The position numbers were made by a program, and so were the translations under genes. From an uncultured Spirochaetales bacterium (lineage in GTDB: Bacteria > Spirochaetota > Spirochaetia > Sphaerochaetales > Sphaerochaetaceae): DNA of 40,088 bases. The stretch is from contig CAMZFA010000001.1 of assembly GCA_947305945.1 (NCBI GenBank), positions 1 to 40,088 on the forward strand, given 5' to 3'. The notes beneath the pieces are model-generated. The model made no database searches. It was not told the origin of the DNA and saw nothing but the letters and a program-made list of their open reading frames with translations. The first letter of the stretch is position 1. Each line of letters starts with the position of its first letter. Shown in pieces: positions 1 through 40,088 of the stretch.

Positions 1-189
1 CTGAAGCGCACTGTCGTTCAGTGCGAGGCGCTCATTTGCAGCCGGATAACATAGAATTGAGGCATAATAACAAAAATGGGATCCATAGCTATTTCGCGAC
101 AGTCTCTATTTTATAGGAATTGAAACAAAAAGGTGTAATTTGCTGATTTACTGAGCTACTGTGCTGAAGTGAAGACAGATAATAATTTC

Positions 190-1191
190 TCAGAGGGCTT
201 CAAGCTGTGCGCGCAGGCTGTTTGCTTTTTCTTTTGAGAACTGGGCGCCTGTCTGCTTTATTATCTGACCTGCCAGCAGGGATGCAATGAAGCCGCTCTT
301 CTCAATGTCAAAACCCTTGCACTGACCGTAGAGGAAGCCCGCTGCATATGTGTCTCCGGCTCCGGTGGTATCAACTGCCGTTTCCGGTCCCTGGACGGGA
401 ATCTCGGTTATTTTTCCCCTGTGGCTGATATAGGAGCCTTTCTTGCCGTTCTTGACCACGGCTGTTTCACAGAGCTTGCCCATGCTGCGGCAGCACTCAT
501 AGGCGTCATAGTTGTCAAACATGCTGCGGGCCTCTTCCTTGTTGGCAAAGACAATGTCGCAGTGGTTTCTGATCAGATCCAGGAAGGAATCGTGGTAGCG
601 GCCTACCGCAAACATGTCCGCTATGTCGAATGAGACCTTGACGCCGTTAGCGTGTGCAAGTTCCAGGGCCTTTTTCACGGTGGCCTTCTGGTTGTCCGTG
701 TCCCACATGTAGCCGGTGAAATGGAAGAAATCCGCGCGGGTGAGGTCTGACTCCACAATGTCATCCGGTGAGAAGTCCCTGTTGGCGCCCAGGTAGGTGT
801 TCATGGTTCTGTCCGAGTCGGGAGAAACCAGGATGATTGAGGAGCCGGTGGGGTTGGCCGATACGGCAAGGTTGTCCTTCACGCCCAGGAGGCTGAGCTG
901 GCTTCTGTATATGTTTCCGTACTCATCCGGGCCTATCTTACCGGCCAGAATGGACTCTATTCCCATTGCCGAGAGTGTTATGACCGTGTTGGGGCAGGAG
1001 CCGCCGCAGGAGTATGACGGGGTTTTCTTGGTCTTTATGAAGGAGACAAGTTCCTCTCTTTTCTCCGTGGAGATAAGGTTCATTGTGCCTTTGTGAAGGC
1101 CCAGCATGCCCAGATCCTCAAAGGAAACGTTCACTATTACGTCAATGAGAGGGTTTCCTATTCCGTATACTATTCCTGTTTCCTGCTTCAT
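190..1191 (-). CDS. PfkB-family kinase, adenosine kinase-like
   Basis: 333-aa ORF. N-terminal GIGNPLIDV and C-terminal DTTGAGDTYAAGFLYG match the PfkB/ribokinase-family signature. A promoter-like element lies directly upstream. Confidence 0.8.
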   Translation of the reverse strand: MKQETGIVYGIGNPLIDVIVNVSFEDLGMLGLHKGTMNLISTEKREELVSFIKTKKTPSYSCGGSCPNTVITLSAMGIESILAGKIGPDEYGNIYRSQLSLLGVKDNLAVSANPTGSSIILVSPDSDRTMNTYLGANRDFSPDDIVESDLTRADFFHFTGYMWDTDNQKATVKKALELAHANGVKVSFDIADMFAVGRYHDSFLDLIRNHCDIVFANKEEARSMFDNYDAYECCRSMGKLCETAVVKNGKKGSYISHRGKITEIPVQGPETAVDTTGAGDTYAAGFLYGQCKGFDIEKSGFIASLLAGQIIKQTGAQFSKEKANSLRAQLEAL

Positions 1192-1197
1192 GGTGAC

Positions 1198-1227
1198 AGT
1201 TTACCCCGCTGCCTGCAGTGTTTTCAA
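1198..1227 (-). promoter_or_regulatory. Putative sigma70-type promoter of the kinase gene: TTGAAA-18-TAAACT, with the -10 element 6 nt from the ATG
   Basis: Minus-strand reading is TTGAAA (1222-1227), an 18-nt spacer, TAAACT (1198-1203), gtcacc, then ATG at 1191. No Shine-Dalgarno sequence. Confidence 0.4.
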
Positions 1228-1347
1228 CAACAGAATGAAAAAGAATTGTGCATCCGGAATATCCGTTGTGTTTCATTGTGTGTGATCTGTTTTTTCCTTC
1301 TGCGGTTAATTCTTGTAAATAAAAGAAAAAACGCATTTTAGGCAGTT

Positions 1348-1384
1348 TTTATACAACACTATTGCACAGGTTATGCACAACTTG
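1348..1384 (+). repeat. Copy A of a ~37-nt direct-repeat module that contains DnaA-box-like 9-mers
   Basis: TTTATACAAcactaTTGCACAggTTATGCACAACTTG. It includes TTATGCACA (1371-1379), a perfect match to TTATNCACA. Confidence 0.6.
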
Positions 1385-1465
1385 GTCGGGTATAAGTGTA
1401 AAACTATATGCAGTCTGAACTTGGGCTTTATGCACCGGTTTGCAGAGGGTAACCGGCCCCGAGGG

Positions 1466-1540
1466 ATATTTTATTTCTGTATAAAGAAATAATTATTAAA
1501 AATAAAAAAAGATTCAACAAAAGTTATATAAGTTTTTAAG
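1466..1540. other. Extremely AT-rich tract, about 12% GC by hand count
   Basis: 75 nt with 9 G/C by my count: atattttatttctgtataaagaaataattattaaaaataaaaaaagattcaacaaaagttatataagtttttaag. Confidence 0.7.
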
Positions 1541-1576
1541 TGGTGTGAAGTTGTTAAGTGAAACTGTTTAGGGTTG

Positions 1577-1612
1577 TTTATACAAGGTTTTGCACAAGTT
1601 ATTGACAACTTG
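1577..1612 (+). repeat. Copy B of the ~37-nt module, overlapping the rsmE stop codon
   Basis: TTTATACAAggttTTGCACAagTTATTGACAACTTG, with about 29 positions identical to copy A. It contains the perfect inverted repeat ACAAGTT-N6-AACTTGT (1594-1613). Confidence 0.6.
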
Positions 1613-2387
1613 TTTCCAGCAGTGTCTGAACGGCCCCTATTGCGTATATTGCAGCGGTTTCACACCTCAGAATGTTTGTTTTCAGCAATACCGGTGCAAA
1701 GTCAGATGCAATGAGGTCCTGTGTTTCGGTCTCCGTCAGACCGCCTTCGGAGCCTATGAGTATGCCCACCGCTCCGTCAAAACCACTTAACAGTCCCACC
1801 AGGTCCTGCTGCTTTTCTCCTAAGGGGCACTGGTGGAAGAAAAGGCCCTTTCCTTCTGTGCCAAGGTCTTTGCAGAGGTTTCTGAAATGTGCGGGTACGT
1901 CCTTTATGTCCGTCACGCCTTCTACGGCGGTGGGTACAACAGAGCCGCTCTGCTGAACGGCCTCTCTGACCACGGATTCAAAGCGTGAGAATTTGCCCTG
2001 TTCGGAGCCCGAGAAGTCAGATACGCAGTTTCTGCTGTGAACCAGCACTATTCTTGTTACCCCGGCCTCGGTGGCCATGCGTATTATGTCATCTGTCTTG
2101 CGGCCTTTGGGTATGCACTGGTAGAGCACTATGGTTTTTTCCGGTCTGCATGAGGGGAGGGTGTCCGTAGTGGCTCCGGCACCGGGATTTTCTCCGGATA
2201 TCAGGGTGCAGGATTTTTGCGATATGTTTTCTATTTTAAGGGCCCAGGTTTTTCCCTCTGTGTCCCTTCCTGTTATCTCCTGTCCCTCCTTCAGTCTGAG
2301 GACGCGGACTATGTAGTTGTAGTCCTTTCCTGTGAGCACCAGCGGTTCCTGAGGTCTGAAGGCGGGGGGAAGGAGGAAGAGTCTCAT
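1599..2387 (-). CDS. rsmE: 16S rRNA (uracil1498-N3)-methyltransferase RsmE
   Basis: 262 aa. The N-terminus MRLFLLP...LTGKDYNYIVRVLRLKEGQEI is typical of RsmE, with a C-terminal SPOUT-like GSEGGLTETE region. Its ATG overlaps the upstream gene's stop codon (ATGA). Confidence 0.85.
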   Translation of the reverse strand: MRLFLLPPAFRPQEPLVLTGKDYNYIVRVLRLKEGQEITGRDTEGKTWALKIENISQKSCTLISGENPGAGATTDTLPSCRPEKTIVLYQCIPKGRKTDDIIRMATEAGVTRIVLVHSRNCVSDFSGSEQGKFSRFESVVREAVQQSGSVVPTAVEGVTDIKDVPAHFRNLCKDLGTEGKGLFFHQCPLGEKQQDLVGLLSGFDGAVGILIGSEGGLTETETQDLIASDFAPVLLKTNILRCETAAIYAIGAVQTLLETSCQ

Positions 2388-3850
2388 CAGAGCACAAGTC
2401 CTTCTTCTATGTAGTCGATTGCAGCTCTGATCTGGGGATCGAACCAGATGTCTACTCTGGGCAGCTCGTCATAGGTCATTCTGGAGAAATAGACGTTTCT
2501 GACAAGCAGAGCCACAACGTCATCCGAAACTCCTGTGTCAGGGTTCTCCTTTATGAAGTTCAGCACGTTCTCCTTTGTGTACTGCGGGTGTGCGGCAACG
2601 TAGTCGCGGACCAGGGTGGTGGATATGAGGGCGCTGTAGGCTTCCTTTTCTTCATCTTTTACCGTGGGTGCCGGTACAGGAATGTCCGGTTCAACGCCCT
2701 TCTGATGTATTTCCTCTCCCGAAGGCGGTACAAAGGAGGCAACCGTAACGGAGATTTCGGCATCGCCAAAGGCGGAAACTGCCTGCATTATGCCCTTTCC
2801 GTAGGTTGTTGTGCCTACGAGTACGGCCCTTCCGTTGTCCCTCATGGTTGATGAGAAGATTTCCGAGGAGCTGGCCGAGTATTCGTTGATAAGGATGGCT
2901 ACCCTGATTCTGGTGGGCACTTTCACGCCCAGTTCAGCCCTGTAGGTGGAGTTGTTTTCCTTGTGCTTGTAGTTGACGGTGAGCAGGTCGGCGTCCGAGA
3001 TGAACATGTCCGCAATTTTGAGGGCGGCCGTCACGTCTCCGCCGGGGTTGTTCCTCAGGTCTATTATCAGGCCGCGCATTCCTTTGTTCATAAGGTCCGT
3101 GATTGCCTTTGAGATGTCCGAGGCCGTTGCATCGTAGAACTGCAGGATCTGAAGGTAGCCTATGCTGTTCTCAAGCATGTCGCTGATTACGGAGGGAACG
3201 GATATTTTCTCTCTGGTTATTGTTACGTCAAATGTGGCGCCGTTTCTCAATATGGTCAGGGTTACGGATGTTCCCGCCTCTCCCTTCATCCTGGCGGCGC
3301 AGTCATTTGCCGAGAGCTCTCCGGTGTCTTCCCCGTCAATGGCGGTAATCAGGTCTCCCGCCATGAGGCCGCTGCGTGAGGCCGGCGTGTTGGGGAAGAT
3401 CTGGTTCAGGAAGCAGTAGATTGTGGACAGGTCGTTCTCGTCCTGATATTCCTTGTATGTCTTTGAGAAGTAGAAGCCCAGGCCTCCGTACGTTCCCATC
3501 ATGCTTTCTTTGTACTCATCCATGTCCTCGGCTTTGACAAAGTAGGTGTACTTGTCTCCCAGGGAACTGAAAAGCGCCTCCGCCATGGCCTCGTAGGTCT
3601 TGTCGTGGTCAATGTCCCAGAGGTAGTTCTGCTCAAGGTATTTGTAGAGCCTTGTGAGCCTGGACATGTTCTCTTCTATCTTTTTGTCGTCCGACACAGT
3701 TGTTGCGCCTGCCGACTGCGTCCTGTTGGGGTCCGGAACCCTGTTCTGAAGGTTCTCATAGAATGCGTTCTGGTTTTCCATCACTCCGTTTGCGCCCAGG
3801 ATTGAGACGGCAAGCAGGGCCAGAACCAGAACGGTAATTGCTTTCTTCAT
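2387..3850 (-). CDS. S41-family carboxyl-terminal processing peptidase (PDZ domain plus peptidase)
   Basis: Signal/anchor sequence MKKAITVLVLALLAVSILGA follows the ATG at 3850. PDZ-like GLMAGDLITAIDG, S41 core IIDLRNNPGGD and TTYGKGIMQ are present. Start chosen at 3850 because a promoter sits 6 nt upstream and the longer ORF would overlap the lgt start. Confidence 0.8.
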   Translation of the reverse strand: MKKAITVLVLALLAVSILGANGVMENQNAFYENLQNRVPDPNRTQSAGATTVSDDKKIEENMSRLTRLYKYLEQNYLWDIDHDKTYEAMAEALFSSLGDKYTYFVKAEDMDEYKESMMGTYGGLGFYFSKTYKEYQDENDLSTIYCFLNQIFPNTPASRSGLMAGDLITAIDGEDTGELSANDCAARMKGEAGTSVTLTILRNGATFDVTITREKISVPSVISDMLENSIGYLQILQFYDATASDISKAITDLMNKGMRGLIIDLRNNPGGDVTAALKIADMFISDADLLTVNYKHKENNSTYRAELGVKVPTRIRVAILINEYSASSSEIFSSTMRDNGRAVLVGTTTYGKGIMQAVSAFGDAEISVTVASFVPPSGEEIHQKGVEPDIPVPAPTVKDEEKEAYSALISTTLVRDYVAAHPQYTKENVLNFIKENPDTGVSDDVVALLVRNVYFSRMTYDELPRVDIWFDPQIRAAIDYIEEGLVL

Positions 3851-3856
3851 ACCGTA

Positions 3857-3885
3857 AATATAACTTATTATGCGATTGTGAACAA
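3857..3885 (-). promoter_or_regulatory. Putative promoter of the S41 peptidase/rsmE operon: TTGTTC-17-TATATT
   Basis: Minus-strand reading is TTGTTC (3880-3885), a 17-nt spacer, TATATT (3857-3862), tacggt, then ATG at 3850. Confidence 0.5.
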
Positions 3886-3927
3886 CAACACCGCTGTTTT
3901 GCCCGGTCCCCGGCCGGGCGATGAAAG

Positions 3928-3956
3928 TTGACCTGCCCTGCGTGAGAATGTAGAAT
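3928..3956 (+). promoter_or_regulatory. Putative promoter of the lgt operon: TTGACC-17-TAGAAT
   Basis: TTGACC (3928-3933), a 17-nt spacer, TAGAAT (3951-3956), tcagac, then ATG at 3963. Confidence 0.55.
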
Positions 3957-3962
3957 TCAGAC

Positions 3963-4943
3963 ATGTTTTCTTACGTTAATTTTCCCGGATGGATAAAACC
4001 CGAAGTAGTATCGTTTCTCCCTGTGAGATGGTACGCCGTCATGTATATTGTTGCCTTCTCCGTAGCCTACGTTGTTTTCAGGAAGTACTGCAGGGAGGGT
4101 GCTCTGGGAGAGATGAATCAGGACGTATCAACGGACCTGTTTCTCTATGCGATCATAGGTCTGATTCTGGGTGCCAGGATTGGTTCATGCCTGCTCTACG
4201 AGGGCTCTGTCTTCTACCTGACCCATCCCTGGCTCATATTCTGGCCGTTCAGAAACGGAAGTTTCACCGGCCTTCCCGGAATGAGCTACCACGGCGGTGT
4301 TCTTGGGGCTTTTCTCGGTGTTGTGCTGTATGCACGCAAGAGCGGGTACAGGATTCTGGACCTGTGCGACGGAATCTGCGTTTCCGTGCCTCTTGGATAC
4401 ACTTTCGGAAGACTGGGAAACTTCATAAACGGAGAGCTCTGGGGCCGCTGCACCGGAACTTCATACGGAATGATTTTTCCGTACGCACCATCTTTCTCCA
4501 CAAGCGAGGAGTGGGTCAGAAAAGCAGCGGAAAATGCGGGAATTGCGTACTCAAACGGCTCTTTTGTCAATCTGCCCAGACATCCGTCCCAGCTTTATGA
4601 GGCCTTTTTCGAGGGGGTTTTCCTCTTTCTTGTCATGTGGTTTGTCGCCCGTCCCCTGGTCAGGAAATACAAAAAGGGCAGGGGCTTTCTCACCGGAGCT
4701 TATTTTGCGGGATACGGACTGGTCCGTTTCATTATTGAATATTTCAGAGAGCCGGATTCCCAGCTGGGCTTTGTCATAGCCCTGGGAAAGGAAAGTGAGC
4801 CCACAGCCCTGTTTCTCTCGTTGTTCAACATATCCATGGGACAGGTTCTGTGCTTCATAATGATGGTTTTGGGAGCATTTCTTATGATCAGAGCCGGCAG
4901 GCTCGAGCCCACGGTTTATAAAAAGAAGGGAGGAAGGAGATAA
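3963..4943 (+). CDS. lgt: Prolipoprotein diacylglyceryl transferase
   Basis: 326 aa and polytopic. Lgt hallmarks GMSYHGGVLGAFLG and GRLGNFINGELWGR are present. Confidence 0.9.
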   Translation: MFSYVNFPGWIKPEVVSFLPVRWYAVMYIVAFSVAYVVFRKYCREGALGEMNQDVSTDLFLYAIIGLILGARIGSCLLYEGSVFYLTHPWLIFWPFRNGSFTGLPGMSYHGGVLGAFLGVVLYARKSGYRILDLCDGICVSVPLGYTFGRLGNFINGELWGRCTGTSYGMIFPYAPSFSTSEEWVRKAAENAGIAYSNGSFVNLPRHPSQLYEAFFEGVFLFLVMWFVARPLVRKYKKGRGFLTGAYFAGYGLVRFIIEYFREPDSQLGFVIALGKESEPTALFLSLFNISMGQVLCFIMMVLGAFLMIRAGRLEPTVYKKKGGRR

Positions 4944-6691
4944 TGACAGTAAATGAGAGAGTTGAGGCCCTCAGAAGGCTCTTGGACGAAAAGGGCCTTG
5001 CCGCCTGGATTATCAACGGAACAGATCCGCATGAAAGTGAATATGTAAGTGAGCGCTGGAAGTCCCGCAGGTGGATTTCCGGTTTCACCGGAAGCGCAGG
5101 CTTTGTTGTCATTACCCGGGAGAATGCCCTCATTTGGGTTGATTCCCGCTACTTTGTCCAGTGTGCCGACCAGATCAAGGGTACCTGCTTTGAGATGAAG
5201 AAACTGGACGGTCCCGGTGCTTCAAGTCCCGTGGACTGGATCAGGGAAAACGTTCACGGAAAAACAGGTATTGCGGCAGATACCCTCATGGTTGAAAAAC
5301 AACGCAAATATGCACAGGAAGGCATTGAAATAACACCTTCTGATGATTTGCTTGATATAATCTGGACCGACAGACCCTCCATGCCGGCAAATGCCGTTGT
5401 AAGGATGAGTGACAGGCTCTGCGGTGAAAGCGTTCAGTCCAAGGTGGACAGGATAAGAAAGGGGGTCAGCGGGAAAGACGCCGAGTGGACGCTGGTTTCT
5501 TCTCTGGATGACATTGCCTGGACGCTGAATCTCAGGGGAAGTGACATTGATGACACCCCTGTTTTTCTTGCCCATCTGCTCATAGGTCCGTCCTGTGTGA
5601 AGCTGTTCACTCCAAGAAGCAGATTCACGGAAAAGCTGCTTTCAGAGCTTGATTTTGAGGTTTTTGAATACAATGAAATAATTTCACACCTGGGAATGCT
5701 TGAGAACACCTCCGTTCTTCTCAATCCCCAGCGCATCAACTCCATGCTCTTCGGAGCCATTCCTTCTTCCGTGAAGGTTGTTGAGGGCCGTGAGATATCA
5801 ACAGACCTGAAGGCCTGCAAGAACAAGGCAGAGCTTGAGGGTATGAGAACTGCACATATCCTGGACGGTGTGGCCCTTGTGAACTTCCTTGCAATGGTTG
5901 ATAAGGGCAGGTACTCCTTTACGGAGGTCTCAATTGCCCGGGCTCTTGCCAACGAGAGGGAGCTGGAGAAGGACTATCTGGGTCCGTCCTTCAGTACCAT
6001 TGCCGGTTTTGCCGATCACGGTGCGGTTATACACTACAGCGCTACCGGGGAAACGGATAAGGAAATAAAGGGTAACGGACTTCTTGTTCTTGACTCCGGC
6101 GGACAGTACACCGCGGGAACCACGGACATAACCAGAACCCTTCTTTTCGGCCGTGCCACAAAGGAGCAGAAGGAGGACTACACTCTTGTTCTGAAGGGGC
6201 ACCTTGCTCTGGCTGCCCAGGTCTTCCCGGAAGGTACAAACGGTCATCAGCTGGACATTCTTGCCCACATGTTCCTCTGGAACAAGGGTATGACCTACTT
6301 CCACGGTACCGGCCACGGGGTGGGTTTCAGGCTTTCCGTCCACGAGGGTCCGCAGAGAATCTCAATACATCCGGCAAGCGCGGAAGTGAAGCTTCAGGAG
6401 GGTATGATTCTCTCTGATGAGCCGGGTATATACAAAGAGGGAAAACATGGCATCAGAATTGAGAATCTGGTTGCTGTTGTTCCTGCCATGAAGACGGAGT
6501 TCGGTCAGTTCTATACCTTTGAGACCCTGACCTGCTGCCCCTATGAGAGAAAGCTGATAGAAAAGAGCATGCTCACATCCGAAGAGATTGAACTGGTGGA
6601 CACCTACCACGCGTGGGTCTGGGAAAAACTTCACAAGCTGGTCAATCCGGAAGCGGTGGATTATCTCAGACAGGCCACAGCCCCGCTTTAA
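4943..6691 (+). CDS. Xaa-Pro aminopeptidase (M24B family, three-domain ~580-aa form)
   Basis: 582 aa. Creatinase-like N-terminal region. M24 metal-ligand context is LVLDSGGQYTAGTTDITRT, HGTGHGVGFRLSVHEGP and ILSDEPGIY...GIRIEN. TAATG overlap with the lgt stop. Confidence 0.85.
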   Translation: MTVNERVEALRRLLDEKGLAAWIINGTDPHESEYVSERWKSRRWISGFTGSAGFVVITRENALIWVDSRYFVQCADQIKGTCFEMKKLDGPGASSPVDWIRENVHGKTGIAADTLMVEKQRKYAQEGIEITPSDDLLDIIWTDRPSMPANAVVRMSDRLCGESVQSKVDRIRKGVSGKDAEWTLVSSLDDIAWTLNLRGSDIDDTPVFLAHLLIGPSCVKLFTPRSRFTEKLLSELDFEVFEYNEIISHLGMLENTSVLLNPQRINSMLFGAIPSSVKVVEGREISTDLKACKNKAELEGMRTAHILDGVALVNFLAMVDKGRYSFTEVSIARALANERELEKDYLGPSFSTIAGFADHGAVIHYSATGETDKEIKGNGLLVLDSGGQYTAGTTDITRTLLFGRATKEQKEDYTLVLKGHLALAAQVFPEGTNGHQLDILAHMFLWNKGMTYFHGTGHGVGFRLSVHEGPQRISIHPASAEVKLQEGMILSDEPGIYKEGKHGIRIENLVAVVPAMKTEFGQFYTFETLTCCPYERKLIEKSMLTSEEIELVDTYHAWVWEKLHKLVNPEAVDYLRQATAPL

Positions 6692-6702
6692 TCAGTCCGC
6701 AG

Positions 6703-6731
6703 TTGACCCCGGCTTTCTTTCGTAGTATCAT
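6703..6731 (+). promoter_or_regulatory. Putative promoter: TTGACC-17-TATCAT
   Basis: TTGACC (6703-6708), a 17-nt spacer, TATCAT (6726-6731). The predicted start is near 6738, at the first GCGAAAG repeat. Confidence 0.45.
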
Positions 6732-6737
6732 GAAAAT

Positions 6738-6775
6738 GCGAAAGAGGCGAAAGTAGCGAAAGAAACAAGCGAAAG
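6738..6775 (+). repeat. Four GCGAAAG heptamers in the 5' leader, spaced 9, 9 and 13 nt
   Basis: GCGAAAG at 6738-6744, 6747-6753, 6756-6762 and 6769-6775. AGGAGG (6774-6779) and the GTG start at 6787 follow immediately. Confidence 0.85.
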
Positions 6776-6786
6776 GAGGGGCCGCA

Positions 6787-8088
6787 GTGTTGGAAAATGT
6801 AGACATAGAGTTCAAAGAACTGGATAAAACAACCGGAAAACTCCCGGAAAGTTTTGCAAAAGAGCTTATTGCGTTTGCAAATACAGAGGGAGGAGAGTTG
6901 TTTGTAGGCATCAGTGATGACAGAACCGTTGTCGGTGTAGACAATCCTGATGACGTTATGACCAGAATTTCAAATGTTGCTCATGATTCAATCCTTCCGG
7001 ATATAATGCCCTTCCTGCAAATCAGAACAGTTGAAAAAGAAGGAAAAGCAGTAGTCAAAACAACTGTTTCCGTTGGAACGGAAAGGCCCTATTATCTCAA
7101 GACAAAAGGGCTCAGTCCTGCGGGGGTTTTTGTCCGAAGAGGTTCTGCCTGCATTCCGTTAAGCGAAACAGGCATAAGGCAGATGATTACAGAGACTTCG
7201 GGTAAAAGCTTTGAAGAAAGCAGGAGCCTGATACAGGGCCTTTCCTTCAATACTGCGGAAGCAGCATTTGCAAAGAGGAATCTTGATTTCGGCCCGGAGC
7301 AGAAGAAAACTCTGGCTCTTATCGGAAAAGACGGACTGTATAATAACCTTGCTCTTCTTTTGTCCGAAGAATGCAAACATACAATCAAGATTGCGGTTTT
7401 CCAGGGCAGAGACAGTTCCGTTTTCAGAGACAGAAAAGAGTTTTCCGGGTCTGTTTTAAAACAGCTTGAGGATGTATATGCTTTTCTGGATATACATAAC
7501 GGAACAAAAGCCTCAATAGACGGTCTTGTGAGAAAGGATACAAGAGATTATCCCGAGCAGGCTATAAGAGAAGCGCTATTGAACAGCATTATTCACAGGG
7601 ATTATCTGTTTTCCGGCAGCACCATCATAAATATTTATGAGGATAACATGGAGTTTATTTCTCTCGGAGGTCTTGTATCCGGACTTTCCCTCGAGTCAGT
7701 TTTCCTCGGAGCTTCCCAGTCCAGAAACCCCGGACTTGCTGCTGTATTCTACAGGTTGGGACTTGTTGAGAGTTACGGTACCGGTATAAGGAAGATTATG
7801 AGGCTTTATGAAAATGAACCGGCTCCTGAGTTCAAGGCAACGGAAGGAGTCTTTTATGTAAAGCTGAGAAACCGCAATGTTAAACCGCCTGTCAGAAGAA
7901 AGGAATCCGACAAACAACTTGTATATGATCTTATCAGAGATAAGGGAGAGGTCAGCCGTAAAGACGTAGAGATGGTGCTTGATTCAGGTACGACCAAAGC
8001 CTATGAATACCTGAAAAGCTTCTGCGACAAAGGCATTGTGCAGCAGAAACGGAACGGAAACAAGACTACATACGTTCTTTCGGATTAA
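6787..8088 (+). CDS. AlbA_2 (Schlafen-like) domain protein with an HATPase_c_4-like region and a C-terminal winged HTH, usually annotated as a putative DNA-binding/RecG-like regulator
   Basis: 433 aa with a GTG start. The N-terminus ...EFKE...ELIAFANTEGGELFVGISDDRTVVGV is the AlbA_2 signature. The middle region has REALLNSIIHRDY. The C-terminal wHTH is ...VSRKDVEMVLDSGTTKAYEYLKSFCDKGIV. GC by eye is about 40-45% over the first 120 nt against an eyeballed ~53% for a stretch of adjacent pepP. Confidence 0.75.
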   Translation: MLENVDIEFKELDKTTGKLPESFAKELIAFANTEGGELFVGISDDRTVVGVDNPDDVMTRISNVAHDSILPDIMPFLQIRTVEKEGKAVVKTTVSVGTERPYYLKTKGLSPAGVFVRRGSACIPLSETGIRQMITETSGKSFEESRSLIQGLSFNTAEAAFAKRNLDFGPEQKKTLALIGKDGLYNNLALLLSEECKHTIKIAVFQGRDSSVFRDRKEFSGSVLKQLEDVYAFLDIHNGTKASIDGLVRKDTRDYPEQAIREALLNSIIHRDYLFSGSTIINIYEDNMEFISLGGLVSGLSLESVFLGASQSRNPGLAAVFYRLGLVESYGTGIRKIMRLYENEPAPEFKATEGVFYVKLRNRNVKPPVRRKESDKQLVYDLIRDKGEVSRKDVEMVLDSGTTKAYEYLKSFCDKGIVQQKRNGNKTTYVLSD

Positions 8089-8121
8089 CGGGTCTGTCGC
8101 AAACACGACAACCATAATAAA

Positions 8122-8153
8122 GGGGCTGTGCAGTTTTGTTCTGCGACAGCCCC
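8122..8153. terminator. Hairpin terminator between convergent genes, stronger for the minus-strand operon
   Basis: GGGGCTGTGCAG-ttttgtt-CTGCGACAGCCCC, a 12-bp stem with one bulge. On the minus strand it is followed by TTTATTATGG. Confidence 0.6.
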
Positions 8154-8174
8154 TCTGTAATCAGTTAAATATAA

Positions 8175-9827
8175 TCAGTTGAATGTCACAATGCAGGGAT
8201 CGTAGTCCTCGGGGGCCTTGTAGCCCAGCATCTCAATACAGGTTGTTGCTATTGAGCTTATGCCCAGACCTGTTTTGAGCTCCTTGGAGTACTCTCCGTT
8301 GTAGCACGGGTCAAAGACAATGCATGGTACGGGGTTCAGGGAGTGGCTGGTCTTTGCCTTGGGGCGGCCTGCGCTGTCCTTGGCAAGGGAGCCGTCCTTC
8401 TTGTGCTCGTACATGTCATCCGAGTTGCCGTGGTCTGCGGTAATGATCATTACTCCGCCGGCCTTTGCCACGGCATCCCTGATTCTGCCTATCTGGAGAT
8501 CCATTCCTTCAACCGAGCAGACAACTGCCTCGAAAACGCCTGTGTGACCGACCATGTCTCCGTTGGGGAAGTTGAGCTTGATGAAGTCCCACTTGCCGCT
8601 TTCAATCTCTGAGATTACGCGGTCTGTGATCTCCGCGCACTTCATCCACGGTCTCTGCTCGAACGGGACCTTGTCGGAGGGAATTTCAACATATTCTTCA
8701 AGCTTGTCGTCAAACTTGCCGCTCTTGTTGCCGTTGAAGAAGTATGTCACGTGGCCGAACTTCTGGGTCTCTGAGATTGAGAACTGTCTTACTCCTGTTT
8801 TGCACAGATATTCTGCCATGGTCCTGTCGATTGCGGGCGGGCTTACCAGATACTGTGAAGGTACGTGGAGGTCTCCGTCATATTCCATCATTCCGGCATA
8901 CTCAACTGCGGGAACGCGCTTTCTGTCAAACTCCGCAAGTTCCTTTGCCTCAAAGGCCTTTGAAATCTCAAGGGCTCTGTCTCCGCGGAAGTTGAAAAGG
9001 ATGAATGAGTCTCCGTCCTCAACTGTTCCAACCGGCTTGCCGTTTTCTGCAATGACAAACGGGGGAAGGTCCTGGTCAATGGCGCCTGTTTCCTTTCTGA
9101 GGGTCTCAATTGCATCGTGTGCGTTGTCAAAACAGCGGCCTTCGCCCAGAACGTGGGTTTCCCAACCCTTGCGGACCATGTCCCAGTTGGCGTTGTAGCG
9201 GTCCATTGTTATGACCATTCTGCCGCCGCCGGAGGCTATCCTGCCGTCAAATGTTCCGTCTGCAGAAAGATCTGCAAGGAAAGCTGCAAAGGGGTCAAAG
9301 TAGTCAAGTGCGCTTGTGGGGTCTACGTCTCTTCCGTCAAGAAGAGCATGTACACGGACCTTCTTCACCCCTTCCTTCTTGGCCCGGACAATCATGTCCT
9401 TGAGGTTCTTAATGTGGCTGTGAACGTTTCCGTCGCTGAGAAGTCCCAGAAAGTGGAGCGTGGAGTTGTTCTTTTTGACATTTTCAATGAGTTTGGTCCA
9501 TGTTGCGCCACGGAACATCTCTCCGGTCTCTATGGAGGAGGCAACAAGTTTTGCCCCCTGTGCAAAGACCCTGCCGCAGCCCATTGCGTTGTGTCCCACC
9601 TCGCTGTTTCCCATGTCATCATCTGTGGGAAGACCTACTGCAGTGCCGTGGGCCTTGAGTTTTGTCCAGGGGCAGCTTGCCATAAGGGAATCAAGATTCT
9701 CCTTCATGGCGCGCTTTACTGCGTCACCGTCCTCATATTTTCCGAAGCCTACGCCGTCCATGATTACAAGGACAACAGGTCCCTTGCGGCTGATTTTTCC
9801 GTTTTTCTGAAGTTTTTCAACTGCCAT
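8175..9827 (-). CDS. gpmI: 2,3-bisphosphoglycerate-independent phosphoglycerate mutase, long ~550-aa form
   Basis: 550 aa. Motifs VVLVIMDGVGFG, MGNSEVGHNAMGCGRVFAQGAKLV and ITADHGNSDDM are present. Confidence 0.9.
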   Translation of the reverse strand: MAVEKLQKNGKISRKGPVVLVIMDGVGFGKYEDGDAVKRAMKENLDSLMASCPWTKLKAHGTAVGLPTDDDMGNSEVGHNAMGCGRVFAQGAKLVASSIETGEMFRGATWTKLIENVKKNNSTLHFLGLLSDGNVHSHIKNLKDMIVRAKKEGVKKVRVHALLDGRDVDPTSALDYFDPFAAFLADLSADGTFDGRIASGGGRMVITMDRYNANWDMVRKGWETHVLGEGRCFDNAHDAIETLRKETGAIDQDLPPFVIAENGKPVGTVEDGDSFILFNFRGDRALEISKAFEAKELAEFDRKRVPAVEYAGMMEYDGDLHVPSQYLVSPPAIDRTMAEYLCKTGVRQFSISETQKFGHVTYFFNGNKSGKFDDKLEEYVEIPSDKVPFEQRPWMKCAEITDRVISEIESGKWDFIKLNFPNGDMVGHTGVFEAVVCSVEGMDLQIGRIRDAVAKAGGVMIITADHGNSDDMYEHKKDGSLAKDSAGRPKAKTSHSLNPVPCIVFDPCYNGEYSKELKTGLGISSIATTCIEMLGYKAPEDYDPCIVTFN

Positions 9828-9853
9828 AACGTTCTCCTGTGTATTGTTCGATG

Positions 9854-11032
9854 TTATTCGAATTTCCTGTTTCTGAATTTGTATATGTTGACAAGGTTTT
9901 CATACCTTTCAATTACCGTGTCCATTATGAGTCCGTCCCATCTGAGCGGGATGGTCTCCTTTGCTTTTGCGCTTATCTGGTCTCTCTTTTCCTGAGGAAG
10001 GCTGAGGAAGAAGGCAACCTTGCCGGCAAAGTCATCCGTGGTGTCCTTGCACAGCAGGCCGTTCTCCCCGTTTCTTATGCTCTCTCCTGCCGCAGAGCCT
10101 TCAACCACCACGGAGGGGGTGCCCATGAGGGCGGCTTCCCTGACCACGAGGGAGAATGTGTCATAGAGGGAGGGGAATACAAAGAGGGTGGAAAGATAGT
10201 ACAGGCAGTCCAGGACCTTGGAGTCCTGAAGGTGGCCTGTCATGACAAAGCGGTCCCCTATTCCCACCTTCTGTGCCAGTTCCTTCACGGCCTCCTCGTC
10301 CGGGCCTTTTCCGGCAAAGACAAGCTGGAAATCATAACCGGTCTTCTTGAGCTGGGACGCTCCTTCTATTATTCTTCTGAGATTTTTCTTCCAGTTTATC
10401 TGTCCTACATAGAGCAGGATGGGGGCGTCTTTCCTCAGGCCGAACTTGGAAGCAACCTCTTCCAGCATTTCTGTGTGAAGTTCCCTGACGTTGGTTCCGT
10501 TGGGCACGATTATCAGTTTTCCCTTGTAGCCGTAGCTCTGCAGCGTTTCGGCGGAGTTTTCGGAGACTGTCCAGACTTCGTCGCACTGGCTGTAGAAATC
10601 GGCGACCATTTCGGAGCCTATCTTTGCAAGCATCCTGCTTTTGGTTGCTATGAGGATGTCATCATAGTATTTGGAGTGGAATGTGCCCACCAGGGGGACG
10701 TTGCGCTTTTTTGCGTAGTGGACGGCCGAGTGCCCAGCAAAAGCGGGGGAGTGGGTGTGGCATATGTCCAGGTCAATAAGTTTCATTCGGGCGGTGAAGT
10801 GGGTGTCGAATGTGTCTATGCCCACCTTCCACGGGGAGCCCTTGGACAGCTGGAGTGCGTTGTAGTCAACAATCTCGAAAGGGTATTTTCCCCTGAAGCC
10901 CATGTTGTCCGTGGGACAGATTACATAGACCTCCTGGTCGCGGAGCGAGAGGGTGTCCGCGTAGGCTTTCACAACCCTTCCCACGCCGTCTATTATCGGA
11001 AGAAACGAATCTGAAAACTCGCCTATTCTCAT
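9854..11032 (-). CDS. GT4 glycosyltransferase, resembling monoglycosyl-diacylglycerol synthases
   Basis: 392 aa. The N-terminus MRIGEFSDSFLPIIDGVGRVV resembles what I recall of the Acholeplasma alMGS-type N-terminus. C-terminal GT4 E-x7-E context is PSLYDTFSLVVREAALMGTP. Lipid specificity is inferred only. Confidence 0.8.
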   Translation of the reverse strand: MRIGEFSDSFLPIIDGVGRVVKAYADTLSLRDQEVYVICPTDNMGFRGKYPFEIVDYNALQLSKGSPWKVGIDTFDTHFTARMKLIDLDICHTHSPAFAGHSAVHYAKKRNVPLVGTFHSKYYDDILIATKSRMLAKIGSEMVADFYSQCDEVWTVSENSAETLQSYGYKGKLIIVPNGTNVRELHTEMLEEVASKFGLRKDAPILLYVGQINWKKNLRRIIEGASQLKKTGYDFQLVFAGKGPDEEAVKELAQKVGIGDRFVMTGHLQDSKVLDCLYYLSTLFVFPSLYDTFSLVVREAALMGTPSVVVEGSAAGESIRNGENGLLCKDTTDDFAGKVAFFLSLPQEKRDQISAKAKETIPLRWDGLIMDTVIERYENLVNIYKFRNRKFE

Positions 11033-11044
11033 GCGTGCCTCACA

Positions 11045-11785
11045 TCAGTATTTTACATCCGTGGCCTTTGAAACTAGCATTACGGTCATGTAGCAGAGAA
11101 CCGTGAATGCCGTTCCGGCCATGTTGATTATTTTTTCATCGTAGTAGAAGTTTATTATGTTGCCCGCTATGAAAAGCAGGGCGGAGAAATGTCTTATCAG
11201 GTAGCTTCCCGGCGGGTCCAGTATGATCTGGCGCAGAAAGAGTATTGCCGCACAGGAGTAAATGACCGAGACGAACAGGGAGAAGCCCAGGTTTTTGCCC
11301 AGAACGTCAATCTCCTGTGTTGCCGGGACAATAAGTGCGGTGATGAGTGAAAAGGCCATTGAAAGCAGAATGTAGTACGTTACCGCGGACGGTTCCCTGT
11401 TCTGATAGAAGAAACTGAAACCGAAGATGGAGAAGGCCGACATCAGAAGAGCGAATGAAAGGATTCTGTTCAGGATGACGGGACTGTAGGGCATTATGAA
11501 GGTTATGGCCGTGAAATCCGGCAGGATGCGGAATTCAAAGACCATGGAGAACAACAGGAACATGGGCAGGAACGCCGTATCAAGGCCCGAGCCGGAGAAG
11601 AGCGAGTTGTAGTAGAAAAGAAGGAATACAAACAAAACCGCGCTTCTGACTATGCAGGATGCGTAGGTTATTATGCGGTCTATATCCGATGTGCGGGCCA
11701 GTACATAGATGCACAGAGCCATAAGGGCAAGCAGAACCAGGGAGGCAAGGAAAATGATTATGACTCTGAGCGTTCTGCCTGTCAT
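11045..11785 (-). CDS. Polytopic membrane protein of unknown function
   Basis: 246 aa with about 7-8 hydrophobic segments and no motif I recognise. ATGA overlap with the upstream gene. Confidence 0.6.
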   Translation of the reverse strand: MTGRTLRVIIIFLASLVLLALMALCIYVLARTSDIDRIITYASCIVRSAVLFVFLLFYYNSLFSGSGLDTAFLPMFLLFSMVFEFRILPDFTAITFIMPYSPVILNRILSFALLMSAFSIFGFSFFYQNREPSAVTYYILLSMAFSLITALIVPATQEIDVLGKNLGFSLFVSVIYSCAAILFLRQIILDPPGSYLIRHFSALLFIAGNIINFYYDEKIINMAGTAFTVLCYMTVMLVSKATDVKY

Positions 11786-12957
11786 ATCATATCCTTCCTG
11801 TAGACATAGGTTCCGGCTTTGAGGTTGACTGCACAGACGTCTGCGGCAAGGCCGGCGGACAATGTGTTCACAAGGGCTGCTATTCCTGCGCAGAGGGGCA
11901 GGGCTGCAAGTGCCGGTGAAACTGCTGCAGCGCCGCTTCCCATGTAGTTGAGGGCGTAGACGCTTATGAACAGAATCTCAGAGCCCGGTGCCATGCAGCA
12001 GATGATGCTGAACAGCGAGCAGCTCAGTACAACGGGAAGAAGCCTTCCCAAACCGATCTGGAGAGAAGACGAGCCGAAGAGCACAAAGCAGGAGAAGAGT
12101 GTTGCGCAGGCTGCGCTTCCTCCCTTTGCAAAGAACATTGACTGTACTGCGGTAAGGGATACTACTCTCTTCTGGACGCCCAGGTTGTTTCTGACCGAGG
12201 TGTAGAAGGGAACCGCAGCCACGGCGGAATTTCCGGACAGGAAGGCCGGAAGAACCGCAGGCAGAAGGCGGAACATCCTGCTGTACGGGTTGTGTTTGAG
12301 CCCGGTTGCAACAAAGTATGACAACGGCAGAAGCCCGAATACCGCCAGAAGTGCAAAGATTACAAAAGTGGCGACCCAGGAACTTGTAAGGTCCGTTGCA
12401 AGTGTGACATCTGTCCATCTGGCGCTTATGAAGAAAAGCGGAATCCACCAGAATCTGGACAGATCCAGACAGAGGCGGTAGGAAACCTCGGACAGCGAGT
12501 TTGCTATGTTGTATATGGGCGTGAAGACGGAACTTGTGGGCCTGACGGCAAAACCGGTGACAAATGAAGCGGCAATCACGGCCGCCATGATGTTGCGGTA
12601 ATTGAGAACGTTCAGGGCAAGCGCGGCGGAGTCTTCCGAAGCAAATGATGCCGGAATTCCCGCCGGCATGGTTTTGAATGCCAGCGCCGCGCATAGGGAG
12701 AGAAGCAGTGTTGTGCACACTCCCCAGAGAAGGCTGAGCAGGAAGGTCTTGAGCCCTATGTCATGCCTTCCTGCAAAGGATGCAACGCTTGCCGCAAAAG
12801 TGGTGAAAACAACGACCAGAAGCAACACGGAAGAAACTGACAGCACAACCTGTGAGGCTGTGACTGTCAGCATTTCAAACCAGGCGTAGTCGCCGAACAG
12901 AAAGTAAAATGCCGATCCCAATGCGCAGGCAATGGAATACGTTAGCCAGTTTCTCAT
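11782..12957 (-). CDS. Polytopic membrane protein, at most weakly DAACS/sodium:dicarboxylate-symporter-like
   Basis: 391 aa with about 10 hydrophobic segments. GNSAVAAVPF vaguely recalls the SSxATLP motif of DAACS transporters. The family call is low confidence. ATGA overlap with the GH13 gene stop. Confidence 0.6.
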   Translation of the reverse strand: MRNWLTYSIACALGSAFYFLFGDYAWFEMLTVTASQVVLSVSSVLLLVVVFTTFAASVASFAGRHDIGLKTFLLSLLWGVCTTLLLSLCAALAFKTMPAGIPASFASEDSAALALNVLNYRNIMAAVIAASFVTGFAVRPTSSVFTPIYNIANSLSEVSYRLCLDLSRFWWIPLFFISARWTDVTLATDLTSSWVATFVIFALLAVFGLLPLSYFVATGLKHNPYSRMFRLLPAVLPAFLSGNSAVAAVPFYTSVRNNLGVQKRVVSLTAVQSMFFAKGGSAACATLFSCFVLFGSSSLQIGLGRLLPVVLSCSLFSIICCMAPGSEILFISVYALNYMGSGAAAVSPALAALPLCAGIAALVNTLSAGLAADVCAVNLKAGTYVYRKDMI

Positions 12958-15900
12958 TTAAGTCCTACCAACTTGAAGCCTGCAGCAGCGTTCTTTCTGA
13001 GCCAGGTCTTCACGGCTTCCTTGCTTTCCTCCTCGGTTGCACCGTTGAGAAGAGCGTCTGCAAGGCAGGCAATGAACATGCACTCCTGGAAGGCCTCTCC
13101 GTTGTACCAGCAGATTCCCTGGTACTCGTTTCTTCCCATGAGGTCGAGGAAGCTGTGGTTGTCCAGCAGATCTCTGATCTTCTTGGAATCGGATGAGACG
13201 AGCAGTGCGCTCCTGCTTATGTTGGACAGACTTGTCTCAAACAGACGGTCGAACATGAGAGTGCGGGCAATATTCATGATGTCCTGCAGGGAGTCCCCGG
13301 GTTTTGCAAACGGCAGCAGGAGGAAGGCACCCTCAAGCGTGGTTGCCAGCTGGTCGCCCAGGATGATTCCGCCGTCGGAGAACACCTCCCACTTGCACAC
13401 CTGCTCAAGGCGGGAGACAAGGCTGACAATCTTTGCCGGTTTGAGTTCTCTTGTCTGAAGGCCTATCTTTGCAAACACGTCCTTCAGCTCGTCCATGTAG
13501 GTGTAGCAGTTTGCAAGGTTCTGCAGGATTTCCCTTCTGGCTGCCGCCGATGTCCTTCCGGACAGCAGGCTCTTGAGGGCCTTTTTCAGGGCCGGGTTCT
13601 TTATGTTCTGTGCAACGTCGAAGAAGGGCTGGAGGTACATGAGCCTGATTTCAAGGTCAATGTCCGCAATTCCCCTGTCTCCTATGCGGTTGTACAGGCT
13701 CTCGTAAATGCCGTCCACATCCTCAATTTCCCTTATGTCCATCAGAATCTTTGTCTGATAGCCGTCAAGTGAGACCCAGAGGCCTTCCTCGAACAGGCGC
13801 ATTGACGGGCAGATGTGCCACAGGTTCTCGTTGAAATCCCTGTAGATGACAAATCTTCTGCCGCCCATTGTGAGTCTGAGGGCGTGGGCAATGGATGTTG
13901 TCTCAAGGGCATGTGTTTCCTTGTTGAGCTTGGGAGCGGACTCGTAGATTCTTCCCTGTGCATGCTCGAACCTGTTGTTGAACAGGACAAGGGTCATCTG
14001 TCTGTCGTCTCCGTTTGCAAATGCATATACGGACTCTTCAACGCTGTCTCCGTTTCTGACATCGAAAATCTGGAAATAGCGGCATTCGGAGAAGAGGTGA
14101 CGCATCTTGAGGAGCGGGAATATCTTTGCCCTGTGCCTGTCAATCAGGCCCTGGTCGGGCTTCTCATCCCAGTATGCTCTCTGGTATTCCATTCCGTACT
14201 TCTCATGGAAGCCTTCAATCTGGCCGTGACCGAACAGGGGCAGACCGGGCATTGTTGAGAGCATGGTACAGATTCCGAAGTACTTGTCTCCGTTTCCGAA
14301 CTGTGCAATTGCGGTGTCTTCATCCGGGTTGTTCATGAAGTTGACATAGCGCTTGAGGATCTCCGGATCAAAGGCGATTGTGGCCTTGATTGAATCCCTG
14401 TACTTGCGGTTGTCCTCGTTCTTCATCATGTGCATGAAGGCGCTGTTGTAAACCCTGTGCATTCCCAGTGTGCGGACAAAGTAGCTTTCCATCATCCAGA
14501 ATGCCTCTGCAAGAAGCAGGGTGTCCGGAAGCTCTTCCTGGATTCTGTCCACAACCTCACGCCAGAATTCAACGGGAATCCTGCGGTTGAACTCTTCATC
14601 CGACATGCTGTAGGCGGACCTGCCTGCAACATCGCCGCCGGTGCCCGGTTTGGGGTACCAGAGGCGCTGGATGTGTCTCTTGGCAAGGGTCATGGCCGCG
14701 TCGAAGCGGATGATGGGGAAGTTTCTTGCAACTTCAAGGATCTGCTGGATTACCGCTTCCCTTGTGACGGGGTTCAGGTAGTCAAGCTGGGCGGTGTCAT
14801 TCCAGGGCATTGTGGTGCCGTCGTTTCCGTGGAAGATGTAGCTTGTCTTTCCGGTTCTGTGGTCTCTGAACTGGAAGGTTACGGCTGCGTCCGTGCGGTT
14901 GAAATAGTGGTCTTCAATTCTTATCTCAACGGCGGGGTTCTCCGAGAGGTTCTCTCCTGTGTATGTGTAGGAGGGGAACGGGGGATAGTCCTGGCTGATG
15001 AAGTATTCGGGGTGGTTGAACATCCATTCGCTGTCAAGGCCTGTGTGGTTGGGAACCATGTCGCTGGCCAGTCTGATTCCGCGCATGCGGCAGCGTTCAC
15101 GAAGGTTGTTCAGGGCGTTCCAGCCGCCCATTCTGTTGGATATGAAGTAACCCTTGAGCGAATAGGCCGAGGACTCGGCGTCCGGGTTTCCGCAGAGGGT
15201 TTTGATTTTCTTTGATGCGGGGCTTCTTTCCCAGAGTCCGATGAGCCAGAGGGCTGTGAAACCGCAATCGCGCAGGAAGTCAAGTTCCTCATCGGGAATG
15301 GCGTCCAGAGTGTGGATGTCCCTGCCGTACTTCTTGCTCAGCTGGTCAAGCCAGACAAGGGTGCTCTTGGCCATCATGACAACGTTGGGCATCCAATGCT
15401 TGTCTGCGGTGAATGACTCGTAGTCGGGCTCTCCAGAGAAGTCCGGAAGCTGGATTTCTCCCGGGCCGCCGAAGCCGTGGTTGCGCTCTTCCTCGGCAAT
15501 GAAATCCAGTGCGTTGAGCAGGAGGATTTTCAGGAAATCCGGGAGGTAGACTCCCCAGTGTTCAATTATGTATGCAATCTGCTTTTTCAGGTCATCCGGG
15601 AAAAGCCTTGCGGGCATGGTGAGGAATGTGAACAGGTCATCCTCTCCGGAGTCTGCAATTGATGTGCCCTTGAGGTAGCTTCCCAGCAGTGCGTTCAGGG
15701 CTTTTGCGCCTTCCGGGAAGTTCATTCCCTTCTGGCTGAGCATCTGAGCTGTTGCCTTGAGGATGGCGGGGTTTGCCTGAAGAACCTGATGGATGAAGAA
15801 AGCTCTTGCCGTTTCCTCCGGGTCGGTTTCCTCAAGTTCCGAGGGGAACATCTGGCCGTAATAGGCAAGTACGGCGGCACAGTCCGTGTTCTTCTCTGCA

Positions 15901-16163
15901 AGCACGCTGATTCTGCTGAACGGGTCCGTTTCCTTGGTTTTGAGGAATTCCGTGGTGACCGCCTGGTAGATCAGATGAAGGACAGCCGTGCTGTTCAGGC
16001 CTGCGGCCGATATCTTCTCTTCGTGTTTGCTGTTGTAGAGGGCCGCTACGTCCTGGGCCTGTCTGTACAGTTCCCTGGGTGTTTTCTCTGTTTCAAAAAC
16101 AGGTGTGAAGAGGGACATTGTTTTTCTTGAGATGTCTGAAATTCTGAAGTCTCTGTTCTTCAT
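12954..16163 (-). CDS. Large cytoplasmic alpha-amylase-family (GH13) protein
   Basis: 1069 aa with no signal peptide. GH13 regions: I DMVPNHTG, II IIRFDAAMTLAKRH, III LLLAEAFWMM, IV-like FMNNPDED (the usual His is Pro). It has about 270 aa of N-terminal and about 350 aa of C-terminal extensions that I cannot assign. Confidence 0.85.
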   Translation of the reverse strand: MKNRDFRISDISRKTMSLFTPVFETEKTPRELYRQAQDVAALYNSKHEEKISAAGLNSTAVLHLIYQAVTTEFLKTKETDPFSRISVLAEKNTDCAAVLAYYGQMFPSELEETDPEETARAFFIHQVLQANPAILKATAQMLSQKGMNFPEGAKALNALLGSYLKGTSIADSGEDDLFTFLTMPARLFPDDLKKQIAYIIEHWGVYLPDFLKILLLNALDFIAEEERNHGFGGPGEIQLPDFSGEPDYESFTADKHWMPNVVMMAKSTLVWLDQLSKKYGRDIHTLDAIPDEELDFLRDCGFTALWLIGLWERSPASKKIKTLCGNPDAESSAYSLKGYFISNRMGGWNALNNLRERCRMRGIRLASDMVPNHTGLDSEWMFNHPEYFISQDYPPFPSYTYTGENLSENPAVEIRIEDHYFNRTDAAVTFQFRDHRTGKTSYIFHGNDGTTMPWNDTAQLDYLNPVTREAVIQQILEVARNFPIIRFDAAMTLAKRHIQRLWYPKPGTGGDVAGRSAYSMSDEEFNRRIPVEFWREVVDRIQEELPDTLLLAEAFWMMESYFVRTLGMHRVYNSAFMHMMKNEDNRKYRDSIKATIAFDPEILKRYVNFMNNPDEDTAIAQFGNGDKYFGICTMLSTMPGLPLFGHGQIEGFHEKYGMEYQRAYWDEKPDQGLIDRHRAKIFPLLKMRHLFSECRYFQIFDVRNGDSVEESVYAFANGDDRQMTLVLFNNRFEHAQGRIYESAPKLNKETHALETTSIAHALRLTMGGRRFVIYRDFNENLWHICPSMRLFEEGLWVSLDGYQTKILMDIREIEDVDGIYESLYNRIGDRGIADIDLEIRLMYLQPFFDVAQNIKNPALKKALKSLLSGRTSAAARREILQNLANCYTYMDELKDVFAKIGLQTRELKPAKIVSLVSRLEQVCKWEVFSDGGIILGDQLATTLEGAFLLLPFAKPGDSLQDIMNIARTLMFDRLFETSLSNISRSALLVSSDSKKIRDLLDNHSFLDLMGRNEYQGICWYNGEAFQECMFIACLADALLNGATEEESKEAVKTWLRKNAAAGFKLVGLK

Positions 16164-16165
16164 TT

Positions 16166-16675
16166 TTAACTCCGGATAAATGAACTGAGCTGCTCTTGCG
16201 CTTTGGAGAATACGGCGGGAAGTTCCGCCTCTTCTTTTTCGGAAAAACGTGCAAGGACAAACGAAGAAACTTCCATGGGGCCTTCCGGTCTGCCCACTCC
16301 TATGCGGAGTCTGACAAAGCCTTCCGTTCCAAGATGCTGCTTCACGGACCGCAGTCCGTTATGTCCGCCCGTTCCTCCTCCGGCTCTGAGGATGACACGG
16401 CCGAAGCCCAGCTCTATGTCATCATGTACCACAAGAATCCTGTCCGCGGGGATTCCGAAGAAGTCCGAGCATTCCCTGACGCTCAGACCGCTTTCATTCA
16501 TGAAGGTAGAGGGTCTGAGCCAGACCGTTTCTCCCTCCTTGAAGAACTCTCCGTGGAACTTTGTCTGCCAGGGCCCTGCCGGGTTCAGATATGTGCAGAA
16601 AAGGCGGGCAACGTTGTGCCTTGTTTTCTCATACTGACTCCCGGGGTTGCCGGGAAAGACTATCATCCTGTGCAT
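16166..16675 (-). CDS. pth: Peptidyl-tRNA hydrolase
   Basis: 169 aa. Motifs GNPGSQYEKTRHNV, NESGLSV, VVHDDIELGFGRV and GGHNGLRS are present. The start may be the ATG three codons further in. Confidence 0.9.
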   Translation of the reverse strand: MHRMIVFPGNPGSQYEKTRHNVARLFCTYLNPAGPWQTKFHGEFFKEGETVWLRPSTFMNESGLSVRECSDFFGIPADRILVVHDDIELGFGRVILRAGGGTGGHNGLRSVKQHLGTEGFVRLRIGVGRPEGPMEVSSFVLARFSEKEEAELPAVFSKAQEQLSSFIRS

Positions 16676-16727
16676 ACGAATATAATATTATCTTGAAAAT
16701 TAATTACTAACAAGACAAAATTGGGGC

Positions 16728-17270
16728 GTGGCAAAAGCGGAGAAATTTGAAAAATCGGCCCTTGTGATGGGGGTTTTGTCTACGGCTGAAGAGCGCAGGG
16801 AAGAGCTTTTCTCTCTTCTTGAGAAGAACTTCGGAAAGATCAGGACGGTCTCTCCCGTAATGGATTTTCCGTTCACGGATTACTATGACGGCGAGATGGG
16901 ACACCGCCCTGTGCGCTATGTGATTCTGTTTGAAAACCTTGTTGATCCGTCTGTCCTTGCAGACCTGAAAACGCGTTCCAACAAGCTTGAAACGCTGTTT
17001 TCCGATGCAAATACAACTGAAGGGCAGGGGCGCCGCGTGAACCTTGATCCGGGTCTTCTCTCCCTGTCAAACTTCATTCTGGCAACCTGTAAGAACCGCA
17101 GCCACAGGGTTGCGCTGAGGGACGGTATTTATGCAGAGGTTACCCTGCTTTATCAGAACAGGGACTTTCAGGCCCTTCCCTGGACATATGCGGACTGGGC
17201 TTCAGATGAATTGCGCGCAGTCCTCAGGTCCTTCAGGAACGAACTGCGCGCCATGCTCAAGTCTTGTTGA
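16728..17270 (+). CDS. DUF4416-family protein
   Basis: 180 aa with a GTG start. VNLDPGLLSLSNFILATCKNRSHRVALRDGIYAEVTLLY...WTYADW matches my recollection of DUF4416. Confidence 0.65.
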   Translation: MAKAEKFEKSALVMGVLSTAEERREELFSLLEKNFGKIRTVSPVMDFPFTDYYDGEMGHRPVRYVILFENLVDPSVLADLKTRSNKLETLFSDANTTEGQGRRVNLDPGLLSLSNFILATCKNRSHRVALRDGIYAEVTLLYQNRDFQALPWTYADWASDELRAVLRSFRNELRAMLKSC

Positions 17271-17277
17271 ACCGGTT

Positions 17278-19791
17278 TCAGCCTTTTACAACAAAACTCA
17301 CAAGTTTATTGGGAACAAAGATTTCCTTTACAATTGTCTGACCTTCAAGGTAACGCTGTACGTTCTCGTTCTCCTTTGCCAGAGCCATTGCATCTTCCTT
17401 TGACAGGCCCTTTGCACATTCAATCCTGGCCCTGACCTTGCCGTTTACCTGGACAACGAACTGAATGGTATCGTCCACGGTGAGGGCGGCATTGTACTGC
17501 GGCCAGTTCTCATTGCACACGCTGGGCCTGTGTCCGGCCTTCTCCCAGAGTTCCTCACACATATGGGGCACGTAGGGGGTAAGGATGAGGATGAACGGTT
17601 CCCATGCCTCGCGGGGCAGTGTGTCCAGTCTGGCAAGTTCGTTCACGTAGATCATCATCTGGCTGATGGCCGTGTTGAAGTTCAGCGTCCTTGTGTCGTC
17701 TCCAACCTTCTTTATTGTCTTGTGCAGTGTTCTGAGCAGCTCTTCCGGGGCCTTGTCGTCCGTGACGGGTTTTTCCTCGGAGAGTCTCCAGATTCTGTCT
17801 ATGAAGCGCCAGACTCCGGCAATTCCGGTGGTGCTCCACGGCTTTGAGACCTGAAGCGGGCCCATGAACATCTCATACATGCGCATTGTGTCTGCACCGT
17901 ACTGGGAAATGACCTCATCCGGGTTGATGACGTTCTTCAGGCTTTTGGACATCTTGGCAATTACGCGCTCAAGTTCCTCTCCGCTTTCAGTGTCAAAGAA
18001 CCTGCCGTCCCTCTCTTCTACCTGGTCGGAGGGAACAAGGCTCTTGTTCTTCTTCTGGTATGCGTAGGCTGTGATCATGCCCTGATTGACCAGTTTCATG
18101 AAGGGCTCCGGGGTGGAGACAAGTCCAAGGTCAAAGAGGACCTTGTGCCAGAATCTTGCATACAGCAGGTGCAGAACCGCATGTTCCGTTCCGCCTATGT
18201 ACAGGTCTACCGGCATCCAGTATTTTTCCTTGTCCTCTCCCACAAAGCGGTTGTTGTTGTGCGGATCTATGTAGCGCAGGTAGTACCAGCAGGAGCCTCC
18301 CCACTGGGGCATTGTGTTTGTTTCCCTCTTTGCGTCTTTTCCGCATCTGGGGCACTTGCAGTTCACCCAGCCTGTAATGTTTGCAAGCGGGCTTTCTCCC
18401 GTGCCGGAAGGCTGGTAGCTTTCAACATCCGGAAGTGTGAGCGGAAGCTCCTCATCAGGAACGGTGACTGTTCCGCAGTCCGGGCAGTGAATGAGGGGAA
18501 TGGGCTCTCCCCAGTATCTCTGGCGGCTGAAAATCCAGTCCCTGAGCTTGAAATTGACCGTTCTGTGACCTATGTGCTTCTCCTCAAGGAAGCCAAGCAT
18601 CTTCTCAATTGCATCGGCCTTGTTAAGTCCGTCCAGGAAGCCGCTGTTCACGTGAAGGCCGTCTTCGGTCCACGGCTGCTCCTGTACGTCCACACCGCTC
18701 TTGAGGACTTCAACGATGGGTAGTCCGAACTTTTTTGCAAACTCCCAGTCCCTTGTGTCATGGGCGGGAACGGCCATAATTGCACCGGTGCCGTAGGAAA
18801 TGAGTACGTAGTCTGCAATCCAGATGGGAATTTCCTTTCCGTTGACCGGGTTGATTGCATAGCTTCCGGAGAAGACGCCCGTCTTTTCCTTTGCAAGGTC
18901 CGTTCTGTCAAGGTCGCTCTTCTTTGAGGCCTGGTCCAGATAGGCAAGAACCTCTTCCTTTCTGTCTGCGGTTGTGAGCTTTGAGATGAGCGGGTGCTCG
19001 GGAGACACAACCATGTAGGTTGCACCGAAAAGGGTGTCACATCTTGTTGTGAAGACCTCAAGCTTTTCATCAAGGCCCTTCACTCCGAACAGGACGGATG
19101 CTCCTTCGGAGCGACCTATCCAGTTTCTCTGCATGAGCTTGACGCTTTCCGGCCAGTCCACAAGGTCCAGGTCGTCCAGCAGGCGCTGTGCGTAGTCCGT
19201 TATCCTCAGAACCCACTGTCTGATGTTCTTCTTCTCAACCTGTGTGCCGCATCTTTCGCACTTGCCTTCCTTTACCTCTTCATTGGCAAGGCCGGTCTTG
19301 CAGTGGGGACACCAGTTGATGGGGGCCTGGCTTTCATAGGCAAGGCCCTTTTCCCAGAGTTTCTTGAAAATCCACTGAGTCCATTTATAGTATTCCGGAT
19401 CGGAGGTGCTGACCTCTCTTGTCCAGTCATAGCAGAAACCCAGTCTCTTGATCTGCCTTCTGAAGTTGTTTATGTTCCTCCCGGTTGTGATTGCCGGGTG
19501 TGTTCCGGTCTGGATGGCGTAGTTTTCCGCAGGAAGGCCGAAGGAGTCAAATCCCATGGGATGAAGCACGTTGTAGCCGTTCATCCTGAGGTACCTGCAG
19601 TAGATGTCCGTTGCAGTGTAGCCTTCGGGGTGTCCTACATGAAGTCCCGCTCCGCTGGGATAGGGGAACATGTCAAGGACATAAGACCTTTTCTCCTCGG
19701 GGAAAGAAGGGTCCTCGGTGACTGTGAAGACGCCGTTGTCTTCCCAGTATTTCTGCCATTTTGTCTCAACGTTTTCAAAAGGATAACTCAT
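17278..19791 (-). CDS. leuS: Leucine--tRNA ligase
   Basis: Starts [26 protein letters not shown] motif is [10 protein letters not shown] and KMSKS is present. The 38-codon upstream extension of the ORF is rejected because it lacks homology and a promoter sits at 19799-19827. Confidence 0.92.
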
Positions 19792-19798
19792 GGCATCA

Positions 19799-19827
19799 AT
19801 CTTAATTTCTTTTATCCTAATATTCAA
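19799..19827 (-). promoter_or_regulatory. Putative leuS promoter: TTGAAT-17-TAAGAT, 7 nt from the ATG
   Basis: Minus-strand reading is TTGAAT (19822-19827), a 17-nt spacer, TAAGAT (19799-19804), tgatgcc, then ATG at 19791. Confidence 0.5.
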
Positions 19828-19911
19828 TCGGGGCAGTACTGCGGGGTGCCGGGTTGAACGCCGAAAAAAAATAAAACAACACCGTGACGGAAAAGCGTGT
19901 ATCATAGAGGC

Positions 19912-20610
19912 ATGAAACTTCTCGAGAAAATAGCATCACTTGTTCCTGAAAAGGAAAATGTTTTCATCTCCATAACGGGCGGCGGCGGAAAGTCTTCCCT
20001 CATGAAGGATCTTGCCGCATTCTACAAGGCACAGGGCAAGAAGGTCCTCATTACAACAAGCACCCACATTCAGAGCTATCTGTTCTACGACTGGGGGACG
20101 GACCGCAACTTCACCATGTTCGAGGAGGCATGCGCCTTCAATCCCGATGGTCCGTGCTGCATTCTCTATGCCAGCAACATGCAGGATGACGTTCAGAGAC
20201 TGAAAGCACCCTTTGAGGAAAGAGTTCATCAGTTGTCCCGCAGATATGATGTTACAATCTGCGAGGCGGACGGCAGCAGGCATCTTCCGCTGAAGTTCCA
20301 CACCTCCAGAGACCCGGTGATCTACCCGTTCTCGGATATCACAATTGCAGTGATGGGCGCCTGGGCATACGGAAAGGAGGCCTGGGAGGTGACCTTCGGT
20401 TATGACGGAGACAACCTTGTGGACCAGACCTTCCTCAACCATTACATTTCATCTCCGGACGGACTTCTCAAGGGCAGACCGGACTATGTTCTGGTCAACG
20501 GACTGGACGGAGACGTCAAGGCAGAGCCGTTCATGTTCCTCTCATGGCCCAGGGGGACAAGGGTACTGGGCGGAAGCCTTATGAACAACACTTTGGAGTT
20601 TGAGATATGA
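19912..20610 (+). CDS. yqeC: Selenium-dependent hydroxylase accessory protein YqeC
   Basis: Starts MKLLEK... with the P-loop-like [13 protein letters not shown] typical of the YqeC family. ATGA overlap with yqeB. Confidence 0.75.
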
Positions 20611-21404
20611 TAGACCGCCTGATGATTATCAGGGGTGCGGGAGATCTTGCAACGGGAACAGCCCTCAGGCTTCACAACTGCGGTTTTCCCGTAATCATGC
20701 TTGATATTGAAAAGCCCACAGTAATAAGAAGAACAGTCTCCTTTGCACAGGCCCTGTTCTCCGGAGAAACGGAGATTGAGGGAGTGAAAGCCCTGCGCTG
20801 CACATTGGAAAACGCTGAAACAACTGCGCGCAGCGGCATTATTGCCGTTGTGGCTGACCCCGGAGCAAAAATTCTGGACACCGTGAAACCGGCAGTTCTG
20901 ATAGATGCAATCATAGCCAAGAAGAACCTTGGCACATACAGGAACATGGCTCCTTTCACCGTGGCTCTGGGACCGGGATTTGAAGCCGGAAAGGACGTGG
21001 ATGCGGTAATAGAGACAAAGCGCGGCCATACTCTGGGTTCTGTGATCCGTGAAGGCTCTGCTGTTCCCAATACCGGAATCCCGGGTGTGATAGGAGGCTA
21101 CGGAAAGGAAAGGGTCATGCATTCCCCGTGCAGCGGAGTCTTTCACTCGGACCTTGAAATAGGGGCTCTTGTTGAAGCGGGTCAGACAATAGGAACGGTT
21201 GACGGGGTGCCCGTCATAACAGAGATTGCCGGAAAACTGAGGGGGCTTCTGTCCAGCGGTCTTCATGTTCCGGAGCACTTCAAACTTGCAGACGTGGACC
21301 CGCGCGGGGCTTCCGTTGACCATACAACTGTTTCAGACAAGGCCCGTGCCATAGCCGGCGGGGTGCTTGAGGCAGTCATGGGCTTTTTGTACGGAGGTTT
21401 CTGA
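20607..21404 (+). CDS. yqeB: Selenium-dependent molybdenum hydroxylase system protein, YqeB/EF2563 family (short ~265-aa form)
   Basis: 265 aa. N-terminus is MIIRGAGDLATGTALRLHNCGFPVIMLDIEKPTVIRRTVSFAQA. Positioned between yqeC and the desulfurase, as in the known clusters I recall. Confidence 0.75.
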   Translation: MIDRLMIIRGAGDLATGTALRLHNCGFPVIMLDIEKPTVIRRTVSFAQALFSGETEIEGVKALRCTLENAETTARSGIIAVVADPGAKILDTVKPAVLIDAIIAKKNLGTYRNMAPFTVALGPGFEAGKDVDAVIETKRGHTLGSVIREGSAVPNTGIPGVIGGYGKERVMHSPCSGVFHSDLEIGALVEAGQTIGTVDGVPVITEIAGKLRGLLSSGLHVPEHFKLADVDPRGASVDHTTVSDKARAIAGGVLEAVMGFLYGGF

Positions 21405-21406
21405 AA

Positions 21407-22543
21407 ATGCCCGCAAGAGTATATCTGGACAACGCGGCAACCTCCTTTCCCAAGGCTCCGGGTCTGGGACAGGTAATATCAACCTACATAGAGGAAGACT
21501 GCGTGAACATAAACAGGACGGACAGCCCTCTTGCAATGAAGAGCTTTGACTTTCTCATGGATTTGAGGGAGAACCTGTGCAGTCTTTTCAACTATCCCCA
21601 CCCGGAGTGCGTGATCTTCAGATCCGGTCTTACGGAGTCCATGAACTGGATAATCAAGGGGCTTCTGGAACAGGGCGACCATGTTGTTGTTACATCCCTT
21701 GAACACAACGCGGTAATGAGGCCTCTGGTACAACAGAAAATTTCATTTTCACGCATTCCCTGCAATGTTTACGGTTATTGCAGCGCAGAAGAGGCAGAGA
21801 AGCTGATAAGGCCGGAGACCCGTGCCATGATAATAAATGCGGCTTCAAATGTCTTCGGAACAGTTCAGGACCTGAAGGCTCTTTCACAGGTTGCTAAAAG
21901 ACACAATCTTCTGTTCATTGTCGATACCGCACAGTCCTGTCCCCATGTGAAGACGGACATGATGGATCTGGGGGCCGCAGCAGTATGTTTTGCCGGCCAC
22001 AAAGGTCTTCTTGGCCCACAGGGAACGGGAGGCTTCATAATCCGCAAAGACCTGGCCTCTCGGCTTGTCCCCCTGATTGCAGGAGGCACCGGAAGCAGGA
22101 GTGACAGCGAGGAAATACCGGACATGCTTCCGGACCGCTTTTCCCCGGGAACAGAGAATCTTCCGGGGCTGAGAGGTCTTGCCCACAGCGTTGAATATGT
22201 TCTGAACAACCTTGAAAATCTTGAAGAGACCACAAGGGAAAACACAAGGTACCTCTATGAGAAGCTTTCACAGATTGAGGGAATAAGGATTGTGGGACCC
22301 GGCCCGGACATGAGCAGAACACCCGCAATCTCAATAGTCTCCGACAGGGCGGACATTGCCGCTCTTTCTGCCGTTCTTGCGGAAAACGGAGTTGAGACAA
22401 GGGTTGGAATGCACTGTGCCCCTGCTGCCCATAAGGCCATGGGAACCTTCCCCGGGGGAACTCTGCGCCTCAGTGCCGGACCTTTTACCTCAAAAGATGA
22501 AATTGATTTTGCCGTAAAGATTCTGGCAGAGAACCCTGCCTGA
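21407..22543 (+). CDS. Class V aminotransferase-fold cysteine desulfurase / selenocysteine lyase (short-N-terminus EF2568-like type)
   Basis: 378 aa. Motifs YLDNAATSFPK, PLP-lysine context FAGHKGLLGPQGTGG and catalytic Cys context RVGMHCAPAAH are present. Confidence 0.85.
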   Translation: MPARVYLDNAATSFPKAPGLGQVISTYIEEDCVNINRTDSPLAMKSFDFLMDLRENLCSLFNYPHPECVIFRSGLTESMNWIIKGLLEQGDHVVVTSLEHNAVMRPLVQQKISFSRIPCNVYGYCSAEEAEKLIRPETRAMIINAASNVFGTVQDLKALSQVAKRHNLLFIVDTAQSCPHVKTDMMDLGAAAVCFAGHKGLLGPQGTGGFIIRKDLASRLVPLIAGGTGSRSDSEEIPDMLPDRFSPGTENLPGLRGLAHSVEYVLNNLENLEETTRENTRYLYEKLSQIEGIRIVGPGPDMSRTPAISIVSDRADIAALSAVLAENGVETRVGMHCAPAAHKAMGTFPGGTLRLSAGPFTSKDEIDFAVKILAENPA

Positions 22544-22670
22544 AGAAACTGAATAGAATACCGTCAAAAAAACTTCTCGGAAATCATCTTGAAAATCAGA
22601 TGTAAAATCTTGTCTCAAAACAGATAACTTTCATACCGGTTTTTACATGGAAAAAAGACGCAAAAAACCG

Positions 22671-22699
22671 TTGTATTCTGAAAAAAACAATGGTAGTAT
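22671..22699 (+). promoter_or_regulatory. Possible promoter of the yedE-selD operon: TTGTAT-17-TAGTAT
   Basis: TTGTAT (22671-22676), a 17-nt spacer, TAGTAT (22694-22699). About 38 nt of A-rich leader follows, with AGAGAGG before the ATG at 22738. Confidence 0.35.
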
Positions 22700-22737
22700 T
22701 CTTCCTTGGAAAAACAAAAAAGAGAGGTTAATTCCAA

Positions 22738-23802
22738 ATGAAAGAAAAACGCAATCTACTTATTGCAGGCCTGGTTATCGGTGTTATTTCGGTATTTCTG
22801 GTTCTGCAGGGAAACCCCAAGAACATGGGTTTCTGTATAGCCTGTTTTATTCGCGATATTGCAGGAGCAACAAAGCTCCACACAGCAGCAGTTGTCCAGT
22901 ATGTAAGACCTGAAATTCTGGGTCTTGTAATTGGATCATTCCTTATTTCTCTGTGCTTCGGAGAGTTCAAACCCCGCGGAGGCTCGGCACCCGTAACAAG
23001 GTTTGTCATTTCCTTTATAGTAATGATCGGCGCCCTTACATTCCTTGGCTGCCCGTTCAGAATGATTCTCAGACTCTCCGGCGGAGACCTCAATGCCCTT
23101 GTCGGTCTGTTCGGTTTTGCCTGCGGAATAGGATGCGGAGCATTTTTCCTTTCCAAGGGTTTCAATCTGGGTCGTACAAGTGAACAGAGAACCCTTGAAG
23201 GTGCAGCTCTTCCTGCAGTCAATGTTCTTCTTCTGATTCTTGTTCTTGCAGTTCCCGCACTGTTCGCCTTCTCGGAGAAGGGCCCGGGTTCAATGCACGC
23301 TCCCGTCATCCTTTCACTTGCTGCAGGTCTTGCAGTAGGTATTCTTGCCCAGAAGACAAGGCTCTGCATGGTAGGCGGAATCAGAGACACCATCCTGCTC
23401 AAGGACACAACACTGCTTGTCGGTTTCATTGCAATCTTTGCAGCAGCCCTTGTCATGAACCTTGTTACAGGCAACTTCAACCTCGGTTTTGCAGGTCAGC
23501 CCGTTTCACAGCCCAACCAGGTATTCAACTTCCTGGGCATGTTCACAGTAGGTCTCGGCGGAGCACTGCTCGGCGGATGCCCCCTCAGACAGCTCATTCT
23601 TGCAGGTGAGGGAAATTCAGACAGCGCAGTAAGCGTACTCGGAATGTTTGTCGGAGCAGCTTTTGCACACAACTTCAAGCTTGTCGGAAACGCAACGGAA
23701 GCAGGTCCCAACACCTACGGAAAGGCCGCTGTAATTCTCGGTATTGCTGTTCTGCTGGTAATAGGCTGGTACTACACATTCAAAAAGAAGGTGGCAAAAT
23801 GA
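22738..23802 (+). CDS. yedE: YedE-family putative selenium transporter
   Basis: 354 aa and polytopic. N-terminal motif NPKNMGFCIACFIRDIAGA and second-half GGCPLRQLILAGEG are present, the paired Cys-containing half-repeats of YedE/YeeE. Confidence 0.8.
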   Translation: MKEKRNLLIAGLVIGVISVFLVLQGNPKNMGFCIACFIRDIAGATKLHTAAVVQYVRPEILGLVIGSFLISLCFGEFKPRGGSAPVTRFVISFIVMIGALTFLGCPFRMILRLSGGDLNALVGLFGFACGIGCGAFFLSKGFNLGRTSEQRTLEGAALPAVNVLLLILVLAVPALFAFSEKGPGSMHAPVILSLAAGLAVGILAQKTRLCMVGGIRDTILLKDTTLLVGFIAIFAAALVMNLVTGNFNLGFAGQPVSQPNQVFNFLGMFTVGLGGALLGGCPLRQLILAGEGNSDSAVSVLGMFVGAAFAHNFKLVGNATEAGPNTYGKAAVILGIAVLLVIGWYYTFKKKVAK

Positions 23803-24005
23803 CGGAAGTTGATGCAAGAGGACTCAGCTGTCCCATTCCCGTAGTTGAAACCAAAAAGGCCCTCAAGGCCCACCCGGAAGGAGTGTGTGTGCTTGTGGAT
23901 GCCAAGGTTTGTGTTGAAAATGTTTCCCGTTTTGCCTCAGCAATGGGTTATAATGCCAAGGCAACAGAGGCAAACGGAGAATGGAAGATAGAAATAAGCA
24001 GATAA
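23799..24005 (+). CDS. yedF: TusA/SirA-fold sulfur/selenium carrier, YedF-like
   Basis: 68 aa with DARGLSCPIPVVETKKAL (the CPxP motif). ATGA overlap with yedE. Confidence 0.75.
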   Translation: MTEVDARGLSCPIPVVETKKALKAHPEGVCVLVDAKVCVENVSRFASAMGYNAKATEANGEWKIEISR

Positions 24006-24250
24006 TGACTGCAACATTCAGCAGTCACTACGGCGCAATGCTCACAAAGAAAAGACTGGGGGCAGGGTGTACCTTGAGGCCCATCCCCCGGTCTCTTTCT
24101 GCGTCCTGCGGCACCTGCGCCGTCATAGACGGCCATAGCCTTGAGGAGATAAAGGAAAGTTCAGGGGAATACCTTGAGGCCGTCTACATTGAAAATAAAG
24201 GAAGGTACGAGAAGATATATGAGTTCAATCCGTCTGACCAGTCTTGTTAA
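24005..24250 (+). CDS. DUF3343-like small Cys-containing protein, a putative Se/S carrier
   Basis: 81 aa from the ATG at 24005 (TAATG overlap with the yedF stop). Starts MTATFSSHYGAMLTKKRL with an ...SCGTCAV motif. The family call is from memory. Confidence 0.55.
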   Translation: MTATFSSHYGAMLTKKRLGAGCTLRPIPRSLSASCGTCAVIDGHSLEEIKESSGEYLEAVYIENKGRYEKIYEFNPSDQSC

Positions 24251-25247
24251 AACAAGCGGATGCGCCGCAAAACTGCCGCCTTCGGATCTGCACGCCGTAA
24301 TAGACAGCCTGCCGGTTCTTTCAAGCCCGGATCTCGTGGAGGGCTTTGAAACCGCGGATGACGCGCTTGTCTGGCGTGTGGGTGAAAACCGCGTCTGCGT
24401 ACAGACGGTGGATTTCTTCCCGCCTATGGTCGATGATCCGTATACCTTCGGCCAGATTGCCGCGGCCAACGCCCTCTCGGATGTCTACGCAATGGGCGGA
24501 GAGCCCTCGGTTTGCCTGAATCTCATGTGCTTCCCCGCCTGCCTCACGCTGGATGTCATGCGCAGAATCCTTCTGGGCGGCCTGGACAAGGCAAAGGAGG
24601 CCGGCGCGGTCATAGCCGGAGGCCACACCATTTCCGACCCCACGCCCAAGTACGGCCTTTGCGTCACTTCCTTCATGAATGAGGACGAGGTCTGGTCAAA
24701 CAGAACAGCCCTCCCGGGCGATGCCGTAGTGCTCACCAAGGCCCTGGGCGTAGGTATAGTCAACACCGCCGCCAAGGTGGACGAGGCTCCGGAGGAGAGT
24801 GTAAGACAGGCACAGGATTCAATGACCCGTCTTAACAGAAAAGCACGCGATATTGCACGTAAATACAGGATTCACGGTGCAACGGACGTAACCGGCTTCA
24901 GCCTTTCCGGCCACGGAAGCGAGGTTGCCGCAGCCTCCGGTCTTACATTGAAAATCAACACCGCAGACCTTCCTGTTATTGACGGAGCCCTTGAGCTTGC
25001 CCGTTTCGGCTTCCTGCCGGAGGGTCGTTATGCCAATGAGGAGTTCCTCAGGGACAAGGTCAGTTTTGCAGAGAATATCAAACTTGAAATGAGAGACCTG
25101 TGCTTTGATCCGCAGACAAGCGGCGGACTTCTTCTCTTCATGAGCCCCGGGGATGCCCGCTCTTATGTAAAAGAGATGGATATGGACTGCTGCAGGATAA
25201 TAGGGACAACTTACAAACAGGGAAAATACCTCATGGAGTACGTTTGA
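24219..25247 (+). CDS. selD: Selenide, water dikinase (selenophosphate synthetase), Cys-type
   Basis: Starts MSSIRLTSLVKTSGCAAKL. The catalytic Cys is TGC at 24261-24263, three residues before the Lys as in E. coli C17/K20. DFFPPMVDDPYTFGQIAAANALSDVYAMGG is present. Confidence 0.9.
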   Translation: MSSIRLTSLVKTSGCAAKLPPSDLHAVIDSLPVLSSPDLVEGFETADDALVWRVGENRVCVQTVDFFPPMVDDPYTFGQIAAANALSDVYAMGGEPSVCLNLMCFPACLTLDVMRRILLGGLDKAKEAGAVIAGGHTISDPTPKYGLCVTSFMNEDEVWSNRTALPGDAVVLTKALGVGIVNTAAKVDEAPEESVRQAQDSMTRLNRKARDIARKYRIHGATDVTGFSLSGHGSEVAAASGLTLKINTADLPVIDGALELARFGFLPEGRYANEEFLRDKVSFAENIKLEMRDLCFDPQTSGGLLLFMSPGDARSYVKEMDMDCCRIIGTTYKQGKYLMEYV

Positions 25248-25774
25248 TGCACATTTTCATTACAGGTGAAAAGCACGTTGGCAAAAGTACTGTGATAAGA
25301 AAAGTGCTTGAAGAGACCTCTCTCAAATACGGAGGTCTTTTTTCCGTCTCCGAATTTCAGGGCCCGGACAGGCTTGTCTATCTGACGGATGAAAGCGGGT
25401 CTGAAAGGAAACTCTGCGGAATATGTTCAAGTCAGCATGTGACGGAAAGGAGGCCGGAGGTCTTTGATACCGAAGGCGTGCGCCTTCTTGAAAAAGCCGC
25501 CCGGAGAAACAGCCTGATAGTCATTGACGAGATAGGAAACATGGAAAGCACGGCTGCCGTTTACAGCCGCACGGTGGAGAACCTTCTTGAGGACGCCGGA
25601 AAAACGGTACTGGGAGTAATCCAGAAAAGAGCATCATCGGAACTTGCCGCAAAAATAAGGGGAAATGCCGGTATCCTGATGTATACTGTTACTGAGGACA
25701 ACAGAAACGCCCTTGTCAATGAAATATCCGAGAGGCTGATCCGTGAACTGTGCTGTAAAACTGATTATAGGTGA
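25247..25774 (+). CDS. THEP1-like P-loop nucleoside triphosphatase (NTPase_1-like)
   Basis: Walker A is ITGEKHVGKST and Walker B is LIVIDEIGNME. It aligns along its length with Aquifex THEP1 as I remember it. TGATG overlap with the selD stop. Confidence 0.7.
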   Translation: MHIFITGEKHVGKSTVIRKVLEETSLKYGGLFSVSEFQGPDRLVYLTDESGSERKLCGICSSQHVTERRPEVFDTEGVRLLEKAARRNSLIVIDEIGNMESTAAVYSRTVENLLEDAGKTVLGVIQKRASSELAAKIRGNAGILMYTVTEDNRNALVNEISERLIRELCCKTDYR

Positions 25775-26072
25775 AAACCAACCCTCCGTGGGTCCCGGCC
25801 TGATTTCCCTTCTTGAGCTGATAAGGGAAAGCTCCAGCGTTATGGAAGCCGCCGAAAAGATGGATGTCTCATATTCAAAGGCCTGGAAGATAATCAGACA
25901 GGCCGAGGAAAACCTGGGAAAGAAACTTGTTTTGCGCAAAAGCGGAGGAACGGGCGGCGGAAGTGCGCAGGTCACACCCGAGGGACTGGCATTGATAAAG
26001 GCGTTCCGGAAGACCGAAAAACAGGTTTCAGATTTTGCTCGCAAAAAGGTACTTCTGAATTTCCCGTCCTGA
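25743..26072 (+). CDS. ModE N-terminal-domain-like winged HTH protein with no Mop/TOBE domain
   Basis: 109 aa. ISLLELIRESSSVMEAAEKMDVSYSKAWKIIRQAEENLGKKLVLRKSGGTGGGSAQVTPEG parallels the ModE N-terminal domain. The GTG start is uncertain and gives a 32-nt overlap with the NTPase gene. Confidence 0.65.
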   Translation: MNCAVKLIIGENQPSVGPGLISLLELIRESSSVMEAAEKMDVSYSKAWKIIRQAEENLGKKLVLRKSGGTGGGSAQVTPEGLALIKAFRKTEKQVSDFARKKVLLNFPS

Positions 26073-26079
26073 GGAGCGC

Positions 26080-27897
26080 ATGAAAAAACTCATTTTAACC
26101 GTTCTGCTGCTGTCAATTCTTCTGTCTCCCGTCTTTGCCGAAGACAAGGAACTGGAACTGGCCACGGTTCCTGTAGTTTACGGGGAGGAAGATTTCATAG
26201 CCCGTATACAGCAGCGCTGTCAGGGGCGTGAGCCCGTGGGTCTTGTTCTGACCGGAGGCAGCGCAAGGGCTCTTGCCCACATAGGGGTCCTGCAATATCT
26301 GGAAGAGCATAACATAGTCCCGGATTTCATCATTGCAAACTCAATGGGCTGCATAATTGCCACCTCCTATGCTGCGGGAATGTCCCCGCAGCAGATTCTC
26401 AGAGTCTGTACTTCCGTTGATCTGGGTTCTCTTTTCGATCTTTCCCTTCCTTTCGGAAGAGGTCTTTTGACAACACATGGATTTGAGAGTCTCATGGCCT
26501 CTCTTCTGGGTGAAAATCTTCAACTGGAGGACCTTGAAATACCGGTTATGGTTGTTTCCGAGGACCTTCTGTCAAAGCGTCAGATCAGAATCTGCAGCGG
26601 TGATTTCTACACTGCTTTCACCGCCAGTTATGCCTTGCCTGTGTTCTTCTCACCGGTCAGATTTGACAAATACCTTCTGACGGACGGCGGAGTTGCAAAC
26701 ATTGCCCCGCTGAATGCAGCCTATGACTATACTGACAGCAACATTGTCTCAACCACCTTCTACAGCGGAGCGGATACCAATTTAAAAAACCCCATCACCG
26801 TGCTGAACGTTGCCATGGACATTGGCAAGAGACGTGAGGGAATGGAGAACATCCAGGCCCATCCTGATGCAATCTGGATCAGGTGTGATGTTGAGGATTT
26901 CAGTTTCATGGAGTTCTCCGCCGGAGCAAAGATGGCCGAGCACGGGTACAGGTCCGCCTCAGAACATGAGGAGCAGATAAATGCGCTTGCAAAGAAGGGG
27001 GCAGGAGTTTCTGCCTCATTGCTTGAAAAGCGCAGAATCATGGAAGAGAGAATAGATAGAACACTTGAGAACTACAGGGGACAGAAACACCTGACCCTGC
27101 ACAGGAGTGCTTCCTATCCTTCCCTTTGGTTCCTGTCCGATCCGTCAGGCTTTCTTGCCGGCTGGAAGTATGCGGTCAGGTATATTGCTCTTTCCGCCGG
27201 AGCCGGCTTCTCTTACAGCCTCAATTCAAGAAATTCATATATAAAAGCACGCGCAGAGGCTGTGTTTGATTTTTATCCCTTTCCCAAGGCAAAGTTTGAG
27301 GCAAAACTTGCCTATCTGCCATGGAAGGAGTTTGAAGTTTCCGAGCTGTTTGAATATGCCTTCATCACAAGACCCGGGATGAGAGTCAGTGCCGGAGAGC
27401 TTGTTTCATGGAACAATGTTACGGGAAAAGCAGGCGGCCGCATCTATGCGGAGGGAGACTTCTCATTTGCACAGACGGGAGAACTTGAACCTTACGCCGC
27501 CTTTGTATTCAAGGGTGAAGATACCGGTTTTGCGGCTTCTGCCTCATACAGCATGAACTTCCCGGGAACGGTCTTCGGTTTCTCCGTCAGCGGCGGGACG
27601 GAAAAGAACTTTGACTCGGGAAACTATACTCTGAATGCCGGAGGAATGCTCTTTTGGCGTGATCCGGAATTTGAAACATCCTTTGCGGAAACCCTCCTGA
27701 TGACAGACGTGCGCTGCGGAGTTTTTGCCGACTACACATATGAGAAAGACACAAGCGGTACGGATCTGATCCTGGGCATCTTTGCAACTGCGGACACAGA
27801 CCTGCTGGGCCTTGTAAGTCTGCCTTCCGAAATCAAACTCGGCTGGGATTTTCTGTATGAAAAGTTCTATTTCTCCTTCTCCCTGAACAGAAGGTGA
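26080..27897 (+). CDS. Secreted patatin-like phospholipase with a ~270-aa aromatic/beta-rich C-terminal domain
   Basis: Signal peptide MKKLILTVLLLSILLSPVFA. Oxyanion motif is LTGGSARALAHIG. Nucleophile elbow is ANSMG (A replaces the first G of GxSxG). The Asp dyad motif is TDGGVANI. The GAGGAG ribosome-binding site overlaps the upstream stop codon. Confidence 0.8.
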   Translation: MKKLILTVLLLSILLSPVFAEDKELELATVPVVYGEEDFIARIQQRCQGREPVGLVLTGGSARALAHIGVLQYLEEHNIVPDFIIANSMGCIIATSYAAGMSPQQILRVCTSVDLGSLFDLSLPFGRGLLTTHGFESLMASLLGENLQLEDLEIPVMVVSEDLLSKRQIRICSGDFYTAFTASYALPVFFSPVRFDKYLLTDGGVANIAPLNAAYDYTDSNIVSTTFYSGADTNLKNPITVLNVAMDIGKRREGMENIQAHPDAIWIRCDVEDFSFMEFSAGAKMAEHGYRSASEHEEQINALAKKGAGVSASLLEKRRIMEERIDRTLENYRGQKHLTLHRSASYPSLWFLSDPSGFLAGWKYAVRYIALSAGAGFSYSLNSRNSYIKARAEAVFDFYPFPKAKFEAKLAYLPWKEFEVSELFEYAFITRPGMRVSAGELVSWNNVTGKAGGRIYAEGDFSFAQTGELEPYAAFVFKGEDTGFAASASYSMNFPGTVFGFSVSGGTEKNFDSGNYTLNAGGMLFWRDPEFETSFAETLLMTDVRCGVFADYTYEKDTSGTDLILGIFATADTDLLGLVSLPSEIKLGWDFLYEKFYFSFSLNRR

Positions 27898-27906
27898 GTT
27901 TTTCTG

Positions 27907-27935
27907 TTGACCCATAATCCTTAATGAAATACAAT
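27907..27935 (+). promoter_or_regulatory. Strong sigma70-type promoter: TTGACC-17-TACAAT
   Basis: TTGACC (27907-27912), a 17-nt spacer, TACAAT (27930-27935). About 45 nt of leader follows, with GGGAGGG before the ATG at 27981. Confidence 0.55.
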
Positions 27936-27980
27936 GGCCCTTGGTTGTGTTTTCAAAAACAAGACCAGGGAGGGTTCTCC

Positions 27981-29051
27981 ATGAAGAAGATATCGGCAAT
28001 TGTTGCCGTGTTTATGCTTTGTTGCAGTGTTTTGGTTGCACAGGGTGCCGTTGAACGTGAGGCACAGCTGAATAAAACCGTGCAGTTCACGGATTCCTGC
28101 GGAAGGACCGTTGAGCTTCCGGCAAAGATTACAAAGGTTGCTCCCTCCGGCATTGTTTCCTCCATGATGTTCTCATGCATTGCGCCGGAGTATATGTGCA
28201 ACATGAATTCAAAACTTTCTGATGCGCAGGCCGAATATCTTCCCCAAATCCTTAAGGATCTTCCCGCAACAGGCCAGCTTTACGGAAGCAAGGCCATAAT
28301 AAACTACGAGGAGCTGATTGCTACCGGAGCACAGGTTCTGGTGGACCTGGGAGATTACAAAAAGGGAATAGCGGAGGACCTTGATGCACTCCAGGCTCAG
28401 ATTGGAATTCCCTGTATCTTCATTGAGGCAGATCTTTCACATATGGCCGCTGCGTTCAGAACCCTGGGTTCGATTCTTGACGGAAAGCAGGCAAGGGGCG
28501 ATGAACTTGCCGCTCTGATTGAAGAAGCAATGAAGACCGCTGCGGAGGGCAGTGCGAAAATAAAGGAAGATGAAAGAGTGTCCGTCATGTTCTCCTCTCT
28601 GTCAAAAGGTCTGGGAACAAACGCCAAAGGCTCAAGCCAGGCACAGGTCCTTGAACTTGTGGGCGCCGAAAACGCAATTGTGGTTGAAAAGGTAACTTCA
28701 AAGGGCGGCGGAAACCTTGTGAGCATTGAACAGGTCTATGCCGCAGATCCGGATGTGATCATCTTCTCGGAGAAGGAAGTCTATGAAAGCGCTACCGCCG
28801 ATCCTGCGTGGAGGGAACTCAGGGCAATCAGAGAGGGCAGATATTACCTTGTCCCCACGGACCCTTACAACTGGCTTTCAAACCCGCCTTCACTGAACAT
28901 GGTCCTGGGTATCTACTGGCTGGGAAATCTTCTCTATCCTCAGTATTATGATTATGACATTGCCTTGCAGGTGCAGAAAATCTACAAGGTCTTCTGGAAC
29001 TGTGACCTTTCCGCATCTCAGACAGAGGCATTACTCAAGGGAGCAAGATAA
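27981..29051 (+). CDS. ABC transporter substrate-binding lipoprotein, Peripla_BP_2 (FecB/BtuF/FhuD) class
   Basis: Signal/lipobox-like MKKISAIVAVFMLCCS. The overall pattern fits a class III substrate-binding protein (...KVAPSG..., ...ADPDVIIFSE...). It is followed by a FecCD permease. Confidence 0.8.
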   Translation: MKKISAIVAVFMLCCSVLVAQGAVEREAQLNKTVQFTDSCGRTVELPAKITKVAPSGIVSSMMFSCIAPEYMCNMNSKLSDAQAEYLPQILKDLPATGQLYGSKAIINYEELIATGAQVLVDLGDYKKGIAEDLDALQAQIGIPCIFIEADLSHMAAAFRTLGSILDGKQARGDELAALIEEAMKTAAEGSAKIKEDERVSVMFSSLSKGLGTNAKGSSQAQVLELVGAENAIVVEKVTSKGGGNLVSIEQVYAADPDVIIFSEKEVYESATADPAWRELRAIREGRYYLVPTDPYNWLSNPPSLNMVLGIYWLGNLLYPQYYDYDIALQVQKIYKVFWNCDLSASQTEALLKGAR

Positions 29052-29056
29052 GACTC

Positions 29057-30100
29057 ATGAAAGACAGGGCTGCATACGGCTTCAAAATGACAATACTCTC
29101 AGTATGTTTTCTTGCCGTGTTCTTTCTGTCTTTTTTCCTGGGAAGATATGATCTGGACTTTCCCGCCGTGGTCAGAATCCTTACGGACAGGCTCATAAGG
29201 TTCCTGAGTTTCGGAAAACTGGGCCTTGTCCCCAGCTGGACAGGCGCACAGCAGGCAATAGTAGTTAACATACGCCTTCCCAGAATACTGGCGGCCGTTC
29301 TCATAGGGGCGGCCCTCTCTGTGGCCGGAGCATCCTATCAGGGCATGTTCAGAAACCCCATGGTGAGCCCTGACCTTCTGGGCGCCTCAACCGGTGCCGG
29401 ATTCGGAGCAGCCCTTGCCATTCTTCTGGGTTTTTCCTACACGGGAATAACCCTTTCATCATTCATTTTCGGCCTTTCAGCCGTCCTGCTTGCATATATA
29501 GTCTCAAAAGCCAGCCGGATACAGACCACCCTTGCAATGGTCCTGGCCGGTGTGATGGTCAGCTCCCTGTTCTCCGCAGGCACAAGTTTTGTCAAACTTG
29601 TTGCCGATACGGACAGTCAGCTTCCCGCCATTACCTACTGGCTCATGGGCTCTTTATCCTCAATCAAGGCAAAGGATGTTGAATTTGCGGCAATTCCCGT
29701 GCTGCTGGGCCTTGTTCCCATAGTCCTGCTGCGCTGGAGAATAAACCTGCTCACTGTTTCCGAGGCAGAGGCAAAGAGCATGGGAATTGAGACCGGAAAA
29801 CTCAGACTTCTGGTCATAATCTGCGCAACACTCATGACAAGTGCCGCTATATCCGTAAGCGGAATGATAGGATGGGTGGGACTTGCCGTACCGCACTTCT
29901 GCCGTCTTATCTTCGGGCAGGATTACAGACGCCTCATTCCATCTTCCGCCCTCATGGGAGCGCTGTTTCTTCTGCTTACGGACAACATTGCCAGAACAGT
30001 TGCAACATCCGAGATCCCGCTGGGAATCCTCACAGCCTTCATAGGCGCACCGGTGTTCCTCTATCTCATAATCACGGGAGGCAGTGAGAAAAATGATTAA
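29057..30100 (+). CDS. ABC transporter permease, FecCD/BtuC family
   Basis: 347 aa. Motifs NIRLPRILAAVLIGAALSVAGASYQGMFRNPMVSPDLLG and IPLGILTAFIGAPVFLYLI are present. Confidence 0.9.
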   Translation: MKDRAAYGFKMTILSVCFLAVFFLSFFLGRYDLDFPAVVRILTDRLIRFLSFGKLGLVPSWTGAQQAIVVNIRLPRILAAVLIGAALSVAGASYQGMFRNPMVSPDLLGASTGAGFGAALAILLGFSYTGITLSSFIFGLSAVLLAYIVSKASRIQTTLAMVLAGVMVSSLFSAGTSFVKLVADTDSQLPAITYWLMGSLSSIKAKDVEFAAIPVLLGLVPIVLLRWRINLLTVSEAEAKSMGIETGKLRLLVIICATLMTSAAISVSGMIGWVGLAVPHFCRLIFGQDYRRLIPSSALMGALFLLLTDNIARTVATSEIPLGILTAFIGAPVFLYLIITGGSEKND

Positions 30101-30869
30101 AACAGACAAACTCTGTTTTTCCTACTCCTCCAATGCAGTTCTCAGGGATGTGGATTTTCAGGCTCCGGAAGGAGTACTTGTCTCCGTTCTGGGTCCCAAC
30201 GGTGTGGGAAAGACCACGTTCTTCCGTTGCCTCCTGGGTTTTCTCAGGCCTACATCGGGAAGTGTGGAAATAAACGGAAAAGACGTTTGTGCATACACCA
30301 AACGCCAATTATCAAAGCAGATTGCATACATTCCGCAGAGCTACAACCCTGTCTTCAACCACACGGTAATGGACAGCGTGCTCATGGGGCTTACATCTTC
30401 ACTGGGCTTGTTCGAGCAGCCGGGAAAGACGGAGGAGGAAAAAGCCCTGAAGGCACTGGAAGAACTGGGAATTGCAGAACTTGCCGGCAGGGGAAGCATG
30501 AAGATTTCCGGCGGAGAACGCCAGCTCATGCTCATAGCCCGTGCCCTGGTCCAGGATGCAAAAATCCTGATCATGGATGAGCCTACGGCCAATCTGGACT
30601 ACGGCAACAGCTACCGCGTCATGCAGAAAATATCATGCCTCCGTGAGGACGGATACACCGTAATCTTTTCAACTCATAATCCCGATCAGGCCCTGCGCTG
30701 GGCAGACAGGGTTTTTGCCCTCAGTGACGGACAGGTCCTTGCGGACGGGCCTGCGGACAGCGCAATAAATGAACAAGTGCTGAAAAAACTTTACAGCGTT
30801 GACGTTGCGGTAAATACTGTCAGAGCGGGTAATGACCAATACAGGGTCTGTACCCCGTTCGGAGAGTAA
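30093..30869 (+). CDS. ABC transporter ATP-binding protein, FecE/BtuD-like
   Basis: Walker A GPNGVGKTT, signature ISGGERQ, Walker B ILIMDEPTANLD. The ATG at 30093 overlaps the permease stop by 8 nt. Confidence 0.9.
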   Translation: MIKTDKLCFSYSSNAVLRDVDFQAPEGVLVSVLGPNGVGKTTFFRCLLGFLRPTSGSVEINGKDVCAYTKRQLSKQIAYIPQSYNPVFNHTVMDSVLMGLTSSLGLFEQPGKTEEEKALKALEELGIAELAGRGSMKISGGERQLMLIARALVQDAKILIMDEPTANLDYGNSYRVMQKISCLREDGYTVIFSTHNPDQALRWADRVFALSDGQVLADGPADSAINEQVLKKLYSVDVAVNTVRAGNDQYRVCTPFGE

Positions 30870-30870
30870 A

Positions 30871-31599
30871 ATGCACAGAATGTCGGAATGGAATGCCTCA
30901 ATGATTGCCTTCATGGACGATGCGTCCTCATACGGTGATTATTTTGCCGCCCTTTCCGCCGCCCTTTCCCCGTATATAGGCAAGGATATGGCAGTCTGCG
31001 ATGCAGGCTGCGGAATAGGACAGCTGAGTTTTGCCCTCTCTCCATATGCGCAAAGCGTAACGGGAATTGACAGGTCCGAGGACGCCGTAAGGTTCTGTGA
31101 AAAGAAAAAACGCATTTCATATGTCTCCAACGTAAGTTTTGAATGCAAAGACCTTCTCAACATGCCCCGGAAAACGCAATTTGACGTGATGGTCTTCAAC
31201 TACTTCGGCCGTATGGAGCAGATTGTGGAAATTGCCCGCAGACACTGCAGGAAAAGGGTGATAGTGATCAAGAAGAACTATACTCAACACAGGTTCTCCA
31301 TAGGGAAGAATCCCATTTCCGGGCAGGAACTGTACGGAGCGGATGAATGTCTGGAACGTGAAAAAATTGCACACACCGGGGATTTGTTTTCACATGAATT
31401 CGGCCAGCCTTTCAGAAGTCTTGAAGATGCGGTGAAGTTTTTCGGTATATACAGCAGGGATGAAGACAGAAGCATTATAAACACTGAAAATGTGCAATCC
31501 AGACTTGTAAAAACCAATAATCCGGTTTTCCCCTGGTATCTTCCCCATGTCCGGGAGAGCAGGATTTACATAATTGAAATGAAGGAGATTCTCAAATGA
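30871..31599 (+). CDS. Class I SAM-dependent methyltransferase, substrate unknown
   Basis: Motif I is VCDAGCGIGQLSFAL. The ATG at 30871 is 1 nt after the ATPase stop, with GGAGAG upstream. Confidence 0.7.
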   Translation: MHRMSEWNASMIAFMDDASSYGDYFAALSAALSPYIGKDMAVCDAGCGIGQLSFALSPYAQSVTGIDRSEDAVRFCEKKKRISYVSNVSFECKDLLNMPRKTQFDVMVFNYFGRMEQIVEIARRHCRKRVIVIKKNYTQHRFSIGKNPISGQELYGADECLEREKIAHTGDLFSHEFGQPFRSLEDAVKFFGIYSRDEDRSIINTENVQSRLVKTNNPVFPWYLPHVRESRIYIIEMKEILK

Positions 31600-32420
31600 C
31601 GGAAGTACATTCCCAGACACTTAAGACCCTCATGCACGGCAGTGCCGCCGTTATCTGTGAAATAGTGGAAGCAAAGGGCTCTTCCCCGCGTAAAACCGGA
31701 GCACAGATGCTTGTGGACAACAGCGGCAGAACATGGGGCTCGGTAGGCGGCGGGGCCCTTGAGAACCTCTGTATAAAGAAAGCTCTGGAGCTGCATAAAA
31801 CAAAACAGGGCTATGTTCAGGAATTTGATCTTGCATCCGCCCTTGAGGACGGCTCGTCCATGATCTGCGGAGGGGATGTGACAATAGAATTCACATATCT
31901 GGATACTCAGGATGCCGTTTCCGCATATTTCGGAGAGGAGGAAAAGCCCATAAAGGTATACCTCTTTGGAGGCGGCCATGTAGGCACCGAGCTTGTTCCG
32001 GTTCTTGAGCACCTGCGCTTTGATGTCATTGTCCTTGACGACAGGCCGGAATTCGCTTCTGCAGATAGGCATCCGAAGGCAGGGCAGTGCATTCTCTGTG
32101 ACTATGAAAACATTGAAAAATACGTTTCCATACAGCCTGAGGACTATGTTGCGGTAATGACCCACGGTCACAAGAATGACAGGAATGTGCTTTTACAGTG
32201 CATGAGAAAGCACCCTTCTTACATAGGCTGCATTGGAAGCAGGAATAAGGTTGCCGCCACCCATCAGTTCCTCAGGGAAAACGGAATTACGCAGGAAGAT
32301 ATAGACAGGCTGCATTCACCCATAGGCATAGACCTTCTGGGTGACACTCCCGAGGAGATTGCAATAAGCATTGCGGCTCAGCTGATAAGGCATCGCGCAG
32401 AAAATGCGCGGAAAGCCTGA
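31596..32420 (+). CDS. XdhC/CoxI-family molybdenum cofactor insertion chaperone
   Basis: 274 aa. The N-terminal XdhC_CoxI region is AAVICEIVEAKGSSPRKTGAQMLV...GSVGGGALE. The Rossmann-like C-terminal region is VYLFGGGHVG. ATGA overlap with the methyltransferase gene. Confidence 0.8.
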   Translation: MTEVHSQTLKTLMHGSAAVICEIVEAKGSSPRKTGAQMLVDNSGRTWGSVGGGALENLCIKKALELHKTKQGYVQEFDLASALEDGSSMICGGDVTIEFTYLDTQDAVSAYFGEEEKPIKVYLFGGGHVGTELVPVLEHLRFDVIVLDDRPEFASADRHPKAGQCILCDYENIEKYVSIQPEDYVAVMTHGHKNDRNVLLQCMRKHPSYIGCIGSRNKVAATHQFLRENGITQEDIDRLHSPIGIDLLGDTPEEIAISIAAQLIRHRAENARKA

Positions 32421-32427
32421 AGGAGCA

Positions 32428-33627
32428 TTACCTTACCGTGGCCAGACCTCCGCGTGAGGTTTCCTTGAAGATATAGGGCAGGGCCTCTCCGGTTTCCATC
32501 ATGACCGAGACAACATTGTCAAAAGTGACGCGGTGTCTGCCGTCCGAGAGGAGGGCGTATGTTGCGTGGTTCAGTGCGCGCATTGTTGCAAGGGCGTTGC
32601 GTTCAATACACGGAATCTGGACAAGGCCCATGACGGGATCACAGGTAAGGCCGAGGTGGTGTTCAAGGCCCATTTCCGCCGCGTATTCAATCTGGTGGTT
32701 CGAACCGCCCAGAAGGTAGGTTGCCGCGGCACTTGCCATAGCGCAGGCACTTCCTATTTCTCCCTGACAGCCTACCTCTGCACCTGAGATTGAGCCTGTG
32801 GTCTTGATTACGTTTCCCACAAGACCGGCCGTCAGAAGGGCACGCAGAATCTTGACTCTGGGGGTCTTGTAAACCTCCTGGAGGTAGTAGAGAACGCCGG
32901 GAAGCACCCCGCAGGATCCGCAGGTGGGGGCTGTGACTATCTTGCCGGCCGCGGCATTTTCCTCGGAAACGGCAAGTGCGTAGCTCATTGCCTTTGCCGT
33001 GTATCCCAGTGGACCTGCAAAGTCCTTTGCCTGGGTGTAGTAGGAGGAAGCCTTGCGCGGGAATTTAAGGCCGCCGGGAAGAACGCCCTCTGCAACAAGG
33101 CCGCGTTTGACGGCGTTTTCCATTATGGTCCAGATTTCATCCATGTAGTCCAGGATGGATGGGCCTTCATACTTCACGGCAAGTTCCCAGATGTTCATTC
33201 CTTCCTTGTCGCAGTACTTGAGAATCTTGTCCATGTGGGAGAACAGAGAGGGATACACCTCCACCGGTCTGTCGTTGAAATTCTCCTCGGTCAGAATCTT
33301 TCCGCCGCCTACCGAATAGTAGACCATGCTTGCAAGAAGCCTGTTGTCCTTGTCATAGGCACGCAGTTCCAGGGCGTTTGGGTGGAGTTTCTTGATCACA
33401 TCCGGACTCCAGATTATCTGAAGAGGCCTGTCCTCAAAAACCGACTGAATGGCATAGTCCGTCATGTGGCCCTTGCCGGTTGCGGCAAGAGAGCCGAAAA
33501 GCTCACACTCAAAGTGATGAGCATCCTCGTGTTTGGGAAGAAAATCCTTGGCGGCCTTCCTGGGTCCCATGGTGTGACTGCTGGAGGGGCCGTGCCCGTA
33601 CCTGTAAAGTTCTCTCAAAGATTCCAT
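32428..33627 (-). CDS. sdaA: L-serine ammonia-lyase (iron-sulfur dependent), compact single-chain form
   Basis: 399 aa. Motifs YRYGHGPSSSHTMGPRKAA, APTCGSCGVLPG and GAEVGCQGEIGSACAMA are present. Confidence 0.85.
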   Translation of the reverse strand: MESLRELYRYGHGPSSSHTMGPRKAAKDFLPKHEDAHHFECELFGSLAATGKGHMTDYAIQSVFEDRPLQIIWSPDVIKKLHPNALELRAYDKDNRLLASMVYYSVGGGKILTEENFNDRPVEVYPSLFSHMDKILKYCDKEGMNIWELAVKYEGPSILDYMDEIWTIMENAVKRGLVAEGVLPGGLKFPRKASSYYTQAKDFAGPLGYTAKAMSYALAVSEENAAAGKIVTAPTCGSCGVLPGVLYYLQEVYKTPRVKILRALLTAGLVGNVIKTTGSISGAEVGCQGEIGSACAMASAAATYLLGGSNHQIEYAAEMGLEHHLGLTCDPVMGLVQIPCIERNALATMRALNHATYALLSDGRHRVTFDNVVSVMMETGEALPYIFKETSRGGLATVR

Positions 33628-33654
33628 ACCTACACTCTAATACAAAAAGGGCGT

Positions 33655-34419
33655 TCAGGTAAGTCCGGAAATGAGGGCTGGCCTCTCGTATTTGAACACC
33701 CCGTCCCGTGAAACCACAATCCTTATCTCAAGGTTCCGGTTCACACACAGGTATCTGTGAACCCCCAGTGCCAGTTCAAGATCCGGAGCCACACCGTCCG
33801 AGAGGACTGACAGGGCATTCTCATGAACACTCTCGCTTTCCCATATGCCGGGGTAGAACAGAAGGTCCTTGACCAGAACTTTTTCAAGCACACGGAAGCT
33901 TTTTTCAGAGAGTTTTCCGTTGAGGATATCAGTAACCAGAATATCGGAATCCAGCAGCCTGAAATCCGGTGTGCTTTCCGCAGCATATTTCTCAAGTTTC
34001 TCAAAATTCACCGAGCAGGCTATGCGGCCGTCAATTCCCAGAAGCAGGTCTGCAAGAAAACCGCTGTCCTGATTCAGGACAACGCCTGCCCCTGCGCTCT
34101 CCGGCCTTATCAGTGCACCGAAGGGAATCATATCATCCATAGGATAGGCACAGACAATCAGATTTGCCCCCAGAGGCACCTCAAATTCAACATTTCTGGT
34201 TTTGTTGTCAACAAAAACAGTTCCGCCTCCGCTGCCGTATGTCCATCTGACACTGTACCACAGTTTCTCCACGCCCTCCGTTTCCCACGGGTGCCCGGGA
34301 ATGACAATGCTCACGGTTCTCACCGGTTCAGTTCCCCTGCAACCGGTCATTACCCCAAGGCCTGCAAGACACAGAAGGCAGAGCAGGAAAGACCTGAGTC
34401 TGAAATTAAAGTTCTTCAT
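33655..34419 (-). CDS. Lipoprotein of unknown function
   Basis: The ATG at 34419 gives MKNFNFRLRSFLLCLLCLAGLGVMTGC (signal peptide plus lipobox Cys). I recognise no domain. Confidence 0.55.
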   Translation of the reverse strand: MKNFNFRLRSFLLCLLCLAGLGVMTGCRGTEPVRTVSIVIPGHPWETEGVEKLWYSVRWTYGSGGGTVFVDNKTRNVEFEVPLGANLIVCAYPMDDMIPFGALIRPESAGAGVVLNQDSGFLADLLLGIDGRIACSVNFEKLEKYAAESTPDFRLLDSDILVTDILNGKLSEKSFRVLEKVLVKDLLFYPGIWESESVHENALSVLSDGVAPDLELALGVHRYLCVNRNLEIRIVVSRDGVFKYERPALISGLT

Positions 34420-34576
34420 ACCCTGCTTATGTCGTTTCGCAGGATTTTTCTCCCCACTTTTTCTGCTGAAAAACACGGGAAAAAACAGAAAAATTCCGGG
34501 GCCCGTAGGGCATGAAACCTCGCGTTACACAATAGGTAGTGGTATTTTGATTGTTTATTTGTTATTATTTACAAAT

Positions 34577-36391
34577 ATGGCCACCATCAGAGAAAAACCG
34601 GTATACGATGAAGATGCAGTACTGCACGTTTCCGCCATGGAACATATCCGGCTCAGACCCGGAATGTACATAGGACGCCTGGGAAACGGATCCCACGTTG
34701 ATGACGGAATCTACATCCTCATGAAGGAAGTGATTGACAACAGCATAGATGAGTTCATCATGGGCTGCGGAAACAGAATCACAATCAGACTCATGGACAA
34801 CATGTGTTCGGTACGCGACCACGGAAGGGGAATCCCCCTCGGAAAGGTCATAGAGTGCGTGTCTGAAATCAACACCGGAGCAAAGTACAATGATGACGTA
34901 TTCCAGTTCTCCGTAGGACTGAACGGCGTAGGTACAAAGGCCGTGAACGCACTGTCTTCATTCTTCCACGTAAAGTCCCACAGGGACGGAAAATTCTTTG
35001 AGGCCACATTCAGGAAAGGACAGCTGGTGTCCAGCCGGGAAGGCACCACGGACGAGCCGGACGGAACACTCACCGAGTTTGTTCCGGATGAGGAGGTGTT
35101 CGGACCTTACAAGTTCAACGAGGAGTTCATAGTCAAGAGGATTGAGAACTACTGCTACCTGAACACCGGACTGAGCATAGACTACAACCGCAGAATCTTC
35201 AAAAGCCAGCACGGCCTTCTGGACCTTCTGGAGAAGGAAGTCCAGGACAGCGGAATATACAAAATGGTCCACCACAAGTCCAAAATGGTGGAATTTGCCT
35301 TCACCCATACCCGTGAGTACTCCGGAGAAACCTATTACTCCTACGTAAACGGCCAGTACACCTCGGACGGCGGCACGCACCAGGCGGCATTCAAGGAAGG
35401 CATACTGAAGGGAATAAACGAGTTCTTCAAGAAGACCTGGGCCCCTCAGGACGTAAGAGAGGGCATAGTGGGTGCCATTTCCATCAAGGTCCAGACCCCC
35501 GTCTTCGAGAGCCAGACCAAGAACAAGCTGGGCAACACTGAAATCAGAATGCCCATAGTGGACGAAGTGAAGGAGGCCATAGTCGAGTTCCTTCACAGAA
35601 ACCCGGAAGACGCCCAGAAACTGAACCAGAAAATCCTGACCAATGAAACCATCAGAAAGAAGCTGACTGAGGTCAAGAAGATAGCCAAGGAGAATGCCAG
35701 GAAGATATCGCTGAACATTCCCAAACTCAAGGACTGCAAGTTCCATCTGGGACAGACCGGCCAGAATGCGGACATGGGAGAGCGCAGCATGATCTTCCTC
35801 ACAGAGGGAGACAGTGCCTCCGGCACGCTCAACACAGCCAGGGACGTAATGACCCAGGCGGTCTTCAGCCTCAGGGGAAAACCGCTCAACACAAACGGCC
35901 TTGCCATGTCGGAGATGTACAAGAACTCCGAGCTGTACAACGTGATGGCCGCCCTTGGCATTGAGAACGGAATTGAAGGCCTGAGATACGGCAAGGTCAT
36001 ATTCGCAACAGATGCGGATATAGACGGCTTTCACATCAGAATCCTGCTTCTGACCTACTTCCTGAGCTATTTCGAGGAACTGATCAACGCCGGCCGCGTC
36101 TGGATACTGGACACCCCGCTCTTCCGCGTCAGGAACAAGACGGTTACCACCTACTGCTACTCGGAGGACGAGCGTGACCGCATGATGAAGCAGATCAGGG
36201 GCGCCGAGGTGACCAGGTTCAAAGGCCTGGGAGAGATAAGCGCCAAGGAGTTCGGACAGTTCATAGGAGAGGACATGCGCCTCATCCCTGTGAACATTGA
36301 AAGCCTTGCCGAGACCCGCAAGGCCATGAACTTCTACATGGGCAGCAACACGCCGGAAAGACGTGATTTCATAATGGAAAACCTTATCTGA
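34577..36391 (+). CDS. parE: Type IIA topoisomerase subunit B, topoisomerase IV ParE-like (604 aa)
   Basis: Starts MATIREKPVYDEDAVLHVSAMEHIRLRPGMYIG. GHKL ATPase motifs are EVIDNSIDE and GLNGVGTKAVN. Toprim is FLTEGDSASG, with ATDADIDGFHI. The ORF's upstream extension to 34202 is rejected. Confidence 0.85.
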   Translation: MATIREKPVYDEDAVLHVSAMEHIRLRPGMYIGRLGNGSHVDDGIYILMKEVIDNSIDEFIMGCGNRITIRLMDNMCSVRDHGRGIPLGKVIECVSEINTGAKYNDDVFQFSVGLNGVGTKAVNALSSFFHVKSHRDGKFFEATFRKGQLVSSREGTTDEPDGTLTEFVPDEEVFGPYKFNEEFIVKRIENYCYLNTGLSIDYNRRIFKSQHGLLDLLEKEVQDSGIYKMVHHKSKMVEFAFTHTREYSGETYYSYVNGQYTSDGGTHQAAFKEGILKGINEFFKKTWAPQDVREGIVGAISIKVQTPVFESQTKNKLGNTEIRMPIVDEVKEAIVEFLHRNPEDAQKLNQKILTNETIRKKLTEVKKIAKENARKISLNIPKLKDCKFHLGQTGQNADMGERSMIFLTEGDSASGTLNTARDVMTQAVFSLRGKPLNTNGLAMSEMYKNSELYNVMAALGIENGIEGLRYGKVIFATDADIDGFHIRILLLTYFLSYFEELINAGRVWILDTPLFRVRNKTVTTYCYSEDERDRMMKQIRGAEVTRFKGLGEISAKEFGQFIGEDMRLIPVNIESLAETRKAMNFYMGSNTPERRDFIMENLI

Positions 36392-36404
36392 CGGAGGCGG
36401 GGAG

Positions 36405-38459
36405 ATGGCATACGCAAAAGACATTTTCAGACAGAACTTCCTCGAATACGCCTCCTACGTAATCAAGGACAGGGCCATTCCTGACATAGAGGACGGCCTG
36501 AAACCGGTACAGAGAAGAATACTGCACACCCTCATTGAGATGGATGACGGCCGCTTCCACAAGGTTGCAAACGTTGTGGGCTCCACAATGCACTACCACC
36601 CCCACGGCGATGCTTCCATCTACACCGCCCTGGTCAACCTGGCCAACTGCGACCTCTTCATTGAGAAGCAGGGAAACTACGGAAACTTCATGACCGGAGA
36701 CGAGGCGGCTGCCGCCCGATACATTGAGTGCCGCCTTCTTCCCTTTGCAAAAAAGGTGCTCTACAACCCTGAAATCACGGATTACGTTGAGTCCTATGAC
36801 GGCAGAAGCAAGGAGCCTGTGACCTTCCCTGCAAAGATTCCCGTAGTTCTGATACAGGGAACCGAGGGAATCGCCGTAGGCATGAGCACAAAAATCCTGC
36901 CGCACAACGCCCTTGAGGTCATTGACGCCCAGATAGCGGCCCTCAGAGGAGAGGAGTTTGCCCTCTACCCGGATTTCCCGGGCGGCGGAATAATGGATGT
37001 CTCGGACTACAGGGACGGCCTGGGAAGCGTGGCCGTGCGTGCCAAGCTGGATATCTCCAACCCCAAGAAGATAATCATTGAGGAGCTGCCATACGGCGTG
37101 GACTCCGAGAAGATGATCCAGAGCATAGACGCTGCGGCCAAGAAGGGAAGACTGAAGGTTGCCACGGTAAATGATTTTACCGCAGACAGCGTGAACATAG
37201 AGCTCTATCTATCCAAGGGGACATACACAAAGGACCTTGTGGACGCCCTGTACGCCTATACCCTCTGCGAGCAGAAGATAAGCGTGAACAGCCTTGTCAT
37301 CAAGGACAACCTGCCCAACCTGATCAAGGTCTCCGACATAGTGCGCTACCATGCCGACCACCTGCTCAGGGTCTCCAAGGCGGAGCTTGAGGTTGAACTG
37401 GGCCATCTCACTGATAAACTGCATACAAGGACCCTGGAACGCATCTTCATAGAGGAACGCATATACAAGCGCATAGAGCAGAAGCGCACCGCGGAGGCGG
37501 TGAACGAGGCCGTGCTTTCCGGCTTCAAACCCTTTGAGGACCAGCTTGTCAGGGAGATTACCCCGGAAGATGTAGAGCACCTGCTCAAAATCCCAATCCG
37601 CAGAATCTCACTGTTTGACCTTGAGAAGAACCGCGAGGAGATTGAGCAGATCAACGCGGACATAAAGACCTGCAACCACAATCTGCGCCACCTCACGGAT
37701 TATGCAATAAGCACCCTCCGGGACATAAGGAAGGACCTGGACACCCCGGAACACAGAAGAAAGACCGTGGTGCGCAATTTTGACATGGTTGACGTCAAGG
37801 AAGTGGCCAGGCGTGACCTTGACCTGCGCTATGATGAGAGCACCGGTTATCTGGGAACCGCCGTCAAGACGGGAGAGGTTGTCCAGAAGGTCTCGGAGTT
37901 TGACAAGATTCTGGTGATAAACAAGAACGGCACATACTACTGCAACCCGGTTCTGGACAAGACCTTTGTCGGAAAGGACGTTGCCTTCATAGGCCTTGCG
38001 GACAAGAGCTCTCTTGAGGACCTGGTCTTTACCGTGATTTACCAGGAGAAGGACACGAAGAAGGTCTTCATAAAGAGGGCAAAGTTCAATTCCGGCTTCA
38101 TAATGAACAAGGCCTACGAACTGCTTCCGGACCCGCAGAACAACGTGATGAAGAAACTCTCCACGTTGCCCAATGCGGAAATGACCATAACCTTCAAGGG
38201 TGCCTCCGCAAGGTACAGGGAAAGCACCGTCATGTTCTCCGACTATCTGGTCAAGGGCGTGAAGGCCGGCGGAGTCCTGCTCACAAAGAGGGAAGTTGCC
38301 TCCATAAGGATCAAGAGCGCAAAGCTTGTTGAGAAGAAGGAAGAGGAAACAGCCGCACCGGCTCCTGCGGAAAAGCAGCCGGTGGAGGAGAAACAGGTTG
38401 AGGAAGTTCCCGTAGAACAGAAAAAAGACGAGAACAACCCCCAGGGAGAGCTTTTCTGA
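36405..38459 (+). CDS. parC: Type IIA topoisomerase subunit A, ParC-like (684 aa) with a short C-terminal domain and a charged tail
   Basis: Motifs RAIPDIEDGLKPVQRRILH and YHPHGDASIY are present. Catalytic Tyr context is AAARYIECRL. The C-terminal tail is KKEEETAAPAPAEKQPVEEKQVEEVPVEQKKDENN. Confidence 0.85.
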   Translation: MAYAKDIFRQNFLEYASYVIKDRAIPDIEDGLKPVQRRILHTLIEMDDGRFHKVANVVGSTMHYHPHGDASIYTALVNLANCDLFIEKQGNYGNFMTGDEAAAARYIECRLLPFAKKVLYNPEITDYVESYDGRSKEPVTFPAKIPVVLIQGTEGIAVGMSTKILPHNALEVIDAQIAALRGEEFALYPDFPGGGIMDVSDYRDGLGSVAVRAKLDISNPKKIIIEELPYGVDSEKMIQSIDAAAKKGRLKVATVNDFTADSVNIELYLSKGTYTKDLVDALYAYTLCEQKISVNSLVIKDNLPNLIKVSDIVRYHADHLLRVSKAELEVELGHLTDKLHTRTLERIFIEERIYKRIEQKRTAEAVNEAVLSGFKPFEDQLVREITPEDVEHLLKIPIRRISLFDLEKNREEIEQINADIKTCNHNLRHLTDYAISTLRDIRKDLDTPEHRRKTVVRNFDMVDVKEVARRDLDLRYDESTGYLGTAVKTGEVVQKVSEFDKILVINKNGTYYCNPVLDKTFVGKDVAFIGLADKSSLEDLVFTVIYQEKDTKKVFIKRAKFNSGFIMNKAYELLPDPQNNVMKKLSTLPNAEMTITFKGASARYRESTVMFSDYLVKGVKAGGVLLTKREVASIRIKSAKLVEKKEEETAAPAPAEKQPVEEKQVEEVPVEQKKDENNPQGELF

Positions 38460-39166
38460 TGCAGGACCTGGCCGGGCGCATCCTGTATGAAGACAACCAC
38501 CTCATAATTGTGAACAAACTCTGCGGAGAGATAGTGCAGGGTGACAAGACGGGTGACCGTACCCTTGCAGAAGATGTGAAGGATTACCTCCGGGAGAAGT
38601 ATTCAAAGCCCGGAAATGTCTATCTGGGCATACCCCACCGCCTTGACAGACCAACAAGCGGAATTGTGGTCTTCTGCAGGACCGAAAAGGCCCTTTCCCG
38701 TATGAACACCATGTTCAGGGACGGCGGAGTGGACAAGACCTACTGGGCCGTCTGTGACGGCAATCCCGGTCAGACCGAAGGCCGCCTTGAGCACTGGATA
38801 AAGAGAAACGAGCAGAAGAACATAAGCCGCGCCTATGACAGGGAGGTTGCCGGTTCACAGAAGGCAATTCTCGAGTACAGGCTCATAGGACACTCGGACA
38901 GGTATGAACTTCTGGAAATCCGTCTTCTTACCGGAAGGCACCACCAGATCAGGGCCCAGCTTGCCGCCTGCGGCGTTCACATAAAGGGGGATCTGAAATA
39001 CGGCTTCCCCCGTTCCAACCCGGACGGCGGAATATGTCTGCACTCAAGAAAGGTTGAGTTCTTCCATCCCGTCAGAAAAGAAGAGAAAATCTGCCTCACA
39101 GCCCCGGTGCCCGGGGAAGGGGTATGGCAGTTCTTCAATCCGGATACCGTTTTTACGAAAAACTAA
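38459..39166 (+). CDS. RluA-family pseudouridine synthase without an S4 domain
   Basis: 235 aa. Motifs HRLDRPTSGIVVF and TGRHHQIRAQLA are present. TGATG overlap with the parC stop. Confidence 0.85.
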   Translation: MQDLAGRILYEDNHLIIVNKLCGEIVQGDKTGDRTLAEDVKDYLREKYSKPGNVYLGIPHRLDRPTSGIVVFCRTEKALSRMNTMFRDGGVDKTYWAVCDGNPGQTEGRLEHWIKRNEQKNISRAYDREVAGSQKAILEYRLIGHSDRYELLEIRLLTGRHHQIRAQLAACGVHIKGDLKYGFPRSNPDGGICLHSRKVEFFHPVRKEEKICLTAPVPGEGVWQFFNPDTVFTKN

Positions 39167-39261
39167 AAATTTTTGCAAAAAATTGAGTTTTTCTCTTGTG
39201 CTTCCTGCCCGAAAAGTGGTATCAAAGGCTCCATAAATCAAGAAACGGAGACATTTGCACA

Positions 39262-40088
39262 ATGAACAGATACAACTACGATGAATTCATGGCCCGCCTT
39301 GAGATGAGAAACCCCGCACAGCCGGAGTTCATTCAGGCCGCAGGCGAGATAGTCCATTCAATAATAGACACGGTCAACAACAATCCCATGTACCTGAAGA
39401 ACAGAATCCTGGACAGGATAGTTGAGCCCAACAGGGTGATAGAGTTCAAGGTTGAGTGGGAGGATGACAACCACGTCATCCAGGTCAACAGAGGCTACCG
39501 CGTCCAGTTCAACAACGCCATAGGACCCTACAAGGGCGGCCTGAGATTCCATGCCAACGTAACACTGGGAACCCTCAAGTTCCTTGGCTTTGAGCAGATA
39601 TTCAAGAACTCCCTCACAAGCCTCCCCATGGGCGGCGGAAAGGGCGGCTCGGACTTCTCTCCCAAGGGCAGATCGGATGACGAGATAATGCGCTTCTGCC
39701 GCTCCTTCATGACGGAGCTTTTCAAGCACATAGGCCCTGACACGGACGTTCCCGCCGGAGATGTGGGTGTTGGCGCAAGGGAGATAGGCTTCCTCTACGG
39801 CCAGTACAAGAGGATAAGGGATGAGAACACCGGAGTCCTCACAGGAAAGGGCCTGCAGTGGGGAGGCTCCCTGATAAGACCTGAGGCAACCGGTTACGGA
39901 GCCCTCTACTATGCACAGGAAATGCTCCGTGACTTCGGAGACAGCATAGAAGGCAAGACAATCTCAATCTCAGGTTACGGCAACGTGGCCTGGGGTGCGG
40001 CCATGAAGGCAACCCAGCTCGGAGCAAAGGTACTGACAATATCCGGCTCAAAGGGCTACGTCCTTGACAGGGCAGGGGTCAACACACA
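39262..40088 (+). CDS. gdhA: NADP-specific glutamate dehydrogenase, 5' partial that runs off the window
   Basis: Hand translation from the ATG at 39262 gives MNRYNYDEFMARLEMRNPAQPEF...QFNNAIGPYKGGLRFH...LPMGGGKGGSDFSPKGRSDDEIMRFC...RPEATGYG. It is absent from the ORF track because there is no stop codon in the window. Confidence 0.9.
   Translation, partial: MNRYNYDEFMARLEMRNPAQPEFIQAAGEIVHSIIDTVNNNPMYLKNRILDRIVEPNRVIEFKVEWEDDNHVIQVNRGYRVQFNNAIGPYKGGLRFHANVTLGTLKFLGFEQIFKNSLTSLPMGGGKGGSDFSPKGRSDDEIMRFCRSFMTELFKHIGPDTDVPAGDVGVGAREIGFLYGQYKRIRDENTGVLTGKGLQWGGSLIRPEATGYGALYYAQEMLRDFGDSIEGKTISISGYGNVAWGAAMKATQLGAKVLTISGSKGYVLDRAGVNT

Follow-up and report, generated by a model that had tools for sequence, protein, structure and literature searches.

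A known selenium trait in a new layout: a spirochaete gene cluster that appears to mature a selenium-containing molybdenum cofactor

The prototype cluster in Enterococcus faecalis carries genes for SirA-like, SelD, CsdB, XdhC and ModE proteins (PMC2432076), and characterisation of its EF2568 protein has shown this to be the selenocysteine lyase SclA (bioRxiv 10.1101/2020.02.07.939272). According to Haft and Self, YqeB as defined by TIGR03309 is found solely in selD-positive genomes (PMC2276186). In C. difficile the use of xanthine and urate requires selD and yqeB, and deletion of yqeC gives no phenotype, which counts against the role proposed for YqeC below (PMC11448449); in C. sporogenes, selD is required for the activities of XDH and DOPDH (bioRxiv 10.1101/2025.04.24.650524). 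With respect to metal supply, MolBC-A has been shown experimentally to be a molybdate/tungstate importer (PMC4031551).

Here we describe a locus from an uncultured Sphaerochaetaceae-like, gut-type spirochaete, located within a 40 kb window (the whole stretch of DNA that was analysed). The gene products appear to be devoted to selenium uptake and activation and to the maturation of a selenium-containing molybdenum cofactor for enzymes of the xanthine-dehydrogenase type, and molybdate import is probably a further role; the cluster represents a known selenium trait in a new layout. We consider it reasonably probable that the locus is a selenium-cofactor ("third selenium trait") maturation system, i.e. 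a 14-gene supply line (19912-32420) for a client hydroxylase encoded elsewhere. The conserved unit comprises these 14 genes on the + strand, and in the window the string is split by a patatin gene. An earlier note on this DNA had described nine + strand genes, from yqeC to an HTH gene, as a complete set at 19912-26072. All these open reading frames were found at the coordinates claimed and coupled as described: an ATGA overlap between yqeC and yqeB, a 2-nt gap, a 194-nt gap and thereafter overlaps of, in order, 4, 25, 32, 1 and 32 nt. Placing the locus in the SelD/YqeB/YqeC selenium-cofactor trait was sound, and the families of the core markers (YqeB, YqeC, SelD and YedE) hold, all scoring above the NCBIfam trusted cutoffs; among the profiles that the note had proposed, TIGR03172, TIGR03309, TIGR04112 and TIGR00476 gave scores above cutoff and TIGR01977 a score below. 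The unit was nevertheless drawn too small, because it extends past the patatin gene to xdhC and gains five genes (MolA-like binding protein, MolB-like permease, ABC ATPase, SAM methyltransferase and XdhC), which in five related contigs follow the string without interruption. "Complete" was also too strong, since the set is without a YgfJ/MocA-type gene and the desulfurase, YedF-like and ModE-N proteins score below curated cutoffs. Promoter and terminator scans gave matches at chance level, and the operon structure is therefore read from gene overlaps only.

YqeC (19912-20610, +) and YqeB (20607-21404, +) both exceed their trusted cutoffs (TIGR03172, 100.6 bits versus 73.05, with Pfam YqeC at 101 bits; TIGR03309, 346.1 versus 220). 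YqeC, a selenium-cofactor accessory protein, is a P-loop NTPase with a GGGGKS loop, and a profile of 14 orthologues matches SIMIBI NTPases (ArsA, 7.8e-5; FtsY) in the P-loop region only. YqeB, which marks the selenium-dependent molybdenum hydroxylase trait, is of the short form (265 aa), and in its AF2 model (pLDDT 88.2) the N-domain is Rossmann-like and the C-domain a barrel-sandwich. That no biochemical mechanism is known, as the earlier note had it, still holds for both proteins, although yqeB genetics now exist (PMC11448449). The third gene (21407-22543, +) encodes a class-V aminotransferase/cysteine desulfurase whose best match is TIGR01977, the EF2568 family (340.6 bits, below the cutoff of 377), and which gives 304 bits with the SclA model NF040779 (below the cutoff of 525). 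Its motifs, RVGMHCA (Cys337), Lys199 and His100 in LEHNA, and its sub-cutoff best hit suggest a Group II NifS-like PLP enzyme, either an EF2568/SclA-like cysteine desulfurase or a selenocysteine lyase. The 194-nt intergenic gap that follows (22544-22737) is a possible internal promoter region and holds an imperfect inverted repeat (22600-22648); no promoter-like match above chance was found in it, and its length is not conserved (33-168 nt at the same place in relatives versus 194 nt here).

The genes downstream of the gap form the selenium module. YedE (22738-23802, +), a putative selenium transporter, scores 486.3 bits with TIGR04112 (cutoff 200). The 68-aa TusA/SirA-like (YedF-like) protein (23799-24005, +) has a CPIP motif and matches Pfam TusA with 68.5 bits, while the YedF models stay below cutoff (TIGR03527, 54.5 vs 110; PRK11018, 19.6 vs 79); we regard it as a putative small sulfur/selenium carrier. 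A DUF3343/Se_S_carrier small protein (23981-24250, +) with a CGTC motif scores 34.5 bits with PF11823 (cutoff 25). SelD (24219-25247, +) gives 347.7 bits with TIGR00476 (cutoff 125); its reading frame opens at 24174 and the start is most likely ATG 24219, yielding 342 aa and matching the related loci L001 and L085, and a GCAAK motif confirms the Cys type assigned previously. The YedE, TusA, DUF3343 and desulfurase families also handle sulfur, which we counted against our preferred reading of the locus as a selenium-cofactor maturation system.

As previously stated, the window is without selA, selB, selC, selU and a hydroxylase: scans of the 40 kb detected no tRNA genes (including tRNA-Sec) and no Rfam families, and SelA, SelB, SelU and MoCoBD/Ald_Xan_dh domains were absent from all other long ORFs in Pfam scans. 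Genes for SelA, SelB or SelU beyond the 40-kb window would be compatible with this content, there is significant co-occurrence of selenium traits among bacteria (PMC5322559, PMC5029168), and YedE, YedF and DUF3343 were first tied to Sec-decoding organisms. SelD might on these grounds not be an orphan, with yedE-tusA-DUF3343-selD mainly feeding a selenocysteine and/or selenouridine system elsewhere and yqeC/yqeB sharing the selenophosphate pool. We see this as possible but rather unlikely, given that selA, selB, selU and tRNA-Sec are missing from the 40 kb, that selD is translationally embedded in the yqeC/yqeB-to-xdhC cluster in all relatives examined, and that selD adjoined yqeB/yqeC only in orphan-SelD organisms in a 2008 survey (PMC2432076). 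The two readings are compatible and both can hold.

Two small genes follow selD. The first (25247-25774, +) encodes a P-loop NTPase of the NTPase_1 (THEP1/NTPCR) family (PF03266, 95.6 bits; PDB matches 1ye8, 1.6e-9, and 2i3b), shows translational coupling with both selD and the HTH gene, and is kept between these two in L001, L085, L086, L090, L007, L091 and L092; its homologues at ≤44% identity are without a selenium link. The second (25743-26072, +), whose partner in this lineage is invariably the NTPase_1 gene, encodes a ModE-N-like winged HTH regulator of 109 aa without a Mop domain (HTH_1, 37.8 bits), which scores 66.4 with TIGR00637 (below the cutoff of 98.5) and has the Mo-binding repressor 2ijl (7.5e-10) and E. 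coli ModE (7e-7) as best PDB matches. The patatin-like phospholipase gene (26080-27897, +; Pfam Patatin) has the same position in L001, and is absent there in L085, L090 and L007, while in L091/L092 a DAGK_cat gene takes its place; it is a lineage-specific insertion outside the conserved cluster.

Beyond it lies a type II ABC importer, made up of a MolA-like class III periplasmic binding lipoprotein (27981-29051, +; Peripla_BP_2), a MolB-like permease (29057-30100, +; FecCD, 290 bits) and an ATPase in the MolC-like position (30093-30869, +; ABC_tran, 112 bits), the latter being 258 aa from ATG 30093 as in L085. A GGGAGGG Shine-Dalgarno precedes the binding-protein start at ATG 27981 and a signal peptide follows it. 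The binding protein matches 4pag (3.3e-32) and, in the C-lobe only, HI_1472 MolA (1.4e-11), with just weak siderophore/B12-type matches in NCBIfam, so that molybdate is assigned chiefly from the permease and the genomic context. The permease has HI1471 MolB (2nq2) as its best PDB match (8.3e-69, 235.6 bits; next FhuB, 172 bits). Next is a SAM-dependent methyltransferase gene (30871-31599, +; Methyltransf_31/25/11), for which no specific match was found in NCBIfam or PDB; in L085, L090 and L007 it likewise lies after the ATPase gene and before xdhC, and in 8 GTDB spirochaete loci it adjoins the transporter. We find it doubtful that the ABC proteins form an ordinary importer of iron-siderophores, haem or corrinoids that happens to adjoin the selenium genes, with nine genes plus a separately acting XdhC as the functional unit. 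The subunits do belong to the FecCD/BtuC/Peripla_BP_2 families and weakly match BtuF and ferrichrome entries (Pfam, NCBIfam), the N-lobe of the binding protein fails to align with MolA, and the methyltransferase weakly matches CpaM, a corrinoid-associated methyltransferase; however, the permease scores 235.6 bits against MolB and 140-172 bits against FhuB, HmuU and BtuC, the transporter is headed by the ModE-type HTH gene and followed by XdhC, and many loci show it linked to yqeC/yqeB, in either a co-directional or a divergent arrangement.

XdhC chaperones bind and insert Moco and are specific to xanthine-oxidase-family enzymes. For this specificity PMC2432076 cites Neumann 2006. The last cluster gene, xdhC (31596-32420, +; XdhC_CoxI and XdhC_C), overlaps the methyltransferase gene by ATGA, and its product passes TIGR02964 (165.5 bits, cutoff 161.6) and scores 268.7 with NF045664 (below 350); a chaperone specific to the xanthine-oxidase family is therefore a member of the cluster. 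The absence of a hydroxylase is unremarkable and the norm for this clade: among 80 GTDB YqeB loci, a hydroxylase within 7-10 kb of yqeB was found in 1 of 19 well-flanked spirochaete loci versus 16 of 23 in other phyla. In the spirochaete locus L006, two complete MoCoBD/Fer2_2/FAD hydroxylases lie directly upstream of yqeC-yqeB-desulfurase-yedE-tusA-DUF3343-selD, the last hydroxylase gene overlapping yqeC, and in L002 yqeB adjoins xdhD-, ssnA- and ygfK-like genes. The earlier note had proposed a client encoded elsewhere or of an unrecognised kind, and the former is by far the likelier. The lack of a hydroxylase in the window and the single locus with one among 19 spirochaete loci could be taken to mean an unrecognised selenium- or molybdenum-dependent enzyme; with the same seven-gene string placed behind two ordinary xanthine-dehydrogenase-family enzymes in L006, classical hydroxylases beside the same genes in L002, the conserved family-specific XdhC and no recurrent unknown enzyme in unsupervised neighbour clustering of 84 loci (the recurrent families being proline biosynthesis, CDF transporter, NAPRTase and Moco genes), we judge this very improbable. 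Most probably, the client is one of the ordinary selenium-dependent enzymes of the xanthine-dehydrogenase family, and its gene lies elsewhere in the genome. That the cluster handles sulfur, e.g. in thiosulfate uptake and Moco sulfuration, is hardly credible: YedE has a relative in TsuA, a thiosulfate transporter (weak matches), TusA, DUF3343 and NifS-like enzymes work on sulfur in other systems and a NifS-like protein is the usual sulfur donor for XdhC, but SelD is a full-scoring equivalog, TIGR03309 YqeB is reported from selD-positive genomes only (PMC2276186) and YedE has 486 bits on the selenium-specific model versus ≤43 bits on TsuA.

At least six independent contigs share this gene order, with 43-96% amino-acid identity per gene, and the arrangement is thus not due to chance. 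L085 and L090 carry all 14 genes in one uninterrupted, co-directional string, which lacks the desulfurase gene in L007 and is covered jointly by L091/L092 from yqeB to the start of the methyltransferase gene, where the contigs end; with per-gene identities to the window of 43-95% and different flanks in L090, the string moves as a unit. A MolB-like transporter with the HTH gene adjoins yqeC-yqeB in 13 of 38 spirochaete GTDB loci, and the same pair lies beside selenium-cofactor genes in L080 (Faecousia, Bacillota). What has been observed directly is the families to which the genes belong, their order and the conservation of the cluster.

In the maturation system that we propose, YedE would import selenium, the TusA-like protein and DUF3343 would carry it via cysteines, the SclA-like group II PLP lyase would free it from selenocysteine, and Cys-type SelD would convert selenide and ATP to selenophosphate. 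The MolBC-A-like importer would bring in molybdate or tungstate for Moco synthesis by genes elsewhere (no Moco-biosynthesis or YgfJ/MocA gene was found within the 40 kb), and XdhC would hold the Moco. YqeB and SIMIBI-type YqeC may then use selenophosphate to install a labile selenium ligand that would replace, or sit beside, the terminal sulfido, before delivery of the cofactor to a xanthine-dehydrogenase-family hydroxylase encoded elsewhere; the ModE-N-like HTH protein is probably a regulator of the transporter/maturation genes. We infer every transport, carrier and insertion step, as well as the substrate of the ABC importer, what NTPase_1 and the methyltransferase do, and that a client exists. 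The new leads that emerge are links of selenium-cofactor genes to a MolBC-A-like transporter, NTPase_1 and a methyltransferase.

Compared with known systems, the locus resembles EF2563-EF2572 of Enterococcus faecalis, where YqeB, YqeC, a SirA/TusA-like protein, SelD, a class-V aminotransferase (SclA), XdhC and a ModE-domain protein are clustered (PMC2276186, PMC2432076), and it shares with that orphan-SelD/selenium-dependent xanthine dehydrogenase cluster the inferred role in maturing a labile selenium cofactor. Unlike the window, the E. faecalis cluster has its own hydroxylase (EF2570) and a MobA-related/YgfJ-type gene and is without YedE, DUF3343, NTPase_1, the MolBC-A-like importer and the methyltransferase, all present here; the window desulfurase and YedF-like protein score below the cutoffs of E. 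faecalis-derived models. The purine/urate degradation clusters of C. difficile, C. sporogenes and the E. coli ygeV-ygfK region are likewise similar, with xanthine-dehydrogenase-family enzymes that depend on YqeB/YqeC/SelD (PMC11448449, bioRxiv 10.1101/2025.04.24.650524), and the relatives L002 and L006 share pathway genes with them beside yqeB (xdhD-, ssnA-, ygfK- and ygeX-like). In those clusters the maturation genes lie amid catabolic genes, whereas in the window they are detached and joined to selenium-uptake and putative molybdenum-uptake modules, and YqeB of the E. coli type is long and fused to XdhC, while here YqeB (265 aa) and XdhC come from separate genes 10 kb apart. The importer has the three-component architecture of the low-affinity type II system MolBC-A of Haemophilus influenzae (HI1470-HI1472; PMC4031551), MolB being the closest relative of the permease with a solved structure (8.3e-69), and the binding proteins share the class III family with detectable MolA similarity. 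It differs in that this similarity is confined to the C-lobe, molybdate/tungstate being a putative substrate here, in the mini-ModE gene ahead, and in the embedded SAM methyltransferase and XdhC genes. Finally, XdhC/NifS4 of Rhodobacter capsulatus also combines an XdhC-family chaperone with a NifS-like PLP enzyme for cofactor maturation in the xanthine-oxidase family; that pair installs sulfur, whereas the window adds SelD, YqeB and YqeC, and selenium is therefore the element predicted here.

[quoted passage not shown] The yqeC and yqeB genes share a 4-nt ATGA overlap, a 2-nt gap precedes the desulfurase gene, and after a 194-nt gap the genes from yedE to that of the ModE-N helix-turn-helix (HTH) protein overlap by 4, 25, 32, 1 and 32 nt, in this order.

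For the assignment of families the proteins were scanned against NCBIfam and Pfam using the curated trusted or gathering cutoffs. As proposed earlier, YqeB (TIGR03309, 346.1 bits; trusted cutoff 220), YqeC, whose gene adjoins yqeB (TIGR03172, 100.6 bits; trusted cutoff 73.05), SelD from the same cluster (TIGR00476, 347.7 bits; cutoff 125) and the putative selenium transporter YedE (TIGR04112, 486.3 bits; cutoff 200; profile positions 2-337 of 337 covered) all score above their cutoffs. SelD carries a GCAAK motif and is thus of the Cys type, as had been suggested, and for its gene the most likely start is ATG 24219, which yields a protein of 342 aa like those of relatives. DUF3343 (PF11823) lies above the Pfam threshold and so does the NTPase_1 protein (PF03266, 95.6 bits; gathering cutoff 23.9), which has the Walker A sequence GEKHVGKS at residues 7-14; its score of 81.1 on NCBIfam PRK13695 does not reach the cutoff of 156.

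Other names in the earlier note hold in part. The proposed EF2568-type desulfurase has TIGR01977 and SclA NF040779 as its two best matches, but both scores (340.6 and 304) fall below the cutoffs (377 and 525). This PLP enzyme has the group II NifS-like sequence RVGMHCA at residues 332-338 (RXGXHCA pattern), HK at 198-199 (Lys199), and His100 within LEHNA, which corresponds to H100 of SclA in residue number and motif only; the motif definitions are from bioRxiv 10.1101/2020.02.07.939272, in which E. faecalis EF2568 is a selenocysteine lyase. "YedF" is a TusA-domain protein of 68 aa that carries a CPIP motif but does not reach the YedF cutoffs (TIGR03527, 54.5 against 110; PRK11018, 19.6 against 79), and of the 194 positions of the TIGR03527 profile it matches just the first, N-terminal 61. 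For the ModE-N HTH protein the best PDB matches are the Mo-binding repressor 2ijl (E-value 7.5e-10) and E. coli ModE (7e-7), but its TIGR00637 score of 66.4 is below 98.5, and the NCBIfam and Pfam scans gave no C-terminal molybdate-binding Mop/TOBE domain in its 109 aa.

Five further co-directional genes come after the ModE-N gene and a patatin-like phospholipase gene. They encode a Peripla_BP_2 binding lipoprotein (27981-29051), a FecCD permease (29057-30100), an ABC ATPase (30093-30869), a SAM methyltransferase (30871-31599), for which NCBIfam and the PDB gave no specific family match, and XdhC (31596-32420; PF02625, XdhC_CoxI, 62.8; PF13478, XdhC_C, 140.8). The window thus has no hydroxylase but does have a hydroxylase-related gene, that of XdhC, which passes the TIGR02964 equivalog cutoff narrowly (165.5 bits against 161.6). 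The binding-protein gene probably starts at ATG 27981, not at 27924, as judged from a GGGAGGG Shine-Dalgarno sequence upstream and a lipoprotein-type signal peptide that begins there.

The best PDB match of the permease is MolB (HI1471) of H. influenzae (2nq2; 8.3e-69, 235.6 bits), while other type II importers give 172 (FhuB), 164 (HmuU) and 141 bits (BtuC). For the binding protein two uncharacterised structural-genomics proteins, 4pag and 4ovk, are the top matches, followed by MolA HI_1472 (3psa; 1.4e-11), where the match covers only residues 183-359, the C-terminal lobe. MolBC-A has been characterised by experiment as a molybdate/tungstate importer of low affinity and type II architecture (PMC4031551). 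Given the likeness of the permease to MolB, the ModE-type HTH gene before the transporter genes and XdhC behind them, molybdate or tungstate is the most economical guess for the substrate; since NCBIfam matches the ABC system weakly and to siderophore/B12-type families, this substrate is one that we infer.

The patatin-like gene (26080-27897) encodes 605 aa, with a Pfam match at residues 55-214 only. The slot between the HTH and binding-protein genes holds it in the window and in the closely related locus L001, a DAGK_cat/YegS-like lipid kinase gene in L091 (3957-4847) and L092 (5410-6300), and nothing in L085, L090 and L007. Since relatives have this slot empty or differently filled, comparison of the loci identifies the patatin gene as a lineage-specific insertion, and two different lipid-enzyme genes have thus entered the conserved cluster at one point. 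The junction of the patatin and binding-protein genes has a terminator-like hairpin (27875-27894) with TTTTTC behind it; the region's best sigma-70-like site (TTGACC-17-TACAAT, 27907-27935) is also located here, sites of both types occurring overall at chance frequency.

The closest public YqeB sequences are from uncultured Sphaerochaetaceae/Spirochaetales, and the best match among the GTDB representatives is 63% identical (Ca. Ornithospirochaeta/Sphaerochaetaceae MAGs). In L001 (YqeB 89% identical) the nine genes, the patatin gene and the flanks are all as in the window. In L085 (YqeB 87%, NTPase 73%) the nine genes, between the same leuS and serine-dehydratase flanks as in the window, run directly into the binding protein-FecCD-ABC-methyltransferase-XdhC genes without patatin. 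The same 14 genes are present in L090 (YqeB 68%, NTPase 43%) in a different chromosomal context, and the string in L007, a locus of a Sphaerochaetaceae MAG in GTDB, lacks the desulfurase gene. Identities to the window range between 43 and 96% per gene. In this lineage the NTPase_1 gene is always translationally coupled between selD and the mini-ModE gene; NTPase_1 homologues at 34-44% identity are in unrelated gene contexts, and the link to selenium is therefore restricted to the clade.

The AlphaFold model of YqeB (pLDDT 88.2, pTM 0.81) predicts a Rossmann-like N-domain with weak matches to NAD-binding folds and to the XdhC-like protein 3on5, and a C-terminal barrel-sandwich domain, which in the model can be superposed on domains of the biotinyl/lipoyl type (1.4-2.5 Å over 65-75 columns). 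The latter agrees with the similarity of YqeB to AccB reported by Johnstone and Self. No full-length analogue of the YqeB model was found in the PDB, the Foldseek matches being at domain level (TMq ≤0.32), and sequence searches of the PDB with YqeB and YqeC gave nothing significant. With SIMIBI NTPases such as ArsA and FtsY the profile of YqeC aligns at the P-loop alone; many metallocentre-assembly NTPases belong to this class. An hhalign comparison of the YqeB profile with the XdhC of the window was not significant (E 0.19), and long-form YqeB and XdhC ORFs were linked by BLAST in the neighbour clustering described below. Such long, XdhC-fused forms (about 500-600 aa) make up about half of the YqeB ORFs of spirochaetes, the window having the short form, and in some MAGs of Sphaerochaetaceae/Spirochaetales there are two separate yqeC-yqeB loci (L013 and L022 in JAILPZ01; L012 and L017 in CASFMA01).

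To place the missing hydroxylase in context, 80 YqeB loci and their two flanks, each of up to 10 kb, were taken from GTDB species representatives and annotated with phmmer using the proteins of the window and the hydroxylase, SsnA and YgfK of locus L002 as queries; hydroxylase and permease genes were counted where both flanks reached 7 kb or more. Of these well-flanked loci, 16 of 23 from non-spirochaetes encode a hydroxylase large subunit vs 1 of 19 from spirochaetes. Separation from the client, i.e. the hydroxylase that is matured, is thus the norm in this clade, and the lack of a hydroxylase, which the earlier note had singled out, is ordinary. Of the 19 well-flanked spirochaete loci, 9 encode the MolB-like permease; in many spirochaete loci binding protein-methyltransferase-ATPase-permease-HTH genes are divergent from yqeC-yqeB, often with XdhC adjoining. 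In L080, from the Bacillota genus Faecousia, the transporter and an HTH gene are joined to desulfurase-YedF-SelD-YqeB-XdhC genes, so the link to the transporter recurs in different arrangements.

Two loci bear directly on the identity of the client. L006, from the GTDB rumen MAG RUG11866 (uncultured Spirochaetales), encodes two complete xanthine-dehydrogenase-family enzymes, one with a MoCoBD large subunit plus Fer2_2 and FAD subunits, the other with an FAD subunit and a 958-aa Fer2_2-MoCoBD fusion; the last hydroxylase gene overlaps yqeC, at the head of the same yqeC-yqeB-desulfurase-yedE-tusA-DUF3343-selD string, and ygeX-like PALP genes are located downstream. The G+C content of L006 is 33%, yet the order from yqeC to selD is kept, directly downstream of both hydroxylases. 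In L002 yqeB adjoins xdhD-, ssnA- and ygfK-like genes. Considering these contexts and the conserved XdhC, the most likely client is a classical selenium-dependent hydroxylase of the xanthine-dehydrogenase family whose gene lies elsewhere. It could be XDH, purine hydroxylase or 2,8-dioxopurine dehydrogenase, the last of which was reportedly described recently.

The alternative that the client is of an unrecognised kind is unlikely: the locus, seen with the L006 and L002 hydroxylases and the conserved XdhC, gives no pointer to a new kind of selenium enzyme, and when the neighbouring genes at 84 YqeB loci were all clustered without supervision, no recurrent unknown client enzyme emerged, the clusters being proline biosynthesis, a CDF transporter, adenine deaminase, NAPRTase, Moco genes and known hydroxylase subunits. 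We also considered whether the hydroxylase-bearing loci L002 and L003 belong to the organism of L001 (L003 and L001 are from the same sample), which was rejected on G+C content (56.5% vs 51.5%) and tetranucleotide correlation (0.57-0.59 vs 0.97-0.98 for true relatives); the composition of L002 is that of a different organism from the window's.

Across the 40-kb window neither Pfam searches of the other long ORFs nor ARAGORN detected SelA, SelB, SelU, tRNA-Sec or a MoCoBD-type hydroxylase, in keeping with the earlier reading, and on these 40 kb SelD is a putative orphan; ARAGORN predicted no tRNA at all in the window, and no Rfam family, including the Moco riboswitch, was found in 19600-32600 at gathering thresholds or E ≤1. 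According to Pfam the remaining ORFs include housekeeping genes such as leuS, pth, DUF4416, an alpha-amylase-family protein, a glycosyltransferase, iPGM, an M24 peptidase, lgt, an S41 peptidase, rsmE, pfkB, serine dehydratase, parE/parC-like topoisomerase genes and a pseudouridine synthase. The mechanical leuS ORF, 17278-19905 (-), begins 38 codons upstream of its likely start, ATG 19791, from which LeuS has the same 837 aa as the proteins of L001 and L085; between the divergent leuS and yqeC the true intergenic region is hence about 120 nt. A scan for promoters and terminators gave counts near shuffle level (10 vs 9.1 and 18 vs 16). The 194-nt gap upstream of yedE, which in relatives corresponds to 33-168 nt and so is not conserved in length, has an imperfect inverted repeat at 22600-22648 (ATGTAAAATCTTGTCTCAAA / TTTCATACCGGTTTTTACAT) with the outer 8 nt perfect, which could be an operator. 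A gene for a 433-aa protein with Schlafen AlbA_2 and HATPase_c_4 domains (6787-8088) is located in a stretch of reduced G+C content (44% vs ≈51%) and may have been horizontally acquired. Three ORFs of 246, 391 and 273 aa, at 11045-12957 (-) and 33655-34476 (-), are kept in L001 and L085 and have no significant family match, the 391-aa ORF giving a sub-threshold SDF match only.

From the family memberships and the conserved linkage that we observe, we infer the transport, carrier, salvage, Mo supply, insertion and regulation steps of a possible route. YedE would take up selenium, the TusA-like protein and DUF3343 would act as its carriers, the SclA-like lyase would salvage it, and SelD, whose product is selenophosphate, would activate it, while the Mol-like system would supply Mo. 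XdhC proteins bind Moco, act in its sulfuration with a NifS-like partner and in its insertion; here XdhC might present Moco for YqeB to install selenium with YqeC as a nucleotide-dependent helper, and the NTPase_1/mini-ModE pair might regulate the process.

Molybdenum hydroxylases drive anaerobic purine and urate breakdown in gut bacteria, and selenium entry into these enzymes is, to our knowledge, the least understood route of biological selenium use; the genetic support for selenium insertion known to us is so far confined to selD and yqeB. Specifically, xanthine and urate use in C. difficile requires selD and yqeB, with no phenotype upon yqeC deletion (PMC11448449), and XDH and DOPDH activity in C. 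sporogenes requires selD (bioRxiv 10.1101/2025.04.24.650524). The conserved cluster joins selenium uptake and activation, YqeB/YqeC, XdhC and a likely Mo importer, and it narrows the candidate partners to XdhC acting with YqeB/YqeC and to NTPase_1, the methyltransferase and mini-ModE. In rumen and gut Sphaerochaetaceae the maturation genes are routinely apart from their client enzymes, and L006 offers a good natural template to pair the two.

The known trait was thus correctly identified in a new lineage, in a variant "supply-line" architecture that is more complete. We advance only tentatively, as something rather unlikely, that the 14-gene string is a self-contained kit for the selenium-molybdenum cofactor with NTPase_1, the MolBC-A-type importer and the methyltransferase as dedicated parts; were this true, it would be a minimal gene set to reconstitute selenium insertion into molybdenum hydroxylases. 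An NTPase or this ABC system is not mentioned for the trait by Haft & Self 2008, Zhang 2008, Lin 2015, Peng 2016 or Johnstone & Self 2024, and Haft's 2022 preprint on selenoprotein ABC transport has no bearing on the MolBC-A-like transporter. The closest prototype is the E. faecalis cluster EF2563-EF2572, with YqeB, YqeC, SirA-like, SelD, CsdB, XdhC and ModE genes; compared with it the window is without the hydroxylase and the MobA-related/YgfJ gene, whereas it has in addition YedE, DUF3343, NTPase_1, the MolBC-A-like importer and the methyltransferase.

Follow-up and report, generated by a model that had tools for sequence, protein, structure and literature searches.

A MolBC-like importer encoded with a methyltransferase and an XdhC chaperone: a candidate molybdenum-cofactor supply module of anaerobic bacteria

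In a window of 40,088 nucleotides (that is, the whole stretch of DNA that was analysed) from an uncultured Spirochaetales bacterium, we find a five-gene operon that joins a type II ABC importer most similar to MolBC-A to a SAM methyltransferase (MT) and an XdhC-family chaperone. We suggest, from comparative analysis, that this operon is a supply module for the molybdenum cofactor (Moco), and that its cargo is most likely the preformed molybdopterin cofactor (Moco or MPT), a reading in which our confidence is evenly balanced. That this would be the first system by which bacteria take up preformed Moco, in which a MolBC-like importer serves XdhC and the MT and a THEP1-like NTPase act as new cofactor-handling factors, is a proposal that we hold slightly more tentatively. 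The module recurs in many gut anaerobes that possess molybdenum enzymes without detectable genes for making the cofactor, and import of this cofactor, or failing that of its metal, is its probable function. What we observe is gene content, homology, a conserved linkage and a pattern of gene content across genomes; from these we infer what is imported, that XdhC takes it over and what the accessory proteins do.

The operon is preceded by a sigma-70-type promoter (TTGACC-17-TACAAT; 27907..27935, + strand) that has 10 of 12 consensus matches, is the top site within the operon's only intergenic gap and keeps its −35 and −10 boxes in five related spirochaete loci (L006, L010, L011, L012 and L055). 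Because promoter-like sites are not in excess over chance region-wide (4 seen versus 5.8 expected), we base the promoter call on position and conservation. The leader of approximately 40–45 nucleotides starts with an imperfect palindrome, GTTGTGTTTTCAAAAACAAGAC (27944..27965), both arms of which are kept in five related loci and which has a single clear copy across the 1.33-Mb assembly; it may serve as an operator, to which a neighbouring ModE-N-like HTH protein perhaps binds, or else may form a leader hairpin. The HTH protein itself (HTH_1, 109 amino acids, ModE N-domain-like by Pfam; 25743..26072, + strand) is a candidate regulator of the module, with homologues adjoining the module in L006, L010–L012, L074 and L090 and a second copy on contig C27. 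Within the operon, the genes for the binding protein and permease are separated by 5 nucleotides, those for the permease and ATPase overlap by 8 nucleotides, those for the ATPase and MT are 1 nucleotide apart, and those for the MT and XdhC overlap at ATGA; a convergent sdaA gene forms the 3′ boundary. The promoter, five genes and four junctions described in the initial annotation are therefore all borne out on re-examination, as is its leader without a cobalamin riboswitch, given that an Rfam scan of the whole window returned no family at threshold.

On sequence grounds, the module is molybdenum-related and does not belong with importers of siderophores, haem or B12, as its permease is nearest to MolB and its binding protein groups with MolA. 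The permease (FecCD family; 29057..30100, + strand; Pfam FecCD, 290 bits) has MolB HI1471 (2nq2) as its top match among solved structures (8e-69, 236 bits), with FhuB (172 bits), HmuU (164 bits) and BtuC (141 bits) scoring lower. MolBC-A (HI1470-72) of Haemophilus influenzae, a type II system of the FecCD class, imports molybdate and tungstate (PMC4031551, PMC4245157); the initial annotation overlooked it in assigning molybdenum and tungsten uptake to ModABC, TupABC or WtpABC only. The secreted, class III substrate-binding protein (Peripla_BP_2; 27981..29051, + strand; Pfam, 49 bits) retrieves 4pag, 4ovk and then MolA from the PDB by sequence (MolA at 1e-11, or 3e-20 in a profile search). Comparison of folds gives the same picture: the predicted model (pLDDT 87) has a Z of 35 to 4pag, 26.9 to MolA (rmsd 3.0 over 296 residues) and 19 to BtuF, and BtuF and the haem and siderophore binders lie at Z 18–20 (structural matches to Fe-siderophore and haem importers as a whole span Z 18–24) versus 27–35 for the MolA/4pag group. 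MolA is thus the nearest relative of known ligand, 4pag, 4hn9 and 4ovk (ligands unknown) being nearer still. A signal peptide is present, but Cys14/Cys15 lie in a non-canonical lipobox context, so that in this spirochaete the protein is at most a putative lipoprotein. A relative in L012 has no cysteine, and Clostridial homologues carry classical L-A-A-C lipoboxes. The third component, the ABC ATPase (30093..30869, + strand; ABC_tran, 112 bits; ATG at 30093, alternative GTG at 30084), has as its nearest NCBIfam models the corrinoid, haem, F420-0 and FecE ATPases, each scoring under its cut-off. An ordinary importer of Fe-siderophores, haem or corrinoids that lies beside XdhC by chance would account for the Pfam families, which are those of chelate importers, and for weak FhuD-type and BtuF NCBIfam matches of 24–25 bits; yet we regard it as most improbable, as these matches fall far short of their cut-offs of 234–374 bits (BtuF, 24 bits versus 234), all other siderophore and haem importer models likewise score far under theirs, the binders of these ligands are structurally farther than MolA/4pag, the window contains no cobalamin riboswitch, the binding protein is the sole Peripla_BP_2 protein found in the assembly, and the XdhC–MT–NTPase linkage outlasts gene-order shuffling in three phyla.

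That linkage is seen around relatives of the MT, of which a collection with one genome per species contains 365; 80 of these loci (from Spirochaetes, Clostridia and Chloroflexi) were examined. In 54 of 76 loci, the MT gene directly follows that of the ABC ATPase, XdhC is within 3 kb in 50 of 62, and a THEP1-like NTPase is present in 40 of 80, mostly straight after XdhC. Gene order is SBP-FecCD-ATPase-MT-(FlK)-XdhC in Spirochaetes, FecCD-ATPase-MT-(SBP)-XdhC-NTPase in Clostridia and MT-XdhC-NTPase-FecCD-ATPase-SBP in Flexilinea; the association is therefore kept in three phyla despite reshuffling. The importer and XdhC functions, described initially as not normally linked, are in fact commonly so, and the ATPase–MT–XdhC junction is widely conserved instead of being confined to this genome, which agrees with the earlier view of transporter, MT and XdhC as one functional unit tied to a Se/Mo-hydroxylase island.

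The XdhC homologue (31596..32420, + strand) is a short form of 274 amino acids that contains both Pfam domains (PF02625 and PF13478; XdhC_CoxI, 62.8 bits, and XdhC_C, 140.8 bits) and reaches 165.5 bits on TIGR02964 (cut-off 161.6), features that place it in one family with Rhodobacter capsulatus XdhC and Escherichia coli PaoD. Proteins of this kind bind Moco, promote its sulfuration and insert the cofactor into enzymes of the xanthine dehydrogenase (XDH) family. Known xdhC genes adjoin their client enzyme or moa genes and their products receive cofactor made by the cell, whereas here translational coupling ties the gene to those for an importer and an MT. Nor is XdhC the sole obvious Moco-handling protein of the island, as first thought, given that YqeB (346 bits) and YqeC are encoded directly upstream of the operon together with SelD, in a set of genes for Se-dependent Moco maturation (yqeC, yqeB, sclA-like, yedE, tusA/DUF3343 and selD; 19897..25247, + strand). 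The THEP1-like NTPase (NTPase_1 by Pfam; 25244..25774, + strand), an accessory gene of the module elsewhere, is here the last gene of the selD operon. YqeB, YqeC and SelD co-occur with 3–4 MoCoBD_1 genes (XDH-family enzymes) located elsewhere in the genome, as expected of Se-dependent molybdenum hydroxylase maturation. The upstream genes resemble the orphan-SelD set of Enterococcus faecalis (EF2563-EF2572) in having YqeC, YqeB, an EF2568-like desulfurase/lyase and SelD; to our knowledge, that set as described includes no chelate-type ABC importer, no such MT and no THEP1-like NTPase.

The MT (30871..31599, + strand; Methyltransf_31 and Methyltransf_25 matches) is a class I enzyme of an unnamed family, with the invariant motifs CDAGCGxG (which includes the glycine-rich DAGCGxG), HRF, GQP and FPYY, a conserved D/E past strand 2 and homologues of 237–242 amino acids, consistent with the ATG start at 30871. 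Its predicted model (pLDDT 93.6) has a Z of 16–17 to many class I MTs, in a flat list from which no specific neighbour emerges, and comparison with curated families (UbiG, ChlM, TehB, BioC, CpaM and others) gave UbiG as the best match at 39 bits (cut-off 103), with no family at its cut-off. The MT fits nowhere in known Moco chemistry. A cargo of organic selenium, or of another small molecule for Se-dependent hydroxylases, which the MT would modify or detoxify (for example, by methylating selenide), could be envisioned from the adjoining Se island, from the presence of YqeB in 43 of 50 module genomes and from a weak TehB-family match of the MT (E 4e-4). We consider this cargo, put forward in the initial annotation, quite improbable: YedE (the candidate Se transporter), TusA and SelD, encoded in this very cluster, already take care of importing and activating Se, ABC–XdhC modules without the MT exist (L090, L092 and L094), and the adjacency of ABC importer and XdhC follows the absence of Moco synthesis and ModA, not that of Se genes.

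Gene content speaks for a preformed cofactor, as MoaA, MoaC, MoaE, MoeA and ModA were undetected in this organism and in most carriers. Genes of the XDH family were found in 47 of 50 module genomes (most of them MAGs of unknown completeness) and YqeB in 43, as compared with MoaC in 14, MoaA in 13, MoeA_N in 6 and MoaE in 6; that is, MoaA, MoaC, MoaE and MoeA went undetected in approximately 70–88% of module genomes, which keep 1–6 XDH-family genes. The sets with MoaA and with MoaC coincide, and the absence is therefore not random drop-out. Neither MoaA nor MoaC was found in the isolate Flexilinea flocculi TC1, a module carrier with five XDH-family genes. In the present genome (78% complete), G001 (95%), G002 and G017 (94%), 3–5 MoCoBD_1 genes were accompanied by no detectable MoaC, MoaA C-domain or MoeA_N; the single MoCF_biosynth match sits in an ORF of 408–514 amino acids and is not MogA-like, whereas each of the five genomes tested for it carries a MocA-like gene. 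ModA was not detected at cut-off in five genomes (G000, G001, G017, G055 and G080), nor found in nine carrier or carrier-like genomes. A random sample of 201 genomes from one Clostridial order, in which XdhC neighbourhoods were inspected, points the same way: a FecCD-ATPase-SBP set (40–54% identity to the window) adjoins XdhC in three of the four XdhC-positive genomes without MoaC (MoaA and ModA being absent too), versus a type II ABC in none of the 14 with XdhC and MoaC, where moa genes and modABC adjoin instead (Fisher p = 0.005, uncorrected for kinship). In the same sample, 11 of 26 XDH-bearing genomes were without MoaC; the MT was found in none, and 7 of the 11 were also without XdhC. The importer is not restricted to auxotrophs, given that 14 of the 50 module genomes make Moco, some with modABC and moa genes adjoining.

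In the main rival reading, the transporter is an orthodox importer of the MolBC-A type that takes up inorganic molybdate or tungstate; it would be the cell's only molybdenum uptake route and would feed XdhC-dependent maturation, the pterin then coming from an unrecognised source. In a variant drawn from rumen chemistry, the cargo would be thiomolybdate in the sulfidic gut or rumen, and the MT would eliminate its sulfide or thiol ligands. Among solved permeases MolB is nearest by a wide margin, MolA is the nearest binding protein of known ligand, the absence of ModA from the nine genomes calls for another molybdenum importer, the module adjoins modABC, TOBE and moa genes in prototrophs, and a related module that lacks XdhC (MT-FmdE-ABC-NTPase) occurs in G211, a Moco prototroph. 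We nevertheless judge this reading unlikely, if far from negligible: molybdate is useless without MPT and a molybdenum insertase, and the carriers keep XDH-family genes, XdhC and YqeB; two molybdate importers side by side would be redundant where modABC and moa genes directly adjoin the module (L007, L013 and L040); and invariant motifs particular to the subfamily of the binding protein (FTDSxGR, GQLYGGKG, DxGExK, SKGTGNE and GPYNWxxxPPS in the alignment) are absent from 4pag, its nearest solved relative. A preformed cofactor, in keeping with the pterin-type cargo among the early guesses, is the reading that the gene-content pattern favours. Against it stand the prototrophic carriers, the XDH-bearing genomes of the random sample that have neither MoaC nor the MT, the predominance of MAGs among the genomes and the lack of a place for the MT in known Moco chemistry. 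The sole characterised relatives (MolA and MolBC) also take oxyanions and not a pterin, the binding protein is just ~23% identical to MolA, and free Moco is labile.

Assuming a preformed cargo, the binding protein, permease and ATPase would carry a molybdenum species into the cytoplasm, where the co-translated XdhC may receive it and, with YqeB, YqeC, SelD and SclA, mature it and insert it into the 3–4 XDH-family enzymes. Much as BtuCD-F does for B12, the importer could scavenge Moco or MPT that the gut community provides; a MocA-like enzyme could turn the imported cofactor into its cytosine dinucleotide form, and the MT and THEP1-like NTPase, both conserved, may have accessory roles in processing the cargo or in its hand-over. 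The proposed analogy with BtuCD-F is functional (that is, a type II ABC importer that supplies auxotrophs with a complex organometallic cofactor made elsewhere), whereas BtuC (141 bits) and BtuF (Z 19) are distant and neither a cobalamin riboswitch nor a link to corrinoid genes is found here. MolBC-A, the closest characterised relative of the permease and binding protein, shares the architecture (class III binding protein, FecCD permease and ATPase) and a molybdenum-related genomic context; here, however, the importer shares its operon with the MT and XdhC (and elsewhere the NTPase), and most carriers are without the Moco biosynthesis and ModABC that H. influenzae has (PMC4031551). The only established case of living on preformed bacterial Moco is dietary Moco in Caenorhabditis elegans (PMC7849362, PMC9793310), an animal case that bears no sequence relationship to the module.

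Uptake of Moco as a nutrient is held not to occur in most organisms (PMC9026282), and 'orphan' molybdoenzymes in several hundred prokaryotes without a Moco pathway or molybdenum transporter have been recorded and left unexplained (PMC6147048). This puzzle now gains a concrete candidate, consisting of a transporter, a receiving chaperone and two accessory enzymes, with cultivable carriers, among them Flexilinea flocculi. Should the cargo be an inorganic molybdenum species, the module would still be the main route by which these lineages acquire molybdenum; it would also broaden the MolBC-A class, which has been little studied, and give two protein families their first functional context. If Moco import is true, it would explain how hundreds of anaerobes with orphan molybdoenzymes (gut Oscillospiraceae, spirochaetes and Anaerolineae) run xanthine-dehydrogenase-type enzymes while neither making Moco nor having a molybdate transporter; Moco would in that case be cross-fed, a public good that anaerobic communities share alongside B12, haem and quinones, with a bearing on purine and urate degradation in the gut through selenium-dependent xanthine dehydrogenases.

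The linkage of ABC importer, methyltransferase and XdhC genes recurs far beyond this spirochaete. Analysis of the region bore out the promoter, five genes and junctions described for 27907–32420 in the initial annotation: on the plus strand, a promoter (TTGACC-17-TACAAT, 27907–27935) and a leader of ~40–45 nt precede five co-directional genes, that is, a Peripla_BP_2 binding protein (27981–29051), an FecCD permease after a 5-nt gap (29057–30100), an ABC ATPase overlapping the permease by 8 nt (ATG at 30093), a class I SAM methyltransferase (MT) after a 1-nt gap (ATG at 30871) and XdhC, joined to the MT by an ATGA overlap (31596–32420) and scoring above the curated equivalog cut-off (TIGR02964, 165.5 versus 161.6). 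MT relatives occupied 365 places in a one-genome-per-species scan, and we fetched 80 of these with 10-kb flanks, spanning Spirochaetales and Sphaerochaetaceae, many Oscillospiraceae and other Clostridia, and Anaerolineae including the isolate Flexilinea flocculi TC1, and mapped the window's proteins onto them. The ATPase–MT–XdhC junction, the conservation of which the initial annotation had proposed to check, is conserved and not unique to this genome: the ATPase gene lies directly 5′ of the MT gene in 54 of the 76 loci with enough sequence, and XdhC lies within 3 kb of it in 50/62. FecCD or binding-protein genes (63/80), NTPase_1 (40/80) and YqeC (13/80) also occur in the MT loci. With SBP denoting the binding protein, the order is SBP–FecCD–ATPase–MT–(FlK)–XdhC in spirochaetes, FecCD–ATPase–MT–(SBP)–XdhC–NTPase in Clostridia, in many of which the MT gene is flanked by the ATPase and binding-protein genes within the transporter operon, and MT–XdhC–NTPase–FecCD–ATPase–SBP in Flexilinea. 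This linkage, seen again with independent Pfam annotation, outlasts the shuffling of gene order, which argues for a functional unit.

In the genome itself, the operon is preceded on its 5′ side by yqeC, yqeB, an sclA-like gene, yedE, tusA/DUF3343, selD, NTPase_1, an HTH gene and a patatin gene, and followed by a convergent sdaA and then housekeeping genes. Both promoter boxes are kept in five related loci, as is an imperfect palindrome at the start of the leader (27944–27965), present once in the assembly, that could be the operator of the neighbouring HTH protein (109 aa, ModE-N-like); no Rfam family reached threshold over the whole window. The HTH gene and the importer are separated by different genes in different loci (a secreted patatin-like lipase at 26080–27897 here, a DAGK_cat lipid kinase at L006:4161–5054), suggesting an insertion hot spot in an otherwise fixed cluster. 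Related spirochaetes carry an FlK-type hotdog thioesterase between MT and XdhC (L006:8719–9123, L010:10718); its counterpart in the present genome lies outside the module, on contig C27 (L110:8616–9170), beside a second HTH_1 gene and a three-subunit xanthine-dehydrogenase-like enzyme with a divergent large subunit of 666 aa.

The enzymes that XdhC might serve are encoded elsewhere: no Mo hydroxylase gene lies within the window, and the assembly (1.33 Mb, 78% complete) holds three clear MoCoBD_1 genes and a divergent fourth, all on other contigs. Such xanthine dehydrogenase (XDH)-family genes number 3–5 each in this genome, its congeners G001 (95% complete) and G002, and the confamilial G017 (94%), and none of the four genomes gave a match to MoaC, the MoaA C-terminal domain or MoeA_N. 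ModA, called by TIGR01256 given the promiscuity of PF13531 (SBP_bac_11), was not found at cut-off in the five genomes tested (this one, G001, G017, a Chloroflexi MAG and F. flocculi), each of which has a MocA/MobA-like gene. Two candidates were rejected: a PF13531 match 6 kb from the XDH gene of contig C14 is an SBP_bac_6/SBP_bac_1 protein, with prfA and prmC in between, and the sole MoCF_biosynth match sits in an ORF of 408–514 aa that is not MogA-like. Among 50 module-bearing genomes, 47 encode XDH-family enzymes and 43 encode YqeB, and MoaC (14), MoaA (13), MoeA_N (6) and MoaE (6) were detected in far fewer; all control genomes gave the expected result, and the genomes with MoaA coincide with those with MoaC, as would not be expected of random assembly gaps. 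The pattern spans three phyla, MoaC not being found in 5/5 spirochaete, 4/5 Chloroflexi and 27/40 other module genomes, including F. flocculi TC1 with its five XDH-family genes. In a confamilial spirochaete with MoaA and MoaC, part of a 455-aa ORF resembles the MT (27% identity; G006:C137:5373–6059) and may be a fused form.

To place these counts in context, we sampled the order to which one Clostridial carrier belongs, taking 201 genomes spread evenly over it; XDH-family genes were present in 26, MoaC in 20 and the MT in 3. Of the XDH-bearing genomes, 11 gave no MoaC match, and the MT is absent from all 11; auxotrophy is therefore not confined to carriers of the MT module. XdhC, too, is missing from seven of these genomes (G126, G145, G170, G179, G214, G260 and G264), each of which has a single XDH-like ORF of ~760–830 aa; they represent a second kind of 'orphan' molybdoprotein, one that the module leaves unexplained. 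As MT positives were too few for a contingency test (3/201), we instead compared the neighbourhoods of every XdhC gene in the sample. In three of the four genomes with XdhC in which MoaC was not found, FecCD, ATPase and binding-protein genes with 40–54% identity to the window's proteins lie directly beside XdhC, with no MT beside it in those three; neither MoaA nor ModA was found in any of the four. Such an importer adjoins XdhC in none of the 14 MoaC-bearing genomes, where its neighbours are moaA, moaC, mogA, modABC, yqeB and selD (3/4 versus 0/14; Fisher's exact P = 0.005, uncorrected for kinship). Beside XdhC, a type II importer thus replaces the modABC and moa genes of prototrophs.

The importer resembles a known molybdenum system. 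Against solved structures, the permease matched MolB (HI1471) best (236 bits, compared with 172 for FhuB, 164 for HmuU and 141 for BtuC), and the top sequence matches of the binding protein were 4pag and 4ovk, followed by MolA (HI1472), which outranks siderophore, haem and B12 binders. Structural comparison of the binding protein, using a model with pLDDT 87, gave 4pag (Z 35), 4hn9 (Z 29), 4ovk (Z 28), MolA (Z 26.9, 23% identity), 2etv (Z 26), YiuA (Z 24), haem binders (Z about 20) and BtuF (Z 19). The four structural-genomics entries, 4pag, 4ovk, 4hn9 and 2etv (from Sulfurospirillum, Veillonella, Eubacterium eligens and Thermotoga), have no assigned ligand. In Haemophilus, MolBC-A takes up molybdate and tungstate as a low-affinity type II importer (PMC4031551, PMC4245157), and is hence a direct precedent for an FecCD-class system in Mo supply, one that the initial annotation had missed in naming only ModABC, TupABC and WtpABC as routes for these metals. 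The module-linked binding proteins are closely alike (mean column identity 58% in the alignment) and share the invariant motifs GQLYGGKG, SKGTGNE and GPYNW..PPS, which are absent even from 4pag; what they bind may differ from the ligand of MolA.

That the module has to do with molybdenum is certain, and the imported cargo is probably received by XdhC. Given that neither molybdopterin (MPT) synthesis nor a Mo insertase was detected, yet several XDH-family enzymes together with XdhC, YqeB, YqeC and SelD are kept, import of preformed molybdenum cofactor (Moco) or MPT is the simplest reading, in functional parallel to the uptake of preformed B12 by BtuCD-F, and this cargo would then pass to XdhC; from gene content and linkage, we give this reading about an even chance. 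The main rival, which we hold only tentatively, has the importer carry an inorganic cargo, as MolBC-A does; in sulfidic habitats this could be thiomolybdate. Homology of the permease and binding protein to MolBC-A favours it, as do module carriers that are prototrophs with adjacent modABC (L007, L013 and L040) and the prototroph G211, which has a related MT–FmdE–ABC–NTPase module without XdhC; however, molybdate by itself is useless to a cell with no MPT synthesis and no Mo insertase.

The MT seems accessory: modules without it exist (L090, L092 and L094), so it is dispensable for the ABC–XdhC core. It belongs to a compact, unnamed family (~238 aa; invariant CDAGCGxG, HRF, GQP and FPYY motifs), keeps its SAM-binding signature intact and was modelled with confidence (pLDDT 93.6). 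In a profile search for distant relatives, the matches listed were all from the core family, and searches of curated subfamilies and structures reached no subfamily and no specific structural neighbour. By TM-score, the top Foldseek matches were the gliotoxin dithiol S-methyltransferases TmtA and GtmA (0.67–0.69), pointing to a dithiolene S-methylase, a likeness that we dropped as evidence because VIA-align gave a flat Z of 16–17 for many unrelated class I methyltransferases, with TmtA not among the top 50 matches. We can only infer that the MT modifies or polices the cargo; as human TPMT methylates the dithiolene during Moco catabolism, one speculation is that it might S-methylate unmetallated or mis-metallated dithiolene. 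The THEP1-like NTPase_1 (25244–25774), a family for which we know of no cellular role, is a second conserved accessory factor, usually right after XdhC (L014–L089; for example, L022:12974 and L073:11862). In the Moco prototroph G211, one locus (L114, C10, ~9693–14500) encodes a distant MT (28% identity), then FmdE, FecCD, ATPase, binding protein and NTPase_1, with no XdhC; in L007 and L013, too, FmdE lies beside the importer, which points to a wider importer–MT–FmdE–NTPase theme. In an Oscillospiraceae genome, the importer is separated from the Crp–MT–XdhC genes by a Cytidylate_kin2 gene (L007:6410–6988, L008:1498–2076) and a gene for a MatE exporter; a cytidine-nucleotide enzyme there would be consistent with Moco in its cytosine dinucleotide form.

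Organisms with 'orphan molybdoproteins' have been reported and left without an explanation (PMC6147048), and our literature search returned nothing relevant on a bacterial Moco importer, an XdhC–methyltransferase link or an XdhC–MT–ABC module. On this evidence, we regard the module as a system of the MolBC-A kind that is new in composition, and for which a new function is a strong and testable possibility.
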